Shown: piece after piece, positions 1 through 64,000 of the stretch
Layout of the letters: the number at the start of each line of letters is the position of its first letter
How positions within the stretch are numbered: the stretch's first letter is position 1
IMG/VR virus record: IMGVR_UViG_3300025913_000030
Location: 10,705-74,704 of that record
From: a virus
Length of the DNA: 64,000 nucleotides
Direction: 5' to 3' (one strand)
The notes under the pieces: generated by a model
The model's input: only the letters and a program-made list of their open reading frames with translations
Databases searched by the model: none
Told to the model about the DNA's origin: nothing
Position numbers and translations under genes: made by a program

Positions 1-84
1 CATGGCCTCGGTCGGGTTACGCAGGTGCTCGCGGACGGCTTCGACGGTCGGGAACCGGTTCACTGCTGCTCTCCCCTGGTCTTT

Positions 85-127
85 GTGACTATGTGTCAAT
101 CATTCCGACCACGTGACTATTTGTCAA
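85..127 (-). promoter_or_regulatory. Two tandem copies of the phage operator/-35 motif TTGAC-N5-GTCAC
   Basis: GTGACTATGTGTCAA (85-99) and GTGACTATTTGTCAA (113-127); the motif recurs about 14 times in the window. Confidence 0.75.
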
Positions 128-186
128 GACAGGGCACAGACATGAAAGTCGGCGCAATCCCGGGGAGGAGGGACTGCGCCGACCGG

Positions 187-259
187 TAGCGGGAACGGGA
201 CTTGAACCCGTGACACAGCGATTATGAGCCGCCTGCTCTGCCGTCTGAGCTACCCCGCC
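187..259 (-). tRNA. tRNA with CAT anticodon (elongator Met, possibly Ile2)
   Basis: Reverse complement GGCGGGGTAGCTCAGACGGCAGAGCAGGCGG-CTCATAA-TCGCTGTGTCACGGG-TTCAAGT-CCCGTTCCCGCTA folds as a cloverleaf; no encoded CCA. Confidence 0.9.
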
Positions 260-368
260 GGGTGCGGCTGGTGCCGTCTTCACGCGCCTCGCGGTAGCGC
301 ACTGAAGAGACCTGCGCCCAGACGAGGCGTCATCAGACACCAGCCGCGCAACCATCATCCGATGCGAC

Positions 369-383
369 GTGACTATTTGTCAA
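369..383 (-). promoter_or_regulatory. Operator/-35 motif upstream of tRNA and portal
   Basis: GTGACTATTTGTCAA. Confidence 0.7.
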
Positions 384-465
384 CCTTGGTACCGGTTATG
401 TCCGGTGATCGCCGCTCATGTCCGCTTTCGCTACCATGTCCACTGTCGTATGACAACAGGAGGAT

Positions 466-2112
466 ATGACCGTGGCCAGCCGAGCGGCGCGCGCTGCCAA
501 CCCGGACCTGATGGTCGGGCTGCAGCAGCTGGCCAACTCCCTGCCCGACTACCACCGCGCCGAAATGTATTACGAATGTACGATGCCTGAGTTCTTCGCG
601 AGCATCAGGCTTCGACGGGCCCTGGAGCGCACAGGTGTCTCCTTCCGCTTCAACCTCGCCAGCACCCCGGTCGACACCATGGCCGACCGTTTGGAGATCG
701 CCTCCCTCACCTGCGCCGACCAGCATGTCGACGACGTACTGCAGGAGATCTGGGCGCACAACCTGATGGACCTGACGGCCGGAAGCCTGCACCTGCGCAC
801 AGGCGAATTCGGCGACGCGTACGTCATCGTCTGGCCCTCGGCCGCGGACAGCGACGACGATCCGGAGCTGGCCAACGACACCAACGACGCCGAGATCCAA
901 CACAGCCGCAAGGAGCTGGCGACCCGCCGCCCGGACGGCGCCGCGGACGATGTCAACACCAAGGTAGACATCTTCTACAACTCGCCGAAGACGACCCGGA
1001 TCATCTACGACGCGGAGAACCCACGCGTCAAGCGGTTCGCGATCAAGAAGTGGACCGAGCCCGGACCGCTGGGCACCGCGTCCAAGCCGCGCAACCGGGT
1101 CAACCTGTACTACCGGGACCGGATCGAGAAGTACATCTCGGCGCCCAACTCCAAGGGAAACCAGCTCAAGGACTGGCTGCTGTACGAGGACGACGGCGAC
1201 GAGGGCTGGCCGATCGAGAACCCGTACGGCCAGATCCCCGTGTTCCACTTCAGGACCGACCTGCCCTACGGCACGCCCGAGCACCGCGCCGCCTACGGGC
1301 CGCAGGACGCCATCAACAAACTGATCATCACGCACACCGCGACGATCGACTACCACGGCTTCCCGCAGCGCTACGTCCTGTCCGAGGCCGGCAACCAGTC
1401 CGACGAGCTGGCCGACTTCGACGCCGACGACGACATCAACCGGTTCGAGGACACCGGCCACGACTCGACACTGCGCAGCGGCCCCGGCGAGGTGTGGTGG
1501 CTCAACGGGGTCAAGCAGGCCGGCCAGTTCACACCACCGAACCCTGAGATCTTCCTCGCCCCGCTCGACACCTACATCCGGATGATGGCCCAGGTCACCC
1601 GGACGCCGCTGCACTACTTCGACCCGCAGGTCTACTCCCGCCTGGCCCCGTCCGGAGAGTCGATCCGGGCCAGCGAGGTCCCGCTGCTGAAGAAGGTGCG
1701 CAAGCGCCAGATTAGCTACGGCTCGACCTGGCTGGAGGTCTTCGACTTCGCCCTGAAGGTCGCGGGCGTGGACAGCGACCCGGACATCGCGCTGCGCTGG
1801 ATCCCGGCCGCCACGATCGACGACGCCGCCGGCTGGTCGATGATCCAGGCCAAACAGCAGGCCGGCGTCCCTGTGCGCCAGACCCTGCTCGAGGCCGGCT
1901 ACGACCCGGACATGGTCGATTCCTGGCTGGTGAACGGTGAAGGCCTCGAGCAGCGCGTCGACCTGCTCGTCAAGATCGCCGCAGCGGCCCAGCAGCTGGG
2001 CACCGCGACCGGCTTCGGCGTCTTGGACGCGGCCGACGTCAACAAGGTGATCATGACCGTGCTGAACCTGAGCGACAGCTCCCACGAGGAACTCACAGTA
2101 GGGACCGCCTGA
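466..2112 (+). CDS. Phage portal protein (SPP1-like)
   Basis: 548 aa, RBS AGGAGG, motifs FGDAYVIVWP, NPYGQIPVFHF, QDAINK, FPQRY; first gene of the head module. Confidence 0.88.
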   Translation: MTVASRAARAANPDLMVGLQQLANSLPDYHRAEMYYECTMPEFFASIRLRRALERTGVSFRFNLASTPVDTMADRLEIASLTCADQHVDDVLQEIWAHNLMDLTAGSLHLRTGEFGDAYVIVWPSAADSDDDPELANDTNDAEIQHSRKELATRRPDGAADDVNTKVDIFYNSPKTTRIIYDAENPRVKRFAIKKWTEPGPLGTASKPRNRVNLYYRDRIEKYISAPNSKGNQLKDWLLYEDDGDEGWPIENPYGQIPVFHFRTDLPYGTPEHRAAYGPQDAINKLIITHTATIDYHGFPQRYVLSEAGNQSDELADFDADDDINRFEDTGHDSTLRSGPGEVWWLNGVKQAGQFTPPNPEIFLAPLDTYIRMMAQVTRTPLHYFDPQVYSRLAPSGESIRASEVPLLKKVRKRQISYGSTWLEVFDFALKVAGVDSDPDIALRWIPAATIDDAAGWSMIQAKQQAGVPVRQTLLEAGYDPDMVDSWLVNGEGLEQRVDLLVKIAAAAQQLGTATGFGVLDAADVNKVIMTVLNLSDSSHEELTVGTA

Positions 2113-2303
2113 TGGCCGCAGCGAAGAAGAGCCCTGCCAAGAAGGTCGCCAAGGGCGCGAAGGTGGTCGATCCGAAGGGCAAGCCCGGGACCGTCGTCGG
2201 CACCGCGGGAATGATCGCCAAGGTCCGGCACACCGATGGCAGCACCGACACTCACCCGATGGGCGCGCTGAAGAAGTCCGCCGCCAAGAAGAAGGGCAAG
2301 TGA
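2112..2303 (+). CDS. Small Lys-rich protein with KOW-like core
   Basis: 63 aa, translationally coupled, AAKK-rich termini. Confidence 0.7.
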   Translation: MAAAKKSPAKKVAKGAKVVDPKGKPGTVVGTAGMIAKVRHTDGSTDTHPMGALKKSAAKKKGK

Positions 2304-2500
2304 CCATGACCCGCAAGGCGCCTGCGCACGCATACGGCAACGTCAAGGGAGCGCGCTCCGTCCCGGCGATGAAGACCGACGCCCTCGGGCGCGCCAAGGC
2401 GAAGGCGCCCTCGGCCGCCGAGCCCGCCGGGCACGTCGTCGCACCGGCCGCGCCCGTGCGCCGGGTCACCGCCAAGACCATGGGCAAGCGCCTGAAGTGA
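2300..2500 (+). CDS. Small basic protein
   Basis: 66 aa, GTGA overlaps at both ends. Confidence 0.65.
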   Translation: MTMTRKAPAHAYGNVKGARSVPAMKTDALGRAKAKAPSAAEPAGHVVAPAAPVRRVTAKTMGKRLK

Positions 2501-3588
2501 CCTCCGACCCGACCGGGGGATCGGGCGCGCCTGAGTCCCCCGGTCCCGTCACCGGGGCCGTGTTCGCGGCAACCGCCGGCTATTCGGCCGCTCTGATCGA
2601 CCTGGAGGAGCAGGCGGCGCAAGTCGCCTCTGCTCCGCTGCGCGCCCGGATCGCCGAGATCCTGCGCCGCCTCACCGCGCTCTACACCTCTCTGGCCGGC
2701 TCCCCCGACGCACCGCTTCCGCCGCAGCACGCGGCGCAGCTGCTGACCGAGCTCGCTTCCGAACTGGGCTCGCTGCGCGGCATCGACCCCTCGCCGGTCG
2801 TCGCCGACTTCGCCTCCCGCGCCTATCACGCGGCCGTCGCCTTTTCCCAGGAGCAGCTCGGGCTGCTGGCCGTCGACCGCCTGCCCGGCGCGCTCGCCGA
2901 CGACGCTCTGAACCAGGCCCTGGACTCGCTGCCCGGCAGCGTGGCCGAACGCATCGACGACGCGTTGCACTTCGCGCAGCAGTCCCTGGCCACGGACCTG
3001 CGTTCCGCGGTCCTGCAGCCGGTCGCGAAGGCGAACCAGGCTGCGAACACAGCCGAAGCGGCGGCGCGCTGGGCGGTCAACCGGGCCGCCAACAGCGGCG
3101 CCGCCGACAGCGCGGCGCAGGCCGGGGCGTTCCTGCTCTGGGCCGGCGAGCCGACCGCGTGTGTCCACTGTGCCGCCCATATCGGCCACTACGTGCGCCC
3201 TGGCGACTCCTTCCCGCTCGGTCTCACCTTCGGTGACAGTGCCCTGACGCCGTGGCCGGACCCCGAGCGGCTCGACGGGCCGCCACTGCACCCGAACTGC
3301 CGGTGCAGACTGATCCCGTGGCTCGGCCCGGTGGCGCTGCACCCCGTCGACACTGCGATCTACAACCGCCCCGGCCTGCAGAACCAGGTCGACCTCGCGG
3401 CGGCGATGCGCCGGGAGGCCAAGCGCGCGATCCTGCGCGGCTGGTCGCTGCCCAGCGAGTCGGAAAAGGTGCGGCTGCGCGCGGCGGACCGGCTGCTGCG
3501 CAAGGGGGCGGGGCTGCCGAAGACGGTCGAGGCACGGGCGCGCAAAGCGGTGCACGCCAAGCACTTCCCTGACAGACACATAAGATAA
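2497..3588 (+). CDS. Minor head/MuF-like head morphogenesis protein
   Basis: ACVHC...PPLHPNCRC motif; follows portal. Confidence 0.8.
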   Translation: MTSDPTGGSGAPESPGPVTGAVFAATAGYSAALIDLEEQAAQVASAPLRARIAEILRRLTALYTSLAGSPDAPLPPQHAAQLLTELASELGSLRGIDPSPVVADFASRAYHAAVAFSQEQLGLLAVDRLPGALADDALNQALDSLPGSVAERIDDALHFAQQSLATDLRSAVLQPVAKANQAANTAEAAARWAVNRAANSGAADSAAQAGAFLLWAGEPTACVHCAAHIGHYVRPGDSFPLGLTFGDSALTPWPDPERLDGPPLHPNCRCRLIPWLGPVALHPVDTAIYNRPGLQNQVDLAAAMRREAKRAILRGWSLPSESEKVRLRAADRLLRKGAGLPKTVEARARKAVHAKHFPDRHIR

Positions 3589-3646
3589 GCACTTTTGTGT
3601 ACAGTTCTTGACAACGTCCCCGCTCTCCGTGATGGAGGAAACGAAC

Positions 3647-4372
3647 ATGCGCGACTGCCTCTTCGGCGACGCACCCCTGACCCTGCTCGGCGTGACCGGT
3701 TCCGGGTTCCCCGTCTACGCCCTGGCCGGCGCCGAGCCGGACGACGAGATCGAGGTCGAGCCCGACGACGAGGGCGCTGAGACCGAGGTCGAGGAGGAGG
3801 GCGACGGCGGCGAATCCGGCTCGGGTGACGACGAGAAGGAGAAGCTGCGCGCCCAGTTGAAGAAGGCCAACGGCGAGGCGGCCAGGTACCGCCGCGAGCT
3901 GCGCGAGCTGAAGAAGCAGGCCACGGAGGAGGCGACCGAGGAGGTCGAGACCGCCGCGGAGGAGAAGGGCAGCGAGCTCACCCCCGCCCAGCTCAAGCGC
4001 GCCGTCGACAAGGCCGTGAAGGCAGCCACCGAGGCGGCCGAGACCAAGTACCGCAAGGTGGCGGTCAACGCCGCGGCGCAGTCCGCCTTCGTCAAGGCCG
4101 GCGCGAAGGCCGCGTCCGTCGGCAAGCTGGTGCGCCTGCTGGACACCGAGGACGTGGAGATCGACGCCGAGACCGGCGAGGTCACGTCAGGACTCGACGA
4201 CCAGATCGAAGCCCTCAAGGACGAGTTCCCCGAGCTGTTCGGTCCGGTCGAGGCGGCCAAGCCGAAGCCAAAGCCGAAGCGCGCCGCCGCCGCTCCCCGC
4301 CCCGAGGCCGAGCCGCAGCCCTTGAGCTCGGCCGAGAAGATCGCCGCGCAGCTCGGCATCGGCGCTCGCTGA
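3647..4372 (+). CDS. Capsid scaffolding protein
   Basis: RBS GGAGG then ATG 3647; acidic N-terminus, coiled coil (ANGEAARYRRELRE), EFPELF motif. Confidence 0.82.
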   Translation: MRDCLFGDAPLTLLGVTGSGFPVYALAGAEPDDEIEVEPDDEGAETEVEEEGDGGESGSGDDEKEKLRAQLKKANGEAARYRRELRELKKQATEEATEEVETAAEEKGSELTPAQLKRAVDKAVKAATEAAETKYRKVAVNAAAQSAFVKAGAKAASVGKLVRLLDTEDVEIDAETGEVTSGLDDQIEALKDEFPELFGPVEAAKPKPKPKRAAAAPRPEAEPQPLSSAEKIAAQLGIGAR

Positions 4373-4373
4373 G

Positions 4374-4904
4374 ATGGACACCTCGGACAAGGTCGGGCAG
4401 TACGTCCTCGTCCGCACACGGGGCTTCTACCCGTCCGTCATCCGCTTCTTCTGCCTCAAGCGGCGCGGCTGGAAGGCCTTCTTCAGCCGCGCGTCGCGCT
4501 CCCGCTTCGACCACGTCGCCGTGGTCGTCGGGCCCGGCGGACAGATCGTCGAGGCCGAACCGGGCGGCGCGCGCCGATCCAACCTGTCCGAATATGACGG
4601 GTACGAGCTCCGCTTCTCCAGCGACCCGCTCACCGACGATCAGCGCGCGAAGATCGTGGAGAAGGCCGACTGGTACGTCGACAACCACATCCCATACGGC
4701 TGGACGGACATCGCCGGGCTCGCCGTCCGCTGCCTGGACTCGGACGACTACGTCCTGATCCGCCGGGCCGACCAACAGCGCGCCGCGATCTGCTCCCAGT
4801 TGGCCGCGGTGTGCGGCGAGTACGCGGGCGTGACGGCGTGGATGTGCGGGCAGCAGCTCGCGGCCGGGGTCACGCCCGCGATGATGGACGCGCGCCTCGG
4901 ATGA
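4374..4904 (+). CDS. Permuted papain-like NlpC/P60 (YaeF/YiiX-type) hydrolase
   Basis: His motif FDHVAVVVG..IVEA precedes Cys motif ICSQLAA, with PYGW in between. Confidence 0.7.
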   Translation: MDTSDKVGQYVLVRTRGFYPSVIRFFCLKRRGWKAFFSRASRSRFDHVAVVVGPGGQIVEAEPGGARRSNLSEYDGYELRFSSDPLTDDQRAKIVEKADWYVDNHIPYGWTDIAGLAVRCLDSDDYVLIRRADQQRAAICSQLAAVCGEYAGVTAWMCGQQLAAGVTPAMMDARLG

Positions 4905-5293
4905 CGCTGCGCATCTCAACCCAGCTGCGGGGCCGGATCGTGCGCGACTGCCTGACACGGCGCCCGATCGAGGCCTGCGGCGTGGTCTCGGCCAAGGGGC
5001 GGTTCATCCCGCTGGCCAACGCCTCCGACGACCCGTCGCTGTTCTCCTTCCACCCCGAAGAACAGCTGCGCGTCTGGCAGGAGCTCGACGCGGCCGGCGA
5101 CCGCGTGGACGTGGTCTACCACTCCCACCCCCGCACGCCGGCCGCCCCCTCCCGGACCGACATCGCATTCGCCGCGTACCCGGACGTGCACTACGTCATC
5201 GTCGGCCTGGCCGATCCGGACAACCCCGAGTTCCGGTCCTGGCACATCGAGGACGGCCAGGCGGACGAGGAAACCGTCTTATTCTGGTGTTGA
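4901..5293 (+). CDS. JAB/MPN (JAMM) metalloprotease, Mec/CysO-peptidase-like
   Basis: EACG ... YHSHPRTPAAPSRTD matches E-x(n)-H-S-H-x7-S-x2-D; ATGA overlap with upstream gene. Confidence 0.88.
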   Translation: MTLRISTQLRGRIVRDCLTRRPIEACGVVSAKGRFIPLANASDDPSLFSFHPEEQLRVWQELDAAGDRVDVVYHSHPRTPAAPSRTDIAFAAYPDVHYVIVGLADPDNPEFRSWHIEDGQADEETVLFWC

Positions 5294-5421
5294 CAAAAGA
5301 GCAGTGATACCTTAATACCGGCGCGGACAGGTATCCGCAGCCACGCTGGGTCCGAGATGGGCCGACCGCTTGGCCCGCGATGGGCCGAAACCCCATCCGA
5401 ACCCAGCGAAAAGGCCACTCA

Positions 5422-6453
5422 GTGTTCTGCGCCATTTCCGAGGCGCCGCTCAAGGCGCCGCGCACTGTCATCGGCTTCACCTCCCTCGGCCCCGTCTACG
5501 CCCTCGCGGGCGGCGCACGCGACGTGATGGACGCGTGGATCCCCGAGGAGTTCGACTCGCAGGTCATCATGCGGGTCAACCAGATCAGCGGCGTCGAGGC
5601 CCTCGGCTCGCCGGTCCCCATGAACTCCGACACCCGCTCCGTCCCGCGCTCCGCGGGCATCGGCGTCGACCTGGTCGCCAAGGGCGGCACCTACGCCGAG
5701 GACGTCTCCACCAACGACGCCGTCGTCCTGACCGCGCAGAAGTTCGGCAAGGCCGTCCGGATCGCGGAAGAGGACATCGACGACGCGATCGCCGACGTCA
5801 TCGCGACCAAGCAGAAGGACTGGGCGACCAGCTACGGCAAGGCGTTCGACAACGCCTGCCTCGCGATCACCGCCGCGCCCGGTGCCAACGTCCCGTTCGC
5901 CTCGGTGTACTACTCGCTGACCCAGAGCGACAGCGCGACCGGCTACACCGCGAACAGCAACCTGGTGCAGACCGGGACCGGCGGCACCACGTACACCACG
6001 CTGTCGACCGCTCTGTCCAAGGTCGAGCAGGGCAACTACTTCGACATCTCGGAGATGGTGTGCATCGCGCACCCCACCTACCGCAACCTGCTGCGCGGCA
6101 TCAAGGACAACAACGGCCGGCCGATCTTCCAGGAGAGCAACGCCGGATTCCCGGGCGGCGGCACCGCGTCCTCGCCGGACACGATCTTCGGCATCCAGAT
6201 CCACTGGTCGCTCGGCGCGCGCACCTCGGGCGTCGTCAACTCGGCGCCGACCGGCAACGGCCTGCTGATCTTCGCCAACCGCAACTACATGATCGTCGGC
6301 CGGCGCTCGGGCCCCGAGTCCGTGTTCATCGACGGTCGCAACGGTCTCGCGGCCCTGACCGACGAGTCGATCCTCAAGATGCGCGCCCGGCGCGCGTTCG
6401 CGGTCGGCCACGAGATGGCCTTCTCGGTGCACGAGGACACCACCGGCGTCTGA
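5422..6453 (+). CDS. Major capsid protein (HK97 fold) with N-terminal leader
   Basis: AWIPEEF..VI, IKDNNGRPIF, RRAFAV motifs; GTG 5422 after GAAAAGG (alternative start 5380). Confidence 0.9.
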   Translation: MFCAISEAPLKAPRTVIGFTSLGPVYALAGGARDVMDAWIPEEFDSQVIMRVNQISGVEALGSPVPMNSDTRSVPRSAGIGVDLVAKGGTYAEDVSTNDAVVLTAQKFGKAVRIAEEDIDDAIADVIATKQKDWATSYGKAFDNACLAITAAPGANVPFASVYYSLTQSDSATGYTANSNLVQTGTGGTTYTTLSTALSKVEQGNYFDISEMVCIAHPTYRNLLRGIKDNNGRPIFQESNAGFPGGGTASSPDTIFGIQIHWSLGARTSGVVNSAPTGNGLLIFANRNYMIVGRRSGPESVFIDGRNGLAALTDESILKMRARRAFAVGHEMAFSVHEDTTGV

Positions 6454-6467
6454 TCCGCCCCCTGATC

Positions 6468-6503
6468 GAGGCCGGCGCGTACTGGGACGGGCGCGCCGGC
6501 CTC
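6468..6503 (+). terminator. Hairpin after capsid gene
   Basis: GAGGCCGGCGCG ... CGCGCCGGCCTC inverted repeat. Confidence 0.55.
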
Positions 6504-6533
6504 ACAGCAGACCCCTGACTGAAAGAAGCACCC

Positions 6534-7007
6534 GTGAGCGAGCAGCACCCTGCCCTGGACGGCGACATCGAAGCCGAGATCGCCCGCCGGTCCCCGGACG
6601 GCGGCGAGGGCCACCACTGGCTGCGCGAGCTGGTGCACCGGATCCTGCCGGGCCACCACTTCGACCCGGACACGATGGACCACACCGCGAACCTCGCGGG
6701 CGCGGCCCAGGCCGCGATCCAGGCCGGTGTGCACCCGAAGGGGCTTCCGTTCTTCGCCGGTTGCCGCCCGCACGAGAGCGCCCCGGACAACGTCGTGCTC
6801 ACCTACGCCGTGCCGGTCGTGCCCTCGATCACGGACAACGAACCGGCGAGCACCGTCACCCCGACGATGATCACGCTCGCCGCCCAGGCGCCGCAGGCGC
6901 CTGACGAGACGGAACTGACAGCCGATCCCGTCCTGGTTCCCGCAGCCGAGCAGACCGCTGAGCCTGCATCCGCTGCGGAGCCGGAAGCACAGCCCGAAAC
7001 CACCTGA
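6534..7007 (+). CDS. Hypothetical protein
   Basis: 157 aa ORF, GC3-rich codons, acidic Pro/Ala tail. Confidence 0.65.
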   Translation: MSEQHPALDGDIEAEIARRSPDGGEGHHWLRELVHRILPGHHFDPDTMDHTANLAGAAQAAIQAGVHPKGLPFFAGCRPHESAPDNVVLTYAVPVVPSITDNEPASTVTPTMITLAAQAPQAPDETELTADPVLVPAAEQTAEPASAAEPEAQPETT

Positions 7008-7035
7008 GCAACCACATCCACGGGAAGGCGGGACG

Positions 7036-10000
7036 GTGACCGCGAACGGCGTCACCGGGGGCGACCCGACTAAGGTCAGCACGACCGGCGGCACCGTGAC
7101 CGGCACGCTTGACCTCGCCGCGGCGTCCAACCCGTTGCAGATCCCTCACGGCGCACAGGCCGGCTACGTCTGGACCGACACCGACGGCTCCGGCAACGGC
7201 GCCTGGCAGCCGTCACCCGGCGGCACGCCCGCCACCACCGTCCAGGCCGGAACCTCGTACGGGACGGCCAGCGCGGTCGGAACCCTCGGCTCCTTCGCCC
7301 GGGAAGACCACCAGCACGGAACACCGGGCCTCACCTCGGTCGCCCCCGCGACGACACTCGGCATCGGCACCGCGGCGGCAGCGGGGACCGCGACCTTGCC
7401 GGCTCGAGCTGACCACGTCCATCCGACAGCGGCGGCTGGCGTGCCCGGCTCATCGGCGGTCGGGGATGTGGCAGCAACCGGCAGCGCGAGCACCTTCGCG
7501 GCCAGCGACCACAAGCACGGGCGCGAGTCATTTGGTGCGGTCGCTGGTCAGACCGTTTACGGCGCCGCGTCCGCGAACGGTGTCGCAGCCACGCTCGCGC
7601 GCAGCGACCACACCCACGGCACGCCGTCCCTGACGACTACCGCGCCTGCGACGACGCTCGGCATCGGAACCGCTGCGGCGCTTGGTACGGCTACTCTTCC
7701 CGCGCTCGCCGATCACGTCCACCCGATGGCCGCAGCCGGGGCACCGGCCGCCTCCGCCGTCGGCGACGCGGGCGTGACCGGGGTCGCGGTCACCTTCGCG
7801 GCCAGCGACCACAAGCACGCACGGGAGGCCTTCGGCGCACCCGGCAATTCGGCGGTCGGAGACGCCTCGGCGGCAGGTGTCGCGGTCAGCATCGCCCGAT
7901 CCGACCACACCCACGGACGCGAGTCCTTCGGCCCCGCCCCTGCCACCACCCTGGGCATCGGCCAGGCCGCTGTCGCGGGCACTGCGGCGACCCCTGCGCG
8001 CTCCGACCACGCCCACCCCCTGGCGGCGGCCGGCGCTCCCGCCTCCTCCGCGGTGGGCGACACCGGAGTGACGGGAGTCGCGGTCACTTTCGCGGCCAGC
8101 GACCACAAGCACGCACGGGAGTCTTTCGGTACGCCGGGTGCGTCAGCCGTTGGCGACGCGGCAGGAGCCGGCGTAGCGACCTCTGTCGCCCGATCCGATC
8201 ACACCCACGGACGCGAGGCCTTCGGCAACGTCACCGCACTGGCCGCGTTCGGCACCGCGAGCAGCAACGGCACCGCGGCCACCGTCGCGCACAGCGACCA
8301 CGTTCACGGCGCGCCCTCGCTTCCCACCGGAAACACCTCCACCGCGGGCATCGTCCAGATCGACAACACGGCCGCCGACTACCAGCCCCTCGGCCCGGCC
8401 GCCCCCGGGTCCATCGGCAAGGTCGCTGACGCCGGCCACGTCCACCCGATGCAGCCGCACATCTTCCCGGTCAGCGCCTACGGCGCCAAGGGCGACGGAC
8501 AGCTGGACAACACCGGGTCGATGACCAGCGGCTCGGGCGCGCTCACCCTGACCAACGCGAAGTTCGCCGCGGGCGACGTCGGCAAGCTCATCGCGGTCAA
8601 GGGAGCCAAGAGCACCGGGGACACCAGCCTGGTCGGCACGATCACTGCGTTCACCAGCAGCACCCAGGTGACGGTGTCCGTCAACGCCACGGCCACGGTC
8701 ACCGGAGCCCAGGTGATGTGGGCCACCGACGACACGTCCGCGATCCAGTCCGCGATCGCCGCCGCGAACTCCTACGCCGTCACCCACAACCTCGCCGAGA
8801 TCTACTTCCCGCTGCCCGCAGGCCTGTTCTACGGCGTCGGCGGCGCGCTGAAGAACTCCGACGGGACCAACTCGGTCTTCAACAGCCAACTGACCGTCCC
8901 CGTCAACTCCGAGCAGAACAACGGCGTCACGCTCGTCTTCCGCGGCGCCGGAGACTCCGGCCAGACCAGGTACTGGAACTCCGACTACCCCGTGTGGTCC
9001 GGCAGCGCGATCCAGTCCTTCGGCGTCTTCACCACCGCGCTCAACCAGTCCAACAACATCGCCGCGGGCGGCAACCCGAGTGTCCTGGGAGGACCGACCG
9101 GGAAGTTCAACTACGGCGTCCTGCAGGGTGCCAACACGACGCCGACGTACTCGAACACCGCCCTCGTTCTGCAGGACATCACGATCCTGACGACGCACTC
9201 CGCTTCCGGCTGGACGTACTCGGCCGTGAACGCGTTCGGGGTGGCGCGGTTCCACGCGAGGAATTTCTGCTACGGCACCAACGGCGTGGTCCAGTTCTAC
9301 AAGAACTCCCCCGGACTCGGGGACTACTCCACCGTCTCCACCCTCTCCGGCGGCCTGTCCATCGGTGTGTTGATGCCGAGCAACGGCAACAACGCGTCGA
9401 ACTACCTGCAGAACGTCGTGTGCAATGGCGGGTACACCTACGCGTTGTACGCGACCGAGCACACGGTCGGCAACGACGTCACGCTCCTGTACTCCTGGAG
9501 CGGCCTGTGCCCGGTCGGCAACTACTCGGACTCCGCCTCGGGCGGCGCCGTCTCCGCGCTACATGCCATGTACTTCGACCAGATCTGCGTGGAGTCATGC
9601 ACATACCACCTCAACATCATCGGTACCGGGCAGTCCGCCACCGGACCGATCATTCATGCGGTGCTGGACACCGAGGGCACGGTGCAGTTCCGCGACGCGC
9701 AGTCGGCCGGCGCGAACACGGGCGCAGGCCTGGCCGCTGCTCTCGGTGAGATCAGGCTCGTCGGCTCGCCGTCGACCATCACGATCCAGACCGGTACGGG
9801 CGCGGGAGGCCTGGGCACGGGGCTGCGCATCATCAAGGAGCAGAACCTGCCCGGCGTGCCGAGCTCCGGTATTCCGGCGTTGGTCGACGGGACGGCGGTA
9901 TGCAACACGTTGTGGCGCCCGGCGACGGTCTACCTCTCCGGTGGCACCAACGTCACGACGGTGGCCGTCTCCCGTCTCGCGGGCGGCGTGAACACCGTTG

Positions 10001-10134
10001 CCGTGAGCAACGTCATCAGCCAGGCCGCCGGTCCGATCCCCGCGAACACACCGGTCAGGTTGGGCCCAGGCCAGTGGATCAAGGTGACGACCTCGGCGGG
10101 CACGCTCCCCACCGCCGTCTGGGTCCTGGACTAA
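7036..10134 (+). CDS. Fibre/spike protein: H-x-H repeat shaft plus pectate-lyase-like beta-helix domain
   Basis: About 12 (S/A)DHxH repeats spaced ~30 aa apart; AYGAKGDG ... DDTSAIQSAI beta-helix entry motif. Confidence 0.75.
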   Translation: MTANGVTGGDPTKVSTTGGTVTGTLDLAAASNPLQIPHGAQAGYVWTDTDGSGNGAWQPSPGGTPATTVQAGTSYGTASAVGTLGSFAREDHQHGTPGLTSVAPATTLGIGTAAAAGTATLPARADHVHPTAAAGVPGSSAVGDVAATGSASTFAASDHKHGRESFGAVAGQTVYGAASANGVAATLARSDHTHGTPSLTTTAPATTLGIGTAAALGTATLPALADHVHPMAAAGAPAASAVGDAGVTGVAVTFAASDHKHAREAFGAPGNSAVGDASAAGVAVSIARSDHTHGRESFGPAPATTLGIGQAAVAGTAATPARSDHAHPLAAAGAPASSAVGDTGVTGVAVTFAASDHKHARESFGTPGASAVGDAAGAGVATSVARSDHTHGREAFGNVTALAAFGTASSNGTAATVAHSDHVHGAPSLPTGNTSTAGIVQIDNTAADYQPLGPAAPGSIGKVADAGHVHPMQPHIFPVSAYGAKGDGQLDNTGSMTSGSGALTLTNAKFAAGDVGKLIAVKGAKSTGDTSLVGTITAFTSSTQVTVSVNATATVTGAQVMWATDDTSAIQSAIAAANSYAVTHNLAEIYFPLPAGLFYGVGGALKNSDGTNSVFNSQLTVPVNSEQNNGVTLVFRGAGDSGQTRYWNSDYPVWSGSAIQSFGVFTTALNQSNNIAAGGNPSVLGGPTGKFNYGVLQGANTTPTYSNTALVLQDITILTTHSASGWTYSAVNAFGVARFHARNFCYGTNGVVQFYKNSPGLGDYSTVSTLSGGLSIGVLMPSNGNNASNYLQNVVCNGGYTYALYATEHTVGNDVTLLYSWSGLCPVGNYSDSASGGAVSALHAMYFDQICVESCTYHLNIIGTGQSATGPIIHAVLDTEGTVQFRDAQSAGANTGAGLAAALGEIRLVGSPSTITIQTGTGAGGLGTGLRIIKEQNLPGVPSSGIPALVDGTAVCNTLWRPATVYLSGGTNVTTVAVSRLAGGVNTVAVSNVISQAAGPIPANTPVRLGPGQWIKVTTSAGTLPTAVWVLD

Positions 10135-10144
10135 GGCGGCTGAC

Positions 10145-10987
10145 ATGACCACTTACTACCAGGGCAAGACCGCGACCCTCGAATCCTCGTGGAGCCAGTA
10201 CGGGGGCGGTCCGCCGGCCGATGTGTACAACCCGACGATCACGATCGAGTCAGCCGGTACCGGTTCCATCGTCCTCGGTCCGACCTCGTCCGGGATTCTG
10301 CACCTGGCCACCGGCCTGTACTCGTACCAGTGGGCGATCTCGGCCTCCCAGGCGGCCGGTGACTACGCCGTCATCTGGAACGCGAGCACCGCCGCGACCG
10401 GCGGCTCACCGCTACAGGCCAGTGAGATCGTCACCGTCTCGGCGATCGCGTCGACCATGTTCTCCACCTGGTGCGACGTCACGATCCCGCAAACGCTGTT
10501 GTCAATTGGTGCTGTCGAGGCTGTCGACCCGGTCGACTACGTGCTCGCGGTGACCGGCACGACCTACACCACGGGCCAGATCATGTCGGCGCAGCAGGTC
10601 CTGAACCTGCACACCAACTACACGCCCGAGGTCTCCGGCGCGAACATGCAGCCGCAGGACCTGTTCTGGCTGCGCTACGCCCTGGCGTATCAGACCGCAT
10701 GGATGGCCAGCCAGCCGGGGCTGTTCGCCCGCAACGCGGTCGAGGAGGTGAGCCAGGACGGTGTGGGCGCGAAGTACGTGGACGAGAACGCGTTGACGCT
10801 CAGTCCGCTCGCCCGGCGCAGCATCAAGCAGTTGTCCTGGAAGAAGTCCCGCTCGCTGCGCGTGCGCACGCCGTTCATCGACGACCAGACGCCGCTGTCC
10901 TCCGACCCGGACTCCGAGGCCAACGACCTGTACGAGCGTTGGGTGGACATGTACTCGTTCGGCGGCCGGTCCTCGACCGTGCCGTGA
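10145..10987 (+). CDS. Putative head-tail adaptor with N-terminal Ig-like domain
   Basis: TGLYSYQW..GDYAVIW N-domain; ALAYQTAWM..SQDGV..LSPLARR C-domain; gene position. Confidence 0.6.
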   Translation: MTTYYQGKTATLESSWSQYGGGPPADVYNPTITIESAGTGSIVLGPTSSGILHLATGLYSYQWAISASQAAGDYAVIWNASTAATGGSPLQASEIVTVSAIASTMFSTWCDVTIPQTLLSIGAVEAVDPVDYVLAVTGTTYTTGQIMSAQQVLNLHTNYTPEVSGANMQPQDLFWLRYALAYQTAWMASQPGLFARNAVEEVSQDGVGAKYVDENALTLSPLARRSIKQLSWKKSRSLRVRTPFIDDQTPLSSDPDSEANDLYERWVDMYSFGGRSSTVP

Positions 10988-11050
10988 TCAAGGGCCTAGT
11001 ACACGACCTAGTACAGCCTCGATGAGACCTAGATGACGGGAGGAGGAGCG

Positions 11051-11488
11051 GTGGCCGGCAAGAAGCAGCTGCTCTCCAGCAAGTCCGCGGACCAGCTCGC
11101 GGCGCGGCAATACGTCTACGACCAGCTCCTCGACGACTACCCGCCGAAGGCCGTGAACTGGGTCAAGACGGTGCAGTGGGACGGCCCGAAGGTCGTGCCG
11201 CTCTCAGACCTCGACTTCTCCAACGCGGACAGCTGGAACGCGACGGGTGAGCCGGCCAAGGTCGCCAAGTTCGCGGACAAGATCAGCGCCGGACAGCTCA
11301 AGCCGATCCTGGTCGTGCAGAAGCCGGGCAACGACAAACTCGTCATCATCGACGGGCACCACCGCTCGCTGGCGTACAAGAAGCTCGACCGCGACCCGCT
11401 CGCCTGGGTCGGCACCGTTCCCGCCGGAACCGGTCCCTGGGACGAGATGCACGCGAGCCAGCACAGCAGCATCGGGAAGAAGTCCTGA
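11051..11488 (+). CDS. ParB/Sulfiredoxin-like nuclease domain protein
   Basis: PILV...IIDGHHRSLA motif; RBS AGGAGG before GTG 11051. Confidence 0.75.
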   Translation: MAGKKQLLSSKSADQLAARQYVYDQLLDDYPPKAVNWVKTVQWDGPKVVPLSDLDFSNADSWNATGEPAKVAKFADKISAGQLKPILVVQKPGNDKLVIIDGHHRSLAYKKLDRDPLAWVGTVPAGTGPWDEMHASQHSSIGKKS

Positions 11489-11817
11489 TGATCGCCATGG
11501 CGACGACCACCGTGTCGGTACTCCGCGGCACGGCCACGACCGAATTCGGGGACACCGTCGCGTCCCTGACGCCCTATCTGACCGGCATCCCGGCCTCGCT
11601 GATCGAGAAGACGCGGACCGGGATCAGCCAGAGCGACCAGTCGTTCCGCGTGTACCGGTACGTCGTCGCGCGCCTGCCTTACGGCACGGACGTCAGGGAC
11701 ACCGACCAGATCAAGGACGAGAGCACCGGCACCGTCTACTCGATCGCCTCGGTCAGCGTCAACGCGAACCCCGTCGTCCAGCAGGACCTGCGGCTGGATC
11801 TGCAGAGGACGAACTAA
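11488..11817 (+). CDS. Head-to-tail stopper/closure protein
   Basis: 109 aa beta-rich, TTEFGD...DVRDTDQIKD; gene position. Confidence 0.65.
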   Translation: MIAMATTTVSVLRGTATTEFGDTVASLTPYLTGIPASLIEKTRTGISQSDQSFRVYRYVVARLPYGTDVRDTDQIKDESTGTVYSIASVSVNANPVVQQDLRLDLQRTN

Positions 11818-11828
11818 ACCGCTATCCT

Positions 11829-11866
11829 CTTATGACAAGACATTACTAGTAATCACTTGTCATAAG
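11829..11866. promoter_or_regulatory. AT-rich 38-bp palindrome
   Basis: CTTATGACAAG-AC-ATTACTAGTAAT-CA-CTTGTCATAAG. Confidence 0.6.
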
Positions 11867-11876
11867 GAGCACAGCG

Positions 11877-12092
11877 ATGAGCGCTAGCAACGGCGTCCAG
11901 CCCGGCAGCTCCGGCCGTCTCCTGCGCGGCCAGGGCAAGATCGGCGGCGCCCAGGAGGCCGGCGACCGTCCGGCCGTGCACTCCGACCCGCACGGGCCCT
12001 ACGTGGGCCGCGGCGGCAACCGCTACTGCGTCGGCTCCGAGTCCGGTTCCGTCGCCCCGCGCGACGGCCAGATGACCCAGCTCGAGGCCTGA
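11877..12092 (+). CDS. Small hypothetical protein
   Basis: RBS AAGGAG, 71 aa. Confidence 0.55.
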   Translation: MSASNGVQPGSSGRLLRGQGKIGGAQEAGDRPAVHSDPHGPYVGRGGNRYCVGSESGSVAPRDGQMTQLEA

Positions 12093-12186
12093 CACCCACC
12101 GCCTCGAACGCCGCCTGACGAGGGGTAGACCCGGATCTTCCGGCGCGACAACTTCACGACCCGCTACCTCGTAGAGAGACGGCGAC

Positions 12187-12534
12187 ATGGCACGCGTCGA
12201 GTTGAGCGACGGCTGGGAGGGCAACCTCCAGGCCGGAATCAACGCTCTGCTCGACAAGATCGCCGTCGACATCGAGGCGGACGCCAAGGCCATCTGCCCG
12301 GTCGACACCGGGGACCTGAAGGCCTCGATCGGGCACGAGGTGCGCGAAAACGAGGCCCGCATCGGCAGCAACCTCGACTACGCCGCCGCGGTCGAGATGG
12401 GCTTCCACGGCACCGAGCACGTGCGCGCCTACGAGCGCGCGGACGGAACCCGGGTGCGGGCACACGAGCGGCACGCGAACCAGCCCTCCGAGCCCTACCT
12501 TCGCCCGGCACTCTACCGCCGCCGGAGCGGCTGA
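12187..12534 (+). CDS. HK97 gp10-like neck protein
   Basis: AKAICPVDTGDLKASI, YAAAVEMG, PYLRPAL. Confidence 0.82.
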   Translation: MARVELSDGWEGNLQAGINALLDKIAVDIEADAKAICPVDTGDLKASIGHEVRENEARIGSNLDYAAAVEMGFHGTEHVRAYERADGTRVRAHERHANQPSEPYLRPALYRRRSG

Positions 12535-12827
12535 TGCCCCGATTCCTCTCCCACGTCCTGGGCCTCGACAACTTGTCAGGACCCTGGTACGGCTTCTGGT
12601 CCGGATTCGGCTCGGACATCGGCGAACTGGCAATCGTCGGCGGACTGCTGGCCACTGTGCGCAGGCACAACTGCCACATGCACGGCTGCTGGCGCATCGG
12701 GCACCACCCGACGACCGTCAACGGGGTCGAATTCGTCGTCTGCCGCAAGCACCATCCGAAGTCTCCGGACCGGCTGACCGCAGCGCACATCGCGGACGCC
12801 GCCTCGAACGAGGCGAGCGCGCCGTGA
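12534..12827 (+). CDS. Small membrane protein with Cys/His motif
   Basis: WYGFWSGFG hydrophobic segment; HNCHMHGCWR..CRKHHP. Confidence 0.6.
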   Translation: MPRFLSHVLGLDNLSGPWYGFWSGFGSDIGELAIVGGLLATVRRHNCHMHGCWRIGHHPTTVNGVEFVVCRKHHPKSPDRLTAAHIADAASNEASAP

Positions 12828-13294
12828 CCACGACCAAGTACGCGAACACAGACCTCGCCGCGACCGCCTGGATCGGCTCCCTGCCGGGCCTGACCCCCGG
12901 CATGGTCGCCACCGCATTGCCCGAGCCCGATGAGGCCACCGGGAACCTGTCCTGGGCGGCGAGCGGCTTCGTCACCGTGCGCACCGTCGGCGGCACGCCC
13001 GAGATGTACGTCCCGTTGCGCGAACCGGTCGTCTCCGTGGACTGCTACGCCGCACCGCCGCCCGGCACCAACAAGGCTCCCTGGGCGCAAGCCAACAACC
13101 TCGCCGAGATGATCGTCACCGCCTGCCAGAACACCGCGAACTTCGGCGCGACCCTCGCCGGCCCGGCCGGCTACCCGAACATGCGCGTCCTGCAAGCCCA
13201 TGCGCTGCAGGAACCGCGCCGCATCTTCGGCGACAAGTCCTTCTACGCCCATTACCAGTTCGACCTGCAGATGTATTGGACCCAGCTGCCATGA
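12824..13294 (+). CDS. Tail terminator protein
   Basis: 156 aa, TVGG..PVVSVDCYA..YQFDL; upstream of tail tube gene. Confidence 0.65.
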   Translation: MTTTKYANTDLAATAWIGSLPGLTPGMVATALPEPDEATGNLSWAASGFVTVRTVGGTPEMYVPLREPVVSVDCYAAPPPGTNKAPWAQANNLAEMIVTACQNTANFGATLAGPAGYPNMRVLQAHALQEPRRIFGDKSFYAHYQFDLQMYWTQLP

Positions 13295-13518
13295 ACGGGA
13301 ACTGCTACGCGATCCACGGCGAAGCCAGCGGCAGCCCGCTGACCTACGGCGGCCGGGTCATCACGCACAACAGCCGGGAGGAGATGGAGTTCCTCTTCCC
13401 CGGCGCGCGCATCGTCGAGATCGGCTCCCTCATCCCGCCGCAGGACCGCATCGCGCTGTCCCAGCACCCGGACATGGCCGCCGTCTCCTTCCCGCTGCGC
13501 CGAGAGGACTTCCGCTGA
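13291..13518 (+). CDS. Hypothetical protein
   Basis: ATGA-coupled ORF, YGGRVITHNSREEMEFLFP. Confidence 0.6.
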   Translation: MNGNCYAIHGEASGSPLTYGGRVITHNSREEMEFLFPGARIVEIGSLIPPQDRIALSQHPDMAAVSFPLRREDFR

Positions 13519-13778
13519 TGGGCGAGCCTCTGCGCACCGTCTACGTCCGGATGACCCCGGCCGTGCCGCATCTGGTCGACGAGGAGGAATACCTCGACCT
13601 GCAGCGGCAGGGCCTGCTGATTCCCGGACTGGGCGACGTGCCCGCCGATCCCCCGGCCGTGCCGACCCCGGCCACACAGACCGTCCCCCCAACCTCGACC
13701 GAAAAGGAGGTGCCGGATGGCAGCGCCGAAGAAGAGCCCGAAGCTCACCGCGGCCACGACCCGCAAGCTCCCGCCTAG
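13518..13778 (+). CDS. Hypothetical protein
   Basis: Coupled start, EEYLDLQRQGLL. Confidence 0.5.
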   Translation: MGEPLRTVYVRMTPAVPHLVDEEEYLDLQRQGLLIPGLGDVPADPPAVPTPATQTVPPTSTEKEVPDGSAEEEPEAHRGHDPQAPA

Positions 13779-13986
13779 CTCCTTCGCCCTGCCGGGCAAG
13801 GGCAACGCCACGGTCAAGGGCGCCAAGGGGGCGTACCCGATGGACACCCCCGGCCGCGCCCGCGACGCCCTCGGGCGCGCCAAGGCGAACGCGACCCCTG
13901 CCCAGCAGGCCACGATCCGCAGCCGGGTGGCGAAGAAGTACGCCGCCATCAAGGTGTCCACTCCGAACAAGAAGGCAGCACGCTGA
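13717..13986 (+). CDS. Small basic virion-associated protein
   Basis: RBS AAGGAGG; LPPSSFALPG...YPMDTPGRARDALGRA. Confidence 0.7.
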   Translation: MAAPKKSPKLTAATTRKLPPSSFALPGKGNATVKGAKGAYPMDTPGRARDALGRAKANATPAQQATIRSRVAKKYAAIKVSTPNKKAAR

Positions 13987-13987
13987 C

Positions 13988-14563
13988 ATGACCGTCACCA
14001 CGACCAACCTGGTGCTCGGGCCCGCCACCCTCTACACCGGCCTGTTCGGCGCCGTCGAGCCGCTCGACGCCAGCGTCAACTCCGCTCCCGGCGCCTCCGC
14101 CTGGACCGACATCGGCGGCACGCTCGGCGGCGTCACCGTCTCCATCGACCAGACCTACACCGAGCTGCAGGTCGACCAGCTCGTCGACTCCGTCGGCCGG
14201 CGCCTGACCAAGCGCGAGTTCACCGTCGCCACACAGATGGCGGAGGCGACACTCAACAACCTGTCGGTCTCGCTCAACGGCTCGACCGCGACCTCGGGCG
14301 CGACCCAGAACGGCGGCACCTACTCCACCCTGGAGCCGCTGTTCGCCACCTCGGCGACGCAGCCCACGTACATCGCTCTGCTCGCGGACGGTTTCAGTCC
14401 CAACCAGCTGCGGCGTAGATCGATCTTCCGCAAGTGCCTGTCCACGGCGAAGGTCGACACGGTCAACGCCAAGGACAAGCAGACCGCGTTCACGGTGACC
14501 TTCAACGGCCACTACGTCTCCCCCTCCATCGCGCCGATCCACGTCGTCGACCAGACGAGCTGA
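13988..14563 (+). CDS. Major tail (tube) protein
   Basis: NLVLGPATLYTG, WTDIGGTLGGV, VDQ motifs; gene position. Confidence 0.85.
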   Translation: MTVTTTNLVLGPATLYTGLFGAVEPLDASVNSAPGASAWTDIGGTLGGVTVSIDQTYTELQVDQLVDSVGRRLTKREFTVATQMAEATLNNLSVSLNGSTATSGATQNGGTYSTLEPLFATSATQPTYIALLADGFSPNQLRRRSIFRKCLSTAKVDTVNAKDKQTAFTVTFNGHYVSPSIAPIHVVDQTS

Positions 14564-14601
14564 CCGGCGCTTCCTCCCGTCCCGAAGGAAGAACCCTGAC
14601 C

Positions 14602-15018
14602 ATGCCCGCCGCCAACCCGACGCGCACCCGGGCCAAGGCCCCGGCGCGCAAGACCGCAGCCCGCAAGTCCGCCGCCAAGCGACAGAACATCGAGCCTCTG
14701 GCGGCGGACTTCGAGCCCATCGAGCTGAGCACCGAGGCCGACAGCAACGAGGAGCAGCTCGTCCACCTCTTCTCGGTCGACGGCAAGGCCTATTACGTCT
14801 CCGCCGCCCAGGACATCGGCCTGGCGCTGCGCTACGTGAAGGTCGCCACGACCAAGGGCGAGAACCTCGCCATCCTCTGGCTCCTGGAGAACGTGCTCAC
14901 CCCCGAGGCGTTCGAGGCGCTGACCGCGATCCCGCGCCTGAAGCCCGAATCCCTGGCCAAGGTCGCCGCCGCCGTTCAGAAGCTGCTACTCGGAGGGATG
15001 GAGGCCCCAAAAGCCTGA
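14602..15018 (+). CDS. Tail assembly chaperone (G)
   Basis: Between tail tube and tape measure; ends at slippery CCCAAAA. Confidence 0.8.
   Translation: MPAANPTRTRAKAPARKTAARKSAAKRQNIEPLAADFEPIELSTEADSNEEQLVHLFSVDGKAYYVSAAQDIGLALRYVKVATTKGENLAILWLLENVLTPEAFEALTAIPRLKPESLAKVAAAVQKLLLGGMEAPKA
15006..15012 (+). other. Programmed -1 ribosomal frameshift site
   Basis: C CCA AAA (X XXY YYZ); the -1 frame is open from 15006 and joins ORF 15048-15329. Confidence 0.8.
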
Positions 15019-15329
15019 CACGCCCCCGGCTGGCCGAGGTCGCCTGGGTGCTGTTCGCCCTCGACGACGTCGAATCCGATCTGAGCCGATTCCACCGCAT
15101 CGACGACATGTACGCCGTGCCGTCGGTCAGGTTCTTCCGCTTCGCCAACAGGTTGATCTACTACGAGGGAGCAGTGAGGGCAGCGATGATGCGCTACGCC
15201 GCGACACTGCAGGAGGAAGCGGTCGATGCGCCGGTTGTTCCTGCTGCGGCTTCTGGCGATGTCGTCGTGCCGTCTTCGCGTGCCGCCCTCGCGGTCTCCG
15301 ACCTCGGCCCGCTCCTGAGTTGGGGGTGA
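15006..15329 (+). CDS. Tail assembly chaperone GT extension (frameshift product)
   Basis: -1 frame continuous to stop at 15329; DDVESDLSRFHRID..RLIYYEGAV. Confidence 0.75.
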   Translation, partial: PKSLTRPRLAEVAWVLFALDDVESDLSRFHRIDDMYAVPSVRFFRFANRLIYYEGAVRAAMMRYAATLQEEAVDAPVVPAAASGDVVVPSSRAALAVSDLGPLLSWG

Positions 15330-15333
15330 TCGC

Positions 15334-18189
15334 GTGTCCGAGGACGGATTCGAGATCGCCAAGGCGTTCGTCACCCTGGAAGCGGACGACACCGATCTGC
15401 GTGGCAAGGTCGCCGCGAAGATCAAGGAGGCGACCGAGGGGCAGAACCTCGACGTACCGCTCGGCGTGGACCAGGACGGCTTGCGCGAGAAGGTGGCCGC
15501 GGCCGTCGCCGAAGCCGGCGCCGGAGAAGACGTCAAGGTCAAAGTCAAGGTCGATGAGGACTCCGGCCAGCAACTGAAGCAGGGCCTGGAGGACGTCGCG
15601 GACGCGACGGTGCCCGAGGCGGACAGAGCCGGTTCCAAGATCGGTGAAGCGCTCGGCAACGGCCTGTACCGGGACGCGGCCGGGCGGATCCGCAACGCGA
15701 GCGGCCAGTTCGCATCCGACCTGGAGAAGCTGGCGGCGGGACTCGACGACGTCGGCACGAAGGCGGACGGCGCGGGCGGAAAGCTCGGCGGTCTGGGCGG
15801 CAGTGCTTCCAGCGCCGGCAATGCTGCTAGCGGGGCGAGCCAGGGATTTCTCGGGCTGGGCGGCGGGATCTGGGCCGCGGTCGCTGCGGCCCTCGCCCTT
15901 GGACCGGCCCTGGCCGCCCTGCCCGGGATCCTGTCCGGGCTCGCGCTCGGCGGCGGCGTGCTGGCCCTGGCGTTCAAGGGCGTCTTCTCCGCGCTCAGCG
16001 CCGCCGGCCAGGCCGCGGGCAGCACCGGGCAGTCCGCCGCCCAGGCGGCGATGACCGCGTTCCAGAACGCCCAGCAGCTCGCGCAGGCCGAGCAGCAGCT
16101 CAAGAACGCCGAACAGCAGGAGCAGTACGCCCAGGAGGCTCTGACCCAGGCACGCCAGCAGGCCGCGAACACCCTGGTCGACCTGAACAACGCCGCCGCT
16201 GACGCTTCGCTGTCCGTGCAGGCCGCCCAGCTCGGAGTGGAGCAGGCGCAGCAGAACTACAACGCGGTCATGGAGAACAGCCTCTCGACTGACCTCCAGA
16301 AGAAGGAAGCCGCCCTTCAGCTCGCCCAGGCGCAGCAGGCCCTGATCGACGCCCAGCAGCGGGCGAAGGAAGCCACACAGGCGGCGAACACCGCAAACCA
16401 GGAAGGCGTGGACGGCCTTCCCTCCGTCGTGCAGGCGCAGCGAGCCCAGCAGCAGGCCGCGCAGCAGGTCGCCGACGCCCAGCGCAACCTCAGCAACATC
16501 CTGATCCAGCAGAAGCTCGCGGCCGAGGCCGCGGCCTCCAGCGGATCGAGCGGTGCGAACCAGTTCGCGCAGGCGATGGCCAAGCTCACCCCGATCGGGC
16601 GCGAGGTCGTCGACCAGCTGCTCGCCATGAAGAGCGGCTTCGGCCAGCTCTCGGCCACCGCCCAGAACACGGTGCTGCCCGGGGTCCTGACCTTCCTCAA
16701 GGACGCCGCTCCGCTCCTTCCCCAGATCAACTCGCTGGTCGGCGAGATGGGCAAGATCATCGGAGGTCTCTTCGCCCAGCTCGGCGGACTGCTGAAGAAC
16801 CCGCAGTTCGTCAAGGACTTCTTCTCCGTCCTGCAGCAGGGCGTCGGGTTCGTCTCGCAGATCGGCGGCGGGGTGATCCAGATGTTCGAGGGGATCACGC
16901 ATGCCGCGGTCGCGGCCGGACCGATCGTCTCGGCCATCGGGACCGTGATCACCCAGATCCTCGGCACCAACCTGCCGCAGTTCCTGGCCGGCCTGACCGT
17001 CAACGCGGGCGGCGCGGCGCAGACGATCCAGGCCGTGCTCGGCTTCGCCGGAGACCTGCTCGGCCCGCTCGGCACCTTGTCGGGCATGATCTCCGGCGCC
17101 CTCGGCCCGGCCCTCTCCGACCTGCGTCCGATCCTCGACGAGCTGGTCAACGTCGCCCTGCAGGCCCTCGCTCCGATGATCCAGGCCGCGGGCCCGGTGC
17201 TCGACGTGCTGGTCAAGGCGATCGGCGCGCTGATGCCGGTCGTGACTCCGGTGATCTCCATCATCGGCAAGCTGGCGACGATCCTTATCAGTGCCCTGCT
17301 TCCCATCCTGCAGCCGCTGATCCCGATCATCGCGCAACTGGCCGACACGGTCGGCAACATCCTGATGCAGGCCTTCACCTCGATGGAGCCGGTCGCCGAG
17401 CTGCTGATCTCCTCCCTGGTCAAGCTGCTGCCGGTCATCCTCCCGCTGATCCAGGACGCGGTGAAGCTGGTCGAGGCGGTCCTGCCGATCATCCCGGTCC
17501 TGGAACAGCTGGTCGCCGTGATCCTCTCGGCGCTGCTGCCGGTGCTGACCTGGCTGCTGACCTGGCTGGGCAAACTGCTGGACTACGTCGTCGGCGAAAT
17601 GACCAAGGGAATCAGCCGGTTCCTGTCCGACGTGGTGCAGTGGACGAAGGACGCCGCGCAGGGCATCGAGGACGCGATCAACTGGGTGCGCAGCCACTGG
17701 GACGGGTTCATCTCGTTCCTGGAGGGACTGCCGGGACGGCTGGCCAACCTGCGTCTATGGGACTGGATCGGCACAGGTCTGAAGGACGCCGCCAACGGGG
17801 CGATCTACGGCCTGAACGAGATGATCAGCTCTATCAACGCCCTGCTCCACGGGGTGTCGGACAGCTGGAGCTGGGCGGGCATCCCGGCGATCCCGAGCAT
17901 CCCGTTCATTCCCTACCTCGCGGACGGTGGCACAGCCACCGAGGGCGGTTGGGTCACGGTCGGCGACCGCGGCGCCGAGCGGATGTTCATGCCGGCCGGA
18001 GCTCGCGTCGAGCCGCTCAAGCACCACACGACAGCCTCCACCGGGCCGTCGATCGGCGAGCTTCACATCCACATGCTGATCACCGCGATCGCAGACTTCT
18101 CCAACCCCAACGCCCTGACGGCCTCGGCCCGCAAGTACGCGGTCCAGATCCGCGACGCTCTCAATCAGCTGCAGGCGGCCAACACATGA
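15334..18189 (+). CDS. Tape measure protein
   Basis: 951 aa, Ala/Gln coiled coil, amphipathic LxP repeats, IPYLADGG...VGDRGAE C-terminus. Confidence 0.92.
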   Translation: MSEDGFEIAKAFVTLEADDTDLRGKVAAKIKEATEGQNLDVPLGVDQDGLREKVAAAVAEAGAGEDVKVKVKVDEDSGQQLKQGLEDVADATVPEADRAGSKIGEALGNGLYRDAAGRIRNASGQFASDLEKLAAGLDDVGTKADGAGGKLGGLGGSASSAGNAASGASQGFLGLGGGIWAAVAAALALGPALAALPGILSGLALGGGVLALAFKGVFSALSAAGQAAGSTGQSAAQAAMTAFQNAQQLAQAEQQLKNAEQQEQYAQEALTQARQQAANTLVDLNNAAADASLSVQAAQLGVEQAQQNYNAVMENSLSTDLQKKEAALQLAQAQQALIDAQQRAKEATQAANTANQEGVDGLPSVVQAQRAQQQAAQQVADAQRNLSNILIQQKLAAEAAASSGSSGANQFAQAMAKLTPIGREVVDQLLAMKSGFGQLSATAQNTVLPGVLTFLKDAAPLLPQINSLVGEMGKIIGGLFAQLGGLLKNPQFVKDFFSVLQQGVGFVSQIGGGVIQMFEGITHAAVAAGPIVSAIGTVITQILGTNLPQFLAGLTVNAGGAAQTIQAVLGFAGDLLGPLGTLSGMISGALGPALSDLRPILDELVNVALQALAPMIQAAGPVLDVLVKAIGALMPVVTPVISIIGKLATILISALLPILQPLIPIIAQLADTVGNILMQAFTSMEPVAELLISSLVKLLPVILPLIQDAVKLVEAVLPIIPVLEQLVAVILSALLPVLTWLLTWLGKLLDYVVGEMTKGISRFLSDVVQWTKDAAQGIEDAINWVRSHWDGFISFLEGLPGRLANLRLWDWIGTGLKDAANGAIYGLNEMISSINALLHGVSDSWSWAGIPAIPSIPFIPYLADGGTATEGGWVTVGDRGAERMFMPAGARVEPLKHHTTASTGPSIGELHIHMLITAIADFSNPNALTASARKYAVQIRDALNQLQAANT

Positions 18190-19448
18190 CCCAGTTCGGC
18201 ACGATCAGCCTCGGGCGCCTGCAGTTGGTCGAGTTCCCAACCCAGGTCGCCTCGATCGCGGCCGGCGCCCCGAGCAGCAACGCGCCGACCGGCCGCACAC
18301 TCGCCCTGGCCGGCCAGGAATCCACTCCGGCCGCCTCCACTGTCGGCACCACCACGGCCCAGTTGAGGGCCATGGAAGCCGACCTACACGGCCTGGCCAA
18401 CGCCCTGGTGCCCGTCATCTTCACCGACAAGGCCCAGCTCAACGGTTACTACATCGTCGCCGACGCCTCGGCCGACCTGCAGAACTGGGAGGGCGAAGCC
18501 GCCACCCTGGCGTGGAAGGCCGACCTCACGCGCCTGGGCACCGACTTCGAAGTCGACCTCGAATCGCGGCTGACCGGCGGTGTGCGCAACTCCTCGTTCG
18601 CAGCCTCGGCCAACGCCGTACGCTGGCACGCCCCCTCGCTCGGACACCAGGCCTACTACTCCGCGTCCGGCAACACCCCATCCGTGGTCGTGCGCACTGG
18701 GGCGGACGGCGCCATGAACGTCTACACCGGCCTCCCCCTGACCGGCAGCGTCATCCCCCGCTGGTTCTGCGCGGTCGGCAACTACCTCGGCGGCCGGGTG
18801 CGCTTCCTCGACGACAACGGCATCGAACGCAGCGGGATCCTGTTCGCCAACGGCAGCCCCTCGAGCTGGACCCTTTCCAACGCGCTGCTCCAGATCACGC
18901 CCCTGTCCTCGGGCGGCGTGCTGAACGTCGCCGGCTACTCGGGCGGCGCGTTCCAGGCCAAGAACTGGGACCTGCAGTTCGGCGGGACCTCGCTCGGCGT
19001 CCCGCTCGGAATCAGCCTGCTGCGCAACGAGCCGGAGATCGTCGTCGTCCGGCTGCTCTGGTCGGCCGCCGGGCCCAACCGCGTCACCGTTGACCTGACC
19101 CTGCGCCGCGGCAGCCGGTTCGTCGAGCTGTATCTGCAGAGCCAGGTCGCCGGAACCTTCAAGGTCGTGCGCTCCTCCGCGGAGGCTGGCACCAACGGCG
19201 CCAGTGGCGCGTACCTGACCGCCACCGTCAACGACGGCGCCGGCAACCGCTACTTCGTCGGCAGCGCGCTGACCAACACGCAGGACACCGTCAACGGCGG
19301 GATCTCGCTGGCCGCCACAACCGCGATGGACGTCGTGCTCGGCACGGTCATCGGCGGCAGCGGCGCCGTGACCGGAGACCAAGCCTCAGACCTCTACAAC
19401 CAGTACCTCGCCGCTCCTTCCGAGCTCGTCGCCGGCATCAGGCGGTAA
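18186..19448 (+). CDS. Minor tail protein (distal-tail-like)
   Basis: ATGA-coupled after tape measure; 420 aa. Confidence 0.72.
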   Translation: MTQFGTISLGRLQLVEFPTQVASIAAGAPSSNAPTGRTLALAGQESTPAASTVGTTTAQLRAMEADLHGLANALVPVIFTDKAQLNGYYIVADASADLQNWEGEAATLAWKADLTRLGTDFEVDLESRLTGGVRNSSFAASANAVRWHAPSLGHQAYYSASGNTPSVVVRTGADGAMNVYTGLPLTGSVIPRWFCAVGNYLGGRVRFLDDNGIERSGILFANGSPSSWTLSNALLQITPLSSGGVLNVAGYSGGAFQAKNWDLQFGGTSLGVPLGISLLRNEPEIVVVRLLWSAAGPNRVTVDLTLRRGSRFVELYLQSQVAGTFKVVRSSAEAGTNGASGAYLTATVNDGAGNRYFVGSALTNTQDTVNGGISLAATTAMDVVLGTVIGGSGAVTGDQASDLYNQYLAAPSELVAGIRR

Positions 19449-19450
19449 CC

Positions 19451-22303
19451 GTGCCGGTCACCGAATCGCTGATGGCTGTGGGCCAGTGGTCGCTCACGCT
19501 CTCCCCCGACACCCCGCGCTCGATCATCGACGCGCTGCAGTACTACCAGCACATCGCCATCTCCACCGGCCGCCCGGATCCGCGCGTTGCGGGCAACAGC
19601 CTGTTCACCTCGGCCCGGTACGCGGGCGTGGTCACGAGCCTGGACTTCCAGAGCCTCAAGCAGGGGCGCGGCCCGGTCATCTCCGGCGACGGCATGGCGA
19701 CCTGGCTGGGCACGCCGCAGGGCGTCGGCCCGGTGATCGAGAACAACACGCTGTTCACCACGGCCGGTATCTCCTCCGTCGTCAACGCCCTGCGCCCGTC
19801 CTGTGTTGGAGCCGGAACGCTTTACACCATCCCCGGCGTGGGCACCTACACGGGCGGCTTCGTCTGGAAGACACCGCGTGACGCGCTGACCTCCTTCGCC
19901 CAGCAGGTGACGCGGGGCCCGCTGCCCACCCAGATCGTCGAGTGGCGCGTCAACAACAACTGCACCCTGGACTTCGGGCCGGTCGCCAGTCTGTATCGCA
20001 CGACACCGGTCTGCGCCATCGTGTCCAAGGATTCCGGCGTCGACATGGCGGTGCGCGGTCTCGACGGTGTCGCGCAGCTGATCGAGGACGTCAAGGACTA
20101 CACGACCCGGGTCGTCGTGCTCGCCTCGGGCAGCGGCTCGTCGACCGCGGTCGGGGCGGCGAACGCCGCCGATGTCGGCGCGAGCAACCCCTACACCGAC
20201 TTCTTCGGCAACCCCGTCCAGATGACCCGCATGGTCTCGGCCAGCTCGGTGTCCTCGTACAACGCCACGGCCGCCGCCCAGGCCGCCCTCATCCCCTACA
20301 CCACGCCCGCCGACCAGGTACGCCTGTCCAGCTCCGAGTACGACATCAAGGGCGATCTGCAGGTCGGTGACTACGTCTGGCTCTACGACCCGGACGCCGG
20401 CTTCGTCGACTACGGCAACCAGCTGGTCTACCGCGGACAGCGGATCAATCCGACCAAGCAGCGCGTCATCGAGGCCACGTGGCCGATCGTGCAGGGGATG
20501 TCGGTCGCCTACCGGGACCAGTCAGGGGTCTGGCACGACCTGACCGACTACGTCGCCTGGGAGACAGGGGACACCAACCTGACGGTCGGCGGCTACAACC
20601 GCAACCTGGTGCCCACCAGTGAACCGGTCGGCCCGCGCCCGCAGCCGGACACCACGATCCCGGGCGTGCCCGCGTTCAACACGCCGTTCACCACCTCGAC
20701 ATACCTGTCCTCCTCCGACGGCTCGGTCAAGGCACAGATCCAGCTGACCTGGGCGACGCCGAACAACACCGACGGCACGACGATGACGGACCTGGATCAC
20801 TACGAGATCCAGTACCGTCCCGACCTTACGATCAGCTCGGTCAACCCGTCGTGGCAGGGCCTGAACTCCGGCGGCTACACCTGGGCGCAGTTGCAGTCCA
20901 CGGGCGCGCAGTGGAACCAGATCTTCCCGATCACGCAGACCGACTGGAAGGTCACCTTCGTCGCGGGCGCGGTCAACCAGCTGTTGATCCAGGAGCTGAC
21001 ACCCGGGGTCACCTACGACTTCCAGATCCGCGCGGTCGACACCGCCCAGCCCCCGAACCGCGGTGCGTGGTCGACGACCACGACCTTCCAGGCTGCCGTC
21101 GACACGCAGCCTCCGCCCACCCCGGACGCGCCGACCGTCGCCGCGAACATGGCCTCGGTCCAAGTGACCTGGGACTGCGGACGGGCCGACGGCGGCACCT
21201 ATAACCAGGCTTCCGACCTGCACCACATCGAGGTGCACGGCTCCTACGACCCGCTCTTCCAGCCGTCGAACGCGACGAAGCTCGGCAACCTGCCCGCGTC
21301 GGTCGCCAACATCACCGGGCAGATCCCGGTCGTCGGCTCGTTCACGATCCCGCCCGGCCAGCCGCCGGCCCAGAGCATGTTCATCAAGATCATCGCTGTG
21401 GACTCGACCGGCAACAAGTCCAACCCGTCCGCCTCGGCCGGGGCGAGCGCGATCCTCTGGTCCAACGCCTACATCTCTGACCTGAGCGTCAGCAAGCTGA
21501 CAGCAGGGACGATCACCGCCTCGGTCGTGGTCGGTGGCGTGATCGGTACCGCTCTATCCGGGCAGCGGGTCGTCATGGACTCCACCGGAGTGCACGCCTA
21601 TGACGCATCCGGGAGCAAGATCTTCGATGTCAGCAGCGCTTCTCCCATCCTGACACTGGGCCGCAATTCCGTGTCTGGAGCCTCTATCACTTTGGACACC
21701 AGCAAGAACTACCCCGTCATTACTATGAGTGACGGGGTCAACACCCCTGGAAACATCTCCTTCGCCGGCAACGCCAGTTACGGCACGGTCGGCATGGAGA
21801 TGAACGGCGGATCGTTCTTCGCCGAGAGCCCGATCTCTGCCGTGGGCAATATGCAGTTGGCGCTGGTCGGCGAGGGCGGGACGACGGGCCTGCAGTACGT
21901 GGACCGGGACACGGGACTGGCCGTGTCACTGTTCGAGCTGAAGTCGGACCAGACCCGCATGTTGCAGAGCGATCTGTCCGGCAACACTCTGTCCGCTTAC
22001 CGGGTAGGGCAGGACGCACACCACTACGGCACAGGGTTCTACTACAACAACTTCCTACTGGCAGGCACCGATCTCTTCGGCGCGGGCGAAGCAGCCGTGT
22101 CCGGGTTCTCCTCCGCCACCGTCAGCTACGGCGTGACCATGGCCAGCTTCGCTGCAGTCGTGCCCAGCGTGTTCGACTCGACAGGCGGCACCTCTACCCA
22201 GGGCGCGTACATCAGCTCCAGCTCCAGCACCTCGTTCACGGCGGCCTGGCACACCACCACCCCCAACCACTTCTGGTACTGGCTCATGAGGCTGGACGCA
22301 TGA
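19451..22303 (+). CDS. Minor tail/baseplate hub protein with FN3 domains
   Basis: LTPGVTYDFQIRAVD and IIAVDSTGNKSNPS FN3 signatures; KLTAGTITA repeat. Confidence 0.78.
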   Translation: MPVTESLMAVGQWSLTLSPDTPRSIIDALQYYQHIAISTGRPDPRVAGNSLFTSARYAGVVTSLDFQSLKQGRGPVISGDGMATWLGTPQGVGPVIENNTLFTTAGISSVVNALRPSCVGAGTLYTIPGVGTYTGGFVWKTPRDALTSFAQQVTRGPLPTQIVEWRVNNNCTLDFGPVASLYRTTPVCAIVSKDSGVDMAVRGLDGVAQLIEDVKDYTTRVVVLASGSGSSTAVGAANAADVGASNPYTDFFGNPVQMTRMVSASSVSSYNATAAAQAALIPYTTPADQVRLSSSEYDIKGDLQVGDYVWLYDPDAGFVDYGNQLVYRGQRINPTKQRVIEATWPIVQGMSVAYRDQSGVWHDLTDYVAWETGDTNLTVGGYNRNLVPTSEPVGPRPQPDTTIPGVPAFNTPFTTSTYLSSSDGSVKAQIQLTWATPNNTDGTTMTDLDHYEIQYRPDLTISSVNPSWQGLNSGGYTWAQLQSTGAQWNQIFPITQTDWKVTFVAGAVNQLLIQELTPGVTYDFQIRAVDTAQPPNRGAWSTTTTFQAAVDTQPPPTPDAPTVAANMASVQVTWDCGRADGGTYNQASDLHHIEVHGSYDPLFQPSNATKLGNLPASVANITGQIPVVGSFTIPPGQPPAQSMFIKIIAVDSTGNKSNPSASAGASAILWSNAYISDLSVSKLTAGTITASVVVGGVIGTALSGQRVVMDSTGVHAYDASGSKIFDVSSASPILTLGRNSVSGASITLDTSKNYPVITMSDGVNTPGNISFAGNASYGTVGMEMNGGSFFAESPISAVGNMQLALVGEGGTTGLQYVDRDTGLAVSLFELKSDQTRMLQSDLSGNTLSAYRVGQDAHHYGTGFYYNNFLLAGTDLFGAGEAAVSGFSSATVSYGVTMASFAAVVPSVFDSTGGTSTQGAYISSSSSTSFTAAWHTTTPNHFWYWLMRLDA

Positions 22304-22764
22304 TCAACATCAGGATCCTCATGGCGGATCAGGACCCCAGGACAGGGCACTGGCGCATCGGTCAGGAAGTGGACGACGGATCCGGAACGATCACCCGCCA
22401 CCTGCACCTGATCCCTCTGCACGCTTTCGTTCAGCACCCCGCCGAGTTCGGGCTCGACCCAGCAGACAGCCGCACCGTCCTGGACTGGCTGCTGCACGAA
22501 CGGTTCGTCCCGCGCCCGGATCCTCGCAACCCGGGCCCCTTCTGCCCGTATCGCAATCCGCCGGCCGCAGCGTGGGGCGCCCACCAGCGCGCCATCGCGC
22601 AGGTGAAGACCACCGTGACGATCACCGATCCGGACGGCCATCTGGAGAAGATCCACCAGGCCCACGATCCGCACCCGATCCGCGTCTGGGAAGCGCAAGA
22701 GCGGGCCGCCCGCGACCGAGCCCATGTCCAGCATTTCGAGAGAAGGCGTCGCAGCCATGGCTGA
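22300..22764 (+). CDS. Hypothetical tail-associated protein
   Basis: Coupled ORF, 154 aa. Confidence 0.6.
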   Translation: MINIRILMADQDPRTGHWRIGQEVDDGSGTITRHLHLIPLHAFVQHPAEFGLDPADSRTVLDWLLHERFVPRPDPRNPGPFCPYRNPPAAAWGAHQRAIAQVKTTVTITDPDGHLEKIHQAHDPHPIRVWEAQERAARDRAHVQHFERRRRSHG

Positions 22765-23857
22765 CTCAAATACACCGAACATCGGGCTGCTGATCGCCGA
22801 CACCGCCGACGTCGTCCAGTACCCGGCGCACATCGGCAATAACCTGACGACGATCGACGGCCTCATGGGCGCGGTCGACTGCACTTCCGTTACGCGGCCC
22901 ACGAACACGTACAAGGGCCAGATCATCTACGAGCACGACACCGGCCGCTACGTCCAGAACACCGGAACGAAGGCCGCGCCGGTCTGGTCGTACATGTCGC
23001 ATCAGGCGCTCGTGGAGAACAGCAGCGCTCTGCCGACCGGCGGCCTCACCGCCGGGGAGCTGATCTATCTCTCCGACCTCGGCGCGCTCGCCTACTACAG
23101 CGGGTCGGCGTGGCATTACTGCACCCTGATCGTCTGTTCGTCCACCACCCGGCCGACCGGCGCCGCTCTGCAGACCGGAACGTTCATCTACGAGACCGAT
23201 ACACAGACCCTGCTGGTGTGGACCGGTAGCGGCTGGGCGCACCGATCGTTCAACAACTTCGTCTGCACGAGCAGCACCCATCCTTCGTGGGCGTTCCAGG
23301 GCCTGGAGATCTACGAGACCGACACCGGACTGGCCGCCGTCTACAGCGGGTCGAACTACCTCTACGGGTTGCAGCAGCTCGCGCCGACACAGAGTGTCAG
23401 CGCCGCGGCCAATGTCACGTTCAGCGGACTGCCCGCGGTGAACCGCCTGCTCGTGGTCTGGCGGTTGCGCAGTTCCACGTCGGGAACTCCGCTCGGGTTG
23501 CAGATCGACGGCGACAGCACCAGCGGGCACTATATCTGGGCGAAGATGACGGCACGCGCCGCGGCGACCTCCGCGTCCGGGAACACCGGGGACGTCAACG
23601 CACAGATCGGCACCGTCGCAGGCAGCAGTACAGCCAACTACTTCAGCTCGGGCGAGACGTTTATCAACGGCTGGAACTCCACCAACGGCTACTGCAACAT
23701 GGATTCCGTCAGCAGCTGCTGGGACACCACCTCGTCCTACTGGATCGACAAGATGGGCAGCCTCTACGTCGGCACTGCCGCCGCGCACACTTCGCTGAAG
23801 ATCGCTCCCGGCAGCGGAACGCTGACAGGAGAAGTCACCGTCTATGGAGGGCCCTGA
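22757..23857 (+). CDS. Minor tail/fibre protein
   Basis: Repeated C-(T/S)-S-x-T-(R/H)-P..G..IYE-x-DT units. Confidence 0.7.
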   Translation: MADSNTPNIGLLIADTADVVQYPAHIGNNLTTIDGLMGAVDCTSVTRPTNTYKGQIIYEHDTGRYVQNTGTKAAPVWSYMSHQALVENSSALPTGGLTAGELIYLSDLGALAYYSGSAWHYCTLIVCSSTTRPTGAALQTGTFIYETDTQTLLVWTGSGWAHRSFNNFVCTSSTHPSWAFQGLEIYETDTGLAAVYSGSNYLYGLQQLAPTQSVSAAANVTFSGLPAVNRLLVVWRLRSSTSGTPLGLQIDGDSTSGHYIWAKMTARAAATSASGNTGDVNAQIGTVAGSSTANYFSSGETFINGWNSTNGYCNMDSVSSCWDTTSSYWIDKMGSLYVGTAAAHTSLKIAPGSGTLTGEVTVYGGP

Positions 23858-24093
23858 TGACTGAGGAGCAGCGACCGGTTCACGTGTCCTTTGACTGCTC
23901 AACCGGCGAGCGCGTCGACACGCCTCTCACAGACGAGGAATGGGAGGAGCACAAGGCCCGCGAATCGGCAGCGGAGGAGGAACACCTGCGCCGAACGCGG
24001 GACCGCGAGGCGGCCCTCGCCGTTGTCCAGACCAAGGCCGCGCAGGACCCCGCGTTCGCGGCCCTCGCAACTCTGACAGGAGTGACCCTTTGA
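23857..24093 (+). CDS. Putative tail fibre assembly protein
   Basis: FDCSTGERVDTPLTDEEW; follows fibre gene. Confidence 0.55.
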   Translation: MTEEQRPVHVSFDCSTGERVDTPLTDEEWEEHKARESAAEEEHLRRTRDREAALAVVQTKAAQDPAFAALATLTGVTL

Positions 24094-24428
24094 CCGTCCC
24101 CGACCAGAACCAGGAAATCGTCCCCTACGACGTCCTGCTGCCCCAACTGGAAACCGAGCTGCACGTCCGTGACAGCCAGATGACGATGCTCAAGGCCCGC
24201 ATCACCGTCCGCGACCGCAGGATTGCCCAGCACGAGCAGACGATCACGCAGCAGGCACAGATGATCGAACAGCAGGCCCGCGTGATCGAGGGACTGCGCG
24301 GGCACCTAGCGGCGACGCAGCGGCCGGAACAGCAGCTTGAACAAGCCGAGGTACAGCTCCCACCACCAGCCGATCAGCAGTCAGTACCAGAAGTAGGACC
24401 GCAAGGGTCTGCCGTAGCGTCGCCGTGA
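24090..24428 (+). CDS. Coiled-coil hypothetical protein
   Basis: TTG start after AGGAG, Gln-rich. Confidence 0.5.
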   Translation: MTVPDQNQEIVPYDVLLPQLETELHVRDSQMTMLKARITVRDRRIAQHEQTITQQAQMIEQQARVIEGLRGHLAATQRPEQQLEQAEVQLPPPADQQSVPEVGPQGSAVASP

Positions 24429-24435
24429 CACCGGA

Positions 24436-24828
24436 TCACGCCCTCGGCAGTTGATCGCCGTCGGTCGCCGTCAGCGTCCACTGACACGCCGTCGACACCA
24501 CCAGCCAGTGCCGGCCGGCAGCGTCGTGCGAGTACATCGTGCCGCTGCCGGCCGGTCCGCTGTCGTCGGCCAGCGCAACGCCGTTTTCGGCGTCACCCCG
24601 CTCGACTGCGCGGAAGCTGCCCGAGCCCGGGCACGCGAACGTGTAACGGAGCGACCAATCCGAACCGGTCGTGAACGTCGCCGTGGTCGTGTTGCCGCCC
24701 CCGGACGTCTGCAGCACGATGGACGTGCTCGCATGCGCCGGAGCACGGCCGGCCAGAGCCCATCCCGCCGCCCCGAGCGCGACAACCGCGCCCGCGAGGA
24801 CGCCGGCCCACCCCCTGTATCTCGTCAT
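24436..24828 (-). CDS. Secreted hypothetical protein
   Basis: Signal peptide MTRYRGWAGVLAGAVVALG...AHA; beta-rich mature part. Confidence 0.65.
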   Translation of the reverse strand: MTRYRGWAGVLAGAVVALGAAGWALAGRAPAHASTSIVLQTSGGGNTTTATFTTGSDWSLRYTFACPGSGSFRAVERGDAENGVALADDSGPAGSGTMYSHDAAGRHWLVVSTACQWTLTATDGDQLPRA

Positions 24829-24865
24829 GCACCCAGTGAAGGACTTCGTATGACGATGTGTCAAG

Positions 24866-25444
24866 TCACCAGCGTGCGGGGTCGCCTGACGTGTTGCCCT
24901 CCCAGTGGTTCCACAGGAAGGTCTGCGCGTCGACATGGCAGAACGAGGCGCCCGCGTCCAGCATCGCGAGCCAGCAGCCCCAGTCGTCGTACTGCGATCC
25001 GGCCGGCCTCTGGAAGCCGCCGGCCTCGCGCATGAGTTCCGTGCGGGCCAGAGCGCTGGTGTGGATGTACGAACGCTGGCGCAGGATGTCCGCGTCGAAC
25101 GGGAGCCCGTAACGGTGCTCCGGCCCGGTCGGCGGGCCGCCGAGCTGCGGGACGAACGGCGTCGAGTAGACGACGTCGGCACCTGACTGCGCCTGCGCCT
25201 GGAAGAGTGTGACCAGGTGGTTCGGCAGCATCGTGTCATCGTCGTCGAGGAAGGTGACCCAGTGCGTGTCCACCCTGGCCAGTGCGCGGTTCTTGGTCGC
25301 CGCGGCGCCGGTCCGCGTGAAGTCGAACTCGACCGTGATCGCGTCCGGCTGCATGTCCTGCAGCGCGACCGAGGCCAGGGCGCGGGCGAGCAGCCGGGCG
25401 CGCGGCGGGATGCTCGTGACGCAGACCGTGATGCCAGGCCTCAC
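24866..25444 (-). CDS. Glycosyltransferase family 2
   Basis: TSIPPRA, GAAATKNRAL, WVTFLDDDD. Confidence 0.85.
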   Translation of the reverse strand: MRPGITVCVTSIPPRARLLARALASVALQDMQPDAITVEFDFTRTGAAATKNRALARVDTHWVTFLDDDDTMLPNHLVTLFQAQAQSGADVVYSTPFVPQLGGPPTGPEHRYGLPFDADILRQRSYIHTSALARTELMREAGGFQRPAGSQYDDWGCWLAMLDAGASFCHVDAQTFLWNHWEGNTSGDPARW

Positions 25445-26022
25445 CAGCGGTCGCTCCGCCCCGAGGTGTTCGCGCCGTGGTGGTTCCACACCCAGGTACG
25501 GCACGGCACGTGCATCACGGTGGCGCCCTGGGCGAGGCAGCCGAGCAGGAACCGCCGGTCCTCCCCCATCACGTCCCCAGGCCGCAGCGGCGCGGCCGGA
25601 TCGGTGAACCCGACCGACTTCGCCAGCTCGGTCCGGACCATAATCGTGATCGTCGTGTCCTGCGGATTGGCGGGATCGAACGGCTTGCCGAAGTGGCCGA
25701 GCGGGTCCTGCTCGCTCAGCTTGCCGTTCTGCTCCAGGTAGAAGTACGAGTAGACGTAGTCGGCTCCCGAGTCCCACGCCGCGTCGCGGAGCACCTGCAG
25801 GTGCTCGGGCAAGAGGCGGTCATCGTCGTCGAGGAATGCGACCCAGTCCGTAACCACGAGGTCCAGTGCCCTCTGCCGTGTTCGTGCGGCTCCTTCGCGG
25901 TCGAAGTCGATGGCCGTGGCGATGCACTCAGGTTTCAGGGTCTGGTTTTCCGCCGACTCGCAGGCCTGACGGAAGAGTTGCCTGCGCGGTGGGATCGTGG
26001 GGATGGCCACCGTGATGTTCAC
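25441..26022 (-). CDS. Glycosyltransferase family 2 (paralogue)
   Basis: IPTIPPR, GAARTRQRAL, WVAFLDDDD, GED. Confidence 0.85.
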   Translation of the reverse strand: MNITVAIPTIPPRRQLFRQACESAENQTLKPECIATAIDFDREGAARTRQRALDLVVTDWVAFLDDDDRLLPEHLQVLRDAAWDSGADYVYSYFYLEQNGKLSEQDPLGHFGKPFDPANPQDTTITIMVRTELAKSVGFTDPAAPLRPGDVMGEDRRFLLGCLAQGATVMHVPCRTWVWNHHGANTSGRSDRW

Positions 26023-26945
26023 GACGCGACCACCCCGGTCCAGCGTGTCGAGCGCAGCGCCTGTTCGATGCCTTGTTCGAGCGAGATCCGCGGCTGGTAG
26101 ACCTTGCGCAGCTTGGTCGTGTCCGCCACCCGGTAGCGCACCCCGACCGGCTTGGCCGGCAGGTGCTCGATCTGCGGCCGGTAGCCTCCCCCGACCTTGT
26201 CGATTACCATCTCGGCGAGCTGGTTGAACGAAGTCGGCCGCCCGGTGCCGATGTTCAGCCGGCCCTGCACACCTTGTCCGAGCATGGCGAAGACCGCGCC
26301 GACGACATCGTCGATGTGCACGAAGTCGCGCACCTGCTCGCCGTCGCCCCAGATCTCGAACGGATCGGCGCGCCGCGCCGCGCGGGCGATGAACGAGGGG
26401 AAGGGATAGTCCAGCGGCTGGTCCTCGCCGTAACCGGAGAACGGGCGCACGACGAAGACCCGGTGGCCTTTCTCCTGGGCGTGCCTGACGAGCCGTTCGC
26501 CGGTCAGTTTCGCCCAGCCGTACGTGGCATCCGGCTCGCCGAAGAACTGGTCCACGGGCTCGGCCATGTCCTCGGACAGGTCGATGCGGTAGCCGCTGTT
26601 CTGGGTGGCGACAGGGTAGGCGGCCGAGCTGGAGAAGTAGATCGCGTCCGGGACGTTCGCGAGTTCCAGCCAGCGGAAGAAGATCGAGTCCAGGGCGAGG
26701 TTGGTCGCCACGGCGAGTGGCGAGCCGTCGATCTCCTCGCGTCCCTTGACGTGCGCTGCGCAGTGCACCGCGAGGTCGACCGTGCCGCGCACGTGCTCGC
26801 TGGTCCAGGCCGGGTTACGCAGGACGTCGAGCATGTCGTGACCATTGGCTAGGTCAATGCCATGAACCGTGTGACCTTGCCTGCGGAATTCGTCGGCCAT
26901 GTGCCGACCAACGAACCCGGCGTGACCGGTGATCAGGACTCTCAT
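26019..26945 (-). CDS. NAD-dependent sugar epimerase/dehydratase
   Basis: MRVLITGHAGFVG, FSSSAAY, YGWAK, GDGEQVRDFVHIDD. Confidence 0.92.
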   Translation of the reverse strand: MRVLITGHAGFVGRHMADEFRRQGHTVHGIDLANGHDMLDVLRNPAWTSEHVRGTVDLAVHCAAHVKGREEIDGSPLAVATNLALDSIFFRWLELANVPDAIYFSSSAAYPVATQNSGYRIDLSEDMAEPVDQFFGEPDATYGWAKLTGERLVRHAQEKGHRVFVVRPFSGYGEDQPLDYPFPSFIARAARRADPFEIWGDGEQVRDFVHIDDVVGAVFAMLGQGVQGRLNIGTGRPTSFNQLAEMVIDKVGGGYRPQIEHLPAKPVGVRYRVADTTKLRKVYQPRISLEQGIEQALRSTRWTGVVAS

Positions 26946-27559
26946 CCGCGTACTCCCGTCAGGATCTGGAACATCCCGCGCAGCTCCTGCCGGACCACCC
27001 GGTATCCGCCCTGCTCGAGCAACGCGCGGTAGCCATCCGGATCCCAGGCCCAGGTGTGAAATTCGTAGGCGCTGCCCGGACGCTCGGTCCACGGGGAGGA
27101 GGCGACCAGGACCCTGCTCTGGACGAGGGACTTGACGAACCAGTGCGGGTCGATCAGGTGCTCGAGCATCTCGGTGCACACGGAGATGTCCCCGAACCGG
27201 ATCGGATGCATCGGGCCGTCCGGCTCCAGACGGAGCCAGCCCTCGACGACGTCACCCAGCGAGACACTGACACCGCGCTCGTTGCGGGCCGCGTCCACGT
27301 TCGTCTGCTGAAGGTCGTACCCCCACGCCGCGAGGCTCGGGTCGAGGATCGAGAGCAGTCCACCGTCGCCGGCTCCGAGGTCGGAGACTGTGGTCAGGCC
27401 GTAAGCCTCGGCGGCGAAGTGCACCTGGGCGGCAGCCTCGATCAGCCGCTCTCGGTGCGCGCCCTGCTCCAGGTGCGGCGCGCGGTCGCGGCCCGCGTAC
27501 CAGGACGGCTTCGTGTACTCGGGGACGGTGCCCTCGGGGAAGAGACGCCACTCGCCCAT
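26942..27559 (-). CDS. Class I SAM-dependent methyltransferase
   Basis: DLGAGDG, CTEMLEHLIDP. Confidence 0.85.
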   Translation of the reverse strand: MGEWRLFPEGTVPEYTKPSWYAGRDRAPHLEQGAHRERLIEAAAQVHFAAEAYGLTTVSDLGAGDGGLLSILDPSLAAWGYDLQQTNVDAARNERGVSVSLGDVVEGWLRLEPDGPMHPIRFGDISVCTEMLEHLIDPHWFVKSLVQSRVLVASSPWTERPGSAYEFHTWAWDPDGYRALLEQGGYRVVRQELRGMFQILTGVRG

Positions 27560-28248
27560 CAGCACAGCCCCGCCGTGTGCAGCTTCTCCAGCGCGGCCGG
27601 CAGCCCGGCCCGCTTGAACTCCTCGAACACCGCGCCGTCGCTCGCGTACTGCTCGGCGCTGTTGACTTCGGCGTACCGCTCGTCCATCGGCGCCTTGCCC
27701 GCGGTGGGGTGCAGGTGCTCGATCACGACGTTGGGCAGGTAGCGCAGCCTCCCCATGCCCTCCCCGAGCGCCTTCCAGGCGTCGTCGAGGTAGAGGTGCA
27801 CCATCCCGGGCGGGCACATCCACCCGAGCGCGGCCGGGATGTTCGAGGTCATGAACACCGCCGTGGGGAGCCGTTCGTGCTGCAGCAGGTCGTCGCCGTA
27901 AACGATGGCCGCGCCCATCCCGTCGAGGACCTTGCAGACCATCTCGTCCCAGCGCGGCGTGCGCGGGCGGTGGTCGTCGCCCATGAACCCGATCGCGTCG
28001 TAATCGGGGAAGCTCTCGGCCAGCCAGTTGAGCGTCGGTCCGAGCCGGCGGCGCGGGCCGACCACGTTGCTCGCCCAGGTGCCGTTCCACACGTCCAGGG
28101 CCAGGTACTCGGGCAGGGCCGGATCGTCCTCGTCGAGGGCGACGAGTAGATCGGCGTACCAGGAGAAGGTCTCCTGCCAGCTCTCGGCGAGCTGTGCGAT
28201 GTTGCCGGGCCGTCCCCGGGACGGGACGAAGACCACCATGGGGGCCAA
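27559..28248 (-). CDS. Glycosyltransferase (GT-A fold)
   Basis: VPSRGRP, FMGDDH, HLYLDD, IEHLHP; RBS AGGAG. Confidence 0.8.
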   Translation of the reverse strand: MAPMVVFVPSRGRPGNIAQLAESWQETFSWYADLLVALDEDDPALPEYLALDVWNGTWASNVVGPRRRLGPTLNWLAESFPDYDAIGFMGDDHRPRTPRWDEMVCKVLDGMGAAIVYGDDLLQHERLPTAVFMTSNIPAALGWMCPPGMVHLYLDDAWKALGEGMGRLRYLPNVVIEHLHPTAGKAPMDERYAEVNSAEQYASDGAVFEEFKRAGLPAALEKLHTAGLC

Positions 28249-28282
28249 AGGGATACTCCTCGCGTATCGGGGCGAAGCGAGC

Positions 28283-29320
28283 CTAGCTTGACCGATAGTC
28301 ACGCGGCCAGTAGGCGGCGCGCCAGCTGCCGAGGTGCCTGTCGATCGTGTAGTTGCGTGCGTGTTCACGCGCTGCCCTGCCCATGCGCTCGCGCAGGCCG
28401 TCGTCGGTGACCAGCTCGTGCAGGTAGCGCTCCCACTCGTGCTCGCGCCGCACGAGAAATCCGGTCTCCCCATGCTTGACGAAGTCCCGGTAGGCCGGCG
28501 AATCCGAGGCCACCACGGGGATTCCCATCGCCGCGTATTCCAGGGCCTTGAGATGCGACTTCGACCGGTTGAACGGGTGATCGCTCAACGGTGCGATGCC
28601 GACGTCGAAGCGCAGCATGCCGTAGTAGGCGGACGGGTTGGAGAAGATCGGCGTCCACGGGGCGAAGTCCGCGACCGGCGCGCGCACCAGGGCTTGGTGC
28701 TCCGTGCCCGTGTACCGCATGCGGATCTCGGGGTGACGGCTGAAGAACCTGCGCAGGTGCCGTGCTGCGACTTCGAAGTCGCCGAGATGGGTTGCCGACC
28801 CACCCCACCCGATCGTCAGCCGGTCCGTGACGGGAACCGGCAGGTCGAACACCGCCGGGTCGAGACAGTTCGGCACGATGTGCACGAGCGAGGGATCGGC
28901 GCCGTAGTCGGCGGCGCGCTGTGCCAGGTACGGGGTGGAGACGGTGATCGCGTCCGCGGAGCGCAGGTTGGCCAGGATGTTGGCGCGCCGCTGGTCGTTG
29001 TCGAAGTAGGCGCGCGCCTGCAGGTTCTTCTCGTCGATGCCGAGCAGGTCGTCATCGATCTCGTAGACGCGGCGCACCTGGCCGCGCAGGTTGCGCCAGA
29101 TCTCCGTGGGACCGGTGTGGCACGAGCGCTGCCCGACCACGACCTGGCCGGCGGTCAGTGTGCGCACGTCGAGCTTGTCGCTGTAGGAGACGTCCGCCTC
29201 TCCCGTTCGGGCGAGGGCGTCGAGCGGGACCTTGATCCGGTAGTAGCCGCAGCCCTGCCGATCTGCGAGCCAGCCGTGGATCCGGCCGCGGTGAAAAGGG
29301 GACGGATGACAAATAGTCAC
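28283..29320 (-). CDS. Glycosyltransferase (GT-B, family 4-like)
   Basis: GCGYYRI, YEIDDDL, IGWGGS, FNRSKSHLKALEY, PVVASD; exact start uncertain. Confidence 0.85.
   Translation of the reverse strand: MTICHPSPFHRGRIHGWLADRQGCGYYRIKVPLDALARTGEADVSYSDKLDVRTLTAGQVVVGQRSCHTGPTEIWRNLRGQVRRVYEIDDDLLGIDEKNLQARAYFDNDQRRANILANLRSADAITVSTPYLAQRAADYGADPSLVHIVPNCLDPAVFDLPVPVTDRLTIGWGGSATHLGDFEVAARHLRRFFSRHPEIRMRYTGTEHQALVRAPVADFAPWTPIFSNPSAYYGMLRFDVGIAPLSDHPFNRSKSHLKALEYAAMGIPVVASDSPAYRDFVKHGETGFLVRREHEWERYLHELVTDDGLRERMGRAAREHARNYTIDRHLGSWRAAYWPRDYRSS
28288..28302 (+). promoter_or_regulatory. Operator motif copy
   Basis: TTGACCGATAGTCAC. Confidence 0.6.
29306..29320 (+). promoter_or_regulatory. Operator motif copy at the glycosylation/lysis divergence
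   Basis: ATGACAAATAGTCAC. Confidence 0.6.
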
Positions 29321-29381
29321 AGTTAGACATTAGCAGGTTTATACCAGGACAATGAGGTCTGACGAGGGAGGAGGACCAGGG

Positions 29382-29684
29382 GTGATCGCGTGGCTGCATT
29401 CGCTTCCCTGGGCCCCGATTACGGCCGCCAGCCTTGTCGGTACTTTCGTCCTGATGGTGTGGCGCGGTACTTTGGTGCCGAAAGCCACTTTTGATGCGGT
29501 TTGCCGGATTCAGGAGTCGCGCCTGGCTGACAAGAGCCGGGAGAGCGACGACTGGAGGAACGCCTATCTGAACTCTGAGAAGGCGCGCTCACTGACCGAC
29601 CAACAACTGGCCCGGATGCTGGAGCTGTTGCAGAGTACCGACCTGTTCATCAGGTCGTTACCGAGGAGCGGTGATCCCGATTAA
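29382..29684 (+). CDS. Membrane protein of lysis cassette (holin-like)
   Basis: One TM helix plus coiled coil; RBS GGAGG. Confidence 0.6.
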   Translation: MIAWLHSLPWAPITAASLVGTFVLMVWRGTLVPKATFDAVCRIQESRLADKSRESDDWRNAYLNSEKARSLTDQQLARMLELLQSTDLFIRSLPRSGDPD

Positions 29685-29871
29685 GCGCTTGAGACGGCGC
29701 CGTAAGGCGCGCCAGGACGAGGAGACGCGCTCCTTCGGTTGCGAGAAGGCAGCCGCAGCGAAGGATGCGAGCGCCCGCGAGCTGGAAGCCGTCATACAGC
29801 GCGACAAGGTGATCCGAGCCCTGCCGGGACTGCTGCTTGCCCACGCCCATCACCGGGAGCCTGTCCGATGA
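29671..29871 (+). CDS. Small lysis-cassette protein
   Basis: Basic 66 aa ORF coupled to the endolysin gene. Confidence 0.5.
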   Translation: MIPIKRLRRRRKARQDEETRSFGCEKAAAAKDASARELEAVIQRDKVIRALPGLLLAHAHHREPVR

Positions 29872-30668
29872 CACGCACGATGATCGACGGCGTCAACACC
29901 GACGCCCCACGGATGCCGACGACCGGCATCCAACTGGTCGCAGGGTACGTAGACGGACTGTACGCCTGGTCCCAGGAAGACTGGGACCGCTTCCCGCCCG
30001 GTGTCATCCGCGTCCGCATCGCAGTGTTCAGCACCACCAACGACGGCCACATCCTGGACGTCGAGCCCGGCAACGCGACCCCCGCACAGGCGGTCGACTG
30101 GGTGCTGATGCGCCGCAGGGCCGGCGCCGATCCGACCATCTACTGCAGCGTCTCCAACTGGCCGGCGCTGCGCGCCGCGTTCGCCGCCCGCAGCGTCGCC
30201 GAACCGCACTGGTGGCTCGCCGCCTACGACGACGTCGCCGTCATCCCGGCCGGGACGGTCGCCAAGCAGTACAACGACGACCTGCATCTGCACCAGCCTT
30301 ACGACATCTCGGTCGTCGCGGACTACTGGCCCGGCGTCGACCCCGCCGACCCGCCCTCGAACCATGGCTCCGTCAGGAGAAACGACATGCACATCCCCTT
30401 GAAGCCGGGAGACCCGGTGGTCTTCACCAACCCGGCCGCAGCCCTCGGCGGGACTTCCCGCATGCTGGTCGCGAGCGATTTCGGAGACCTGAAGATCCGG
30501 ATCGCCACCTACAGCTGGGCGACGAAGGGCTGGACGGTCCACGACGAGGTGTCCGTCGACTCGAAGGGCCCGGCGTACGCGCTCGACCTGCCGCCGGACA
30601 CCAACAAGGTCTCGGTCGGCGTGGACGCCGACTCGACCGGTATCGGCGGTCTGGTCGTTCTCGCCTGA
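29868..30668 (+). CDS. Endolysin (GH25-like muramidase)
   Basis: VAGYVDG, LDVEPGNA, PTIYCS, WWLAAY, AKQY, YDIS. Confidence 0.75.
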   Translation: MTRTMIDGVNTDAPRMPTTGIQLVAGYVDGLYAWSQEDWDRFPPGVIRVRIAVFSTTNDGHILDVEPGNATPAQAVDWVLMRRRAGADPTIYCSVSNWPALRAAFAARSVAEPHWWLAAYDDVAVIPAGTVAKQYNDDLHLHQPYDISVVADYWPGVDPADPPSNHGSVRRNDMHIPLKPGDPVVFTNPAAALGGTSRMLVASDFGDLKIRIATYSWATKGWTVHDEVSVDSKGPAYALDLPPDTNKVSVGVDADSTGIGGLVVLA

Positions 30669-30883
30669 TGGGCGAGAAGACGAAGCACGCGCTGCGCGCC
30701 GCGCTCTCTGCCCTGGTCGCCATCTGCGGCGTGGTCCCGCTGGTTCTCGGGACCGGCAGCCCAGGCTCGCAGGCCGGCTGGGCGGCGGGAGCCGTCGCCG
30801 CGGCCGGTCTCGTCAACCGGTTGCTCGCGGCAGCCGACCCCTACCTGCCCGCGTGGCTGAGGGTAGGGCCGCCGCGCCCGTGA
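30668..30883 (+). CDS. Holin
   Basis: 71 aa, two hydrophobic segments, LPAWLR C-terminus; after endolysin. Confidence 0.7.
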   Translation: MGEKTKHALRAALSALVAICGVVPLVLGTGSPGSQAGWAAGAVAAAGLVNRLLAAADPYLPAWLRVGPPRP

Positions 30884-30893
30884 TCTCGCCTGA

Positions 30894-30922
30894 TTGACGG
30901 AAAGTCACGATCTGGCTAAGAT
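30894..30922 (+). promoter_or_regulatory. Promoter with embedded operator, leaderless transcript
   Basis: TTGACG-17-TAAGAT, GTCAC half-site in the spacer, ATG 6 nt after the -10. Confidence 0.78.
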
Positions 30923-30928
30923 CACCGT

Positions 30929-31213
30929 ATGAGTGTGCAGCGTCCTGTCTCCCAGATGCAGTTCGCCGCGGACGTAGGGTGCCACTACACCCTGGTCACG
31001 CGGTACCGCAACGGCGAGAGACTGCCCACGGTCGAGCACCTCGCCAAGATGATCGAGACGTACGACCTCGATCCCATGGAGGCGATCAAGGCCGTGAACA
31101 AGGCGAACGAGCGTGACGCTCAGGGTGAGAAGAAGTACCCGAAGGCGTTCGCGACCTACCTGCGGGACAACATCTTCACCGCCCCGCCCGCGGCGAAGAA
31201 GAAGGCGAAGTAA
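30929..31213 (+). CDS. XRE-family HTH regulator (candidate binder of the repeated operator)
   Basis: SQMQFAADVGCHYTLVTRYRNGERLP. Confidence 0.8.
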   Translation: MSVQRPVSQMQFAADVGCHYTLVTRYRNGERLPTVEHLAKMIETYDLDPMEAIKAVNKANERDAQGEKKYPKAFATYLRDNIFTAPPAAKKKAK

Positions 31214-31247
31214 GGGAGCCCGGCTCATCGAGCCGGGCTCCCTTTTC
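31212..31247 (+). terminator. Intrinsic terminator
   Basis: AAGGGAGCCCGGCTC-ATC-GAGCCGGGCTCCCTT-TT. Confidence 0.8.
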
Positions 31248-31256
31248 CTCGTAGTA

Positions 31257-31305
31257 TTGACAGATAGTCACATCAGCGGCAGACTCTTCTTTGACAGATA
31301 GTCAC
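31257..31305 (+). promoter_or_regulatory. Promoter with two perfect operator copies
   Basis: TTGACAGATAGTCAC at 31257 and 31291; TTGACA-17-CAGACT. Confidence 0.8.
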
Positions 31306-31321
31306 AGGGGAGGAGCTACCG

Positions 31322-31672
31322 ATGACCCAGTCCCAGATCCGCGCCCGTGTCACCGCACTGCGCATGCGCCGGCTGGCCCGCGTCGCTCGTGTCTACGCCC
31401 TCTTCGCACGGCTGGTCCAGAAGCCGGTCACGGTCGAGTCCTTCCTGCGTTCTCGCGGCCTGTCCGGCGGCGTGCTGCGCTCGGTCTGGGGCACCTTCGG
31501 CGAGCGCGTCAAGGCGCTGTACAGCGAACTGCGTGGCGGCCGGAAGCCCACGAGCATCTGGCAGACCATCACCTCCCCGTCAGGCAAGGTGCGCGAGGTC
31601 GAGGTGGCCGCGTACCGCGTCAGCGACCTGCCGCTGCTGCAGGCCGTCTGGAACCAGTTCTACGCGATCTGA
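31322..31672 (+). CDS. Hypothetical basic protein
   Basis: Strong RBS GGAGGAG. Confidence 0.75.
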   Translation: MTQSQIRARVTALRMRRLARVARVYALFARLVQKPVTVESFLRSRGLSGGVLRSVWGTFGERVKALYSELRGGRKPTSIWQTITSPSGKVREVEVAAYRVSDLPLLQAVWNQFYAI

Positions 31673-31681
31673 GAGGTACAC

Positions 31682-32206
31682 ATGGCCACTGCTACACCCC
31701 GCGATGACGCCGCCGACGCTGCCGAGATCCTGCACGAGGACAAGGTCTCCGAGGTCGTGCAACACGCACTCAAGCAGCTCGAGGGCAAGCGCTGGGTTCT
31801 CTTCCACGCGAAGGACTACCTGCTCGGCGTGCTGCAGTTGCTCGAGGCGCGCAACCTGCTGCGCGACGTCAAGCGCGAGGCGGAGATGGACAAGGTCGTC
31901 CGGGAGACGCGCGCTGCCTTGGAGGCACGTGTGAAGGGGTACTTCCGTCTCGCGCGCATCGCCGCCGAGATCCTGCCGGCCAGTTACCGTGCCGAGGTGG
32001 ATCGCATCTACAACGTGCGCACCATGGAGGAGCTGGACAACACTGCTGTGACCAAGATCGAGGCCGCCGGCTGGGCGCACGCCGGGTCCGGTCCGGACGC
32101 CATCGCCCTGGCGAAGGTCCGCAAGTTGGCGCGTGAGAGCTACAAGCGCCAGACGATCAAGCGCGCCGACCTGCTCGAGGCGCTGGGCATCAGCGACGGT
32201 AGATAA
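31682..32206 (+). CDS. Hypothetical protein
   Basis: RBS GAGG, 174 aa. Confidence 0.75.
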   Translation: MATATPRDDAADAAEILHEDKVSEVVQHALKQLEGKRWVLFHAKDYLLGVLQLLEARNLLRDVKREAEMDKVVRETRAALEARVKGYFRLARIAAEILPASYRAEVDRIYNVRTMEELDNTAVTKIEAAGWAHAGSGPDAIALAKVRKLARESYKRQTIKRADLLEALGISDGR

Positions 32207-32222
32207 GGAAGCTGATACGCAA

Positions 32223-32253
32223 GAAGGGCCCGGCTCGTTGAGCCGGGCCCTTC
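32223..32253. terminator. Bidirectional terminator between convergent genes
   Basis: GAAGGGCCCGGCTC-GTT-GAGCCGGGCCCTTC. Confidence 0.75.
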
Positions 32254-32254
32254 G

Positions 32255-32488
32255 TCATGCGCGCACCCAGACACCGGGTGCGCGCCAGAAACCGTGCGTG
32301 CCGCACTCCCGGCACTCGATGGAAGGACTCAGCGATCCGTCGGGCAGCCACTGCCAGCCTTCGGGACCGAGCGGGAGTTTGCCGCCGATGTCGTCCCACC
32401 CGGCGTGGACCCCGGTACAGGCATGGAAGAAGACAGGATGGTTATCGACCGGATCGCGCTCGACACGCGGCAGAGCCTTGTCAGGCAC
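32255..32488 (-). CDS. Small Zn-binding protein, DUF6527-like
   Basis: HAC ... SLSPSIECRECGTHGFWR..GVW. Confidence 0.55.
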   Translation of the reverse strand: MPDKALPRVERDPVDNHPVFFHACTGVHAGWDDIGGKLPLGPEGWQWLPDGSLSPSIECRECGTHGFWRAPGVWVRA

Positions 32489-32653
32489 TGTGCGTCAGCG
32501 GATGCCGGAAGGCGGGCGTACAGTCCGGGCAGACGCACCTCTGGGTCGCTGGATCCCAGCAGTGGGGACAGGAACAGACACATGAGCGGGACTCGCCGAG
32601 GTGCTGGTGTGCGGTCTCGGGCTCGGTCTGCGAGGCCGACTGGAGCGCCGGCA

Positions 32654-32881
32654 TCAGAACTTCACCAGTTGCGTTGAGCTGTAGCCTTGGCCGAACCCGT
32701 CACCGTCCCCGGTCCACTCCACGATCGGGTGCGCGGTGTCCTGGGCGAACGGGTCCATGTGCACGCCCGTGACGACGCCCTCCTGCCCCGACAGGCGGTG
32801 CTGGACGCGGTCCCCCGGCGTGTAGGCCGGGTTGCCGCTGCGGTCCCCGGGCGGCTGGTCGGTGGCGACCTCGAGCGTCAT
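32654..32881 (-). CDS. KOW/SH3-like small protein
   Basis: PGDRVQHRLSGQEGVVTG. Confidence 0.6.
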   Translation of the reverse strand: MTLEVATDQPPGDRSGNPAYTPGDRVQHRLSGQEGVVTGVHMDPFAQDTAHPIVEWTGDGDGFGQGYSSTQLVKF

Positions 32882-33282
32882 CGCGCCCTCCTGGGAGCAT
32901 CAGAAACAGCGTCCTGAGTACCGCTGTACAAGTCGACCGGTGTGGCGCCGACCGGGCGGATCGAGTTCGGCGCGATGCCCTGGGCGAGTGAGGCGTCCTC
33001 GCCCGCGAAGGCTACGCGCGGCATCACGCGAGCGGTGTGCGGATCACGGTGGTGGCCGACCACGGTGCCCTCGCCGAGCGTGCGGTGCACGACCCGGTCG
33101 CCGACCTGATGCGCCGGAGTCGGCTCCATGCGCTGATCCTGATTCATCTCGGCCGCGCCCCGCGGATGATGGGTGTTGGCGAGTTCCTGCGGGATGACCG
33201 TGCCGAGATCGGGTCCGCCGGCCGACGGGCCGCCGTCCCCTGTGCTCTGATACGGGCCGCCGCCCTCGAACTGAGCCCTCAT
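32878..33282 (-). CDS. KOW/SH3-like protein, paralogue of neighbour
   Basis: VGDRVVHRTLGEGTVVG. Confidence 0.6.
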   Translation of the reverse strand: MRAQFEGGGPYQSTGDGGPSAGGPDLGTVIPQELANTHHPRGAAEMNQDQRMEPTPAHQVGDRVVHRTLGEGTVVGHHRDPHTARVMPRVAFAGEDASLAQGIAPNSIRPVGATPVDLYSGTQDAVSDAPRRAR

Positions 33283-33309
33283 GTCAACCAGAGTACATCG
33301 GGGCACTGA

Positions 33310-33350
33310 AAAGAGAACCGCCCCAGTCGGCCTCGACGACTGGGGCGGTC
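33310..33350 (-). terminator. Intrinsic terminator ending the Ro/Y RNA/tRNA unit
   Basis: ACCGCCCCAGTC...GACTGGGGCGGT followed by TCTCTTTT on the minus strand. Confidence 0.75.
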
Positions 33351-33351
33351 C

Positions 33352-33535
33352 AAGTCTGGCTGATCAACTGCCTGCCGTGTCCTAGCAGATCCTCGCGGAT
33401 GGCGCGCGCACCGTCCTTGAATCAACTACCCGGAGCTGACGAGGCTCCTTGAACCACTGCAAACAGGCGGGGGAAGACCGCAGCAACCTTACTCCCGCTT
33501 TGACCCGCGCCCCTCACCGGTCAAGGCTACTCACG
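33352..33535 (-). ncRNA. Candidate structured ncRNA downstream of tRNA-fMet
   Basis: No credible ORF; hairpins TTGACC/GGTCAA, GCGGG/CCCGC, GGAGC/GCTCC, ATCC-GCGA-GGAT; ends at a terminator. Confidence 0.45.
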
Positions 33536-33543
33536 CGGATATG

Positions 33544-33617
<74 letters not shown>

Positions 33618-33722
33618 GTGAACCGGATTGCCGCCCCCGGCTCTGCTGGCCCATACACCTCAGCACGGTCCGGCTTCCCGGACTTACCTAGCCAGCCCCG
33701 CACATCCGAGGATGCGTCCACC
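33618..33722 (-). ncRNA. Candidate ~105-nt structured RNA between Ro60 gene and tRNA-fMet
   Basis: Ends pair (GTGGAC/GTTCAC, CGGAT/ATCCG); internal GTCCGG-GAAG-CCGGAC and TGCTG/CAGCA arms. Confidence 0.4.
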
Positions 33723-33725
33723 ACC

Positions 33726-35453
33726 TTACATCGAGCGGCGCGCCTCGTGCAGCAGCTCCTGCACGTTGTCGTCCGTGCGCGGCGAGCGCAGGAACCCGGA
33801 GACCAGCTGCGGCAGCGCCGCGTCGAATCCAGCCACCTGCAGCACACCCTGCTGCTTCGGGTCGGCGATCGAGTGGCCGGCCGCGGTCATCGACGCGACG
33901 ATGACGCGCGCCTGCGGATTCACCGACGAACGGTAGCCGTCCAGAGCCTGGCTCGGGTGCTGGTACCGGCCGGCCCACGTCTCGTTGTCCGTCAGCACCA
34001 GGAACCCGTCGACCGCGATCCGCTGGGAAGCGGCCCACTCGAACGGGAGTGACAGGTCCGTCCCGCCGCCGCTCGGCTGCCAGGACGCGATCTCGCGCAG
34101 GTTGGTGCGCGGCGTGACCCGCGACCTGCGCACGGCGGTGTCGACGTCGATGACGTGGACGTTGCCCTTCTCGATCCGGGACATCGCCGCCGCCATCCCG
34201 CACGCGATCTCGTACGGGGAGCCCAGGGGCGAGCCGCCGAGCACGACCCGGCCGCCGAAGCCGTTGGACATCGACCCGGACGAGTCGACCGCGACCAGCA
34301 GCCGCTTCCCCGAAGGCTCGACGTAGCCGAAGGAGAGCTCGTAGGCCTCCTCCAGCGCATCGGAGATCGCCGCGAGCGGTGTCCAGGTGCGCAGCGGCGC
34401 CTTCGGGTTGGGCTGCGCTGCCCCCGAGTTGTAGACCTTCAGGGCGAGGTAGACGTCGAGGGGGTGGATGCGCGCCTTCTTCAACGCCTCGCCGTCGGTC
34501 AGCCGGCGTACGACCGTCGAAACGGCCTCGCCTCCATAGGGCTTGAGAGCCGCGATCCTGGTCATCCGCGCGAGATTGCGGATCAGGGCCGTCATGCCGA
34601 CCGTCTCGGTCAGCGCTTCCCAGACCTCGGGCGAGTCGAGTACCGCGTCCGGCAGGAACTCCCACGGCACGCGCAGGGTCCGCACCGCGGTGACCGCCTC
34701 CTTCGGACCTGTGACCGCCTTGGCGATCCGGTACTTCTCCACGCTCGGCAGCACCAGGGCCGCCTGCTCGTCCGGAACGTTGCCCGCGAGCCAGCCGAAC
34801 AGGGCGTCGGTCGCCGGGTCCATCTTGATCAGCGATGGCTTCGCGAGGCGCAGCATGTCCCGCAGGGCGAAGGGCTCGCCGCTGCCGGTCTTGCGCGAGC
34901 GGGCCTTGCACGCCCGGAACGCGATGCGGTCCGCGTCGTCGGCCAAGAACCAGTCGGCCAGAGCGCCGCGCATCAGCCGGTTCATGACCGGCGCGATGCC
35001 CTTCCCCGAGGGCTTGCCCTTGAGGTTCTTGTAGTAGCCCCAGAAATGCGCGAAGTGGTCGGTGGTGCGCGCGATCGATGGCAGCGCACCACGCGCCGCG
35101 CGGCGCGCGTCCAGGTCGCCTCGGGCGAAGGCCGCGGCGAGGACGAAGAGGGCCGGGAAATTCTTCGGCGCGCGGCCGGCGGTGCTGACCTCGGTGGCCA
35201 GCTGGACCGCGCGGCAGCCATCAGCCCCGATCGCGTCGAAGACCACCTGCGCGTTGGCGAAGGTGTGCTCCTTCTCCCCGACGTAGTAGGTGCCGCCGGT
35301 CGTGCCGAGGATCAGGAAGTCCTCAAGCTTCGTCCAGAGGTCCTTGCCGAAGGTGAAGCCGCCCGCGTTGTTGCGGACCATCTCGGCCTGGCGGCCGGGG
35401 ATCGGCTCGGTCTGCGGCGTGCGCACGGTGCTGACCATGGACAGGGCGTCCAT
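33726..35453 (-). CDS. rsr: Ro60/TROVE-domain RNA-binding protein
   Basis: N-terminal TPQTEPIPG..VRNNAGGF..FLILGTTGGTYY; MTALIRNLARMT, ARIHP; vWA MIDAS DSSGSM, GGTD, LTDNETW, AGFD; RBS GAAAGGA. Confidence 0.95.
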   Translation of the reverse strand: MDALSMVSTVRTPQTEPIPGRQAEMVRNNAGGFTFGKDLWTKLEDFLILGTTGGTYYVGEKEHTFANAQVVFDAIGADGCRAVQLATEVSTAGRAPKNFPALFVLAAAFARGDLDARRAARGALPSIARTTDHFAHFWGYYKNLKGKPSGKGIAPVMNRLMRGALADWFLADDADRIAFRACKARSRKTGSGEPFALRDMLRLAKPSLIKMDPATDALFGWLAGNVPDEQAALVLPSVEKYRIAKAVTGPKEAVTAVRTLRVPWEFLPDAVLDSPEVWEALTETVGMTALIRNLARMTRIAALKPYGGEAVSTVVRRLTDGEALKKARIHPLDVYLALKVYNSGAAQPNPKAPLRTWTPLAAISDALEEAYELSFGYVEPSGKRLLVAVDSSGSMSNGFGGRVVLGGSPLGSPYEIACGMAAAMSRIEKGNVHVIDVDTAVRRSRVTPRTNLREIASWQPSGGGTDLSLPFEWAASQRIAVDGFLVLTDNETWAGRYQHPSQALDGYRSSVNPQARVIVASMTAAGHSIADPKQQGVLQVAGFDAALPQLVSGFLRSPRTDDNVQELLHEARRSM

Positions 35454-35498
35454 CGTGGTTTCCTTTCGAGGATTCAACACGGCCGGGGCCGGACGCGA

Positions 35499-35533
35499 AC
35501 CGGCCCGCACGAGGGGGTGTCGTGCGGGCCGGT
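35499..35533 (-). terminator. 14-bp hairpin between Y RNA array and Ro60 gene (terminator/attenuator)
   Basis: ACCGGCCCGCACGA-7nt-TCGTGCGGGCCGGT. Confidence 0.6.
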
Positions 35534-35538
35534 CAGGG

Positions 35539-35667
35539 GACGGATGCGGGAGTGACTACCGGGTTTAAGCGTCTTAGGCCGCTAGACAACCAATCCCGAG
35601 GGATTGGACGGGATTCGAACCCGCGTCTCTCCTTTGCAAGGGGTAACCGATAATCGTTCAACCCGTC
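35539..35667 (-). ncRNA. yrlA: Y RNA (YrlA-like), permuted tRNA module with Cys-like loop TTGCAAA
   Basis: GACGGGTTGAACG...; T arm GCGGG-TTCGAAT-CCCGT, closed acceptor hairpin CCAATCC-CTCG-GGATTGG, D arm GTCT..AGAC, terminal stem. Confidence 0.85.
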
Positions 35668-35680
35668 GGTGGTGCGAGGT

Positions 35681-35811
35681 GAGCGGATACGGAGGGCGGC
35701 CACCGGTGTTAAGTGCTCTGCCAATTGAGCTACGCACCCGAAGGTGCGACGGGACTTGAACCCGCAACCACTCTCTTAACAGGAGATAACCGACGGCCTT
35801 TCAACCCGCTC
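35681..35811 (-). ncRNA. yrlA: Y RNA (YrlA-like), permuted tRNA module with Asn-like loop CTGTTAA
   Basis: GAGCGGGTTGAAAG...; TCTC-CTGTTAA-GAGA, T arm, CGCACC-TTCG-GGTGCG, D arm GCTC-AATTGGCA-GAGC. Confidence 0.88.
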
Positions 35812-35843
35812 GATCGAGCCGTCAGGCTCGGCGATTCACGAGT

Positions 35844-35980
35844 GTCCGGATGCGGTGTCGACCACCGGGTTTTAGCGCTCTACCAGTTGAGCTACCCATA
35901 CGGATCTCTCCGTTTGGACGGGATTCGAACCCGCAACCTCTCGAACCAGAATCGATAACCGACGGTCATTCAACCCGGAC
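35844..35980 (-). ncRNA. yrlA: Y RNA (YrlA-like), permuted tRNA module with Gln-like loop TTCTGGT
   Basis: GTCCGGGTTGAATG...; TCGA-TTCTGGT-TCGA, T arm, acceptor hairpin with GAGA loop, D arm GCTC-AACTGGTA-GAGC. Confidence 0.88.
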
Positions 35981-36005
35981 CAGGCTCACTGTGTTCAGTT
36001 GTCAG

Positions 36006-36075
36006 CGGAGCAGATGCGCAAAGCTGGTCCCCGGAGTCATCAGCCAGATAACCGAGAGCCTTTCAACCCGCTCCG
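36006..36075 (-). ncRNA. Short Y RNA lacking the tRNA module
   Basis: Same 5' CGGGTTGAAAGG..TCGGTTATC and 3' GCATC motifs; terminal stem CGGAGC/GCTCCG. Confidence 0.72.
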
Positions 36076-36081
36076 AGAAAG

Positions 36082-36111
36082 ACAGTACAGGGCGACGTGA
36101 CTATCCGTCAA
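36082..36111 (-). promoter_or_regulatory. Promoter plus operator driving the Y RNA-Ro60 unit
   Basis: TTGACG-18-TACTGT containing GATAGTCAC; first Y RNA starts 6 nt after the -10. Confidence 0.78.
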
Positions 36112-36124
36112 CCTGATTTCAGCG

Positions 36125-36487
36125 TCACCACCCGGCGCCCATCCGACCGAGCAGCCGGCGGCCCGCCTCGGGAGAGAGGCCGGCGAAGAACCTGCCGCCC
36201 AGCGACAGGATCCCCACGACGACCACATCGCCATGAACGGCGACGGACACCAGCTGCTCGGCGCGACGGTTGCGCTGTAGCGAGCACAGCTGGTCCGCGG
36301 CAAGGTCCGCCGCGAACACCCGGATCTCGGCTCCGTGGTCGTAACGCGGCACCGACAGCGTGTGCCGCCGCACGTCGTCGTAACCGATCAGCCGGCGGAT
36401 CTTGCGCGACGTCGCGCCGTCGGACCACGGGACACGAACCTCCCGCACCGGCTTGTGCCCGTCGGCCGGGACCATGAGCATCTTCAC
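36125..36487 (-). CDS. Hypothetical protein (DUF3846-like)
   Basis: LMVPADG..IRRLIG..NRRA..VHGDVVVVG. Confidence 0.55.
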   Translation of the reverse strand: MKMLMVPADGHKPVREVRVPWSDGATSRKIRRLIGYDDVRRHTLSVPRYDHGAEIRVFAADLAADQLCSLQRNRRAEQLVSVAVHGDVVVVGILSLGGRFFAGLSPEAGRRLLGRMGAGW

Positions 36488-36666
36488 CGCCCGCGCTTCC
36501 TTCCCTTGCGCTTGCCGCCGGCCCGGGTCACCGGGGCCCGCGACAGGTCGATGACGCTGTTCGTGTCGTACGTCCACGGCAGCCAATCGGAAATGGTGTG
36601 CGCGGCGAACTGACTCGGATCGCCTCGTTCGGCGACCAGCTGGTCATAGATCGGTGTCGTTGTCAT
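36484..36666 (-). CDS. Hypothetical protein
   Basis: TTPIYDQLVAERG; RBS GAGGAGG. Confidence 0.6.
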   Translation of the reverse strand: MTTTPIYDQLVAERGDPSQFAAHTISDWLPWTYDTNSVIDLSRAPVTRAGGKRKGRKRGR

Positions 36667-36919
36667 GGTTCTTCCTCCTCTCCTCGGCGTCGGGATACCG
36701 GCCGCGTACGCGCGCCGAGATCTCGTCCACCCGGTCCCAGTACTGCCGCGGCAGCGTGCACTTGTCGGCGCACCACGAGACCAGGGCGCAGACCAGGATG
36801 GCGGGGTCGGTGCGCACGACCCGGTGGTGCGTGGCGATGCTCTCGGGCAGGAACGCCTGGCGGACCGGCTTGTAGGCCTTGGCCAGCAGCGCGATCTGCT
36901 CCTCCAGGCTGCTGCTCAC
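36644..36919 (-). CDS. Hypothetical protein
   Basis: Coupled ORF. Confidence 0.55.
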   Translation of the reverse strand: MSSSLEEQIALLAKAYKPVRQAFLPESIATHHRVVRTDPAILVCALVSWCADKCTLPRQYWDRVDEISARVRGRYPDAEERRKNHDNDTDL

Positions 36920-37167
36920 GCGGCTTGCGGTTCGAAGGCCGCGGCCAGCAGCTTGTACCAGTGCTCGATCTGGTCCTTGACCGTGCGCTCCTCCAGCCAG
37001 CCGTCCTTGGCCCAGCTCGCGCGCAGGGCGTAGAGCTCCTTGGCGGTCGCCCACGTCTTGAGGCACTGGTTGTGGTTGTAGTTGGTGGTCGGCGGCTCGG
37101 TCACGAGCGCGTGCAGCGCGCGGTGCAGGGCCGTAGAGGTCTCCGTGCGCAGGTCGGGCAGCGTCAT
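36916..37167 (-). CDS. Hypothetical protein
   Basis: Coupled ORF. Confidence 0.55.
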   Translation of the reverse strand: MTLPDLRTETSTALHRALHALVTEPPTTNYNHNQCLKTWATAKELYALRASWAKDGWLEERTVKDQIEHWYKLLAAAFEPQAA

Positions 37168-37451
37168 CCGGCGTTCACCCACTTCCTCAGCTCGTCCGTG
37201 GTCAGGGCGAGCCTGGCCTCCAGGTCCTTGTTCTTGCGCTCCAGTTCGGCGCAGTTGGCGCACACCGCCGGCTTGCGCACCTGGTCGAGTCGGTAGGTGC
37301 GCGGGAAGGCATCGCCCTTCACCTGCACCTGGTACAGCTCCCGGCCGGAACCGAGCGAGTTGGCGGTCAGCACCACACCGGTCTTCCAACCGGTCAGTTG
37401 CTTGACCTCGACCTGTTCGCCCGGCCGGAATGTCGTGGCAGGCTTAGGCAC
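37164..37451 (-). CDS. Hypothetical KOW-like protein with coiled coil
   Basis: FRPGEQVEV...GVV; RBS AGGAGG. Confidence 0.55.
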   Translation of the reverse strand: MPKPATTFRPGEQVEVKQLTGWKTGVVLTANSLGSGRELYQVQVKGDAFPRTYRLDQVRKPAVCANCAELERKNKDLEARLALTTDELRKWVNAG

Positions 37452-37737
37452 CGCGCCTCCTGGGATCGCGCGTCATCTCGTCCAGCGTCAGCACGAAGCG
37501 CCCGGGCGGAGGGAAAACACCCGTCCGGAAACACAGCGCCACGGCGTGCGCGGCGTCATGCGCGCCCAGCCGTGCGAACGCCCGGCGCAGGTGCGACTTA
37601 ACCGTCAGGTTACTGATACCGACTCTGTTGCCAGTGTCCTCGTAGGTCAGTCCGTGTGCCTTGCACCAGAGCACTTGCACCTCACGGGACGTCAGCGGGC
37701 TGCCGTGCGGCGGCTTCGGCGCCTTGCTGTCGCTCAT
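37444..37737 (-). CDS. Stand-alone LuxR/NarL HTH protein, BldM C-domain-like
   Basis: LTSREVQVL..AHG..TVKSHLRRAFARLGAHDAAHAVALCFRTG. Confidence 0.85.
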   Translation of the reverse strand: MSDSKAPKPPHGSPLTSREVQVLWCKAHGLTYEDTGNRVGISNLTVKSHLRRAFARLGAHDAAHAVALCFRTGVFPPPGRFVLTLDEMTRDPRRRGA

Positions 37738-37964
37738 GCGGTCTCCCTCCAGTGGTCCCGGGCGAAGATGAGCTTCTCGGCCAGGGACGTCAGCCGCTCG
37801 AAATACACGGGGCTCACGGTCTCCAGGCCCGGCTGCTCGGGTAGGGAGGTGACCGAGGTCAGCCGCGCCGCGGCCAGGCCGCAGAGCAGGTCTACGTCGT
37901 CCCGGTCCAGTTCCCGGCTGCGTCGCTCGGCGATCCGGCGCAGCGTGCGTTCCCGTCGGCTCAT
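37734..37964 (-). CDS. Hypothetical protein
   Basis: Coupled ORF. Confidence 0.55.
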   Translation of the reverse strand: MSRRERTLRRIAERRSRELDRDDVDLLCGLAAARLTSVTSLPEQPGLETVSPVYFERLTSLAEKLIFARDHWRETA

Positions 37965-38335
37965 GCCAGAGCCTGTTCCAGCATCTGGCACAGCGCCTCG
38001 GACAGCGGACCGCCGCTGAACTCGTTGATCACGGTCAGCAGCCCCAGCGCCTCGTTGTTCAGCTGCGGGTCGCCGGGCAGCACCCAGCGCAGTACGTCCG
38101 GGTCGTTCAGGTTCCACTCCTCCCGCGGTGCGGGCGTGACACCAGTACCGCTGCGGACGGCGACCAGGCCCTTGGCCCGCAACTCGGCGAGCGCATCGCG
38201 CACGACGGTGCGGGAGACGGCGTACTGCTTCGCCAGGTCCTCGGTCGTCGTGGGGTTCGCCAGTTCGCCCGTGACAATGCGCGGGCCGAGGATGCCGGCC
38301 AGGGACTTGCCCATGGATCCTTGCGTCATGATCAT
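37961..38335 (-). CDS. Truncated GntR/FadR HTH regulator, WhiH-like
   Basis: IVTGEL..YAVSRTVVRDALAELRAKGLV..WNLNDPDVLRW; no full effector domain. Confidence 0.82.
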   Translation of the reverse strand: MIMTQGSMGKSLAGILGPRIVTGELANPTTTEDLAKQYAVSRTVVRDALAELRAKGLVAVRSGTGVTPAPREEWNLNDPDVLRWVLPGDPQLNNEALGLLTVINEFSGGPLSEALCQMLEQALA

Positions 38336-38841
38336 CGATAGGCTCCAGTCGTGATGCGGCAGCGGACCGCTTCCATGGCGCGCAGCTGCAGTTGTTTGGC
38401 CGCGCCGTCGCTGATGGCGAGCGCGGCCGAGGTCTCCTTGATCGACAGGTCACGCAGAAACCTCAGCTCCAGGCAGCGGCGCTGGTTGGGGACCAGGCCG
38501 CGCAGCGCCTGATTGACCGTGGTGCGGTACAGCGTCTGCTGGACCTGCTCCCACACGTCGGGGGCGACGCGGTCGGCGTCGTACATGTCTGCCGTGGGCA
38601 CTTCGCAGCGCACGCGCGCCGACTTCAGATGGTCGGCGAGCAGGTTGCGCGCGATCGTGACCAGCCACGCCTGCCTGCAGCTGCCGCGCTCGGTGTAGCT
38701 GTCCCAGCGGGCCAGGGCACGGGCGAAGGTCTCCGCCGTCAGATCCTCGGCGGTCTCGTGGTGGCGCAGCCGCTTGTAGAGGAACTGGAAGACGAACCGG
38801 TGACTCTCGCGGTAGGCCTGCTCGATCCCGTCAGCGTCCAC
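38332..38841 (-). CDS. ECF sigma factor, BldN-like
   Basis: TAEDLTAETFARAL, AWLVTIARNLLADHLKS, LRF..LSIKET..GAAKQLQLRA. Confidence 0.9.
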   Translation of the reverse strand: MDADGIEQAYRESHRFVFQFLYKRLRHHETAEDLTAETFARALARWDSYTERGSCRQAWLVTIARNLLADHLKSARVRCEVPTADMYDADRVAPDVWEQVQQTLYRTTVNQALRGLVPNQRRCLELRFLRDLSIKETSAALAISDGAAKQLQLRAMEAVRCRITTGAYR

Positions 38842-39082
38842 GGACCGACCTCGAGATCCGCACGAAGCGGGGCAGGGCGTACGCGGCGGCCACGGGAATG
38901 GCCAGGCCGGCGTAGATCAGCACGAGAGTGGCGCCGATCTGGGCCGACATCGTCCACTGGTGCACCATCCACTGCGCGGTCAACGTGCCGGCGACGAACA
39001 GGACCAGTCCAGTGGTGGCGAGAACGATGGCGGTGTCGGTCAGGTCCCGGAAGGTGCGAGAGCGCAGGATTCGGTGCAGCAT
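38831..39082 (-). CDS. Membrane protein (2 TM)
   Basis: Two hydrophobic helices. Confidence 0.6.
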   Translation of the reverse strand: MLHRILRSRTFRDLTDTAIVLATTGLVLFVAGTLTAQWMVHQWTMSAQIGATLVLIYAGLAIPVAAAYALPRFVRISRSVRGR

Positions 39083-39118
39083 GGATCCCCCATTACGCGG
39101 ATAAATCAGTACAGTCAG

Positions 39119-39148
39119 ATCGTACGATGGTGTGTGACTATCTGTCAA
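39119..39148 (-). promoter_or_regulatory. Promoter plus operator upstream of the sigma/regulator operon
   Basis: TTGACA-18-TACGAT containing GATAGTCAC. Confidence 0.8.
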
Positions 39149-39164
39149 ACAAGAGGGTTGTCAC

Positions 39165-39311
39165 TCAGTCATTTCGGTTGGGGAAGCAGCATTCGTCGAG
39201 CGTGCAGAAGAAACACGCCATGCAGCAACCGCACTCCGGGCAGAAGTCCTCACCGCAGACCGGCTCGCGCTCCTCGTCTTCCTGCGCGTCCTCGCCCGTC
39301 TCGCCGGTCAC
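39165..39311 (-). CDS. Cys-rich 48-aa microprotein
   Basis: GTGA-coupled; ..CGEDFCPECGCCMACFFCTLDECCFPNRND. Confidence 0.55.
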   Translation of the reverse strand: MTGETGEDAQEDEEREPVCGEDFCPECGCCMACFFCTLDECCFPNRND

Positions 39312-39898
39312 GGCGCGACGGGCGGATACAGGGCTGCGTACTCGTCCCAGATCCCGGCTTCCTTCAGCAGGGCGATGACGAGTTTCCCGGCCGGGGTGAC
39401 TCCGTAGAAGTCGGAGAAGGGCCGCTTATCCGTCCGGCTGCCGTCGTACCGGTGCCAGATCAGGCCGCGGCGCTCCAGACCCGGTGCACCCGTCGCGAAC
39501 ATCGACGGGCTTCTCACCCAGGTAACGGGATCCAGGCGGTGGCCGCCGGCCGCCTCCAGGCGCAGCACCCAGTCGATGTGCACGAGCGCCTCGATCAGGG
39601 TCTTGCCGAGGTCGAGACGGAACGCCGAGCCTGTCACATAGGCACGGAAGGCCTGGTTCACTGCGGGCGCCCGGGCGGGCTCGGTCGCGGCCAGTGCCTC
39701 GTCGCAGTCCGGACAGGGTGAGTGGTCCCGCTCGATGTGCTCGCGCGCCGCGTCCTCGACGATCCGGCGAATACCGGTCGTCGACCAGCAGTCCATGGTC
39801 GGGCCGGCGGTGCAGCGCGCCTCGTGCCAGTCGGTGCGGGCGCTCTCGATCTCCTGGATCTCGATGTGCTGGTCGAACTCACTCGTCAGCGTGGACAC
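39308..39898 (-). CDS. Hypothetical protein
   Basis: 196 aa; possible winged-helix C-domain (GLERRGLI..YGVTPAG). Confidence 0.6.
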   Translation of the reverse strand: MSTLTSEFDQHIEIQEIESARTDWHEARCTAGPTMDCWSTTGIRRIVEDAAREHIERDHSPCPDCDEALAATEPARAPAVNQAFRAYVTGSAFRLDLGKTLIEALVHIDWVLRLEAAGGHRLDPVTWVRSPSMFATGAPGLERRGLIWHRYDGSRTDKRPFSDFYGVTPAGKLVIALLKEAGIWDEYAALYPPVAP

Positions 39899-40223
39899 AG
39901 AGATCCTCCTTGCAGTCGGCGTGCCGCTCCAACACCTTCACAACGCCGCACGGCCAGGTGTCGCCTGGGTAGCCGCGGTGCGGGCAGCCGCCACACTCCA
40001 GCCACGCCTCGAGCCAGTGCAGAACAGGGAAGTGGCGATCGACCAGATCAGAGGAGAGGCAGTCGCCACGGGGCAGGATTTTCAAGCGCAGTGCCTGGTG
40101 CCGATCCTGGGCCATGGCCATGCGCTCAGTCCGGGCGGCAGCCAGCTGGAGAGCCTCCTGTGCCCGGTCTTCCTTGCGTTTCTGCCGGGCCGCGTACCGT
40201 TCAGCGGCTGTAAGACGTGTCAC
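39879..40223 (-). CDS. Hypothetical protein with Cys motifs
   Basis: CGGC..WPC. Confidence 0.55.
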   Translation of the reverse strand: MTRLTAAERYAARQKRKEDRAQEALQLAAARTERMAMAQDRHQALRLKILPRGDCLSSDLVDRHFPVLHWLEAWLECGGCPHRGYPGDTWPCGVVKVLERHADCKEDLCVHADE

Positions 40224-40406
40224 TGCCCCACCTCCGCGTCAGTACCGAAGACGAGCTCGTAGAGCGCGTCCGCGATGTGGTCGGTCTCCTCGGCAACTGC
40301 GAGTTCGAAGTCTGCGATTTTTTTTTTCCTCCCCGGCCCAACTGCACAGGCAGCGGGCCCGCACGGTGCCCTGGGAGGGGAGCAGGACGATATACGTCTC
40401 GTGCAT
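40220..40406 (-). pseudogene. Small gene frameshifted at an A10 homopolymer
   Basis: 187 nt (3n+1) from ATG to coupled TGA; A9 would restore the frame. Confidence 0.55.
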
Positions 40407-40909
40407 CAGGCGGTCCGAGACTCGATGTCCTCGATCCAGGCCGAGCACACCGCCATGACCTGAACCAGTTCGCCGACCAGCTTCTCGGGATCAGTCTCCG
40501 CGAAGGCCTCGGCGACTTCCTCGTTCAGGATCAGCCGCCAGCCGGGGCCGCCAGGCGTGTGCGCGGCTGCGCCCTGGCAGATGGTCCGGGCGAGGTCGGC
40601 GGCCCGTTGCAGGCCTTCGCCGCCCGTGTCGTCCGGGTGCTGCTGGTGGCCCCACTTCTCCATCTGGCGCTGCCGCTCGGCCGCGACGCGTTCGAGGACG
40701 GACAGCGTCTCGGGCGAGGTCTCGTAGTCGGGCAGCACGGGGACGCCCCGGTCCGGCTCGGCGGCCAACCGGTGCGCCGTCTTGGCGCTGGTGGCCAGCG
40801 CCCTGCCGATCAACGTGTCGGTGAACGTGCCGATCGCCTCGCCGCAGGCGCACTCGACGCGCAACCAGTCGCCGTCCAGGGCCCGGGTGTAGATCGTGTG
40901 CTCGGCCAT
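40406..40909 (-). CDS. MazG-like NTP pyrophosphohydrolase domain protein
   Basis: ERQRQMEKWG..LNEEVAEA..ELVQVMAV..AWIE. Confidence 0.65.
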   Translation of the reverse strand: MAEHTIYTRALDGDWLRVECACGEAIGTFTDTLIGRALATSAKTAHRLAAEPDRGVPVLPDYETSPETLSVLERVAAERQRQMEKWGHQQHPDDTGGEGLQRAADLARTICQGAAAHTPGGPGWRLILNEEVAEAFAETDPEKLVGELVQVMAVCSAWIEDIESRTA

Positions 40910-41166
40910 CAGATCCGGACCTCCAGCCAGTGCTGCGAGCCGTCCGTCTCGGCGGCCAACACCGCAGTGCGCGGGGCGGCGTGAACGGACACGGTCTCCA
41001 GTGAGACCTGCCGGCCGCAGCGCGGGCACGCCATCATGATCGCTCCGTCGTCGATCTCGACCTTGACTTCGTCGCCGGCCGCGAGCGCGCAGGTGCAGTA
41101 GATCTCGTCGAGGTCTGGCGCCTCAGACGTCGATGTGGCGATCACCAGGTTCAGCATCCGCGCCAC
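40909..41166 (-). CDS. Hypothetical protein
   Basis: CTC..CPRC. Confidence 0.5.
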   Translation of the reverse strand: MARMLNLVIATSTSEAPDLDEIYCTCALAAGDEVKVEIDDGAIMMACPRCGRQVSLETVSVHAAPRTAVLAAETDGSQHWLEVRI

Positions 41167-41263
41167 CTCCCCGGGCAGCGAAGGCCTGGGCCCAGGCGAT
41201 GCCGACGAACATCACGCACACCGCGCCGACGACGATCGACAAAAACTGTTCGAACCCTGTCAT
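41123..41263 (-). CDS. Small membrane protein
   Basis: Single TM helix. Confidence 0.45.
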   Translation of the reverse strand: MTGFEQFLSIVVGAVCVMFVGIAWAQAFAARGGGADAEPGDRHIDV

Positions 41264-41433
41264 GGAAGTCTGTCCAGCTCTCCTAGGTGGAAGGTCAGAG
41301 GCTCGGTGTCTCCGTCGAGCAGCACGCTGCACATCCGCGTCTGGATCGTGAGCACCTTGCCGGTCTCGCCCATCAGCGAACTCATGCGGTTGGAGACCAT
41401 CACCCGGTCTCCGGGCGTCAGTGGAGCTTTCAC
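41260..41433 (-). CDS. 57-aa KOW-like protein (not in ORF track)
   Basis: VKAPLTPGDRVMV...GETGKVL...GEL; coupled at both ends. Confidence 0.55.
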   Translation of the reverse strand: MKAPLTPGDRVMVSNRMSSLMGETGKVLTIQTRMCSVLLDGDTEPLTFHLGELDRLP

Positions 41434-42038
41434 GCCAGCTGCTCGAGCAACTGGGTGAGGAAGGGCATGTACTTCTCGCCGAGCGGACCGTGCTGCGCCG
41501 ATTCGAGCGCGACGCGCGTCAGATGGATCTTGCGCTCCAGGTCCTCGACCTTGATCTCCAGCTCGTCCCGTTCCCCGCAGTGATCGCCGCAGAGGTCGGT
41601 AGCCTTTTCGAGCTCTTCCTTCGCCGTGCTCAGCTCGTCCGTCTTGTCGGCCAGCCTGCGGGCACGCCGGTTGAGCTCTTCCAGCAGCTCAGCGATGTAC
41701 TGCGGCGCGTCCTTGAGAAACCGCGCGACCGGGTTGTCAATGTCCCGGAACGTCTTCGGGTCGTAGTCGGTCCGCGGGACGATCAGATCCTTGGCATCCG
41801 TCATCAGCGACCAGCCGCTCGGCGCTTTCACAGGAAAGCGCGGCTGTGCTCCCTGCATGCCGCACCGGCTGAAGCCCATGACGTACAGCTGGCCGGAGTG
41901 TTGCGTGGCCAGGATCGGGCCGCCGCGCGTGTCGCCGATCCAGCCCCAGGGCGGCGCCGGAACAGCGCGCAGAGCGGTGAGGATCTCGTAGAGCCGCTGC
42001 GGTGTCATCCCGGGGCCCGACCCGTAGCGCTCGCTCAC
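41430..42038 (-). CDS. Hypothetical protein with C-terminal coiled coil
   Basis: PPWGWIG..YVMGFSRCGMQGAQPRF. Confidence 0.65.
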   Translation of the reverse strand: MSERYGSGPGMTPQRLYEILTALRAVPAPPWGWIGDTRGGPILATQHSGQLYVMGFSRCGMQGAQPRFPVKAPSGWSLMTDAKDLIVPRTDYDPKTFRDIDNPVARFLKDAPQYIAELLEELNRRARRLADKTDELSTAKEELEKATDLCGDHCGERDELEIKVEDLERKIHLTRVALESAQHGPLGEKYMPFLTQLLEQLA

Positions 42039-42235
42039 CGCTGCGCCGAGATGCTCGATCCGTCCCAGACCAGGGTGTCTCCGGCCTGGGCGAAGCACGC
42101 CAGCGGGCTGTCCGGCTGGGTGTAGATCACGCCGGAGTGCGACGGGGCCTTGACCGGGGCGGCCTTGCAGCCCCGCTCCACGAGCCACGCCGCGGCCTGC
42201 TCGACGTCGTCAACCGTGATCTTCTCCACTGTCAC
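42035..42235 (-). CDS. Hypothetical protein
   Basis: Coupled ORF. Confidence 0.55.
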   Translation of the reverse strand: MTVEKITVDDVEQAAAWLVERGCKAAPVKAPSHSGVIYTQPDSPLACFAQAGDTLVWDGSSISAQR

Positions 42236-42492
42236 TCCCCTGACTTCTCGTGCGTGTGCGTTTCGTCGAGCAGGCCGTCGACCGGCAGCTGCAACGCGTC
42301 CGCCAGCGACTTGAGGGCCGGCGCACTCGGCGGCCGATCTCCGGCCTCGTAGTGGCTGATCGAGCTGCGGTCCACCGGACAGGCGCTCTCCGACGTGCGT
42401 TTCGCCAGGTCCTCCTGTGTCAGTCCGGCGCGTTCACGCGCCTGACGCAGGCGCGCGGAGCTGAAGGGGAGTGAGAGGGAGGTGCGAGGCAT
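42232..42492 (-). CDS. Cro-like XRE HTH regulator
   Basis: LRQARERAGLTQEDLA..SISHYEAGDRPPS; leaderless start. Confidence 0.85.
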   Translation of the reverse strand: MPRTSLSLPFSSARLRQARERAGLTQEDLAKRTSESACPVDRSSISHYEAGDRPPSAPALKSLADALQLPVDGLLDETHTHEKSGE

Positions 42493-42499
42493 GGACGAA

Positions 42500-42600
42500 A
42501 AACTACCGCACATCACCGCACATGACAAGAGAAGAACGGCCTTCAACCGACTTCGCTTGGCCTCCGTCTCTATGTGCGCTAACGTGCGCGTATGAGCGCC
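42500..42600. promoter_or_regulatory. Divergent promoter region of the lysis/lysogeny switch
   Basis: Minus strand TTGTCA-17-TAGTTT; tandem ACCGCACAT repeats at 42505 and 42515. Confidence 0.65.
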
Positions 42601-42622
42601 CCATCACGAAAGGGCAACGCTT

Positions 42623-42997
42623 ATGTCGACGGATCCCCCGCCCGTCATCTTGGAACGCGCCGTCGAGGACCGACGGCTGGAGCTCGGCATCCGCAAGCAG
42701 GAGGTCGCCGAGCGCGCAGGTGTCACCGCGTCGTACCTGCGCCGTGTCCTGTCCGGGAAGAATCCGCTCTCCCCGGATCTGAAGGCGGGACTCGAGCGGG
42801 CATTGCAGTGGCCGCGAGGCCATATCGACAGCCTGCGACCTTCCGGCGACAGCGACCGGCCGCCGCCCGGATCCCGCTACACGCAAGAGGAATGGGACCG
42901 GCTCGATGCGACGGACCGGCAGTTGCTCATCGACATCCACCGAAAACTGACTGATCACCAGAATCACCCGGCTGTGCGACGCAGAGTAGCCAGGTGA
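42623..42997 (+). CDS. CI-like XRE repressor
   Basis: RRLELGIRKQEVAERAGVTASYLRRVLSG..LERALQWPRG; divergent from cro-like gene. Confidence 0.8.
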   Translation: MSTDPPPVILERAVEDRRLELGIRKQEVAERAGVTASYLRRVLSGKNPLSPDLKAGLERALQWPRGHIDSLRPSGDSDRPPPGSRYTQEEWDRLDATDRQLLIDIHRKLTDHQNHPAVRRRVAR

Positions 42998-43689
42998 TGA
43001 GTAGGCTTATCCGAATGACTGACGGTCTATTCATCATCTTGTGCGCTGTAGCCGTGGTCGGAACCAGTGTGATTTGGATTCAGGCCCGGCGTATCAGGCA
43101 ACTGCAACGCAAGATCGACGTTCACGCCGAAGCGTTGCGGATGCTCGCTCAGCCGATCCACGTCGAACTGCCGCCCGAGCCGCCGACGAAACCCGATCTG
43201 CGAGTGATCAAGGGCGGCATGGTCGCGTTCAGCGCGGCGGCTTCGGGAACGATGGCCTTCCTGCACCGCCACGCGGGAGCGGTGAGCACGGTCGCGGCCG
43301 GACTCGTCGGCGGGATTCTCGCCGGGGCTCTGATCTTTACCAACCGCGGGATCCGCACGCCTTCAGTACTGCGCCCGTTGCCCGGGCCTGGGATCACGCT
43401 GCCATCGTCTGCCGCGCCATCCGTCTCCACGAGCAGCGTTCCGCCCTCCACGACCGTCACGGAACCGATCACTTCTCCCCCGTCAGCCGCGGTAGTGCCG
43501 GCCGTCGTCGGGCGAAGGCCGTCCCCGATCCCCCGACCTGCAGTACCTTCCACACAGCGCACGACGGCCGTACCGTCTCCTGCGGGAAGCTCGGTCAGCT
43601 TCACGCCGTCGTCGGTACGGCCGTCGCCGTGTCCGGTCGGTCTGAAACTACGACTTGACCCGGTCCTGAGAATCGAGGTCTGCGCCTGA
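42994..43689 (+). CDS. Membrane protein with Pro/Ser-rich tail
   Basis: TM segments; coupled to the repressor gene. Confidence 0.6.
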   Translation: MMSRLIRMTDGLFIILCAVAVVGTSVIWIQARRIRQLQRKIDVHAEALRMLAQPIHVELPPEPPTKPDLRVIKGGMVAFSAAASGTMAFLHRHAGAVSTVAAGLVGGILAGALIFTNRGIRTPSVLRPLPGPGITLPSSAAPSVSTSSVPPSTTVTEPITSPPSAAVVPAVVGRRPSPIPRPAVPSTQRTTAVPSPAGSSVSFTPSSVRPSPCPVGLKLRLDPVLRIEVCA

Positions 43690-43827
43690 CTGGCGCTGCC
43701 CCTTGACCCGTCGTGTCTCGCCAATCGACGCGGCAACGGTCAGTACCGTTGCGATACCGAGCAGGACCCACATAGCGATCTTCAAATGCGCGTATCCGAG
43801 AATGATCGACCCACCGAGCAGCATCAT
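43648..43827 (-). CDS. Small membrane protein
   Basis: Two short hydrophobic segments. Confidence 0.4.
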   Translation of the reverse strand: MMLLGGSIILGYAHLKIAMWVLLGIATVLTVAASIGETRRVKGQRQSGADLDSQDRVKS

Positions 43828-44006
43828 GGCTGCGGCGGCGAGCCTGTCCGAGTTCTTCTTCGTCGTCTCCGCTTCCCGTCGAATTCGATGACTTCGTGCC
43901 GACACCTCGGGCAGAACCGGGTGCGGTACATCGCCCGGCGCACGCCATTGGTCCAAGCACCCCATTCGCCCTGGTGACCGCGTACCAGGCACACCAGCCG
44001 CTTCAC
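43824..44006 (-). CDS. Small Zn-ribbon-like protein
   Basis: CLVRGH...CPRC. Confidence 0.5.
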   Translation of the reverse strand: MKRLVCLVRGHQGEWGAWTNGVRRAMYRTRFCPRCRHEVIEFDGKRRRRRRTRTGSPPQP

Positions 44007-44010
44007 AGGG

Positions 44011-44610
44011 CTACTTCTGCAGCTGCGGGACGCTCGCGTACGTGGGGATCGGCGCGTTCGAGACCAGGAACGGAAGGTCGGTCTCGACGAGCGCGCCGCC
44101 GACGGTGCGGAAGAAGACGCCGAACTGTCCGCCTTCGTCAGGGCCGTAGGACCCGTCGTCGCCCGGAGCGTCGTTCGTGCACTCCGTGCCGCCGCAGCCG
44201 ACATTGACCTGTGTGGAGGTCATCTGGCTGGCCGTGCTGCTGACCTTGCCCTGGATCACGTAGTAGCCGACGACCTGGCCGGAGAAAGTGAAGACGTAGA
44301 CGTAGTTGGTATTGCCCTTGGAGTTGTACTGCTGCAGGCGGAAGGCGAGGTTCTTGCGCTCCAGCGGGTCGGAGGGCGACTGGGCGGTGCAGTTACCGTT
44401 CTTGTCGCAGTTGGCGTAGGGGTAGGGCACCGCCTGGCTGAAGACCTGGCTGATGGCGCCGGACAGGTTGTTCTGGACGTGCTGGTTGGCGTCGGCGCTC
44501 TGGGTCGAGCGGCAGGCCGCCAGGCTGATCGTCAGCCCGAGGGCGACCAGCGCGCCGACGAGCAGGGTCCGTACGCGGCGTGTGTGTGCACGCGGGGAGC
44601 GGTTGTTCAC
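44011..44610 (-). CDS. Lipoprotein
   Basis: Lipobox LAAC; GYYVIQGKVSS..SQMT..DDGSYG..GVFF. Confidence 0.75.
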   Translation of the reverse strand: MNNRSPRAHTRRVRTLLVGALVALGLTISLAACRSTQSADANQHVQNNLSGAISQVFSQAVPYPYANCDKNGNCTAQSPSDPLERKNLAFRLQQYNSKGNTNYVYVFTFSGQVVGYYVIQGKVSSTASQMTSTQVNVGCGGTECTNDAPGDDGSYGPDEGGQFGVFFRTVGGALVETDLPFLVSNAPIPTYASVPQLQK

Positions 44611-45056
44611 GGGGTCTGCAGTCCTGTCGTGTTGGCGGCGCACTGCGCCTGCGCGTCGAGATGGTCGGGGTATCCGTCTGGGATGACGGCCAGGGCGTTA
44701 CCGGCGTCGGTGTTGTATTGAGCGACGTCGTTGCTGCAGGCCATCTCGACACCGGTCAGGTTGGTCGCGTCGATGGCGGTGGCGTGCGAACCGGCGGCAG
44801 CCTGCGCCGCGGTGCGGATGTTGCGCTGGTCGGCCTGGACGGTCTCGTAGTCGCCCTTGATCGTCGCCGACCAGTGCTCGCGGTTGGCGGCGGTGCCGCG
44901 CTGCTGCTGGATCTGCAGCGTGCCCTTCGCCCCGCTCGTGCTCGCGGACAACTCCCGCAATCCCCACACCAGAGCGAGCAAGGCGATGATCGCCAGTACG
45001 CAGTAGAACAGGACCCGGCCGAGACGGAAGTCGCCGCGGTCGTCATAGATGCTCAC
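44607..45056 (-). CDS. Membrane-anchored protein
   Basis: N-terminal TM helix; C...YN motif. Confidence 0.65.
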   Translation of the reverse strand: MSIYDDRGDFRLGRVLFYCVLAIIALLALVWGLRELSASTSGAKGTLQIQQQRGTAANREHWSATIKGDYETVQADQRNIRTAAQAAAGSHATAIDATNLTGVEMACSNDVAQYNTDAGNALAVIPDGYPDHLDAQAQCAANTTGLQTP

Positions 45057-45114
45057 ATCAGACCTCTGAGTCTGGTTAGCTTCGGGCGGAAATGCCCGAT
45101 TTTCAGATGATGCG

Positions 45115-45144
45115 ATGCTAGGGAAGGGCGTGACTATCTGTCAA
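45115..45144 (-). promoter_or_regulatory. Promoter plus operator
   Basis: TTGACA-18-TAGCAT containing GATAGTCAC. Confidence 0.78.
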
Positions 45145-45603
45145 TACAGCCCGTGCGGGCGGGTTGATCAGATACAGGCCGGCCCGGAAGAACGCTTCGG
45201 GGTCGTCGCGGCGCCTGCCGATGTCGCGGTTGCAGTTCGAGCAAATCAGTCCTCTTACACACTTGCCGCACGAGGTCTTTCCCGGGCAGCAGCGGTGGTC
45301 GTGGTCGACGGCCAGCTTCCGCGCCTTGCCCGTCGCGACCTGGCACACCGCGCACTTGCCGCCCTGAGCTTCGTACAGCCGCTTGTAGTCGCCGGGCTTC
45401 AACCCGAAGTTCGCACACACCTTGCGCTCGTGTTCACGCTCCCGGCGCTCGGCCACGACACGGCGATGGTGCGTCGCGCACCGCGGCCCGGGGTGCGGAA
45501 CGGCCCGTTTCGTGGCCACCTCTTCGGCGGCGCAGTCCTTGCAGCGTCTCAGTTTCGCGCTGCCGCTGCCCGGATCTTTTCCGCGGTCTTCGACGTCATC
45601 CAC
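45118..45603 (-). CDS. Recombination endonuclease VII
   Basis: QGGKCAVC..LAVDHDH..VRGLICSNCN. Confidence 0.88.
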   Translation of the reverse strand: MDDVEDRGKDPGSGSAKLRRCKDCAAEEVATKRAVPHPGPRCATHHRRVVAERREREHERKVCANFGLKPGDYKRLYEAQGGKCAVCQVATGKARKLAVDHDHRCCPGKTSCGKCVRGLICSNCNRDIGRRRDDPEAFFRAGLYLINPPARAVLTDSHALP

Positions 45604-47429
45604 CGGCTCTCCCCCTTCTCGTCAATCAGGGGGACGGCCGAGGCGGAGATCGGCACGCCGAGGAAGTCGAAGGTCATCGACTTCTCAATGGCCTCTGAAA
45701 CGACAGAGACCCGAGATTCGGGAACCTGGAGAATCAGTTCGTCGTGCACCGGGTACCAGACCATCTCGCTGTAGCCCAGCTCGGCCGCGAAGTAAAACCA
45801 GGCGTCGACCAGGACCTCGCGGGCGCTGCTCTGGATCACGTAGTTCACGTTGGCGTACGTGGCCAGGTCGCCGTTCGCCCAGCGCTTGACCGGGATGCTG
45901 CGCCGGCTGACGGTGCGCACCGCGTCACGGAAATTGCCGAGCTGGCGGGAGAAGTCGGCGACCGCCTGGTAGCGCTCGCGGTGCGCGGCGACGATCCGCT
46001 GGGCGGCCTCCAGCGGGATGTTCGCCTGCTGCGCCAGTGCCTTGCCGCCGCCGCCGTAGACGATCAGGAAGTTCGCCATCTTGCCGATGTCCCGCGAGAT
46101 CTCGATGCCCATCTCGGCCAGCTCGTCGACCGTCAGCTGGTGCAGGTCGCCGCCGGCCAGGATGACGTCGATCATCTTGCGTTCCTGGGCGAGGGCCGCG
46201 GTCACGCGCAGTTCGATCTGGTCGAAGTCCGCGGTCAGCAGCACGTGCCCGGGCTCGGGAAGGAAGCAGCCGCGCATGCGCGGGTCCTTCTTGCTGAAGT
46301 TCTGGAAGTTCGGGCCGGCCGAGGACATGCGGCCGGTGACCGCGCCGATCGTGTTCAGGACCGGGTGCACGCAGCCGTCCGGCGCCAGGTGCTCCCAGAC
46401 TCCCTTGGTCTTGTTCAGCATGTCCTGGTGGCCCTTGAACCGGATCAGCTGCTCGGCCACCGTCCGGCCGTCGTCGTCCAGCTCGTAGTCGAGCAGCAGC
46501 CTGACGTTCTCCTTGGCCAGCGACGGCGCGCCGCCTTCGGTCCTCGCCCCCGGCCACGTGCGCCAGTCGACGCCATGCTCGCCGAGCCAGCCCTGGATCT
46601 TCGGCGAGCGCGCGAGAACGCCGCCGGTCAGCTCCTTGATGACCGCTTCGGCCTCGCCCGTCTCGCGGGCCGCTTCGTCGGTCAGCTCCTGCAGCAGTTC
46701 GCGGTCGACGCGCATGCCGCGCAACCGGATCCGCGCCGCCTGAGCAGTCAGCCAGTTCTCGATGCGCAGCAACTCCGGGGGCGCCTGGGTGAGGGGGACG
46801 AGGATCTCGGCGAGCCTGCGGCAAGCGATCGCGTCGAGGCCGGCGTAGATCAGGTAGGTCGGGTCGTCCTTCGGGATGTTCGCCCAGCCGAAGGCCTCGA
46901 TGTCGGCCTTCTTCGCGTTCTTGCGCCCCGTCCACATTTCGCGGAACCGCGCGTGCAGCAGCTCCTCCCCGGCGAGCACCTGCGGCATCCCGTGCACCGC
47001 CGCCAGCGTCTTGAGGTCCTTGCCGCCGAGGCGGTCATCGGGCGCGGCCATGGCCGCAAGGTTGCGCGTGTCGAGGTTGCGGCCGGTCAGGTCCACGTTC
47101 AACTGCAGCGCGACCGAGATGACGTCCATGTCGGTGTGCGAGCAGAAGGACACGCTCTCGTCGCTGAGCAGGGCGATCGCGGCCTGTTTCTGCTCCTCGT
47201 CCTCCAGGTCCAGGACCCAGGCGTAGCCGGTGGTCGCGAACTGGATCAGGCGCAACCGGAAGCCGGGGTCCCATTGTCCGAGGTCGTTCATGTACGTGCC
47301 CTCGACGTCGAGCCCGTACAGCGCGCCGGCAGGGAACAGGGCCCGGAACACCTTGCGGTCGAACATGCCGGGCTGCGGCGCGTGGACGACGGCCTCGCCC
47401 GCGCCGAGGGGAACGGTGAAGTACTGCAT
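45549..47429 (-). CDS. polA: DNA polymerase, family A, with 3'-5' exonuclease
   Basis: LDVEGT, YAGLD, TGRMSS..PNFQN, ADFDQIELRV, KMANF..YG, VHDEL. Confidence 0.93.
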   Translation of the reverse strand: MQYFTVPLGAGEAVVHAPQPGMFDRKVFRALFPAGALYGLDVEGTYMNDLGQWDPGFRLRLIQFATTGYAWVLDLEDEEQKQAAIALLSDESVSFCSHTDMDVISVALQLNVDLTGRNLDTRNLAAMAAPDDRLGGKDLKTLAAVHGMPQVLAGEELLHARFREMWTGRKNAKKADIEAFGWANIPKDDPTYLIYAGLDAIACRRLAEILVPLTQAPPELLRIENWLTAQAARIRLRGMRVDRELLQELTDEAARETGEAEAVIKELTGGVLARSPKIQGWLGEHGVDWRTWPGARTEGGAPSLAKENVRLLLDYELDDDGRTVAEQLIRFKGHQDMLNKTKGVWEHLAPDGCVHPVLNTIGAVTGRMSSAGPNFQNFSKKDPRMRGCFLPEPGHVLLTADFDQIELRVTAALAQERKMIDVILAGGDLHQLTVDELAEMGIEISRDIGKMANFLIVYGGGGKALAQQANIPLEAAQRIVAAHRERYQAVADFSRQLGNFRDAVRTVSRRSIPVKRWANGDLATYANVNYVIQSSAREVLVDAWFYFAAELGYSEMVWYPVHDELILQVPESRVSVVSEAIEKSMTFDFLGVPISASAVPLIDEKGESRWMTSKTAEKIRAAAARN

Positions 47430-50098
47430 CACGGGCTCCGCATCAGCGTGTCGGGATGGCAGGTGGCGCAGCGGTAGATGATCCCGGCGGGCGGCACGGG
47501 AGTCTCGACGCCGTCGCAGGTCTCGCATTCGATCGGCGGCAACTTCACGGCCAGGTGCGTGAGATGGTCAACGGGTACGAAGTCCGGTCCGGCCCGCGTC
47601 TGGTCTCCTAATCTGGGATCGGTTAGGAGGTCGCTGGGAGCTTGCGGGGTCTGTTCGATGGCGATCTGCGCGGTCGGTGTCTGCTCGAGCAGTTGGGTGA
47701 CCGTCATCCCGGGTGCAACCGAGGGGCCTGTTTCGTTGGGATCAGCCGGCTCGGGTCCAACAGAACTTGCACCCGGTGCAGGTTCGGGCCCGGAGCCTGC
47801 AGTAGGTTCGGCGAACGGGTCGCTGTTCTGCTGCGGCCCGCTGATCGCCCACTTCGTGACGCGACCGTGCCCGGTCTCGTCGGTCTTGCGCAGCGTATGT
47901 CCGTCCATCGACCGGTCGCGCATGCGGGCGTAGGCGAGGCCGAGCTGCCGCGGGTAGCTCTTGCCCGAGGTGTCCTCCAGGCCGGGCGGATGCTCGGCGA
48001 CGGGGTCGCGGTCCAGGGCCTTGATGACATCCCCGGTCGTGAAGAACTTGTCCTTGAAGCTCTCGCGCAGCCACCGCAGGTGGTCGGTCCAGTGCGCCTT
48101 CTCGAAATCGGACTCGGAACGCCAGGCCTTGACGTTGGACAGGAACCCGGGGACGCCCGCGTGGGCGAGGATCCCGGCGACCATCTTCTGCCAGAGCTCG
48201 AAACTGCCCATGGACTCGATCGGCACGCGCGGGCAGCCGGCCGAGAACCAGGCCCGCACCAGTGTCAGGCAGGCGCTCACGAGCTGCGCGCGGTTGCCGG
48301 TCGCCCACTCGCGCAGGTCCGGGTGCTTGAACTCGGACTCCGGCCGGTTCTCCGGGTTCGAACCCGGATACGAGAGCGCGATCCGGTAGCAGCGCCGCCC
48401 CATGTCGCCCGCGATCTGCACCTGGTTGCCCAGGCTCATCCACGTGATCCTGTTGGGGAACTCCACCAGGTTGGAGACGCCCAGGACGCGGTCCTGGTAG
48501 GTGATCGAGGTCAGGGCCCGTGCGAACGACGGACCGTCGAGCTTGTGCGCCTCGTCGAACACGAACATCTCCGCTCCGGAGCGGAACGCGCTCGTGATGA
48601 CCTTGCGCTGCTCGGCGTCGTCGGTCGTGTATGGCAGCGGTTGCGCGGGCCGTCCCGTAGCGACGATCGAGACGACGTCGGCGAGCAGGTTCTTGCCCGA
48701 TCCGGCTTCCTTCCCGTCGACCACGGCGAGCGGAACGAGCGGCACCAGGCCGCGGATGAACGGGGTGAGCAGCAGGGCGAGGGCGGCGGACCGGCTCGCG
48801 TCGTCGGGGAAGGGGAAGCCCTGCAGCAGGTCGCCGAAGATCAGTGACTTGGCCGCCTCGACCTGCTCTGCGGTCGGATCCTCGGGAACGCTCACGCCGC
48901 TCAGATCGTCGCCGAGGACCAGATAGGTGCTGGTGCGCTCGTCGTAGCCGGGCTCCTGCACTACGGAGCCGTCGGCGCGCAGGTACGGGACGCGGCTGAT
49001 GCGCTCGAGCCTGGCGAACTCGCTGGGCTCCGACATCACCGCACCGATCGTGCGCTCGTCCGGCCACGCGTCCACGTCGGTGTACTCGCCCTCGCTCCCG
49101 CTGCGCGCGACGGTGCGCGCGGTCTCGGCGATCAGGCGGGCGAAGGCGTCCTTGGTCAGCGGATCGGTGCTCGCCTCCCGGCGCAGGGTCGGGATGCCGC
49201 CGTAGTTGAACAGCCGCGTCCCGCTCCAGCGGTCTTTCAGCGCGGCGGTCAGCTCCGTGATGACCTTGAGCTTGTCACCGTTGACGACGAGGACCGGACG
49301 GCCGTCGTCCGAGGCGACCGGGGAGGAGGCGCGGCGCAGCGCCTTCGGCTTGGCGTCGGCGGGCCGCGCGGCCTTCACCCCCGCCTTGGCCGTCTTCTCG
49401 ATCATGTTGGCGAGCATCGCGGCGCGCCGCTCACGGGGCTGGGCGCCGAGCACGTCGTCGAGGCCGGCCTTCTTCCCGGCCGACAGGCGCACGAACCTCA
49501 CGCTCGCGGCGCCCTGGTCGGTTAGGGCGCCGAGCAGCGAGAGGCCGGCGTTGTAGACCTCGAGGTTGCTCGCGGCGTCGGCGTCGAGGATCACGAACAC
49601 GTCGCGGTCCTCGGCGACCGCCAGGTGCGGGGTGGGCACGCCGTCCTCGGACCACATGCGGCAGCCGCCGATGCCGTACACCGCGGTGTCCGGCGGCGCG
49701 TAGGAGGCCGCGGCGAGTGTCTGCTTCGTGCCTTCGACGATCAGCATGCGGGTCGCGCCCTCGACCGGGCGTGCGGCCCAGAGTTTCGCCGCGGCGTCCT
49801 TGCCCCACAGGTATTTGGCGGGCCGCCCGGACGCGTCCCTGATGCGGCCGTCGGGTACGCGCAACTGACGGCGCACGGTGCCGTCAGGCTCGGTCCAGGG
49901 GTAGAGGAGGGCGGGCAGCGCGTTCTCGCCGTGGTGGGCGAATTCCTCGGGCAACTCTTCGACAGCGCTGATGCTGCGTACGCCGTGCTGCGCCGCGACT
50001 GCGGGCTCGATGCCGTGTCCGTGCAGGTACGCAGCGTGTTCGGGAGCGATCGGCAGGGATTCCCAGCCTGGCTCGATCTCACCCGGAGACACTGGCAC
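47429..50098 (-). CDS. Primase/helicase-like replication protein (TOPRIM plus NTPase)
   Basis: IVEGTKQ, ILDAD, GLDD; GSGKNLL Walker A; DRVLGVS. Confidence 0.8.
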   Translation of the reverse strand: MPVSPGEIEPGWESLPIAPEHAAYLHGHGIEPAVAAQHGVRSISAVEELPEEFAHHGENALPALLYPWTEPDGTVRRQLRVPDGRIRDASGRPAKYLWGKDAAAKLWAARPVEGATRMLIVEGTKQTLAAASYAPPDTAVYGIGGCRMWSEDGVPTPHLAVAEDRDVFVILDADAASNLEVYNAGLSLLGALTDQGAASVRFVRLSAGKKAGLDDVLGAQPRERRAAMLANMIEKTAKAGVKAARPADAKPKALRRASSPVASDDGRPVLVVNGDKLKVITELTAALKDRWSGTRLFNYGGIPTLRREASTDPLTKDAFARLIAETARTVARSGSEGEYTDVDAWPDERTIGAVMSEPSEFARLERISRVPYLRADGSVVQEPGYDERTSTYLVLGDDLSGVSVPEDPTAEQVEAAKSLIFGDLLQGFPFPDDASRSAALALLLTPFIRGLVPLVPLAVVDGKEAGSGKNLLADVVSIVATGRPAQPLPYTTDDAEQRKVITSAFRSGAEMFVFDEAHKLDGPSFARALTSITYQDRVLGVSNLVEFPNRITWMSLGNQVQIAGDMGRRCYRIALSYPGSNPENRPESEFKHPDLREWATGNRAQLVSACLTLVRAWFSAGCPRVPIESMGSFELWQKMVAGILAHAGVPGFLSNVKAWRSESDFEKAHWTDHLRWLRESFKDKFFTTGDVIKALDRDPVAEHPPGLEDTSGKSYPRQLGLAYARMRDRSMDGHTLRKTDETGHGRVTKWAISGPQQNSDPFAEPTAGSGPEPAPGASSVGPEPADPNETGPSVAPGMTVTQLLEQTPTAQIAIEQTPQAPSDLLTDPRLGDQTRAGPDFVPVDHLTHLAVKLPPIECETCDGVETPVPPAGIIYRCATCHPDTLMRSP

Positions 50099-50158
50099 CT
50101 CGCATCACGCTGGCCCGGTGCTTGCGCTTCGGGCGGGGACGGTCTTGGATCGGATGCG

Positions 50159-50191
50159 GCACCCCCGCCCAGGTCAGATGGGCGGGGGTGC
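50159..50191 (-). terminator. Hairpin terminator
   Basis: GCACCCCCGCCC...GGGCGGGGGTGC. Confidence 0.6.
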
Positions 50192-50209
50192 TTCACGCGG
50201 GGGTGCCGA

Positions 50210-50611
50210 TCAGGCGAAGGGGTCCTTCGGCGCGGTCGCCTTGGCCAGGTAGTCGCGGGCGAGCTGCTTGTCCGCGTCGGTCGGGGCGTTGGGCACCCAC
50301 ACCGGCTTGCCCTCCGCGTCCTTCTTGTTCGGCACGGTGCCGATGCGGGCGAGGAGCATGCCGCGCTCCTTGCCGATGCGGCTGCTGAGCTCGGACACGA
50401 AGATCTTCTGGAAGATCCTCACCGAGTCGTGCTTCTCTCCCGCGTTCGGGCCGTCGAGCACGACGACGTCGGTCGAGACCGCGTCGCTCTTGCCGTACTT
50501 GGTCTCCACGTCCTTCAACAGCTCCTGGGGCGTGAAGAGCACCAGGCAGTCCTTGAAGTCCGCGAGCTTGGTCCCGCCCGACGGGGCGGCGAACGGGTCG
50601 GTGACGGTCAC
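50210..50611 (-). CDS. Putative ssDNA-binding protein
   Basis: 133 aa beta-rich, TKYG..DVVVLDG, DPFA termini; in replication module. Confidence 0.5.
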   Translation of the reverse strand: MTVTDPFAAPSGGTKLADFKDCLVLFTPQELLKDVETKYGKSDAVSTDVVVLDGPNAGEKHDSVRIFQKIFVSELSSRIGKERGMLLARIGTVPNKKDAEGKPVWVPNAPTDADKQLARDYLAKATAPKDPFA

Positions 50612-50691
50612 CGTGTGTCTCCTGTCTCTTGTATTCAGTACTGTATGTAAGTGTTATTACATACGGGCGATTGACTACGATATCGCCCGAT

Positions 50692-51750
50692 TCACACCAG
50701 CGCCAGTTCCGCCTGTCGCTGCTTGCCGAGCTTCTCCAGCTCGGAAGTCCATTCGCCCTTCGCGTTCGCCTTCTGCCAGACCGCGGACAGGTCCGCCTTG
50801 CTGCGCGCGGCCGAGATCAGGTCCCTGTACGTCGGCTCGGCGACGGGCGCCGGGGACGGTCCGCCGAGAGCCACCGCACCGGCCAGCGCCCGGCGCTTAC
50901 GCCATGCGCGCACCTGCTCGCACATCGCGGCGGCCTCCCAGCCGGCCTCGATGTCCACCGCGTAGAGCGTCGCCTTCGCCTGACCCACCGGCAGATGGAT
51001 GACCAGCGCGGTGCGCCGGTCGACTGGCGGCATCTGCTCCCAGGCTTGCGCCGAGCCGTTCCAGATCCCGTCGGCGTGCGCGTACAGCGCGAGCTGGATC
51101 GCGATCTCGTTCCAGCCGTACTGCAGGTCCTTGCCGGTCTTCAGGTCCGCGACCAGCCACGTCCCCACGGGCAGGTGCAGCGGGTCGCGGCCCGGGCGCT
51201 CCATCACCAGCGGCTTGGACAGGCAGGTGAGCCGGTCGAAGGTCCCTGCGACCTCGAACTGCTTGACGACGACGATCCGTTCGATGTGCGCGGGGTCGTA
51301 GGTCAGACCCGCCTCGACCACGGCCTGCTGGTAGGCGACGATGTCCCTGTCCCAGGGCTCGGGCACGCTCGGCGTCTCGCCCCGGTCGATCTGCTCGGTG
51401 AAGGCGTGCAGCGCGGTGCCGAGCGAGGCGCGCGACTTGCTGCCGGCCGCGGTCTTCGCGTCCTCGGCGATCTGGTTGAGCTTGTCCTTGTCCTCCAGCG
51501 GCGTTGCCGCGGCGAGGGCGTAGAGGTCCGGACGGATCGTCAGGCCCTTGGCGACCATGCGGTCGCCCCACTGGGAGAGGGCGAAGGTGTCGCTGATCGA
51601 CTTGGCGAAGGTGGTCGCCCGGGTGTGTCCGGTCTCCCTGCCCTTCGGATTGTCCAGCGGCGGCAGCAGGTAGCGGCCCCATCTGTCACGCTTCGGCTCG
51701 AACGGATCGACGGCCTTCTGCCCCTCGGCTGCGGTAAACGGATCGGTCAC
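50692..51750 (-). CDS. PD-(D/E)XK (Cas4/RecB-like) exonuclease
   Basis: RDRWGRY, GTALH, AGTFDRL, ADLKTG, IQLALYA. Confidence 0.85.
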   Translation of the reverse strand: MTDPFTAAEGQKAVDPFEPKRDRWGRYLLPPLDNPKGRETGHTRATTFAKSISDTFALSQWGDRMVAKGLTIRPDLYALAAATPLEDKDKLNQIAEDAKTAAGSKSRASLGTALHAFTEQIDRGETPSVPEPWDRDIVAYQQAVVEAGLTYDPAHIERIVVVKQFEVAGTFDRLTCLSKPLVMERPGRDPLHLPVGTWLVADLKTGKDLQYGWNEIAIQLALYAHADGIWNGSAQAWEQMPPVDRRTALVIHLPVGQAKATLYAVDIEAGWEAAAMCEQVRAWRKRRALAGAVALGGPSPAPVAEPTYRDLISAARSKADLSAVWQKANAKGEWTSELEKLGKQRQAELALV

Positions 51751-52016
51751 AGTGTTCCCTTCTCAGCATTCTTCGACTTGCGTTTCGCGCAGAAGTCGGC
51801 GGTCGCCTGAAGCACCACGCGCACGTGGTCGTCGGCCGGGTTGTCGACCACGTCGGCGAGGAGCCAGACCAGGTGCTTGACGACGTAGGAGCGGTTTCGC
51901 CCACTGGAGTCGAGGACGACGGACGCGCCGACCGGCGGAACGGGGATGCCGTAGAAGTTGATCTCCCGCTGCGGCGTGGCCCCGGCCGCGGGAAGGAGCA
52001 TCGCGACGCGCATCAC
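51747..52016 (-). CDS. Hypothetical protein
   Basis: Coupled ORF. Confidence 0.55.
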   Translation of the reverse strand: MMRVAMLLPAAGATPQREINFYGIPVPPVGASVVLDSSGRNRSYVVKHLVWLLADVVDNPADDHVRVVLQATADFCAKRKSKNAEKGTL

Positions 52017-53635
52017 GCCGACACCGCCCGGTCAAGGATCTTCGATGCGTGATGGATCGAGATCTGATTCGACAGCTCGTTCTTGCTCAACGGTTGGCCG
52101 AGCGGGTCGTTGATCTGCAACCCGAGCCGCACCGCGTGACCGACCTGTGCCTCGCTCGGCCTGGCCTTCTTGGTGCGCCAGCTCGCGGTGCGGGAGGCCA
52201 CCATCGGGTCCTCCTCCTCGGCGAACTGCTCGGCCCAGGACATCGCCAGGTCCAGCGGTAGCCCGTCCATCAGCCACTGGCCGCCCGAGGCGCTGTACAC
52301 CCCGCACTTGCCGATCTTGTAGGTGCCGTCCTCGCCGTCGGGCCAGAGGAAGTAGGTGTGCTCGCGGGTCGGGACGAACCACACCCCCTTGCGCGTCTGC
52401 AACCAGGCCGCGTGCGACTGCTGGAAGAGGTCGACCTCGCGGGTCGCCAGGTTCGCCAGCCTTATGAGGCTGGCCGTCTCGAGGTCCTTGCGTTCACGCG
52501 CATCGCGCTCGATTGCCTCGGCCAGCGACTCCCCGTCGCCCGGCTGCACTCCGGTCTCGGTCAGGTCGACGATCGAGCGCAGCCCCATGCGCGAGGTGAC
52601 GCCGACGACGTCGAGCAGCAGCGCGTCCTTCTTGCCGGGGTGGGTGCGCAGCACCCGGCCGGCCATCTGGATGTACAGGCCCTGCGACTGGGTGGGCCGG
52701 GCGATGACGCCGCAGGAGAGCTGCGGCATGTCGAAGCCCTCGGTTAGCACCATGCAGTTGGACAGGACCTGCGTGTCGCCGTGCCGGACCCGCTTGTAGA
52801 TCAGCGCGCGGTCTTCCAACGGCGTCGAGCCGGTCACGGTCTCGGCCGGGATGCCGGCGGCCGTCAGCTCCTGCGCGAACGCCTCGGCGCTGGCCACGGT
52901 CGGGGCAAACAGCACGCCCTGGCGGTCCGCGGCATGTTCCTTGTACGCCTGCGCGATCGCCTCCCCGGCGCCGCTGGCGAGCATCGCGTCGCCCAGGGCG
53001 CCGTCCTGGTAGTCGCCGCGCGTACGGGCGACCGAGGCGAGGTCGAGCCCTTCGACCTCGACGGCCTTGCCGCGCACGTCGACCAGGAAGCCCTCGCGGA
53101 TGCCGAACAGGACATCGCGCTTGAACACGACGTCCTGCCACACATCGCCGAGCCCGCGCGTGTCCGAGCGCACCATCGTCGCGGTCACGCCCAGCGCCCG
53201 GGTGTCCCGGAAGCAGCCGTAGTGCTCCAGCACCTCGAGATACGAGCGGGCCGCGGCGTGGTGGCACTCGTCCACGATCACGAGCGTGACGCCGCGCAGC
53301 TCCTCGCGGCGCTTGGCCCGGGCGAGCGTCTGCACCGAGCCGACGACGACCTGCGCGTCCACTTCCCGGTGCTCGGCCTTCACGAGGCCGACCTGCAGTT
53401 CGGGGTCGAAGGCACGGACCGTGGAACGGGCCTGCTGGGCGAGCTCGTCGCGGTGCACCAGGATCAGCACCTTGCCGCCGCGGTCCACCTCTCGGTGCGC
53501 GAGCGCGGTGAAGGTGCGCGACTTGCCCAGGCCCGTCGCCATGACGATGGCCGGACGCAGTATGCCTTCCGACCACGCCTTCTCGACGGCGTCCACCGCC
53601 GCCTGCTGATAATTTCTGAGGCTCAAAGTCCGCAT
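52013..53635 (-). CDS. DEAD/DEAH-box SF2 helicase
   Basis: LRNYQ, ATGLGKS, DECHH, TAT, LTEGFD, QMAGRVLR. Confidence 0.92.
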   Translation of the reverse strand: MRTLSLRNYQQAAVDAVEKAWSEGILRPAIVMATGLGKSRTFTALAHREVDRGGKVLILVHRDELAQQARSTVRAFDPELQVGLVKAEHREVDAQVVVGSVQTLARAKRREELRGVTLVIVDECHHAAARSYLEVLEHYGCFRDTRALGVTATMVRSDTRGLGDVWQDVVFKRDVLFGIREGFLVDVRGKAVEVEGLDLASVARTRGDYQDGALGDAMLASGAGEAIAQAYKEHAADRQGVLFAPTVASAEAFAQELTAAGIPAETVTGSTPLEDRALIYKRVRHGDTQVLSNCMVLTEGFDMPQLSCGVIARPTQSQGLYIQMAGRVLRTHPGKKDALLLDVVGVTSRMGLRSIVDLTETGVQPGDGESLAEAIERDARERKDLETASLIRLANLATREVDLFQQSHAAWLQTRKGVWFVPTREHTYFLWPDGEDGTYKIGKCGVYSASGGQWLMDGLPLDLAMSWAEQFAEEEDPMVASRTASWRTKKARPSEAQVGHAVRLGLQINDPLGQPLSKNELSNQISIHHASKILDRAVSA

Positions 53636-54123
53636 TAGACGTGCCCCCAACTCTTACGGCGAACGATGCTGGAAGTGTGACCTTCTGAGATTCCGTACTC
53701 TGCCGCCAGAGATTTGAGTGTCACGTCTCCACAGGCGTACTTCTCCCTGATTTCCTTGACACTCTGCACCGTCAACCTTGCTCGAGGGTGCTGTTCACCT
53801 TGCACTCCCCGGCCGTGATTGACCTTGTCAGCTTCATTTTCTTTGGGCGTCGCCCATCGCAAATTACTGGCACTGTTGTTGAGAGGGTCTCCGTCGGCGT
53901 GCGCCGCATGAGTACCGAGTGGTCGTGGTCCGTGGAACGTCTCACAAACCAGAGCGTGCACCCCGTGCTGGGACCAGACCCCTTCTTGGTAGATAGTCAC
54001 TCGGAGATACCCAGCACGGTCCGGAAAAGGCTTGAGCACCTTTCCCGAAGGACCAACGATCGTGCCGTCGTCCCCGATCAGAACCCGGGGGTATCTCGGT
54101 GATGGAACAAGGACACGGGGCAT
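53635..54123 (-). CDS. HNH homing endonuclease
   Basis: GYLRV, VHALVCETFHG, HADGDPLNNSASNLRWAT..N; lower GC than neighbours. Confidence 0.88.
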   Translation of the reverse strand: MPRVLVPSPRYPRVLIGDDGTIVGPSGKVLKPFPDRAGYLRVTIYQEGVWSQHGVHALVCETFHGPRPLGTHAAHADGDPLNNSASNLRWATPKENEADKVNHGRGVQGEQHPRARLTVQSVKEIREKYACGDVTLKSLAAEYGISEGHTSSIVRRKSWGHV

Positions 54124-54153
54124 GAAAGAAACCTGATTCAGTCGGGATCAGAG

Positions 54154-54252
54154 CGGCCACAGCGGGAGTCGAACCCGCTTGAGAACGGAGCGGTTAAGTC
54201 GCTTGTGCCTCGGTTCGGAAGGGGTCGCATCCGAACCGTCCGGGCCATGGCC
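54154..54252 (-). ncRNA. Atypical tRNA-like RNA
   Basis: Acceptor GGCCATG/TGTGGCC, perfect T arm GCGGG-TTCGACT-CCCGC, AGCG-ACTTAAC-CGCT hairpin, oversized D-region hairpin. Confidence 0.55.
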
Positions 54253-54288
54253 TACCGGCGGTAACCGGGGAAGATTCCGCCATGGACA

Positions 54289-54318
54289 AGCCTAGGCAAG
54301 TACGTGACTATCTGTCAA
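54289..54318 (-). promoter_or_regulatory. Promoter plus operator upstream of tRNA-like RNA and replication operon
   Basis: TTGACA-18-TAGGCT containing GATAGTCAC. Confidence 0.8.
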
Positions 54319-54321
54319 GAC

Positions 54322-54942
54322 TCAGTGAACGCCGATCAGCAGGCTGACAGCGGCGATCGCGACGAGGACCCAGGAACCGGCGCCGCGGGGCCAGCTTCCA
54401 CGCGTGCGCCGCCGCATCGACGGGCGGCCGGCGGACTGCTGCGGCTCCTCGTTCCGGATCGCCGGCAGTACCTCGGTCTGCTCCGCGGAGCCGGGGACGC
54501 GCCGCGGAAGCTGGTGCGTCGGAACCGGGAAGTCTTTCGGGGGAAGGGACGGGCGCACCACTGCCGGCTGCAGGTTCTCCGGCGCTCCCGGCTCGCGGCT
54601 GCGGATCTCCGCCTCCCGCTCGGCCGGACTCTCCGGCGTCCAGGCCGCCTTCGGCGCCTCGGCGTGGTCGACGACGTCTTGCGACGGGCGCGCCCGTCGC
54701 GGCTGGGCCGCGCGCTGCTGCGGCTCGGCCACCTCGTCGCCCTGCTCCCCGAGGTGGTGGTAGCTCATCCACATGCCGGGCGCGTACTCGGCGACCGGGT
54801 GGCGTTTCGCCTGCTGCCGCGTCGACCACCGCCAGATTTTGAGCGTGCCGTCCACGTTGACCGCGTACGCGTCCTCGAACACCTTCGGGACGTCCGGACC
54901 GGTGAACACGTGGACGTCGCTTCGGCCCTCGAACTCCTGCAT
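54322..54942 (-). CDS. Hypothetical protein with C-terminal TM anchor
   Basis: RBS GAAAAGG; Pro-rich linker; hydrophobic C-terminus. Confidence 0.6.
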   Translation of the reverse strand: MQEFEGRSDVHVFTGPDVPKVFEDAYAVNVDGTLKIWRWSTRQQAKRHPVAEYAPGMWMSYHHLGEQGDEVAEPQQRAAQPRRARPSQDVVDHAEAPKAAWTPESPAEREAEIRSREPGAPENLQPAVVRPSLPPKDFPVPTHQLPRRVPGSAEQTEVLPAIRNEEPQQSAGRPSMRRRTRGSWPRGAGSWVLVAIAAVSLLIGVH

Positions 54943-54944
54943 AT

Positions 54945-55203
54945 CAATACCTTTTCTCACATCGGGTCTCACGGAATGGAAAATTTGTGACGGACATGAC
55001 CGGACATCGATCGTGATGAGCGGACCTGAGAATGCCCACAAATAGGACAAAGACGAAGAATGCTTGACATGAGATCAGCTTCGCGGCGCGCCGATCCTGT
55101 TACCAAGAGCCTGCTTATCCTGGTAGAGCGACTACCCGGCTCCCGCCGCGACCGACTTCACGATCTTCCTTTCACATTTTCTCACAAACAGTTATTGATC
55201 TTG
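54945..55203. other. Putative attP region
   Basis: AT-rich intergenic region near the integrase; repeats TTTTCTCACA at 54952 and 55177 plus TCAC/GTGA variants. Confidence 0.45.
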
Positions 55204-55308
55204 CTAGTTTCCGCTCACGACGTACGCGATCGTGACGCCGACGAGCACCAGGACGAGGGCGGCGAGCAGGCCGACCGCGACGTACATGGTCCGGTCCGGG
55301 CGGCTCAT
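55204..55308 (-). CDS. 34-aa membrane microprotein
   Basis: MSRPDRTMYVAVGLLAALVLVLGVTIAYVVSGN; ATGA-coupled. Confidence 0.5.
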   Translation of the reverse strand: MSRPDRTMYVAVGLLAALVLVLVGVTIAYVVSGN

Positions 55309-55622
55309 CCGAGTGCCTCCCGGACCGGCACCTCGTAGCAGGACGGGCAGACGGGCACCTGGACCGGGGGCGGCTGCTTACCGAACACCTTGCCCGAAGG
55401 AACCTCACGGAACAGTCCGTCGCCGCGCCAGCCCTCGCACTCGTGCGGCTCGTACACCGGGCAGTGGCAGCAGCACGCGGCATCGGCCGGGATCCTCGAC
55501 AGACCGATCTGGGCGGTGACCGCGGCTACTCGCTTGAGCGGTCCGGCCGCCGCCTCCAGGCTCTCGCGGAAGGCCTGTGCGTCAAAGGCCTTCGGCATCC
55601 GGTCGGGCTTCTCGTCAGTCAC
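55305..55622 (-). CDS. Cys-rich hypothetical protein
   Basis: CCCHC..HEC..CPSC. Confidence 0.6.
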   Translation of the reverse strand: MTDEKPDRMPKAFDAQAFRESLEAAAGPLKRVAAVTAQIGLSRIPADAACCCHCPVYEPHECEGWRGDGLFREVPSGKVFGKQPPPVQVPVCPSCYEVPVREALG

Positions 55623-55812
55623 CGCGCATGACCTCCTTCAGCCCCTCGGTCAACTCCTCGACCGCCGCCACGGTCTGGCCGACGGCCATGGCCAGCAACC
55701 CGCGCACCGGATCGGACTCGACGCCCGTCAGATGCAGCTGCGCGTACTCCAGAAGGTGCTGTTTCGCCCGGTCCAGATGTTCGCGCACCGTCATCAGGTC
55801 GTAGTACGCCAA
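55615..55812 (-). CDS. Hypothetical protein overlapping the integrase 3' extension
   Basis: RBS GGGAGGG, TTG start, good codon pattern. Confidence 0.55.
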   Translation of the reverse strand: MAYYDLMTVREHLDRAKQHLLEYAQLHLTGVESDPVRGLLAMAVGQTVAAVEELTEGLKEVMRGD

Positions 55813-56995
55813 TGTCCCTCCCCTGTTCTCTGTTCTTGCGCTCGAGCGCGTCACGCGCCGCGGCCAGGTCCTGCGGCCGGGCGTGCATGTAGTTGTCCGC
55901 CGTGAACGACGGGTTCGTGTGGCCCATCCACGCCGCGATCACCTGCGGCGCCACCCCGGCCCGCGACATCCGGCTGCCGGCCGCGTGCCGCATCGCCTCG
56001 TACGGCGTCACCTGCCGCACTCCGGCCGCGCGTATCAAGGCGTACATGTACCGGCGCAGGCTGGACGGCGTGAACGGGCGCCCGAGCTCGTCGCACAGCA
56101 CGTAGCCGCCGTCCTCGTACGCAGGCCCCACCTCGCGCCGCTCAGCCAGCTGGGCCAGGCGCCAGTCCTCCAGCATCTTGATCAGATCGTCGTCGAGCGG
56201 CAGGACGCGCTCCCCCGCCTGCGTCTTCGCCCGCTTCTCGACCGGCTTACCGGCCGCCAGCGTGCGGGCGTGCAAGCCGGTGTGCGCGGTCCTGGCGGCC
56301 GGATCGACGTCGGCCCACCGGATGCCGCACAGCTCCTCGGGCCGCAGGCCGCGGGCGAACAGCTCGATCACGGCAACCAGACGGTCTGATGCCGCGTGGG
56401 CGAAGAACTGCTCCTCCTCGGCGTCGCTCCAGAGCGAATGCTGCGGCTTGACCTGGGCCGGGCGCTCGACGAGGCGCACCGGGTTGTACGCGATGCGCTT
56501 CTCGGTCACCGCGATGTCCAGGGCCGCCTGCAGCCGGCCGAGTGTGAGCTGCACCGACCTCGGACCGTGGCCCTTGCCGTACCGGGACGAGGTCGACCGG
56601 GACCGCCCCTGCGTCAACATCCAATCGACGAACTCGTCGAAATCCTTCTTCTCCAGCTCCTGCAGCGGACGCTCGCCCATGTACACACGGGCCGGCTTGA
56701 GCGCGTCCTCGTAGCTGTACAGCGTCGCCGCCTCTTTCCCGCGCAGCCCCTTGAGGTACGCGTCCAGTTCGTCGCCCAGCGTCCGCGTCTTGTCCGGCTG
56801 GACGAAGGTGCCCGTCGCGCGCTCGTGCCGGATTCGGGCAAGCTCGTTCTTCGCTTCCTTCAGCTTCTCGAACGTGCCGGTGTACTGGCGGCGTTTTCCG
56901 GTAATCGGGTCGGTCCCGATGTCCACGACGAGGCGGTAGCGCTTCGTCTTGCCGTCCGCGAGCGTGATCCTGCGGATCGGTTCCTCCTTGGCCAC
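55619..56995 (-). CDS. int: Tyrosine integrase
   Basis: Arm-binding N-domain (DPITGKRRQ), GLRPEELCG, KT, MRH, MGH..TADNY. Confidence 0.92.
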   Translation of the reverse strand: MAKEEPIRRITLADGKTKRYRLVVDIGTDPITGKRRQYTGTFEKLKEAKNELARIRHERATGTFVQPDKTRTLGDELDAYLKGLRGKEAATLYSYEDALKPARVYMGERPLQELEKKDFDEFVDWMLTQGRSRSTSSRYGKGHGPRSVQLTLGRLQAALDIAVTEKRIAYNPVRLVERPAQVKPQHSLWSDAEEEQFFAHAASDRLVAVIELFARGLRPEELCGIRWADVDPAARTAHTGLHARTLAAGKPVEKRAKTQAGERVLPLDDDLIKMLEDWRLAQLAERREVGPAYEDGGYVLCDELGRPFTPSSLRRYMYALIRAAGVRQVTPYEAMRHAAGSRMSRAGVAPQVIAAWMGHTNPSFTADNYMHARPQDLAAARDALERKNREQGRDIGVLRPDDGARTSGPGETAPSGVRAAASDGRRVRSGARVAGHGRRPDRGGGRGVDRGAEGGHAR

Positions 56996-57018
56996 CGGGC
57001 CTCCCTTCCGGCCTTACC

Positions 57019-57048
57019 TTGACAGATAGTCACGCGCCTGTCCACACT
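57019..57048 (+). promoter_or_regulatory. Promoter plus operator for xis
   Basis: TTGACA-18-CACACT containing GATAGTCAC. Confidence 0.75.
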
Positions 57049-57080
57049 CTTCGGGACGGAGACGACGTATGGGGACATTC

Positions 57081-57272
57081 ATGGCGACACTGGACGAGAT
57101 CCGCGACTGGCCGGCCGCCGTCAGCATCGAGCAGGCGGCCAAGGCCTTCGGCATCAGCCGCTCCCACGCCTACGAGCTGGCTCGCACCGGGCACTTCCCG
57201 GCCCGGACGCTGAAGGTCGGCTCCAGCGTCCGGGTCGTGACCGCGTCGATCCTCGAGGCACTGAGCGCCTAA
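57081..57272 (+). CDS. xis: Excisionase / recombination directionality factor
   Basis: VSIEQAAKAFGISRSHAYELARTGHFP..LKVG; divergent from int. Confidence 0.8.
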   Translation: MATLDEIRDWPAAVSIEQAAKAFGISRSHAYELARTGHFPARTLKVGSSVRVVTASILEALSA

Positions 57273-57574
57273 GCCGCGGCCGTCTGGCGTAGCCCGACGC
57301 ACCAGTGGTGACCGCACTCGCCCCCGATCGGCTTCGCGTGCCCCTCTGCGCACAGCTCATAGGTCCCGGGCGCGTACCAGCACGCCGGGAACCGGCCGCT
57401 GCCCACCCCGACCCGCAACGCGTAATCGATCGTGCCCTTGGCCGACTCCAGAGCCTTTTCCTGGCTCTCGATGTGATCACCCTGGTCCACCCCGTTGACG
57501 ATGACGCGTGCCCAGCCGAATTCGCGGCCCTTGACGACCTTGATCTTGCAGCCCTGGTACGTCTCGCGAATCAT
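57269..57574 (-). CDS. Hypothetical protein
   Basis: RBS GAGGAG. Confidence 0.6.
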   Translation of the reverse strand: MIRETYQGCKIKVVKGREFGWARVIVNGVDQGDHIESQEKALESAKGTIDYALRVGVGSGRFPACWYAPGTYELCAEGHAKPIGGECGHHWCVGLRQTAAA

Positions 57575-57596
57575 CGCCAGCTCCTCGCCTCACTGT

Positions 57597-57640
57597 TTGA
57601 CTAATAGTCACATCATCGAGCCTGTGTGACTATCTGTCAA
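57597..57640 (-). promoter_or_regulatory. Inverted pair of operator motifs
   Basis: TTGACTAATAGTCAC (57597) and GTGACTATCTGTCAA (57626). Confidence 0.75.
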
Positions 57641-57999
57641 GCTCTCCCCGACAGCGCCCCGAACGCGGCGTCCAGGCTGCCGAACTGCGGCAGGACGCCG
57701 GACAAGCCCATCCTCCGCAGCTTGCAGGCGACGTTGTCACGGGGAGCGATCAGAACCATCCGGCCGCCACAGGAGACGGCCCGCCGCGCCGCACCGAGCA
57801 GCACGCCCACCCCGGTCTCGTCGAGGAACGTCAGGTCGCGCAGGTCGACGACGAGCCGGTAGCGGGCCGGAGACGCCAGTTCCTCGAACTCGGCGCGCAG
57901 CCTCGGAGCGGTGTGAGTGTCCAGATCCCCGGACACCACGACGACGGCGCGGCCGGCGTCGATCCATGACTCGACGTCGAGCGGTTTGAGCGCACCCAT
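57637..57999 (-). CDS. STAS anti-sigma-factor antagonist, BldG/RsbV-like
   Basis: VSGDLDTHTAPRLR..LVVDLRDLTFLDETGVGVL. Confidence 0.88.
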   Translation of the reverse strand: MGALKPLDVESWIDAGRAVVVVSGDLDTHTAPRLRAEFEELASPARYRLVVDLRDLTFLDETGVGVLLGAARRAVSCGGRMVLIAPRDNVACKLRRMGLSGVLPQFGSLDAAFGALSGRA

Positions 58000-58028
58000 G
58001 CCGTCCCCTAAGCTTCGCAGTGAGCAAT

Positions 58029-58058
58029 CTAGTTTCACCGTAGAGGAAACTAGTTTCC
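58029..58058. promoter_or_regulatory. Palindromic operator upstream of the GntR gene
   Basis: GGAAACTAGTTTCC (58045-58058) plus half-site CTAGTTTC (58029). Confidence 0.6.
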
Positions 58059-58075
58059 ACCACAAGGGGTGAAAG

Positions 58076-58816
58076 ATGCCGCGCGCCGCGAAATACACCG
58101 AGATCGTCGACGAGCTGCGCGAACGGATCCTGGAAGGCGCCCTCGAACCGAACGAGCGGCTGCTCACGGTCGAGGAGCTGGCAGCCGGCCACGGCGTCGC
58201 CGTCGCGACCGCGGGAAAGGCGTACGCCGCACTGCAGGTCGAGGGACTGGTACGCGTCACACCGCGCGGCGTCTACGTCAGCGACGAGCACCAGCTCACG
58301 CTCGTCGGACTAGACCGGCTCTCACGCGTCCGGCGCAACCTGCCGTACCTGGTGGAGGGCGAGAGCGCGTTCGTGAACTCGGCCGAGGTCGTCATCCCGC
58401 CGGCTTACGTGGCGGACCTCTTCGACCTCGACCCGTCCTCGGCCCGCGCACTGCGCCGCGAATACGTCGTCGGACGCAGCGTCAAGCGCCTGATGCTGGT
58501 GGTCGACTGGTACCCGGCCGAGGCCGCGGTGCTCGCCCCGAGCCTGGCCAAAACCACCCCGTCGACCGTCAACCACGCGACCGCGCTGTACCTGAAGGCG
58601 TCCGGTCGCACCATCACCTCGGCCCGCGACGACATGCACGCGCGGCGCGCCTCGGCCCGGGAAGCCGGCCAGCTGTTCGTCGCGGCCGGCGCCCCGGTGA
58701 TGGGGCATGTCTCGCGCTGGTGGGACGAGGACGGCGTCATCGTCTACTCCGAGGCGGTGTTACCCGAGAACGAGGTCATCGGGTACCGGACCCTTCCTCC
58801 TTCGGACCTGGAATAA
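58076..58816 (+). CDS. GntR/HutC (UTRA) regulator, KorSA-like
   Basis: KYTEIVDELRERILEG..L..EGLV wHTH; ARRASAREA UTRA-like C-domain. Confidence 0.82.
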   Translation: MPRAAKYTEIVDELRERILEGALEPNERLLTVEELAAGHGVAVATAGKAYAALQVEGLVRVTPRGVYVSDEHQLTLVGLDRLSRVRRNLPYLVEGESAFVNSAEVVIPPAYVADLFDLDPSSARALRREYVVGRSVKRLMLVVDWYPAEAAVLAPSLAKTTPSTVNHATALYLKASGRTITSARDDMHARRASAREAGQLFVAAGAPVMGHVSRWWDEDGVIVYSEAVLPENEVIGYRTLPPSDLE

Positions 58817-58819
58817 GCA

Positions 58820-58841
58820 GAGGCCCGCCAAAGCGGGCCTC
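58820..58841. terminator. Hairpin between convergent genes
   Basis: GAGGCCCGC-CAAA-GCGGGCCTC. Confidence 0.55.
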
Positions 58842-58879
58842 GCGGCCGGCCACCGCAATGACCGGGGTATGACTGAAGA

Positions 58880-59071
58880 CTAGCCGGTCTGCGGCGGCGT
58901 CTTCTTCTCCTGCGAGGTCGTGTGCCATCCCTGGCAGACCTGACACTCGTAGACCCGAACCGGAGACTTGGCCCTCTTCTTGCGGTCGGCTTTGCGCCGG
59001 ATCCGCAGCAGCGCCAATTCGGCACCGAGTTGGTCGCGGTACCGGATCTTGTCCGGGCACGCCTTACCCAA
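58880..59071 (-). CDS. Small Zn-finger-like protein
   Basis: CPDKIRY..RVYECQVCQGWHTT. Confidence 0.6.
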   Translation of the reverse strand: MGKACPDKIRYRDQLGAELALLRIRRKADRKKRAKSPVRVYECQVCQGWHTTSQEKKTPPQTG

Positions 59072-59073
59072 CG

Positions 59074-59550
59074 TCAGCCCCAGTACGAGGCGAGCCACCA
59101 GCCGGGCTGGTTCTCGCCCTCGGGCGGCTCGATACCCTGGGAGGAGAGGAACGCGTCCAGCCTCTCTCTCCATTTCGGATCGACGTTCAGGTCCTCGGTG
59201 ATCGGCTGCGCCGTACCACAGCTCGCCGTGGTCTGGGTGCCCGTCACGTACAGGTACGGCATCGGATAGTCACCCGAGCAGTGGTCGTCCCAGTCGACGC
59301 CGAGCTCTCCCTTGACCTGCTCCGTCGCCGCACGATAGGCGGCGACCTCGGCCGCGTTCTCCGGCACGGCCTCCCATCGCTTGTAGGCCTCGTAGTCGCC
59401 GCTGTAGTGCACGTCCCACGGATCGGTCATCCCACGGCCGGTCAGGATCGCCTTGACGACCTCGTCCATATCGGTCGAGAAATCCAGGTCCTCGATGTAC
59501 TCGTTCCAGCAGTAGCCGTAGAACAAATACGCGTCAGTGCTCTGCCCCAT
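59074..59550 (-). CDS. Hypothetical protein
   Basis: MGQSTDAYLFYG...PGWWLASYWG. Confidence 0.7.
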   Translation of the reverse strand: MGQSTDAYLFYGYCWNEYIEDLDFSTDMDEVVKAILTGRGMTDPWDVHYSGDYEAYKRWEAVPENAAEVAAYRAATEQVKGELGVDWDDHCSGDYPMPYLYVTGTQTTASCGTAQPITEDLNVDPKWRERLDAFLSSQGIEPPEGENQPGWWLASYWG

Positions 59551-59553
59551 GGT

Positions 59554-59763
59554 TCATCGACCTTCTTCCAGGATCTTCCCGATGCGCTGCAGCACCGGCT
59601 CCAGCTCGGCGTGCAGCGAACACGCCTTCGACCACAGATCGCGCAGCTCGCCTTCCGGGACCTCGTCCGGCTTGATGCCGTACTCGATCGCCTCCAGCAC
59701 CCCGCCCTCCCAATCGACCTTCGACTCGAGGGCGCCCAGGGTCCAGATCTCAGGACTCGTCAT
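59554..59763 (-). CDS. Hypothetical protein
   Basis: KVDWEGGVLEAIEYG. Confidence 0.6.
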   Translation of the reverse strand: MTSPEIWTLGALESKVDWEGGVLEAIEYGIKPDEVPEGELRDLWSKACSLHAELEPVLQRIGKILEEGR

Positions 59764-60085
59764 GACCGTCCTGTGCGGCCAGGTACTGCCGCACGCTACG
59801 GGCGAAGGCCTGCACACGCAGAGCCATCGCGGCCAGCTGCGTCTCGATCTGCTCCAACTCCCAGGCCAGCAGCGCGGGCCCGACGGTACCGGCGTCCGGC
59901 GCCAGGCCGCTGGCCTCCGAGGCGAGCGCGAGACGCACCTCGTTGATGTTGTAGCGGCGGTGACCGCTGGGCGTCGTGCTGAACGGGATCCGGCCGGCCC
60001 GCGCGTAACGGCCCACGGTCTTCGGGTCCAGGCCCAGGATCCGGGCCACCTCCGCCGGACGGGCGCTGCGAATGGTCTCGTTCAC
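59750..60085 (-). CDS. BldC-like MerR HTH protein
   Basis: PAEVARILGLDPKTVGRYARAGRI...TPSGHRRY. Confidence 0.8.
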   Translation of the reverse strand: MNETIRSARPAEVARILGLDPKTVGRYARAGRIPFSTTPSGHRRYNINEVRLALASEASGLAPDAGTVGPALLAWELEQIETQLAAMALRVQAFARSVRQYLAAQDGHDES

Positions 60086-60312
60086 CCCGCCACCTGCGCC
60101 CAACCCGAGCCATCGTCACGCGCGGAAGCATTGGCGAACCATGGCTCCTCGTGCCGCAGGGCGATCGCGGCGGCCAGGGCAAGCGTCGCGTGCACCTGGG
60201 CAGCGGCCACATATGCCTCCCCGCCCTCGCCGAAGTCGACGGATCCGTCGTCCATGGTCACTTCAGCGAGCAGTTCCTCGGCGCGCTTGTAGTGCTCAGG
60301 CCCGGTCGCCAT
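60082..60312 (-). CDS. Hypothetical protein
   Basis: TGPEHYKRAEELL..AQVHATLALAAA. Confidence 0.65.
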   Translation of the reverse strand: MATGPEHYKRAEELLAEVTMDDGSVDFGEGGEAYVAAAQVHATLALAAAIALRHEEPWFANASARDDGSGWAQVAG

Positions 60313-60724
60313 CAGGCGCCTCCTCAAGGATCTTGAGCATTTCGTTGGCGCTGAGCAGCCTTACCCCGGTCGTGACAAGCGCCATGACCGCCTTGCCGGC
60401 ACGCAGCCAGCAGTACGCACAGCACGGCTCACCGATGGCCTCGTGCATGTGCAGCGACTCGTTGCGATGCAGGAACAGAGCGACGACGTCGACCATCGCC
60501 TCCCGCTCCGGACCGGCCCACTGCACTGCCTGCGCACGGTAGTCGGTCCCAGTGGGCGCGGGCAGCCGGCCCGGGAGGGAGCCGAGCACCGTGCGCAGGT
60601 CGCCGAACGTGAAGTCGTAGCCGGCGATGTCGAGGATGGGGGTGTCGTCGGTCGCGCCTTCGGCCTGCGCCGTGGCAAGGAACGCGGCAGCGGCTTCGGC
60701 GGCCTGGTCGAGTGCGGTGCCCAT
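60296..60724 (-). CDS. Hypothetical protein
   Basis: Coupled ORF. Confidence 0.55.
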   Translation of the reverse strand: MGTALDQAAEAAAAFLATAQAEGATDDTPILDIAGYDFTFGDLRTVLGSLPGRLPAPTGTDYRAQAVQWAGPEREAMVDVVALFLHRNESLHMHEAIGEPCCAYCWLRAGKAVMALVTTGVRLLSANEMLKILEEAPDGDRA

Positions 60725-61494
60725 CAGCGCGCCTTCAGACCGTTGCGTCGCCTAAGCGTGCGGGCGTAGTCCTCAAACCTCGCCTTGGCGATCACAGACC
60801 GGTCCTGGGTCCGCAACACGATGCCCTCTGCCCGTCCGCCTGCGTTGCTGTCGAGCGCGACCAGGGTCTCCGGTGCGTACTTCTCCAGCCACGCCGCCGT
60901 GTCCTCGACCGTGGCCGGGAGCATCTGGACCGGGAATTCAGCCAGACGTGGCGTCAGCTCGATCTGCTCGGTCTCGGCAGCGCGCCGCAGAACGGACTCG
61001 TTCGCGAAAGTCTGGTAGCCGTTGTCCCGCCATGCGGCGATGTGCTCGCGCTCCCATTCCAGGACCTCGAACGGGACGAATGCGATGTCGAATAGCCGGA
61101 AACCGACCGCACCGGCCCCGGTGTACTGCTTGGCCTGACCGCCGATACGTGCGCCGTACGTCTCCAGAAAATACACCGTGGCCCGATCGCTGACACCCTG
61201 ATCGCCGGTGAGCCGTTCGGCTACCGGGCGCAGAGTGTGAACGATGCCGAGAGCGTCGTTGTAGACACGGTCGCCACGGGCCATCAGCAGTTCTTCGCGG
61301 GAGCCGATGAACCAGTCGCCGTCCGGCATCAAGATGATGCGGGAGTTGGTGCCGTCCACCTTCTCAGTGAGGATCACCTCCTCTCCCGAGAACTCGATCA
61401 CCTCCTCGGTCAGGCTGCCGCGTTCACCGAGGAGGTGATAGGTCGGGATCGACGGGTACTTCGTCGCCGAATTCAGGGCACGCAAATCGGTCAC
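60724..61494 (-). CDS. RNA ligase (ATP-dependent nucleotidyltransferase family)
   Basis: KYPSI..EKVDGTN (motif I), FRLFDI, EGIVLR, IAKAR. Confidence 0.82.
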   Translation of the reverse strand: MTDLRALNSATKYPSIPTYHLLGERGSLTEEVIEFSGEEVILTEKVDGTNSRIILMPDGDWFIGSREELLMARGDRVYNDALGIVHTLRPVAERLTGDQGVSDRATVYFLETYGARIGGQAKQYTGAGAVGFRLFDIAFVPFEVLEWEREHIAAWRDNGYQTFANESVLRRAAETEQIELTPRLAEFPVQMLPATVEDTAAWLEKYAPETLVALDSNAGGRAEGIVLRTQDRSVIAKARFEDYARTLRRRNGLKAR

Positions 61495-61793
61495 TGGACT
61501 CCCTCCTTCGTTCTCGATTGCTGGACGTACAGTTCGATGCGGGCCGACAGGTTGGCGACGGCCTTGGTCAGCTCGCGCATGTCGGACAGCAGCACCTCGG
61601 GGTCCAGCTCCGGCTGCGTGGACTCGCACAGCAGCGCGGAGCGCACCTCGGCCAGGTTGAAACGGCGGTGTCCGCCCGGCGTCACGTCGAACGGGATCTT
61701 CTTCAGGACCGCGTACCGCCCGATCGTCGCCTGGCTGACGTAGAGCGCCGCGGCGACCTGGCCGGCCGTCAGGGAGCGGATCGGGGCGGTCAC
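61491..61793 (-). CDS. Second BldC-like MerR HTH protein
   Basis: LTAGQVAAALYVSQATIGRYA...TPGGHRRF. Confidence 0.78.
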   Translation of the reverse strand: MTAPIRSLTAGQVAAALYVSQATIGRYAVLKKIPFDVTPGGHRRFNLAEVRSALLCESTQPELDPEVLLSDMRELTKAVANLSARIELYVQQSRTKEGVQ

Positions 61794-61869
61794 AGCAGCT
61801 CCTTGACGGCGACGATCACGGCGCACCAGAACAGCACGCTGAACGACAGGCCGTACAACACGCCACGGA

Positions 61870-62142
61870 TCAGTCCCATGAGCGCCGTCCCCAGCCCGGG
61901 TCCATCTCTGGTGCAGGCAGGCGTTCCTCTGGTCTGCGCCACGACCGGATGTACCGGATCGACTGGCGTGGGTGCACCGCGAGCGCGAGCAGGACCAGCA
62001 GTCCACCAGCCGCCCACGCGATCCCGCGGCGGTCACCGGTTGCTGCGTCAAGTGCCTTGTCGAACAGCCGCCGACCGGGACGCAGTCGCCCGGCGAGGTA
62101 ACCGGCCATGAGACCCGCGGCCAGTGTGATGACGAAGTCCAT
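61870..62142 (-). CDS. Membrane protein
   Basis: Two hydrophobic segments. Confidence 0.55.
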   Translation of the reverse strand: MDFVITLAAGLMAGYLAGRLRPGRRLFDKALDAATGDRRGIAWAAGGLLVLLALAVHPRQSIRYIRSWRRPEERLPAPEMDPGWGRRSWD

Positions 62143-62885
62143 CACGCCGCCCTCCTCTCGACACCGCGCGGGCGCGCCTTCGGGTCGTCGATGCTCTCGT
62201 CGTCCCAGGCGAGCGGGCCCGGCCAGCCGTGAGCGAGGGCGAAGTTCCGCGCCCTGTTGCACGAGTGCGCAGAGACACCCAGCTTCAGCGGGTCCTGGTT
62301 CCAGAGCCCGTCGTACAGTTCCCGGCCGCGGCGCGCGGTCACCGCCCACACCTGTTCGCGTTCCAGCCGGCTCCAGAAGTTCGCGGTCGTCATGCCGAGC
62401 CTGCGGGCGAGGAAGGATCCCGGGAACCCACGGGCGATCAAGGCGCGCATCCGGCGCAGGAACCCGGTCGCGTCGACCGGCATATGGTCGGCCGGTTCAG
62501 CGTCCTTCTTGACCGCGAGCAGCGCCTCGGCCGTCGCGACGCGGACCTTCTTAGAAGGCTGCTTGCCCGGCTTGCCGTTGATCAGCTGTTCGATCGTCCT
62601 TTCCGGGACGCCGGACAAAACATGAAGCCTGCGCCGGCCGAGTCCCGCCGCGCGCAGTGCAAGAACATGCTCGCGCACCGGCCCAGCATCGACGAAAGGC
62701 TGCCAGGTGCCGTAAGCGATACCGCGTTCCCGCTTCGCGTTATACACGCTCACCGCCAAGCAGCACGGGTAGCAGCGGCACCCCTCGAGCTTGTACTTGG
62801 CGTAGCCGTGTGGCCGGTTCCGACTCGGAGGATACGGAATCCTCCGAGTCGGAACCGGCTCTTGTTTCATGTCCGTGCCGGTCAC
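62142..62885 (-). CDS. Putative DNA-binding protein with Cys motif and HTH repeats
   Basis: HG..Y...GCRC.PC; VDAGPVREHV; RRMRALIARGF; WPGPLAWD. Confidence 0.7.
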   Translation of the reverse strand: MTGTDMKQEPVPTRRIPYPPSRNRPHGYAKYKLEGCRCYPCCLAVSVYNAKRERGIAYGTWQPFVDAGPVREHVLALRAAGLGRRRLHVLSGVPERTIEQLINGKPGKQPSKKVRVATAEALLAVKKDAEPADHMPVDATGFLRRMRALIARGFPGSFLARRLGMTTANFWSRLEREQVWAVTARRGRELYDGLWNQDPLKLGVSAHSCNRARNFALAHGWPGPLAWDDESIDDPKARPRGVERRAA

Positions 62886-63334
62886 AGCTCCATTACCTCC
62901 CACGCGCCGCGGAGGGAACGTTCCAGCGTCACCTGGGCACCCTGTGCGGCCCGCTTGCGGCCGAAGTCGCGGCAGCCGGCCTCGTCCTGCATCGGCCAGA
63001 CGACACCCGACGTGGTCACGCGCCAGTCATAGGCCGGCTTGCCGACGACGAACTGCTCCTCGAACTCGGCGGGGTCGCAGACGGCGACGCGCTCACCCTC
63101 GACCACGGCCCAGTCTCCGGGATAGATCTCCTGCCAGGAGTGGTGGGCGGAGGTAAGGACTGACGCGTCCCGAACTGCGCCGGGTTCGCCGACGCTGTAG
63201 TCGAAATGCGGGCCGAGCAGTGCCTCCATCGCGTCGAGGTTGTCGCCCGTCCACTGCACCGCCCGAACCACGGCGCACTTGCGGAGGAACAGGGAATCCT
63301 CCGTCACCGGAACCGGCTCTTGGTTTTCCGTCAT
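62882..63334 (-). CDS. Hypothetical protein
   Basis: RK..VRAVQWTGDN...GDW...C...FE. Confidence 0.65.
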   Translation of the reverse strand: MTENQEPVPVTEDSLFLRKCAVVRAVQWTGDNLDAMEALLGPHFDYSVGEPGAVRDASVLTSAHHSWQEIYPGDWAVVEGERVAVCDPAEFEEQFVVGKPAYDWRVTTSGVVWPMQDEAGCRDFGRKRAAQGAQVTLERSLRGAWEVMEL

Positions 63335-64000
63335 CGCAGATCGGCGGCTTCCGCTTCCTTCACCGGCTCACCGTCGATGTCAACCTCTCGGCAGCCGGGT
63401 TCGACGACGCGACGTACCTTGACCTTCTGCTGGTCAATGACGCTGATCTCGTCCACGCGCACCGGACACGCCATGAACTTCGTCGCGTCCGTGTGGTACG
63501 CCAGGGCGTGTACGGGAGTCGGGCCGAAGTGCAGTCCCTTGCCGCAGTTGTTGTCGGGTCGCCAGTCCGGCGCCTCGGGCGTCGCACCGGGCGAGTAGTC
63601 GAACCCGTAGTCGGTGGTATAGGCGTCGTTCACGGCCTTGTACAGCGTGACGATTCCGTTCTCGTCCGGCTCCACGCCGTGGTACGAGAGCCAGGTCGCG
63701 GCGTCAGCGCCTGTCAGATTCGGCGGCTCGATGACATGGCACTTACCCGAAACCGTCACCGCGCGGTTCAACTTGTGCACCGCGACATACTGCGAGGCGG
63801 TGACGCTCGCGCTGCCCGAGGCGCGGACGCTCGCGCTGCCCGAGGCGCGGACGCTCGCGGTGTCCCAGGCGGTGACGCTCGCGGTGTCCCAGGCGGTGAC
63901 GCTCGCGCTGCCCGAGGCGGTGACGCTCGCGCTGCCCGAGGCGCGGACGCTCGCGGTGTCCCAGGCGGTGACGCTCGCGCTGCCCGAGGCGGTGACGCTC
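63331..64000 (-). CDS. Repeat-containing protein (5' end beyond window)
   Basis: Open frame through the repeat into LYKAV..CGKGLHF domain. Confidence 0.75.
   Translation of the reverse strand, partial: SVTASGSASVTAWDTASVRASGSASVTASGSASVTAWDTASVTAWDTASVRASGSASVRASGSASVTASQYVAVHKLNRAVTVSGKCHVIEPPNLTGADAATWLSYHGVEPDENGIVTLYKAVNDAYTTDYGFDYSPGATPEAPDWRPDNNCGKGLHFGPTPVHALAYHTDATKFMACPVRVDEISVIDQQKVKVRRVVEPGCREVDIDGEPVKEAEAADLR
63794..64000 (-). repeat. 24-bp coding tandem repeat (more than 8 units)
   Basis: GAGGCGGTGACGCTCGCGCTGCCC variants encoding (S/T)ASV(T/R)A(SG/WD). Confidence 0.92.

What the first reader, a model, noticed from the sequence alone, without database searches (positions are those of the whole stretch)
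3647..5514. Shared PVYALAG(G/A) leader on scaffold and capsid flanking a JAB/JAMM protease: candidate new head-maturation route
Seen: scaffold begins MRDCLFGDAPLTLLGVTGSGFPVYALAGA-EPDDE and capsid begins MFCAISEAPLKAPRTVIGFTSLGPVYALAGG-ARDV. Both ~30-aa leaders share C..APL..(L/I)GxT..G..PVYALAG. Between the two genes lie a JAMM metalloprotease with intact E/HSH/S/D motif and a permuted papain-like enzyme; no HK97-type or ClpP prohead protease is evident in the window. Established: JAMM enzymes cut after the C-terminal Gly-Gly of ubiquitin-like proteins (ThiS, MoaD and CysO end in ..(A/S)GG), and staphylococcal phage 80alpha scaffold and capsid share a leader removed by the Prp protease. Inference: the leaders mimic a ubiquitin-like tail and are clipped by the phage JAB.
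Basis: partly seen in the sequence, partly recalled or inferred. Interest (0 to 1): 0.85.

Follow-up and report, generated by a model that had tools for sequence, protein, structure and literature searches.

The report
Gly-Gly head-protein leaders and phage JAB
In this complete 75-kb actinobacterial phage the scaffold and capsid proteins start with the same small tag ending like the tail of the host sulfur-carrier protein CysO, and a phage copy of the host enzyme that cuts that tail lies between the two genes, which points to an undescribed, still unproven way of maturing a phage head.

Summary
Scaffold (3647-4372) and capsid (5422-6453) both begin with a ~30-residue leader, a predicted hairpin ending PVYALAG(A/G). 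It occurs nowhere else in the window. The same leader sits on nearly all scaffolds and about half of the capsids in more than 80 related loci. Leaderless capsids start exactly after the Gly-Gly.

- **The JAB (4901-5293)** is an intact JAMM enzyme, 40-66% identical to host Mec, which hydrolyses CysO-cysteine after Gly-Gly.
- **Host CysO tails** read ILPAVAGG, in Streptomyces and Kitasatospora followed by two extra residues such as AR. Capsid junctions read PVYAVAGG|AR.
- **Distribution:** among the viral contigs and phage records matched, every adequately long one with a Mec-like JAB carries a leader-bearing capsid of this clade. Fifteen leaderless-capsid genomes have none.
- **JAB-less relatives:** complete relatives such as Gibson, Yara and G004 keep both leaders, and host Mec could serve them.
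- **Published parallel:** in mycobacteriophage Patience, mature head-protein ends lie right after PIFGG, beside a JAB gene.

Cleavage is untested here. The resemblance to ubiquitin-like proteins is limited to the tail. The papain-like gene is not linked. The JAB also lies in an insertion hot spot for accessory genes.

This scan reached similar readings on other genomes.

The parts
3647..4372 (+). Scaffolding protein (241 aa)
   Evidence: PF06810 at 58 bits and phrog_194. A GGAGGA lies 8 nt before the ATG.
3647..3733 (+). Scaffold leader, 29 aa, ends ..GFPVYALAGA and is followed by an acidic run EPDDE
   Evidence: It is 54% identical to this phage's own capsid leader, against 29-41% for scaffold leaders of other genomes.
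4374..4904 (+). Permuted NlpC/P60 (YiiX/YycO/LRAT-like) cysteine enzyme, 176 aa. Its start follows the scaffold stop by one base, and its stop overlaps the JAB start (ATGA).
   Evidence: His47 and Cys140-Ser141 are invariant in 26 homologues. The AF2 model has pLDDT 85. Foldseek's top hits are 3kw0, YiiX (2if6) and PLAAT. Homologues are named YycO or carry PF05708.
4901..5293 (+). Stand-alone Mec-like JAB/JAMM metallopeptidase, 130 aa
   Evidence: PF14464 at 74.6 bits. E24, H74, H76, S84 and D87 are invariant. It is 43% identical to a host Mec that neighbours cysO. PDB matches are 2kks at 3e-14 and PfJAMM1 5lda.
5422..6453 (+). Major capsid protein, HK97 fold, 343 aa with its leader
   Evidence: PF05065 at 58 bits and phrog_10. 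It is 45-53% identical to capsids of Streptomyces phages Gibson, Yara, Dryad and Zuko.
5422..5514 (+). Capsid leader, 31 aa, ends ..LGPVYALAGG. The predicted mature start is ARDVMDAWIPEE.
   Evidence: AF2 predicts a hairpin (strands 16-20 and 23-26), but at low confidence. Leaderless homologues begin M/V-ARNT..W at this exact position.
2497..3588 (+). MuF-like minor head protein (context)
   Evidence: PF04233 and TIGR01641 match weakly, and phrog_581 also matches.
466..2112 (+). Portal protein (context)
   Evidence: PF05133, and phrog_104 at 212 bits.

Best explanation
Scaffold and capsid are each made with a ~30-residue N-terminal leader. It consists of a short beta-hairpin (hydrophobic pair, Gly, aromatic, turn, Pro-Val/Ile-Tyr) followed by a tail A-L-A-G-G/A. 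That tail copies the C-terminal tail of the host sulfur-carrier protein CysO.

A Mec-type JAMM zinc peptidase cuts after the Gly-Gly, as host Mec does on the CysO-cysteine adduct. CysO precursors that carry extra residues after Gly-Gly must also be trimmed there, presumably by Mec.

In this phage the enzyme would be the phage's own diverged Mec copy (4901-5293), placed in the late operon between the two substrate genes. Relatives without the gene would rely on the host's Mec. The mature capsid would then start at ARDVMDAW and the mature scaffold at EPDDE.

Before removal, the leader probably serves assembly, because the two leaders of one genome co-vary.

- **Shown:** the leaders, their conservation and translation, the enzyme family, the tail match, and the gene distribution.
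- **Inferred:** that cutting occurs, where it occurs, and which enzyme does it.
For: 1. **The leader is a conserved module.** It is found on nearly all scaffolds and about half of the capsids in 80 IMG/VR loci and in cultured phages. The Gly-Gly is nearly invariant.
2. **Leaderless capsids mark the boundary.** Those of Zuko, KimJongPhill, OscarSo and many proviruses start exactly one residue after the Gly-Gly position.
3. **Phage JABs belong to the Mec family.** They are 40-66% identical to chromosomal Mec genes that sit beside cysO-cysM. None of 14 JAB-bearing phage records encodes a ThiS-family protein, so no phage ubiquitin-like substrate is in view.
4. **The tails match.** Host CysO ends ..TILPAVAGG, followed in Streptomyces and Kitasatospora by AR, MR or SV. 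Capsid junctions read PVYAVAGG|AR or PVYALAGG|AR.
5. **Reverse association.** Two pattern-based scans of IMG/VR with JAB alignments, plus tblastn against 50,697 cultured phages, gave a consistent result. Among the contigs they matched, every Mec-like JAB of at least 36% identity on a contig long enough to judge lies in a phage whose capsid belongs to this clade and carries the leader. These include 110-116-kb phages and phage Dryad.
6. **Forward association.** Twelve of 16 leader-capsid records at least 50% complete have a JAB. None of 15 leaderless-capsid genomes does.
7. **More than one origin or rate.** One phage JAB lineage is closer to host Mec (60-69%) than to other phage JABs (37-59%).
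8. **Host Mec is widespread.** It was found in all 5 lysogen genomes checked and in 51 of 61 sampled Actinomycetes. That can explain the JAB-less relatives.
9. **Published parallel in Patience.** gp19 is a Prok-JAB in the head operon. The gp21 N-terminal peptides start at residue 35, after ..LPIFGG. The cryo-EM capsid model starts at Thr20, after ..FPIFGG.
Against: - No protein-level data exist for this clade.
- Complete relatives keep both leaders with no JAB: G004 (100% complete), G005, Gibson and Yara.
- The JAB's position wanders. It lies next to the capsid gene, upstream of the terminase gene, or 16-30 kb away.
- Where the JAB abuts the capsid gene in L086 and L053, it sits among accessory genes (Tad3, DUF6221, Ro60).
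- The forward association is confounded by descent. Leaderless capsids are mostly a separate provirus group.
- The known substrates of JAMM enzymes carry a ubiquitin-like body (from memory), and the leader has none (hhalign probability 0.9%).
- The scaffold here, and both proteins in L010, end Gly-Ala.
- In 80alpha the analogous cut is dispensable (PMC5744158).
Confidence: 0.5

Rival explanations
1. The leader is an assembly or docking module, for example for nucleation on the portal or MuF, or for pairing scaffold with capsid. It is either not cut or is cut by some unrelated enzyme. The JAB and the papain-like gene are accessory cargo in an insertion hot spot. They would most likely be counter-defence deconjugases acting on host ubiquitin-like conjugation systems (Bil-type or CBASS type II).
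For: - The scaffold-to-capsid gap holds unrelated accessory genes in relatives. L086 has the Thoeris inhibitor Tad3, an AAA protein and DUF6221. L053 has DUF6221 and Ro60/TROVE.
- The JAB is absent from many leader-bearing genomes and its position moves.
- In 80alpha the scaffold leader is needed for assembly but need not be cut (PMC5744158).
- The two leaders of one genome co-vary, as expected for a shared binding partner.
Against: - The JAB is Mec-like. It matches the JAB models of the PADLOC defence-system library only at E 0.011-0.06.
- A general counter-defence gene should occur in many actinophage lineages. Yet in IMG/VR and in 50,697 cultured phages, Mec-like JABs were found only in phages with leader-bearing capsids.
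- This reading does not explain the CysO-like AVAGG|AR junction, nor the exact start of leaderless capsids after the Gly-Gly.
Confidence: 0.25
2. The phage JAB is an auxiliary metabolic gene. As a captured Mec, it would speed release of cysteine from host CysO-cysteine during infection and be unrelated to the head proteins.
For: - The JAB is 40-66% identical to host Mec, and one lineage looks recently captured.
- Mec hydrolyses the CysO-cysteine adduct (PMC3227635).
- Phages carry the JAB without cysO, cysM or any ThiS-family gene, so it would have to act on host CysO.
Against: - It gives no reason for restriction to one capsid type.
- It gives no reason for the repeated placement just upstream of the capsid gene: in G000, G001, G013 and G021, and in the Saccharothrix and Actinosynnema prophages.
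- Most phage copies are far more diverged (about 40-55%) than host orthologues are across the whole class (63% or more). That suggests a changed substrate.
Confidence: 0.1
3. The permuted papain-fold enzyme (4374-4904), not the JAB, removes the leaders, by analogy with the papain-like C39 peptidases that cut double-glycine leader peptides.
For: - It lies between the two substrate genes and its stop overlaps the JAB start.
- Catalytic His47 and Cys140 are intact and invariant.
- From memory, C39 peptidases cut leaders that end ..AGG.
Against: - It belongs to the YiiX/YycO/LRAT clade, not to C39.
- Homologues were found in only 3 of 28 related genomes, and there at non-structural positions.
- The near relative L010 keeps the JAB and both leaders but lacks this gene.
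Confidence: 0.05

Closest known systems
Staphylococcus phage 80alpha capsid and scaffold leaders cut by host protease Prp (PMC5744158)
   Same: Capsid and scaffold share an N-terminal leader that copies the processing site of a host protein (L27 there, CysO here). A host housekeeping peptidase can do the cutting. No classical prohead protease is present.
   Different: Prp is a cysteine protease that cuts Phe|Ala after 13-14 residues. Here the candidate is a JAMM zinc peptidase cutting after Gly-Gly, the leader is about 30 residues with a hairpin, and many phages carry their own copy of the enzyme. Cleavage is proven for 80alpha and not here.
Actinobacterial Mec (Rv1334-type JAMM) with CysO and CysM (PMC3227635). 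From memory, QbsD/QbsE of Pseudomonas also trims residues after Gly-Gly.
   Same: The enzyme family is the same, with an intact E/HxH/S/D motif. The cut would fall after a ..AVAGG tail, and in Streptomyces and Kitasatospora CysO that tail is followed by extra residues.
   Different: The phage gene has no cysO or cysM neighbour and no phage ubiquitin-like protein. It is only 43% identical to host Mec. The proposed substrate tail is internal, at the N-terminus of a large protein, and lacks the beta-grasp body.
Mycobacteriophage Patience head operon: gp19 JAB 'protease', gp21, and gp23 capsid (PMC4324244, PMC11965321)
   Same: A small Prok-JAB gene lies in the head module. Two head proteins share a leader ending P-I-F-G-G. 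Published mass spectrometry and cryo-EM place the mature ends right after the Gly-Gly.
   Different: The capsid family is unrelated at the sequence level, and the JAB is distant (29% over 69 aa). There the JAB lies between the portal and MuF genes, and it sits in the same place in the one other phage checked (Penelope2018). Here it is a sporadic, Mec-like gene. The papers do not link the JAB to the Gly-Gly cuts.
Lambda gpK-type tail-tip proteins (JAB fused to NlpC/P60)
   Same: They combine a JAB domain with an NlpC/P60-superfamily domain in a phage structural module. These are the only other phage hits of the JAB.
   Different: gpK is one fused tail protein, with about 31% identity over the JAB part. 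Here there are two separate small proteins in the head module, and the NlpC/P60 part is of the permuted YiiX/LRAT type.
Classical prohead proteases (HK97 S78, T4 S77, ClpP/S49-like, P2 gpO)
   Same: The role is the same: removal of N-terminal segments of capsid and scaffold during head assembly.
   Different: These are serine proteases of unrelated folds, and none is present in this genome. They remove long delta domains or whole scaffolds, not a short tag that ends in Gly-Gly.

Membership tests
JAMM/MPN+ metallopeptidase (Prok-JAB, PF14464) | Catalytic motif of Glu, His-x-His, Ser and Asp in the right order and spacing | tested here: met
   E24, H74-S-H76, S84 and D87 are invariant in phage JABs and host Mecs.
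JAMM/MPN+ metallopeptidase (Prok-JAB, PF14464) | Pfam score above the curated cut-off | tested here: met
   74.6 bits against a cut-off of 25. It is the single copy in the 74.7-kb genome.
Mec (CysO-cysteine hydrolase) orthologous group | Gene neighbourhood with cysO (ThiS family) and cysM | tested here: not met
   Host Mecs sit beside cysO-cysM. No ThiS-family gene is present in G000 or in 13 other JAB-bearing phage records.
Mec (CysO-cysteine hydrolase) orthologous group | Sequence identity within the range of orthologues | tested here: inconclusive
   The window JAB is 43% identical to host Mec, and other phage JABs reach 66%. Most host orthologues are 63-90% identical across the class. The NCBIfam desampylase model scores 60 bits, below its cut-off of 130.
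Mec (CysO-cysteine hydrolase) orthologous group | Hydrolysis after the C-terminal Gly-Gly of a sulfur-carrier protein | not testable with these tools
   This needs an enzyme assay.
Ubiquitin-like beta-grasp (ThiS/MoaD/CysO, PF02597), for the leader | Homology to the beta-grasp domain | tested here: not met
   hhalign of the leader profile A6 against the host ubiquitin-like profile A7 gives probability 0.9% and 5 aligned columns. The leader is only 25-48 residues long.
Ubiquitin-like beta-grasp (ThiS/MoaD/CysO, PF02597), for the leader | Tail with a hydrophobic residue at -4, a small residue at -3, and Gly-Gly at -2 and -1 | tested here: met
   The leader tails A(L/I/V)AGG match the CysO tail AVAGG by inspection. 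The window scaffold and L010 end AGA.
80alpha-type shared leader cut by a host-type peptidase | The same leader on scaffold and capsid of one phage | tested here: met
80alpha-type shared leader cut by a host-type peptidase | Proteolytic removal of the leader | not testable with these tools
   Support is only indirect: the start of leaderless homologues, and the published Patience data on a different capsid family.
Permuted NlpC/P60 (YiiX/YycO/LRAT clade), for ORF 4374-4904 | Catalytic His placed before catalytic Cys, with the Cys at the start of a helix, and a papain-like fold | tested here: met
   His47 and Cys140 are invariant. In the model, Cys140 starts helix 140-150. Top structural matches are 3kw0, 2if6 and PLAAT, with TM about 0.55-0.6.
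Permuted NlpC/P60 (YiiX/YycO/LRAT clade), for ORF 4374-4904 | Pfam PF05708 match | tested here: not met
   The window protein has no Pfam hit. Only one distant homologue carries PF05708.
Classical prohead proteases (S78, ClpP/S14, S49) | A family member encoded in the genome | tested here: not met
   No match at E up to 0.1 in the complete genome. The S77 and gpO families were not searched.
HK97-fold major capsid protein | Pfam Phage_capsid match and synteny after the scaffold gene | tested here: met
   PF05065 at 58 bits. The AF2 model was of too low confidence (pLDDT 50) to confirm the fold.

The most novel reading that the evidence does not exclude
A clade of actinobacterial phages tags its capsid and scaffold with a mimic of the tail of the sulfur-carrier protein CysO. 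It matures them with a deubiquitinase-type JAMM peptidase: the host's Mec where available, and in many lineages a captured, fast-evolving phage copy. JAMM enzymes would then be a new class of phage head-maturation protease. The system would be a bacterial-virus counterpart of ubiquitin-fusion protein processing.
Probability: 0.45. Interest if true: 0.8.

Novelty: new variant of a known kind. Interest (0 to 1): 0.7.

Why it matters
Head maturation by removal of N-terminal segments is a textbook step, but the known enzymes are serine proteases of a few folds, plus one host cysteine protease (Prp).

A JAMM zinc peptidase, the deubiquitinase fold, acting on a tag that copies a ubiquitin-like tail would add a new enzyme class. 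It would also be a second case of a phage borrowing a host protein-processing site.

It would further explain why small JAB genes of unknown role sit in many actinophage genomes. They are annotated as hypothetical protein, metalloprotease or protease.

The idea can be tested directly, because cultured phages exist both with the gene (Dryad, Patience) and without it (Gibson, Yara), in genetically tractable hosts.

Tried and rejected
- **Leader versus ubiquitin-like proteins:** the profile-profile comparison found no similarity. I therefore dropped the idea that the leader is a shrunken ubiquitin-like domain. Only the tail matches.
- **AF2 of capsid plus leader:** a 23-row alignment gave pLDDT 50. 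It is usable only as a weak hint of a hairpin in the leader. No complex prediction of the JAB with the leader was possible.
- **Tree of phage JABs and host Mecs:** the script machine was lost. Only identities to single reference sequences are available, so the number of captures is not established.
- **Word-based homologue search with the JAB:** it returned just 5 near relatives.
- **Promoter scan of 3400-6700:** it found nothing, so the operon structure rests on overlapping stops and starts only.
- **The gap between portal and MuF in relatives as a hiding place for a protease:** it holds an ADP-ribosyltransferase-domain protein and not a protease.
- **The motif as a general capsid-targeting signal on cargo proteins:** rejected, because the motif is on scaffold and capsid only.
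- **Literature:** searches for a JAMM head-maturation protease or a phage Mec gave no paper that makes this link.
Full report
**What is there.** The window is 64 kb of a complete 74.7-kb IMG/VR phage genome with direct terminal repeats. Its left end is a head module on the + strand:
- portal, 466-2112
- two small genes
- MuF-like protein, 2497-3588
- scaffold, 3647-4372 (PF06810)
- a 176-aa ORF, 4374-4904
- a Prok-JAB protein, 4901-5293 (PF14464, 74.6 bits)
- an HK97-type capsid, 5422-6453 (PF05065)

The scaffold stop is followed after one base by the next start. The 176-aa ORF overlaps the JAB start by ATGA.

**The leaders are real.** The scaffold begins with 29 residues ending ..GFPVYALAGA, followed by an acidic run. 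The capsid begins with 31 residues ending ..LGPVYALAGG, followed by ARDVMDAWIPEE. A regular expression for the motif matches only these two places in all six frames of the window. In 87 related loci its other matches are unrelated sequence.

**The leader is translated.**
- By my own count from the sequence, GC3 is 29 of 31 codons from GTG 5422 to the Gly-Gly, and it drops upstream.
- Relatives place CCAGGAGG plus ATG at the first leader codon.
- Relatives differ mainly at third positions while keeping A-(L/I/V)-A-G-G.
- Many leader-bearing capsids have no possible internal start.

**How widespread the leader is.** Capsid relatives were collected from cultured phages, IMG/VR (80 loci) and bacterial genomes (22 loci). 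These come from Streptomyces, Kitasatospora, Saccharothrix, Actinosynnema and related MAGs.

Nearly every scaffold in the clade starts with the module. An example is ..TIVGYRADGRPVYVIAGG, followed by an acidic run. About half of the capsids carry it too.

Capsids without it begin M/V-ARNT.EAWIPEE, exactly one residue after the Gly-Gly position. These include Zuko, KimJongPhill, OscarSo and many proviruses.

Within one genome the two leaders resemble each other more than they resemble foreign scaffold leaders. In the window the figure is 54%, against 29-41%. This suggests a shared partner.

**The two enzymes.** The JAB has the full JAMM motif, with E24, H74, H76, S84 and D87. Its best PDB matches are small stand-alone JAMMs, including PfJAMM1, which is solved with SAMP2.

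The 176-aa ORF is a permuted NlpC/P60 enzyme of the YiiX/YycO/LRAT type:
- His47 and Cys140 are invariant.
- The model has pLDDT 85.
- The top structural matches are 3kw0, 2if6 and PLAAT.

The genome has no S78, ClpP or S49 protease.

**Evidence against a simple "phage JAB cuts the leader".** The JAB is sporadic. Within 7 kb of the capsid gene it occurs in only 5 of 80 loci. Complete or nearly complete relatives with both leaders have none anywhere. These are G004 (100% complete), G005 (97%), and the cultured phages Gibson and Yara.

Its position also varies. It lies next to the capsid gene, upstream of the terminase gene (L088), or 16-30 kb away.

The scaffold-to-capsid gap is an insertion hot spot. 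L086 holds Tad3, an AAA protein, DUF6221 and the JAB. L053 holds DUF6221, the JAB and Ro60.

The papain-like gene is rarer still and sits elsewhere in G003, G004 and G005.

**Evidence that brought the idea back.** Five bacterial genomes that carry prophages of this capsid clade each have a chromosomal JAMM beside cysO-cysM, which is Mec. Mec hydrolyses the CysO-cysteine adduct after Gly-Gly (PMC3227635).

- **Identity to Mec.** Phage JABs are 40-66% identical to these Mecs. The G011/G026 lineage is closer to host Mecs (60-69%) than to other phage JABs (37-59%).
- **Tail match.** Host CysO ends ..TILPAVAGG. In the Streptomyces and Kitasatospora genomes it carries two further residues (AR, MR, SV), so it must be trimmed after Gly-Gly. 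Capsid junctions read PVYAVAGG|AR and, in the window, PVYALAGG|AR.
- **No phage ubiquitin-like protein.** None of 14 JAB-bearing phage records has a ThiS-family gene.
- **Distribution in viral data.** Two pattern-based scans of IMG/VR with JAB alignments found Mec-like JABs (at least 36% identical) only on contigs that carry this capsid clade with a leader. The exceptions are two short fragments. The set includes complete 75-, 110- and 116-kb phages. JABs at 31% identity or less lie in other phages.
- **Distribution in cultured phages.** Among 50,697 records, the only full-length Mec-like hit is Dryad, a member of the clade. All other hits are lambda gpK-type tail proteins.
- **Forward count.** Twelve of 16 leader-capsid records at least 50% complete have a JAB, against none of 15 leaderless-capsid genomes.
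- **Host Mec is common.** It was found in 51 of 61 sampled Actinomycetes genomes. That tally includes six unpublished genomes (G098, G107, G113, G115, G119, G126). No sequence from them was used in any alignment.

**A published parallel.**
- Patience gp19, called "protease" in the paper, is a Prok-JAB at 39 bits.
- The N-terminal peptides of gp21 start at residue 35, after a glycine (PMC4324244). In the sequence that is ..LPIFGG|T.
- The cryo-EM capsid model starts at Thr20 (PMC11965321), which follows ..FPIFGG.

That capsid family is different, and its JAB is only distantly related. Neither paper links the JAB to these ends. Even so, it shows that Gly-Gly leaders next to a JAB gene are removed in an actinophage.

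A cluster D phage, Penelope2018, also has an unannotated JAB at the same place. Its scaffold-like protein and capsid share a leader too.

**Reading.** The most economical account is an 80alpha-like arrangement (PMC5744158). The leaders copy the processing site of a host protein, here CysO. They are removed by the enzyme that serves that protein, here Mec. Many phages of the clade, this one included, carry their own diverged copy in or near the head operon. I put this at about 0.5.

The weak points are these:
- There are no protein data for the clade.
- The association is partly explained by shared descent.
- The leader lacks a ubiquitin-like body.
- This phage's scaffold ends Gly-Ala.
- The JAB keeps company with accessory genes.

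The main rival keeps the leader as an assembly module and treats the JAB and the papain-like gene as accessory cargo for counter-defence or cysteine supply. That rival does not explain the distribution or the junction sequence.

**Earlier notes.** Earlier agents of this scan reached similar conclusions on other genomes. My counts and the CysO comparison were made independently here.

Noticed in passing
L143:787-1065 (-), L142 ORF ending at 2561 (+), L151 (host genomes G084, G080, G083): CysO of Streptomyces and Kitasatospora ends AVAGG plus two extra residues (MR, AR, SV). Saccharothrix and Actinosynnema CysO end at the Gly-Gly. The former must be trimmed before use, presumably by the adjacent Mec.
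   Followed up: partly
L086:2329-6456: Between scaffold and capsid, this relative carries a Thoeris inhibitor Tad3 domain (PF25185), an AAA-like protein, DUF6221, several unknown genes and the JAB. It looks like an accessory or anti-defence island inside the head operon.
   Followed up: partly
L053:841-6706: This provirus has DUF6221, the JAB, a 581-aa Ro60/TROVE protein and a small ORF directly upstream of the capsid gene. The window itself has its Ro60 locus elsewhere, around 33-36 kb according to earlier first-reader notes.
   Followed up: no
L014:2139-4166: A 675-aa protein with a C-terminal ADP-ribosyltransferase exoenzyme domain (PF03496, 75 bits) lies between the portal and MuF genes in relatives with about 80% capsid identity. 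It may be a packaged effector.
   Followed up: no
window 7036-10134: This 1032-aa protein has many repeats of a motif like (A/S)DH.H(G/P) in its N-terminal half and a pectin-lyase-like match (phrog_32881). It lies directly after the head genes and is probably a fibre or decoration protein.
   Followed up: no
window 185-259 (-) and 33543-33617 (-): There are two tRNA-Met (CAT) genes.
   Followed up: no
L233:3272-3733, 4807-4980, 5986-6150 (Mycobacterium phage Penelope2018, cluster D): gp11, annotated as a hypothetical protein, has a JAMM motif (EICGF .. YHSHP .. S..D). The scaffold-like gp14 and the capsid gp16 share an N-terminal FL..A..GL.(L)SGHD leader. This may be a third version of the same theme.
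   Followed up: partly
L232:3661-3990 (Patience gp23): [quoted passage not shown] The 2025 cryo-EM model starts at Thr20, and its text refers to Asp40. The two statements conflict, and the later one fits a cut after PIFGG.
   Followed up: partly
L088:4009-4647: In G006 the JAB carries an extra C-terminal domain of about 80 residues with no match. It lies just upstream of the large terminase gene.
   Followed up: no

What the first reader, a model, noticed from the sequence alone, without database searches (positions are those of the whole stretch)
35539..36111. Array of Y RNAs that are circularly permuted tRNAs with three different anticodon loops
Seen: four tandem minus-strand units share a terminal stem with 5' CGGGTTGAA(N)G..TCGGTTA and 3' G(C/T)ATC(C/T)G. 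Three contain tRNA arms in the order anticodon arm, variable loop, T arm, acceptor stem sealed by a tetraloop, D arm, so the tRNA is opened between the D and anticodon arms and grafted onto the Y stem. The loops are TT-CTG-GT (Gln-like), CT-GTT-AA (Asn-like) and TT-GCA-AA (Cys-like, weaker stem; a TGC register is possible). Established: YrlA RNAs are tRNA mimics encoded beside Ro60 orthologues in bacteria and some phages, with a GNCGAAN(0-1)G Ro-binding motif; as I recall they are usually drawn without an anticodon loop. Inference: these cannot be aminoacylated yet display diversified anticodon loops, so they may be a panel of Ro-stabilised decoys against host anticodon nucleases or tRNA-modifying toxins, or precursors of permuted tRNAs.
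Basis: partly seen in the sequence, partly recalled or inferred. Interest (0 to 1): 0.92.

Follow-up and report, generated by a model that had tools for sequence, protein, structure and literature searches.

The report
Phage Y RNAs displaying tRNA anticodon arms
Upstream of a phage's Ro60 gene lie four small Y RNA genes, three of them rotated tRNA look-alikes that each display an exact copy of a different host tRNA's anticodon loop, a feature of this known RNA class that the papers I could read label a variable arm.

Summary
On the minus strand, 86 bases upstream of a Ro60 gene, lie one minimal Y RNA (36074-36007) and three YrlA-class Y RNAs (35980-35844, 35811-35681, 35668-35539).

In 100 distinct homologues from phages and Streptosporangiaceae genomes it has a 7-base loop that ends 9-10 bases before the T stem. 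Loop positions read C/U32, U33 (95%), three free bases (35 triplets), R37 (97%) and A38 (88%). The four flanking loop bases change with the triplet as they do in real tRNAs of a Nonomuraea genome.

The three window loops equal that genome's tRNA-Gln(CUG), tRNA-Asn(GUU) and tRNA-Ala(UGC) loops. The third is therefore Ala-like, not Cys-like. The D and T arms do not match the tRNA of the same anticodon, so the mimicry is confined to the loop.

A metatranscriptome contig covers just the array.

Function is untested. I favour non-chargeable stand-ins or baits for proteins that read anticodon loops. Hughes et al. 2020 proposed nuclease inhibition for Salmonella YrlA. The same module also sits in ordinary bacterial chromosomes.

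This scan reported anticodon arms on phage Y RNAs before, on other DNA (e1-5694908, e1-5889036, e1-5751023, e1-5945131).

The parts
36082..36111 (-). Possible promoter: TTGACG, 18 nt, TACTGT, ending 7 nt before unit 1
   Evidence: Read by eye; coordinates checked. The strict consensus scan did not list it. Inference only.
36007..36074 (-). Unit 1: minimal Y RNA with the terminal stem, GGGUUGAA box, UCGGUUAUC box and GCAUCUG box, and no tRNA module
   Evidence: Model R1 hit at 35.1 bits, E 2.3e-5. Folds as one long hairpin, -31 kcal/mol, z -2.7. A short first unit recurs in related loci.
35844..35980 (-). Unit 2: YrlA-class Y RNA with a Gln-like arm
   Evidence: Rfam YrlA 36.1 bits, E 4.3e-6. 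Alignments.
35940..35956 (-). Unit 2 anticodon-arm mimic: 4-bp stem UCGA/UCGA, loop UUCUGGU (35951-35945), triplet CUG
   Evidence: Coordinates. The loop is identical to tRNA-Gln(CUG) of a Nonomuraea genome. The loop ends 10 nt before the T stem.
35681..35811 (-). Unit 3: YrlA-class Y RNA with an Asn-like arm and a UUCG-capped 6-bp acceptor-like stem
   Evidence: Rfam YrlA 50.7 bits, E 2.5e-10. The minimum-energy fold shows the closing stems, a variant of the arm hairpin (not the exact 4-bp stem with 7-nt loop), and the T, acceptor-like and D arms.
35771..35787 (-). Unit 3 anticodon-arm mimic: stem UCUC/GAGA, loop CUGUUAA (35782-35776), triplet GUU
   Evidence: loop equals the tRNA-Asn(GUU) loop. 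In this unit alone the loop can also pair with the 3' linker over 7 bp. That pairing is not conserved: 48% of cells paired, which is background.
35539..35668 (-). Unit 4: YrlA-class Y RNA of a second body type (4-nt variable loop AGAC, D arm GUCU/AGAC, 7-bp acceptor-like stem capped by CUCG)
   Evidence: R1 alignment. Rfam YrlA 22.2 bits on the T-to-D part. Orthologue alignment.
35629..35645 (-). Unit 4 anticodon-arm mimic, weak stem (C31.A39 mismatch): loop CUUGCAA (35640-35634), triplet UGC
   Evidence: Loop equals the tRNA-Ala(UGC) loop. Thermodynamics alone prefers CCUU-GCA-AAGG.
35498..35534 (-). Strong G+C-rich hairpin between the array and Ro60 with no U tract: possible terminator, attenuator or processing site
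   Evidence: -35.1 kcal/mol, z -5.1. A weak 6C RNA match, E 0.52, is not significant. The RNA-library contig ends at 35530.
33726..35453 (-). Ro60 (Rsr) orthologue, 575 aa
   Evidence: Pfam vWA_Ro60 1.1e-37 and TROVE 2.5e-19. phrog_850 'RNA-binding protein' 3.2e-58.
33543..33617 (-). Initiator-like tRNA-Met(CAU) just downstream of Ro60
   Evidence: Rfam tRNA 64.8 bits; ARAGORN. The A1 x C72 mismatch and three G-C pairs in the anticodon stem are read from the sequence.
33315..33351 (-). Intrinsic terminator closing the unit
   Evidence: 15-bp stem followed by a U run.

Best explanation
Shown here. The array encodes one minimal Y RNA and three YrlA-class Y RNAs, the partner RNAs of the Ro60 protein encoded just downstream. 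In each YrlA a Ro60-binding stem carries a tRNA-like module wired as anticodon arm, variable loop, T arm, hairpin-closed acceptor stem, D arm. The hairpin published as the 'V arm' is an anticodon-arm mimic. It has a 3-5 bp stem and a 7-nt loop, and it sits 4-5 nt before the T stem. The loop reproduces the complete anticodon loop of a particular cellular tRNA: here Gln-CUG, Asn-GUU and Ala-UGC. The rest of the body belongs to a few constant scaffolds.

Inferred. The RNAs are made as one precursor and held by Ro60. They act as non-chargeable, isoacceptor-specific stand-ins for tRNAs. They occupy or bait proteins that read anticodon loops. The most likely partners are anticodon-loop nucleases in a tRNA-damage response, with the YrlA acting either as a competitive inhibitor or as a bait whose binding or cleavage changes what the Ro60 particle does.

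Confidence. I put the structural part at about 0.9. The functional part is inference, at about 0.35-0.45.
For: Hairpin position and loop size:
- With sequences anchored on the T stem and no gaps allowed, a 7-nt loop ending 10 or 9 nt before the T stem gives 3 or more contiguous pairs in 52% + 26% of 69 viral units. Every other frame gives 1-25%. In the combined set of 191 the figures are 37% + 21%.
- The first three stem pairs are canonical in 0.63, 0.62 and 0.55 of units, against 0.36, 0.44 and 0.42 after shuffling partners.
- RNAalifold on a plain MAFFT alignment predicts the hairpin de novo. It finds 15 and 17 double changes at two pairs and none broken.

Loop composition in 100 distinct units:
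- Position 32 is C in 80% and U in 15%.
- Position 33 is U in 95%.
- Positions 34-36 carry 0.13-0.23 bit each, with 35 different triplets.
- Position 37 is A in 74% and G in 23%.
- Position 38 is A in 88%.

Agreement with real tRNAs:
- G37 follows G36 in 20 of 25 units, against 3 of 75 otherwise (Fisher 1.5e-13). The real tRNAs of Nonomuraea thailandensis follow the same rule, 13 of 14.
- 87 of 100 triplets are anticodons of that genome.
- All four flanking loop bases equal the tRNA of the same anticodon in 62 of 87 units. The permutation null is 44 +/- 2.4, maximum 56 in 10,000.
- With one loop per triplet the match is 18 of 29, against a null of 11.4 +/- 1.5, p 5e-5.
- All three window loops match exactly.

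Loop-only mimicry and panels:
- The D arm, variable loop and T arm are not those of the tRNA with the same anticodon (median rank 16 of 59).
- All 14 loci with two or more such units carry different triplets.
- The orthologues of unit 4 read UCC and GAA on the same scaffold.

Other support:
- tRNA finders and GenBank annotators call such units tRNAs.
- Expression hint: in a rhizosphere metatranscriptome from another study, one 538-nt contig covers 35530-36065 with 3 differences. Ro60 is covered only patchily and the upstream gene not at all.
- Context: Ro60, an initiator-like tRNA and an RNA ligase family gene elsewhere in the phage.
- In print: YrlA as a possible competitive inhibitor of an anticodon nuclease (PMC7790460).
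Against: - No experiment bears on these RNAs. Ro60 binding, processing, modification and any partner are all inferred.
- Contigs cannot show strand or transcript ends, and an RNA library can hold DNA.
- Whether the hairpin stacks under the D stem like an anticodon arm or projects like a variable arm cannot be told from sequence. A conserved UUA/UAA pairing next to it never varies, so it says nothing either way.
- The host tRNA set is a proxy (Nonomuraea). The phage's host is unknown.
- Related sequences are not independent, and the 30 rows used for covariation were chosen because they have the hairpin.
- About a third of units lack the hairpin, for example the Ro60-proximal unit in Streptosporangiaceae.
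- 13 of 100 triplets have no tRNA in the proxy genome (UCG, AUU, UCA, UUA, AAU, AUG). The CUUCGGA loops could be C-G-closed UUCG tetraloops.
- The module also lies among ordinary chromosomal genes, which weakens a purely phage-versus-defence reading.
- A decoy must compete with abundant cellular tRNA.
- Salmonella YrlA works without any such loop (10.1101/312249).
- The unit 4 stem is weak.
Confidence: 0.45

Rival explanations
1. The hairpin is only the variable arm as published. Its loop looks like an anticodon loop because YrlA descends from tRNA and a U-turn loop is stable. The triplet drifts freely, and nothing reads it as an anticodon.
For: Chen et al. 2014 assign it to the variable arm. 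Positions 34-36 carry almost no information. Salmonella YrlA has no such loop yet is a functional Ro60 partner. About a third of units lack the hairpin.
Against: The loop flanks covary with the triplet as they do in the tRNA of the same anticodon, while the bodies do not match that tRNA. The G36-G37 rule holds. A34 is rare (6%), as in real tRNAs. The spacing of 5 + 4-5 nt to the T stem is that of an anticodon stem plus a class I variable loop. From my own knowledge, the variable arms of class II tRNAs have 3-5 nt loops and sit 1-2 nt from the T stem.
Confidence: 0.2
2. The loops are guides. They pair with codon-like triplets on the ribosome, or with complementary anticodons of other tRNAs. This brings Ro60 and its exonuclease partner to particular ribosomes or tRNAs.
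For: The full anticodon-loop geometry is kept, including the 32-38 identities that tune decoding. D. radiodurans Rsr associates with degrading ribosomal subunits (PMC4201824).
Against: Three-base pairing is weak off the ribosome. I found no complementarity pattern or target. The sealed acceptor end is not what ribosomal sites expect.
Confidence: 0.1
3. Some units are cut in the acceptor loop by RNase P and receive CCA. They then become two-piece molecules that can be charged and take part in translation or amino-acid transfer.
For: M. smegmatis YrlA, with a 7-bp stem, is cut by RNase P and gains CCA in vivo (PMC4201824). Acceptor-like stems peak at 7 bp (41 of 101). Unit 4 has 7 bp.
Against: Units 2 and 3 have 9-position (one mismatch) and 6-bp stems capped by GAGA and UUCG. 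Unit 4 has A3-U70, not the G3.U70 that alanine charging needs (established knowledge; sequence). The Y stem interrupts the body at position 26/27.
Confidence: 0.05
4. They are true permuted tRNA genes that are rearranged into ordinary tRNAs.
For: All tRNA parts are present in rotated order.
Against: Neither the acceptor ends nor CCA are encoded. The Ro60-binding stem and boxes are conserved with the units. From my own knowledge, no bacterial machinery for such rearrangement is known. tRNA models score below threshold.
Confidence: 0.02

Closest known systems
YrlA (Y RNA-like A), Rfam RF02553; Chen et al. 2014 (PMC4201824); structure of Salmonella YrlA, Wang et al. 2018 (10.1101/312249)
   Same: Encoded upstream of Ro60 on the same strand. 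Has a 5' box resembling GNCGAAN0-1G, the YUAY motif, T arm, hairpin-closed acceptor stem and D arm in that order, and a covarying Levitt pair. Occurs in actinobacteria and actinophages, and often alongside a second, shorter Y RNA.
   Different: The Salmonella type, and the Rfam consensus, has no hairpin before the T arm. There the stem that continues into the Ro60-binding module stands for the anticodon stem, and the papers state that YrlA lacks an anticodon loop. Here, and in most actinobacterial and phage members I looked at, a complete anticodon arm precedes the T arm, and the Ro60 stem joins at position 26/27. The published drawings label this hairpin a variable arm. Its loop signature, its identity with real tRNA loops and its variety within arrays are not mentioned in the papers I could read.
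Proposed role of Salmonella YrlA as competitive inhibitor of an SOS-induced anticodon nuclease (Hughes et al. 2020, PMC7790460)
   Same: A tRNA-like Y RNA in a Ro60 context linked to tRNA cleavage and RNA repair. The idea is the same: a tRNA look-alike that occupies a tRNA nuclease.
   Different: That YrlA has no anticodon loop and was not cleaved. Here the loops are present, specific and diverse, which makes the idea testable one tRNA species at a time.
Phage-encoded tRNAs that withstand tRNA-targeting host defences
   Same: Phage RNAs with anticodon loops of particular tRNA species, often in arrays near RNA repair genes.
   Different: Those are working, chargeable tRNAs that replace the cleaved ones. 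These have a sealed acceptor end, carry a Ro60-binding stem, and also occur in bacterial chromosomes.
Thermus phage phiLo Ro60 with Yrl1 and Yrl2 (PMC12135203)
   Same: A phage Ro60 with several Y RNA-like genes just upstream; binding shown in vitro.
   Different: Those RNAs are described as stem-bulge-stem Y RNAs. The text does not contain the terms 'tRNA-like', 'YrlA' or 'anticodon'.

Membership tests
YrlA-class Y RNA | Encoded within about 4 kb of a Ro60 (TROVE) gene on the same strand | tested here: met
   The array ends 86 nt upstream of the Ro60 start codon on the same strand.
YrlA-class Y RNA | GNCGAAN0-1G box near the 5' end | tested here: inconclusive
   All four window units have GUUGAA(N)G, with U in place of C. 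Homologues have GUCGAA, GCCGAA or GCCGGA in the same columns.
YrlA-class Y RNA | YUAY motif, then T arm, hairpin-closed acceptor-like stem and D arm, with tRNA-like conserved bases and a covarying 15:48 pair | tested here: met
   UUAUC or UUACC, then the three arms, in units 2-4. All helices covary in 30 homologues. The 15:48 pair is G:C in 19 and A:U in 11, with no exception.
YrlA-class Y RNA | Score at or above the Rfam RF02553 gathering threshold (69 bits) | tested here: not met
   Scores are 50.7, 36.1 and 22.2 bits, although the E-values of 2.5e-10 and 4.3e-6 are significant. The Rfam consensus has no hairpin before the T arm.
YrlA-class Y RNA | Bound by Ro60/Rsr; carries pseudouridine 55 and dihydrouridine | not testable with these tools
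   Needs co-immunoprecipitation and modification mapping.
Canonical tRNA (RF00005) | Cloverleaf order acceptor, D, anticodon, T, with free 5' and 3' ends | tested here: not met
   The order is rotated and the acceptor stem is closed by a tetraloop. The tRNA model scores 21.1, 18.3 and 16.3 bits against a threshold of 29. ARAGORN finds none here.
Canonical tRNA (RF00005) | 7-nt anticodon loop with U33 and purine 37 | tested here: met
Permuted tRNA genes of the red-alga type (recalled from the literature) | Halves in swapped order that are processed through a circular intermediate into a normal tRNA | not tested
   No end or junction data. The sealed acceptor stem without CCA and the conserved Ro60 stem argue against it.

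The most novel reading that the evidence does not exclude
As shown for M. smegmatis YrlA, units with a 7-bp acceptor stem (here unit 4) are cut by RNase P and given CCA. Because these units also carry an authentic anticodon loop, the product would be a two-piece, Ro60-tethered molecule with every working part of a tRNA, able to be charged or to enter the ribosome.
Probability: 0.05. Interest if true: 0.95.

Novelty: new variant of a known kind. Interest (0 to 1): 0.72.

Why it matters
The partner of the tRNA-like half of bacterial Y RNAs has been an open question since 2014. Published work points to the tRNA elbow and states that YrlA has no anticodon loop.

If most actinobacterial and phage YrlAs instead display exact copies of particular tRNA anticodon loops, in panels that differ between close relatives, then the partner probably reads anticodon loops. 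The question then becomes directly testable with loop swaps, modification mapping and nuclease competition assays in tractable systems such as Gordonia or Mycobacterium phages.

There is also a practical point. tRNA finders and GenBank records already list some of these RNAs as tRNA genes, which inflates phage tRNA counts.

Tried and rejected
- Rfam at gathering thresholds finds only two tRNA-Met genes in the window, and ARAGORN calls none of the units.
- A naive 'best hairpin' search and minimum-energy folds of the short segment were noisy, because the purine-rich 3' side pairs in several registers. I replaced them with frames anchored on the T stem.
- Long-range pairing of the loop with the 3' linker is perfect over 7 bp in unit 3 and is used by the Rfam alignment and the centroid fold. 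It is not conserved: 48% of cells paired, which is background.
- I tested whether each unit derives from the tRNA with the same anticodon. It does not: the bodies do not match.
- UUA/UAA pairing next to the arm is 81% paired but never varies, so it is uninformative.
- My first pass on the bacterial loci used the wrong column for the T stem and was redone.
- A mixed set of tRNAs from the fetched loci was contaminated with Y RNA calls. I replaced it with the tRNAs of one genome.
- RtcB was not found in the phage.
- The strict promoter scan found nothing.
- Neighbouring ORFs gave no informative family.
- Read laying: parts of Ro60 and the upstream gene had no cover in the RNA run. Runs X3 and X4 hold mostly relatives, and small shares were not interpreted.
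- Not held, so not read: Sim et al. 2020 (Annu Rev Microbiol), Boccitto and Wolin 2019, Burroughs and Aravind 2016, and the supplements of Chen et al. 2014. I therefore cannot exclude that the anticodon-like nature of the V arm is mentioned there.

Full report
WHAT IS THERE

The window is part of a complete 74.7-kb virus record with terminal repeats and 68% G+C. On the minus strand a Ro60 orthologue (33726-35453; vWA_Ro60 1.1e-37, TROVE 2.5e-19) is preceded by four tandem units. Each unit carries GGGTTGAA near its 5' end and G(C/T)ATC(C/T)G near its 3' end.

Rfam finds nothing here at gathering thresholds. With E-value reporting, YrlA (RF02553) matches units 3, 2 and 4 at 50.7, 36.1 and 22.2 bits (E 2.5e-10, 4.3e-6, 0.045).

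Unit 1 (36074-36007) is a 68-nt hairpin with the boxes but no tRNA part.

Units 2-4 share these parts:
- a 6-bp terminal stem and a 9-bp second stem, both with compensatory changes between units;
- UUAYC;
- a hairpin;
- 4-5 nt, then a T arm;
- an acceptor-like stem closed by GAGA, UUCG or CUCG;
- a D arm;
- a conserved linker, CUWAAMM.

A strong hairpin (35534-35498, -35 kcal/mol) separates the array from Ro60. An initiator-like tRNA-Met follows Ro60, and then a terminator.

IS THE HAIRPIN REAL AND WHAT IS IT

I built a covariance model from units 2-4 and left the hairpin region unstructured. It found 102 matches upstream of Ro60 genes in viral contigs (hits fell in 51 of the 80 sources searched, window included) and 200 matches in 80 bacterial loci. 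The bacterial loci are mostly Streptosporangiaceae, whose Ro60 is 56-67% identical to the phage's.

Anchoring each unit on the start of its T stem, without gaps, I asked which loop size and distance gives a stem. A 7-nt loop ending 10 or 9 nt before the T stem gives 3 or more contiguous pairs in 52% and 26% of 69 viral units. All other combinations give 1-25%. The combined set of 191 gives 37% and 21%. Canonical pairing at the first three stem positions exceeds every one of 500 partner shuffles.

RNAalifold on a plain MAFFT alignment of 30 units predicts the same 7-nt-loop hairpin de novo. Two of its pairs show 15 and 17 double changes, and none is broken. Those rows had been chosen for having the hairpin, so it is the variety of pair types that counts, not the absence of breaks.

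The competing long-range pairing, which is perfect in unit 3, is at background across homologues.

THE LOOP IS AN ANTICODON LOOP

Composition in 100 distinct hairpin-bearing units:
- position 32 is C in 80% and U in 15%;
- position 33 is U in 95%;
- positions 34-36 carry 0.13-0.23 bit each, with 35 different triplets;
- position 37 is A in 74% and G in 23%;
- position 38 is A in 88%.

The distance to the T stem equals 5 (stem) plus 5 or 4 (variable loop, typically AGGUY or AGAC).

G37 follows G36 in 20 of 25 units, against 3 of 75 otherwise. I fetched the tRNAs of a Nonomuraea thailandensis genome, which itself carries such an array. They obey the same rule (13 of 14). Their loops include UUCUGGU (Gln-CUG), CUGUUAA (Asn-GUU) and CUUGCAA (Ala-UGC), which are exactly the loops of units 2, 3 and 4.

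Across the set, 87 of 100 triplets are anticodons of that genome. All four flanking loop bases equal the tRNA of the same anticodon in 62 of 87 units, against a permutation null of 44 +/- 2.4. With one loop per triplet the match is 18 of 29, against 11.4 +/- 1.5, p 5e-5.

By contrast the D arm, variable loop and T arm do not resemble the tRNA of the same anticodon (median rank 16 of 59). The loops are therefore mimics carried on a few constant scaffolds, not leftovers of recently captured tRNAs.

Every one of 14 loci with two or more such units carries different triplets. Orthologues of unit 4 in the two closest relatives read UCC and GAA. UCC differs from UGC by a single base in an otherwise conserved arm.

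Unit 4 therefore reads UGC, not GCA. Its stem is weak (C31.A39), and on thermodynamics alone another small hairpin is preferred.

WHAT WAS ALREADY KNOWN

Chen et al. 2014 describe YrlA in more than 250 bacteria and 22 phages, including actinobacteria and mycobacteriophages. They note a 'less-conserved' stem-loop V upstream of the T arm and assign it to the tRNA variable arm. The only 'anticodon arm' they discuss is in D. radiodurans Yrn1.

Wang et al. 2018 state that YrlA lacks the anticodon loop, which is true of the Salmonella RNA they solved. The Rfam consensus likewise has no hairpin there.

Mycobacterium phage Cali belongs to the same phage type as the ET08 sequence in the published alignment. 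That relationship is my inference from its taxonomy (Bixzunavirus Bxz1); ET08 itself was not compared here. Cali has the arm with loop AUUGCAA. So the arm is in published alignments, but I found no paper that reads it as an anticodon arm. Two reviews and one comparative paper were not available to me.

The idea that YrlA might inhibit an anticodon nuclease is in print for Salmonella (PMC7790460). Notes of this scan had already reported anticodon arms on phage Y RNAs on other DNA. My tests here are independent of those notes.

EXPRESSION AND CONTEXT

In a rhizosphere metatranscriptome from a study other than the likely source, a single 538-nt contig covers 35530-36065, that is, the array, with three differences. 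Ro60 is covered only in low-depth pieces and the upstream gene not at all. This is a hint of transcription as one precursor. Contigs show neither strand nor ends.

A possible promoter (TTGACG, 18 nt, TACTGT) ends 7 nt before unit 1. I read it by eye and the strict scan did not list it.

The phage also encodes an RNA ligase family protein (60724-61629) but no RtcB.

The bacterial loci with the same arrays have ordinary chromosomal neighbours. Ten of 151 sampled Actinomycetes genomes have matches. The module is therefore cellular as well as viral.

HOW IT MOST LIKELY WORKS

Shown: the anatomy, the conservation and the loop identity.

Inferred: Ro60 binds the conserved stem, and the tRNA-like half then presents a specific anticodon loop without a chargeable end.

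The covariation of positions 32, 37 and 38 with the triplet implies a partner that distinguishes real tRNA species by their loops. I rank anticodon-loop nucleases first, with the YrlA as competitive inhibitor or bait within a tRNA-damage response. Modification enzymes, synthetases and the ribosome come next.

The presence of the module in chromosomes, the abundance of real tRNAs and the loop-less Salmonella YrlA all caution against a simple phage-decoy story.

The rivals are scored above: a plain variable arm, guides, two-piece chargeable RNAs and true permuted tRNAs.

VERDICT

This is a new variant, or an overlooked property, of a known family. It bears directly on the open question of what the tRNA-like half of bacterial Y RNAs binds.

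Noticed in passing
window 33543-33617 (-): An initiator-like tRNA-Met(CAU) lies directly downstream of Ro60. It has an A1 x C72 mismatch and three G-C pairs in the anticodon stem. ARAGORN also finds a near-identical tRNA-Met(CAU) in one of the fetched related loci, which I did not identify. An RNA-library contig covers 33358-33701.
   Followed up: partly
window 33352-33542 (-): About 190 nt between the tRNA-Met and the terminator has no credible ORF and no Rfam match. It is covered by the same RNA-library contig.
   Followed up: no
L083 2485-2551 (Microbacterium phage SM23); L084 2779-2846 and 2965-3053 (Gordonia phage Boopy): Three GenBank tRNA features coincide with Y RNA units found by the model: 'tRNA-Asn', 'tRNA-Ile' (gene 160) and 'tRNA-Leu' (gene 158). 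The first two are the 5' halves of units at 2484-2613 and 2777-2903. The third overlaps the unit at 2983-3112. ARAGORN makes at least 19 such calls in the fetched loci.
   Followed up: yes
window 60724-61629 (-): A 301-aa protein of the RNA ligase family (PF09414 2.4e-12; phrog_548). RtcB is absent from the phage.
   Followed up: partly
L085-L164, unit nearest Ro60 (e.g. L100:2303-2442): In many Streptosporangiaceae arrays the Ro60-proximal YrlA has a short segment, UUAUCGGGAACAGGUUGUC, in place of the anticodon arm. This is a conserved loop-less class beside the loop-bearing ones.
   Followed up: no
e.g. L153:2197-2328, L076:2157-2287: Loops reading CUUCGGA (triplet UCG, which has no tRNA in the Nonomuraea set) could instead be UUCG tetraloops closed by C32-G37 with A38 bulged.
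   Followed up: no
window 38332-38841 (-): A sigma factor-like protein (phrog_1740, 4.8e-21) lies a few genes upstream of the array.
   Followed up: no
window 35498-35534 (-): A very stable hairpin (-35 kcal/mol, z -5) without a U tract lies between the last Y RNA and the Ro60 ribosome-binding site. It may be an attenuator or a processing site.
   Followed up: partly
window 185-259 (-): A second tRNA-Met(CAU) gene lies far from the Ro60 unit.
   Followed up: no

Follow-up and report, generated by a model that had tools for sequence, protein, structure and literature searches.

A Conserved Actinophage Operon Encoding a BldN-Like ECF Sigma Factor Together With GntR and LuxR Proteins Devoid of Sensor Domains

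Organization of the Operon

The DNA analyzed here (hereafter, the window) is a stretch of 64,000 nucleotides of a viral record (IMGVR_UViG_3300025913_000030, positions 10,705 to 74,704), whose sequence comes from soil or rhizosphere metagenomes. On its minus strand, a sigma-70-type promoter precedes an operon in which a protein with two probable transmembrane stretches (2-TM protein), an ECF sigma factor, a GntR protein, a basic helical protein (s76), a LuxR/GerE protein, a 95-aa protein and an 83-aa protein follow one another in this order (Table 1). None of the three regulators carries a sensor domain recognizable by Pfam. The junctions between the genes overlap (ATGA, GTG...TGA), and the genes are therefore taken to be translationally coupled. 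At the first of these junctions, the sigma gene, starting at GTG 38841, overlaps the TGA (38833-38831) of the 2-TM gene. The original prediction had placed the three regulators correctly within one operon, and the three peptides quoted in it were all found in the corresponding ORFs; nonetheless, it overlooked the s76 ORF together with the downstream 95-aa and 83-aa genes. The start that it proposed for the first gene, TTG 39148, had to be abandoned, as this codon lies inside the promoter; the real start is ATG 39082, preceded by GGGGGAT.

Table 1. Features of the operon, in order of transcription (strand and positions in the window).
Feature	Position	Strand	Basis
Promoter, sigma-70 (HrdB)-type, TTGACA-18-TACGAT	39119..39148	-	promoter scan, 10/12 matches
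2-TM protein, 83 aa, first operon gene; two hydrophobic, probably transmembrane stretches	38831..39082	-	sequence
ECF sigma, 169 aa (sigma-2 + sigma-4), BldN family in the wide sense	38332..38841	-	Pfam, NCBIfam, PDB, trees
GntR, 124 aa: winged HTH, linker, about two helices, no FCD effector domain	37961..38335	-	Pfam, PDB, tree
s76, 76-aa basic helical protein	37734..37964	-	ATGA overlaps at both ends
LuxR/GerE HTH, stand-alone, 97 aa, no receiver domain	37444..37737	-	Pfam GerE, alignment, searches
95-aa protein, coupled to LuxR gene by 8-nt overlap	37164..37451	-	cassette-conserved
83-aa protein, ATGA-coupled to 95-aa gene	36916..37167	-	cassette-conserved

The operator-controlled promoter already predicted ahead of these genes was recovered by the promoter scan (two sites seen, 0.3 expected). 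The 15-bp motif TTGACAGATAGTCAC (39148-39134; palindromic core TGAC-N5-GTCA), whose left arm coincides with the -35 hexamer, builds a palindromic operator into the promoter. This 15-mer is found at about 18 promoters of the phage genome, and it also precedes the corresponding operon of the related phage L207.

The ECF Sigma Factor

The sigma protein matches the Pfam families Sigma70_r2 (1.1e-13) and Sigma70_r4 (1.1e-10), and its best NCBIfam match is TIGR02952, the BldN equivalog (114.2 bits). When it was used to rank the ECF factors of Streptomyces G001, BldN came first with 122.5 bits (next ECF, 39.6), and the same occurred in Micromonospora G003 (115.5 bits; next, 38.7); in the PDB, the BldN structure in complex with its anti-sigma RsbN (6dxo) reached 87 bits, against 42 for the next entry. 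Sigma-BldN is thus the nearest relative in every search. Both are two-domain ECF sigmas, about 42-46% identical across the whole core, sharing AWLVTIARNL.ADH.KS and the BldN-specific sigma-4 helix pattern GA.K.LQ.RA. At family level, the proposal of a BldN-like sigma factor is therefore upheld, and membership of the BldN family in the wide sense is robust. The kinship does not extend to orthology: on sequence grounds, the phage protein is not a BldN orthologue, since it stays below the curated TIGR02952 cut-off of 206.45 bits (its nearest cellular homologues score 185-205 bits), lacks the N-terminal pro-sequence, and lies outside the clade of cellular BldN orthologues in quick trees with long branches. 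The protein begins at the sigma-2 core, whereas its cellular relatives have 226-263 aa. Furthermore, five RsbN-contact positions are altered with respect to BldN (D20R, S23H, L119N, T134E, Y162L), and no rsbN-like anti-sigma gene lies beside the sigma gene, the neighboring s76 and 2-TM proteins being without similarity to RsbN. The phage sigma also departs from BldN in the sigma-2 loop responsible for reading the -10 element, a loop that varies among the phage sigmas.

In the trees, the protein groups with other phage and prophage sigmas. In about a dozen other prophage contigs, a BldN-like sigma is encoded by itself in the early region, and those prophage sigmas that group with it lack the partner genes. 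As it lies outside, and not nested in, the cellular BldN clade, and its prophage kin are without these partners, the sigma would not be a recent capture. Sigmas of the BldN family also occur in non-sporulating actinobacteria, e.g., Modestobacter and Terrabacter. Among GenBank phage records, no sigma is more than 33% identical to it (30% for that of Streptomyces phage Gilgamesh). Both the sigma and the LuxR protein are assigned by PHROGs to phage “sigma factor” families. Among the three regulators, only the sigma factor sits clearly with a Streptomyces developmental regulator.

The GntR and LuxR Proteins

The Pfam GntR match covers only residues 31-66 of the GntR protein, and neither an FCD nor a UTRA domain was found by Pfam, in agreement with its initial description as a GntR reduced to the DNA-binding part. 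Its length is constant (122-124 aa) among all phage homologues in a five-member alignment. The protein shares the winged HTH and the W-N-L-L-D-P-D-V linker motif with FCD-type (FadR-subfamily) GntRs such as DgoR, WhiH and unnamed metabolic regulators, being 41-49% identical over about 85 residues to many of them; it ends after about two helices of the FCD domain and therefore cannot bind an effector. A search for longer homologues returned only three weak FCD-type matches, and the best PDB match is Escherichia coli DgoR (7c7e).

A specific kinship with WhiH, as had been proposed, was not supported. WhiH is the top Streptomyces match, both with the single sequence (58.7 vs. 56.1 bits) and with the phage GntR family profile (70.6-70.9 vs. 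63-67 bits), but the prior chance of this rank is about 1 in 2, as only two subfamily members per genome exceed 36 bits. In the tree, the phage GntRs join ordinary FCD-type GntRs (L235, L236, L137; support 98/93), these neighbors being regulators of about 220 aa that adjoin sugar, ABC-transporter or hydrolase genes; constraining them with WhiH costs 11.9 lnL (p-AU 0.084) and is thus disfavored, not formally rejected. The WNLxDPDV motif is subfamily-wide, and is also present in E. coli DgoR.

The LuxR protein was likewise described as an HTH without a receiver domain, and its only Pfam match is indeed GerE (residues 14-67 of 97). It ends in a conserved C-terminal tail, FPPPGRFVLTLDEMxRxPRRRG, confined to the phage family. 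A homologue search returned only small proteins of similar length; a representative search was swamped by multi-repeat proteins, and small stand-alone relatives were its only useful yield. No LuxR match was found among GenBank phages. BldM is its best match in every Streptomyces or Kitasatospora genome tried, both with the sequence and with the family profile. It ranks first in G001, G002, G003 and G004, with a WhiI-like regulator second in G001, and 6 of the 9 best matches in 201 Actinomycetes genomes are BldM orthologues. The BldM-type matches of this search include locus L167 of G019, on which the conclusions do not rest. As controls, the generic GerE HMM places BldM 16th, and WhiH is absent from the list given by the generic GntR HMM; a bias toward consensus-like sequences therefore does not account for the top ranks of BldM and WhiH.

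BldM and the phage protein both contain the four-helix LuxR/GerE DNA-binding domain, with about 50% identity over 62 residues; their recognition helices share TVK(S/T)H, and their last helices AHAVAL.FR.G. Unlike BldM and WhiI, which are atypical orphan response regulators of the NarL/FixJ type, the phage protein has no receiver, carries the additional conserved tail, and belongs to a clade of its own made of stand-alone proteins of 90-150 aa. The suggested BldM likeness draws on the constant top rank and the consensus control, but the lead of BldM over the next match is only 3-7 bits, and the trees single out neither BldM nor WhiI as sister: constraining the phage clade with BldM costs 8 lnL (AU p = 0.29), and a constraint to the WhiI-like group gives a fit no worse than that of the unconstrained tree (AU p = 0.54). 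Considered together, the data would support a weak to moderate BldM-likeness. GerE of Bacillus subtilis is a 74-aa stand-alone LuxR HTH that works with sigma-K RNA polymerase in the mother cell during late sporulation. The phage protein is similarly stand-alone, has no sensor domain and is encoded beside an alternative sigma; GerE is cellular, and the sequence kinship between both does not go beyond the Pfam family.

The host sequences given in the original prediction for these comparisons proved accurate, namely AWLVTIARNLVADHFKS for BldN (6dxo; L208), WNLLDPD for WhiH (L133) and LGASDRAHAVALGFRWG for BldM (L124).

Small Proteins of the Cassette

The 2-TM protein has only about 16 cytoplasmic N-terminal residues and no family match in profile searches; it is conserved (37-65% identity) directly upstream of the sigma gene in L207 and L257. 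The best-conserved protein of the cassette is s76 (63-96% identity), which is predicted to be a three-helix protein (model pLDDT 79). Family and fold searches with it were negative: Foldseek returned no PDB match below E = 2, and the ESM Atlas only generic helical hairpins. Its candidacy as an RsbN-like anti-sigma was rejected, given the hhalign probability of 0.4% and the missing fold match. The 95-aa protein is 38-95% identical at the same position in L173, L207 and L257, with no family match, and the downstream 83-aa protein is also kept in place (48-91% identity).

The Phage and Conservation of the Cassette

The phage is temperate, encoding a tyrosine integrase and a Xis-like HTH protein. 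GenBank phages gave no DNA match to the window, and the identity of the portal protein to its counterparts in Streptomyces phages is only 32-39%. Other moron-like genes are present (glycosyltransferases, a sugar epimerase, and Ro60 with Y RNAs), together with a STAS protein of the anti-anti-sigma type, whose best Streptomyces match (62.8 bits) is at most a putative BldG. Synteny of the cassette extends to at least four other contigs from phages or metagenomes (37-96% identity). It is the least conserved syntenic stretch between two phages that are otherwise 70-84% identical, and the promoter/operator motif is identical in both; this combination of fast divergence and a fixed operator fits genes at the host interface better than binders of conserved phage DNA.

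Search for Target Sites on Phage DNA

The BldN promoter consensus CGTAAC-N16-CGTTGA was re-derived from six bldM upstream regions. It has no occurrence in the phage (0.3 expected), and its relaxed forms are not above chance; neither are BldN-type promoters in 36 viral loci with BldN-like sigmas, save in unrelated AT-rich phages. Two of the latter (L287, L288) served as positive control, showing repeated ECF-type promoters close to their own sigma gene. BldM boxes (TCACcCgnncGgGTGA; PMC4125116) are not enriched in the window, with 4 sites at three or fewer mismatches against 8.4 expected. Bipartite motifs of the form 5-6 nt + N15-18 + 4-5 nt were enumerated across the phage genome and their enrichment was corrected for composition, which yielded no ECF-like promoter class. 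All the approximately 18 operator-type promoters are sigma-70-like, and none of them faces the portal-to-tail operon (about 25 kb), whose upstream region (384-465) contains no good sigma-70 promoter. A bipartite motif upstream of the portal gene, ATCGCC-N16-TCGCTACC, is kept in a related phage although the spacer between its halves has diverged; the comparison comprises these two phages, as the contig of a third begins inside the portal gene. The TATGACAA and CATGTCC repeats near the portal gene are not repeated elsewhere.

Discussion

From the gene content, family kinship, absence of sensor parts, conservation and synteny observed at the locus, we infer when the cassette would be expressed, what it would target and in which direction it would act (forcing or blocking development). 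Our tentative reading is that a temperate actinophage lineage has conserved this operon as an accessory cassette of “signal-blind” regulators, which may act on a host regulon. The cassette would be transcribed from one of the uniform HrdB-type promoters of the phage. As the phage operator lies within this promoter, the cassette would probably be shut off in the lysogen and switched on in the lytic cycle. Its products would comprise a BldN-family sigma with neither pro-sequence nor recognizable cognate anti-sigma, a GntR without ligand domain, a receiver-less LuxR of the BldM/WhiI type, and a small helical and a small membrane protein. The sigma could bind host core RNA polymerase and direct it to BldN-type or related host ECF promoters; the LuxR and GntR proteins could occupy the sites of the host regulators that they most resemble (BldM/WhiI, and the FCD subfamily containing WhiH, respectively), as constitutive activators or competitors. 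The developmental or envelope program of the infected mycelium would thus be uncoupled from its normal signals.

This host-directed reading is favored by BldN as nearest cellular relative of the sigma and BldM as best match of the LuxR protein, the consensus controls, the missing sensor parts, the lack of BldN-type promoters and of a BldM-box excess on the phage, the fast divergence and the STAS protein. It is further favored by the precedents in other phages given below, and by the role of development in Streptomyces in limiting the spread of phages, whose plaques grow larger and do not shrink on bldN mutants (PMC10117723). Against it, we counted that the window comes from metagenomes and its portal is only distantly related to those of Streptomyces phages; that the sigma would not be a recent capture; that the differing -10-reading loop may entail a promoter specificity other than that of BldN; that the GntR tree points away from WhiH, the LuxR trees favor neither BldM nor WhiI, and BldN-family sigmas exist in non-sporulators; and that a phage would gain by blocking development, an effect not obviously expected of an added sigma. 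A more specific form of it, namely that an anti-sigma-blind sigma, a receiver-less BldM/WhiI-type regulator and a ligand-blind GntR together take over the BldN -> BldM/WhiI branch of the cascade for aerial growth and sporulation of a sporulating actinomycete in a three-regulator “developmental hijack”, seems rather unlikely. Plaques would then either escape their containment by host development, or the lysogen would be made to sporulate.

A role on phage DNA appears about equally likely as one on the host. The cassette could be, with somewhat less than even chances, the phage's own middle/late transcription switch, in which the sigma sends host RNA polymerase to phage promoters unread by HrdB, above all that of the portal-to-tail operon, the LuxR (like GerE with sigma-K) and GntR proteins are co-activators or shut-off factors on phage DNA, and the BldN/BldM kinship reflects only the ancestry of the parts. 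Most known phage sigmas drive phage genes, and the portal-to-tail operon, faced by no operator-type promoter and without a good sigma-70 promoter of its own, offers a candidate target with its conserved upstream motif. The lone sigmas in prophage early regions, the PHROGs assignments and the ECF-type promoters near the sigma gene of L287 and L288 agree with this switch; however, no ECF-like or bipartite motif is repeated genome-wide, and the candidate portal promoter is a single site; moreover, the two phages that share it have sigmas with only 37% identity and with different DNA-reading segments. The position of the cassette as the most divergent syntenic region also argues against it.

Two other explanations were considered. 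Proteins made only of DNA-binding domains might work mainly by protein-protein contact, the LuxR protein forming inactive mixed dimers with host BldM or WhiI through the shared last helix, and s76 or the membrane protein restraining a phage or host sigma as an unconventional anti-sigma. BldM acts through homo- and heterodimers (PMC4125116), and its last (dimerization) helix is the part most similar to the phage LuxR; ECF sigmas are normally co-transcribed with an anti-sigma gene, two small proteins adjoin the phage sigma, and s76 is predicted to have three helices, like the RsbN anti-sigma domain (PMC6101532). The lack of profile similarity between s76 and RsbN, the absence of a fold match for s76 and the short cytoplasmic segment of the membrane protein speak against this explanation, which seems improbable. 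It is equally improbable that the prophage expresses the cassette as a module for lysogenic conversion, which would alter the envelope or stress regulon of the lysogen (a function of the ECF type) to the advantage of host and prophage and with no relation to development. The phage is temperate, the cassette has its own promoter, and other moron-like genes accompany it, but this promoter shares its operator with the lytic promoters (replication, Ro60), so that the cassette is probably repressed together with them; neither does it show a terminator-bounded moron structure, its genes being coupled to neighboring phage genes.

Sigma factors encoded by phages are already known, and so are developmental regulators of host type carried by phages: sporulation is altered by sigma factors of Bacillus phages (bioRxiv 10.1101/2021.11.12.468384 / PMC9429907; Schwartz, Lehmkuhl and Lennon), and homologues of WhiB and Lsr2 occur in actinophages (PMC8612146). 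The sigma described here would similarly be a phage copy of a host developmental factor, with a possible re-wiring of differentiation. It differs from those of Bacillus phages in being an ECF sigma of the BldN type and belonging to phages of another host phylum; it differs from all these cases in being joined to two domain-truncated regulators in one operon. In our literature search, we came across neither a phage-borne sigma of the BldN family nor a linkage of such a sigma with sensor-less LuxR and GntR domains. Should the cassette act on the host, it would provide a direct molecular handle on a phage counter to developmental containment in Streptomyces, and BldN- and BldM-type regulators would become available in naturally constitutive forms; should it act on the phage, it would represent a new type of late-gene control in a group of soil actinophages not yet cultured. 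Either way, the dozen or so prophage-borne sigmas that branch outside the cellular BldN clade are relevant to how BldN itself evolved.

As a separate observation, which comes from a single study with possible DNA carry-over and is not counted as evidence, metatranscriptome contigs from one RNA library (Logan, X5) cover pieces of 36654-39092 and nothing in 39180-40385, a coverage compatible with a transcript starting at the cassette promoter.

Phage Context and Cassette Organization

The phage is temperate and siphovirus-like, and its IMG/VR record is complete (74,704 bp, with direct terminal repeats), the window covering bases 10705-74704 at ~68% G+C. A minus-strand arm codes for helicase, exonuclease, primase/polymerase and DNA polymerase, and a plus-strand arm for portal, major head protein and tape measure. 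The phage infects an actinobacterium; its portal is 32-39% identical to Streptomyces phage portals and is also matched by those of Arthrobacter phages, and no GenBank phage matched the region at the DNA level. DNA of this phage has been seen in rhizosphere and soil metagenomes.

The cassette is a minus-strand operon (39148-36916) whose genes are linked through overlapping stop/start codons. The original prediction described it as an operon of BldN-, WhiH- and BldM-like mimics that would force or block aerial growth and sporulation; Pfam confirmed which domains are present and that sensor domains are missing, and the host sequences quoted in the prediction were accurate. The TTG at 39148, taken there as a start, lies inside the promoter and is not a true start codon, and the ORF s76 was missing from its list. 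s76 is predicted to form three helices (pLDDT 79); neither family nor fold searches matched it, and its profile does not resemble that of the RsbN anti-sigma domain. Family searches likewise returned nothing for the membrane protein, p95 and p83.

Coordinates of the cassette and of other features of the phage (window positions)
Feature	Position	Strand	Remarks
Region 5' of portal gene	384-465	+	portal gene at 466
Inverted repeat, near-perfect	11818-11876	+	CTTATGACAAG ... CTTGTCATAAG; short intergenic gap of structural operon, immediately 5' of ribosome-binding site
Sugar-modifying block	25441-29320	-	two glycosyltransferases, nucleotide-sugar epimerase; between tail genes and lysogeny region
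Ro60 gene (TROVE plus vWA)	in 33726-36111	-	non-coding array upstream, tRNA-Met downstream; own operator-type promoter
p83, small gene	37167-36916	-	
p95, small gene	37451-37164	-	
LuxR/GerE HTH protein, 97 aa	37737-37444	-	GerE residues 14-67; no receiver domain
s76, 76 aa	37964-37734	-	
GntR-family protein (GntR-N), 124 aa	38335-37961	-	Pfam GntR residues 31-66 only; no FCD or UTRA
ECF sigma, 169 aa	38841-38332	-	Pfam regions 2 and 4
Membrane protein, 83 aa	ATG 39082 to 38831	-	two hydrophobic stretches
Cassette promoter	39148-39119	-	TTGACA-18-TACGAT
Acidic Cys-rich protein, 48 aa	39165-39311	-	nine cysteines (..CGEDFCPECGCCMACFFCTLDECC..); just upstream of cassette promoter
Tyrosine integrase	55619-56995	-	adjoins Xis-like HTH_17 gene
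STAS protein, 120 aa	57637-57999	-	anti-anti-sigma type; Pfam STAS 1.5e-15
HutC-type GntR, full length	58076-58816	+	GntR plus UTRA
Operator sites (examples)	99, 127, 383, 28288, 30894, 31257, 31291, 36111, 39148, 45144, 54318, 57019, 57597, 57640		
Direct terminal repeat	63807-64000 plus genome bases 1-250		24-bp unit repeated in tandem at least 10 times

The cassette promoter was detected in a consensus scan, and the left arm of the 15-mer TTGACAGATAGTCAC doubles as its -35 hexamer; this 15-mer recurs, minor variants included, at ~18 promoter-like sites genome-wide; given this overlap and these sites, it was fair to speak of one operator-controlled promoter. The pattern is uniform, TTGAC(A/G)GATAGTCAC being followed 8-9 nt on by TAnnnT, and in the related phage G206 the 15-mer is identical, at the same positions and before the same operons. 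The HutC-type GntR adjoins divergent, back-to-back copies of the TTGACnnATAGTCAC motif at 57597 (+) and 57640 (-) and is well conserved (77% at the nucleotide level in the related phage); for these reasons it appears a better candidate for binding the operator than the cassette proteins, and is possibly the prophage repressor.

Conservation of the Cassette

Other uncultured phages carry the entire cassette in synteny, the conserved order running from a 196-aa protein, the Cys-rich 48-aa protein (57% identical in the related phage) and the promoter, through the membrane protein, sigma, GntR-N, s76, LuxR, p95 and p83, to a Y-RNA/Ro60 operon. Identity to the window in L207, the locus of G206 (IMGVR_UViG_3300045003_000166, 72.6 kb), is 37% for the membrane protein, 37% for sigma, 46% for GntR-N, 63% for s76, 50% for LuxR and 74% for Ro60; in L257 (IMGVR_UViG_3300045836_000287) it is 54% for sigma, 71% for GntR-N, 79% for s76 and 62% for LuxR, and the metagenome contigs L173 and L174 code for proteins 87-96% and 53-70% identical, respectively. 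GntR-N measures 122-124 aa in every copy, so its truncation is stable and does not reflect decay. The genomes of the window phage and G206 align collinearly, with a nucleotide identity of 64-84% that is lowest (64%) in the cassette; the cassette's sigma and membrane genes gave no DNA-level alignment with G206.

Affinities of the Three Regulators

The phage sigma is closest to BldN in NCBIfam, PDB and genome searches. Among NCBIfam models it matches TIGR02952 (BldN family) best, scoring 114 bits where the curated threshold is 206, and its best PDB match is 6dxo chain A (87 bits; SigL next, 42), the S. venezuelae sigma-BldN in complex with RsbN. Searched with it, Streptomyces genome G001 gave the BldN locus at 122.5 bits vs. 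39.6 for the next ECF, and Micromonospora 115.5 vs. 38.7. The nearest cellular proteins (~50% identity, 226-263 aa, TIGR02952 scores of 185-205 bits) have the N-terminal extension typical of BldN, whereas the phage protein starts at the sigma-2 core and is thus without a pro-sequence. In trees, the cassette sigmas cluster with those of prophage-like IMG/VR contigs (L143, L261/270/272, L264/266/269, L268/271) in a group outside the cellular BldN clade. Thus the predicted BldN likeness holds at the level of the family but not of orthology: by sequence, the protein is a wide-sense BldN-family member within a phage/prophage group. When the RsbN contacts (PMC6101532) were transferred onto the alignment with 6dxo, seven positions were kept and five changed non-conservatively (D20R, S23H, L119N, T134E, Y162L), D20R reversing the charge of the salt-bridge residue Asp20. 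The sigma-4 recognition helix retains the BldN-like GA.K.LQ.RA, whereas the sigma-2 loop reading the -10 element is unlike BldN's and variable among phage sigmas. BldN-like sigmas without GntR and LuxR partners also occur in ~25 predicted viral or proviral IMG/VR contigs (L258-L280 and L292); some, outside the cellular BldN clade, look genuinely phage-borne. Others share 65-71% identity with the BldN of Streptomyces and may be host sequence included in the prophage calls, and some 'viral' contigs whose sigmas nest within cellular BldN may likewise be host DNA.

The top G001 match of the LuxR protein (50% identity over 62 residues, 51 bits) is a 203-aa response regulator, identified as BldM since it ends in LGASDRAHAVALGFRWGLVR and adjoins a WhiD-type Wbl gene. 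Next, at 46 bits, comes an open frame of 253 residues whose N-terminal part looks like a receiver; it lies ~230 kb beyond whiH and is taken to be WhiI from architecture and position only. BldM also ranks first in G002, G003 (Micromonospora) and G004, and among the nine best matches from 201 sampled Actinomycetes genomes, six are BldM orthologues and two are of the WhiI-like type; these nine include one BldM-type locus (L167) from the unpublished genome G019, on which no conclusion rests. A family profile likewise put BldM at the top in three genomes (58.2, 57.2 and 60.1 bits; runners-up 51.1, 50.3 and 57.5). The generic Pfam GerE model, run as a control, placed BldM 16th in G001, with the WhiI-like gene outside its top 24, so the BldM-first result is not a consensus bias. 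Close relatives of the phage protein are all small (93-151 aa), and the cassette family has a conserved C-terminal tail, FPPPGRFVLTLDEMxRxPRRRG. Trees of the ~70-residue domain are star-shaped, with the phage proteins as their own clade; constraining this clade with BldM cost 8 lnL (AU p = 0.29), and constraining it with the WhiI-like group fitted as well as the free tree. Pairwise and profile scores are thus suggestive of the proposed BldM/WhiI-like DNA-binding domain, but the trees leave group membership unproven.

The top Streptomyces match of the phage GntR is WhiH, recognized by its position beside hrdB and by SDWNLLDPDIIEW. It scored 58.7 bits vs. 56.1 for a 240-aa paralogue with the single sequence, and 70.6-70.9 vs. 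63-67 with the family profile, a first rank with about even odds beforehand, as only two genes per genome exceed ~36 bits; across the 201 genomes, several non-WhiH regulators equal or exceed its score. The best PDB match, E. coli DgoR, shares the linker motif. Although WhiH scores best in Streptomyces, the four phage GntRs fall elsewhere in a careful tree, with L235, L236 and L137 (support 98/93), ordinary ~220-aa FCD regulators adjoining sugar, ABC-transporter or hydrolase genes; the best tree uniting them with WhiH is 11.9 lnL worse (AU p = 0.084). Specific kinship with WhiH thus finds no support, leaving membership of the FCD subfamily to which WhiH also belongs.

Target Sites and Possible Role

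The BldN-dependent bldM promoter consensus re-derived from six genomes, CGTAAC-N16-CGTTGA, has no occurrence in the phage (0.3 expected), and its relaxed forms are not in excess. Furthermore, BldM boxes as defined in PMC4125116 are not enriched in the phage, and an unbiased bipartite-motif search of it found no ECF-like promoter class. Clear phage ECF-type promoters, the GTAACC-N16-ACGTTA repeats near an ECF-like sigma gene in the AT-rich jumbo-phage contigs L287 and L288 (~2500-2900 and 8050), served as positive control for the motif scan. The ~25-kb portal-to-tail operon lacks an operator-type promoter in its own orientation, and no sigma-70-like promoter was found in 384-465 (+). This region shares three short blocks with G206, ACCGGT, T(G/T)ATCGCC and, 16 nt on, TCGCTACC, so that ATCGCC-N16-TCGCTACC is kept while its spacer has diverged, and in the window it holds a triple CATGTCC repeat; it is one candidate site for a non-HrdB late promoter or an activator.

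Action of the cassette on host regulation and regulation of phage genes by it fit the data about equally. The former is quite possible, if somewhat short of an even chance. It is favored by two linked genes being akin to successive steps in a single cascade (bldM is activated by BldN, and BldM partners WhiI; PMC4125116), by the removal of every sensor part, by the absence of corresponding sites from the phage, and by the fast divergence of the cassette while the phage promoter/operator is unchanged. The STAS-domain protein that this phage encodes outside the cassette (best Streptomyces match 62.8 bits, 37% identity) points the same way, as does development-based plaque containment, since Streptomyces development limits plaques and a bldN mutant fails to do so (PMC10117723). 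Regulation of phage genes, only slightly less likely, agrees with what phage sigma factors do as a rule, with a late operon devoid of a recognisable HrdB promoter, with the branching of the phage sigmas outside cellular BldN, and with about a dozen prophages bearing a sigma from outside that clade in the absence of the partner genes. Protein-protein contact, through poison dimers or an unconventional anti-sigma, is improbable, and lysogenic conversion is unlikely to a similar degree. Sigma factors and copies of developmental regulators are already known from phages; the literature searched yielded neither a BldN-family sigma in phages nor one sharing a conserved operon with two domain-truncated regulators.

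Other Features of the Phage

Rfam at gathering threshold returned two tRNAs and nothing else in the Ro60 region, and Ro60 itself is 74-81% identical across related phages. The sugar-modifying genes between tail and lysogeny regions look like morons or cell-surface modification genes.
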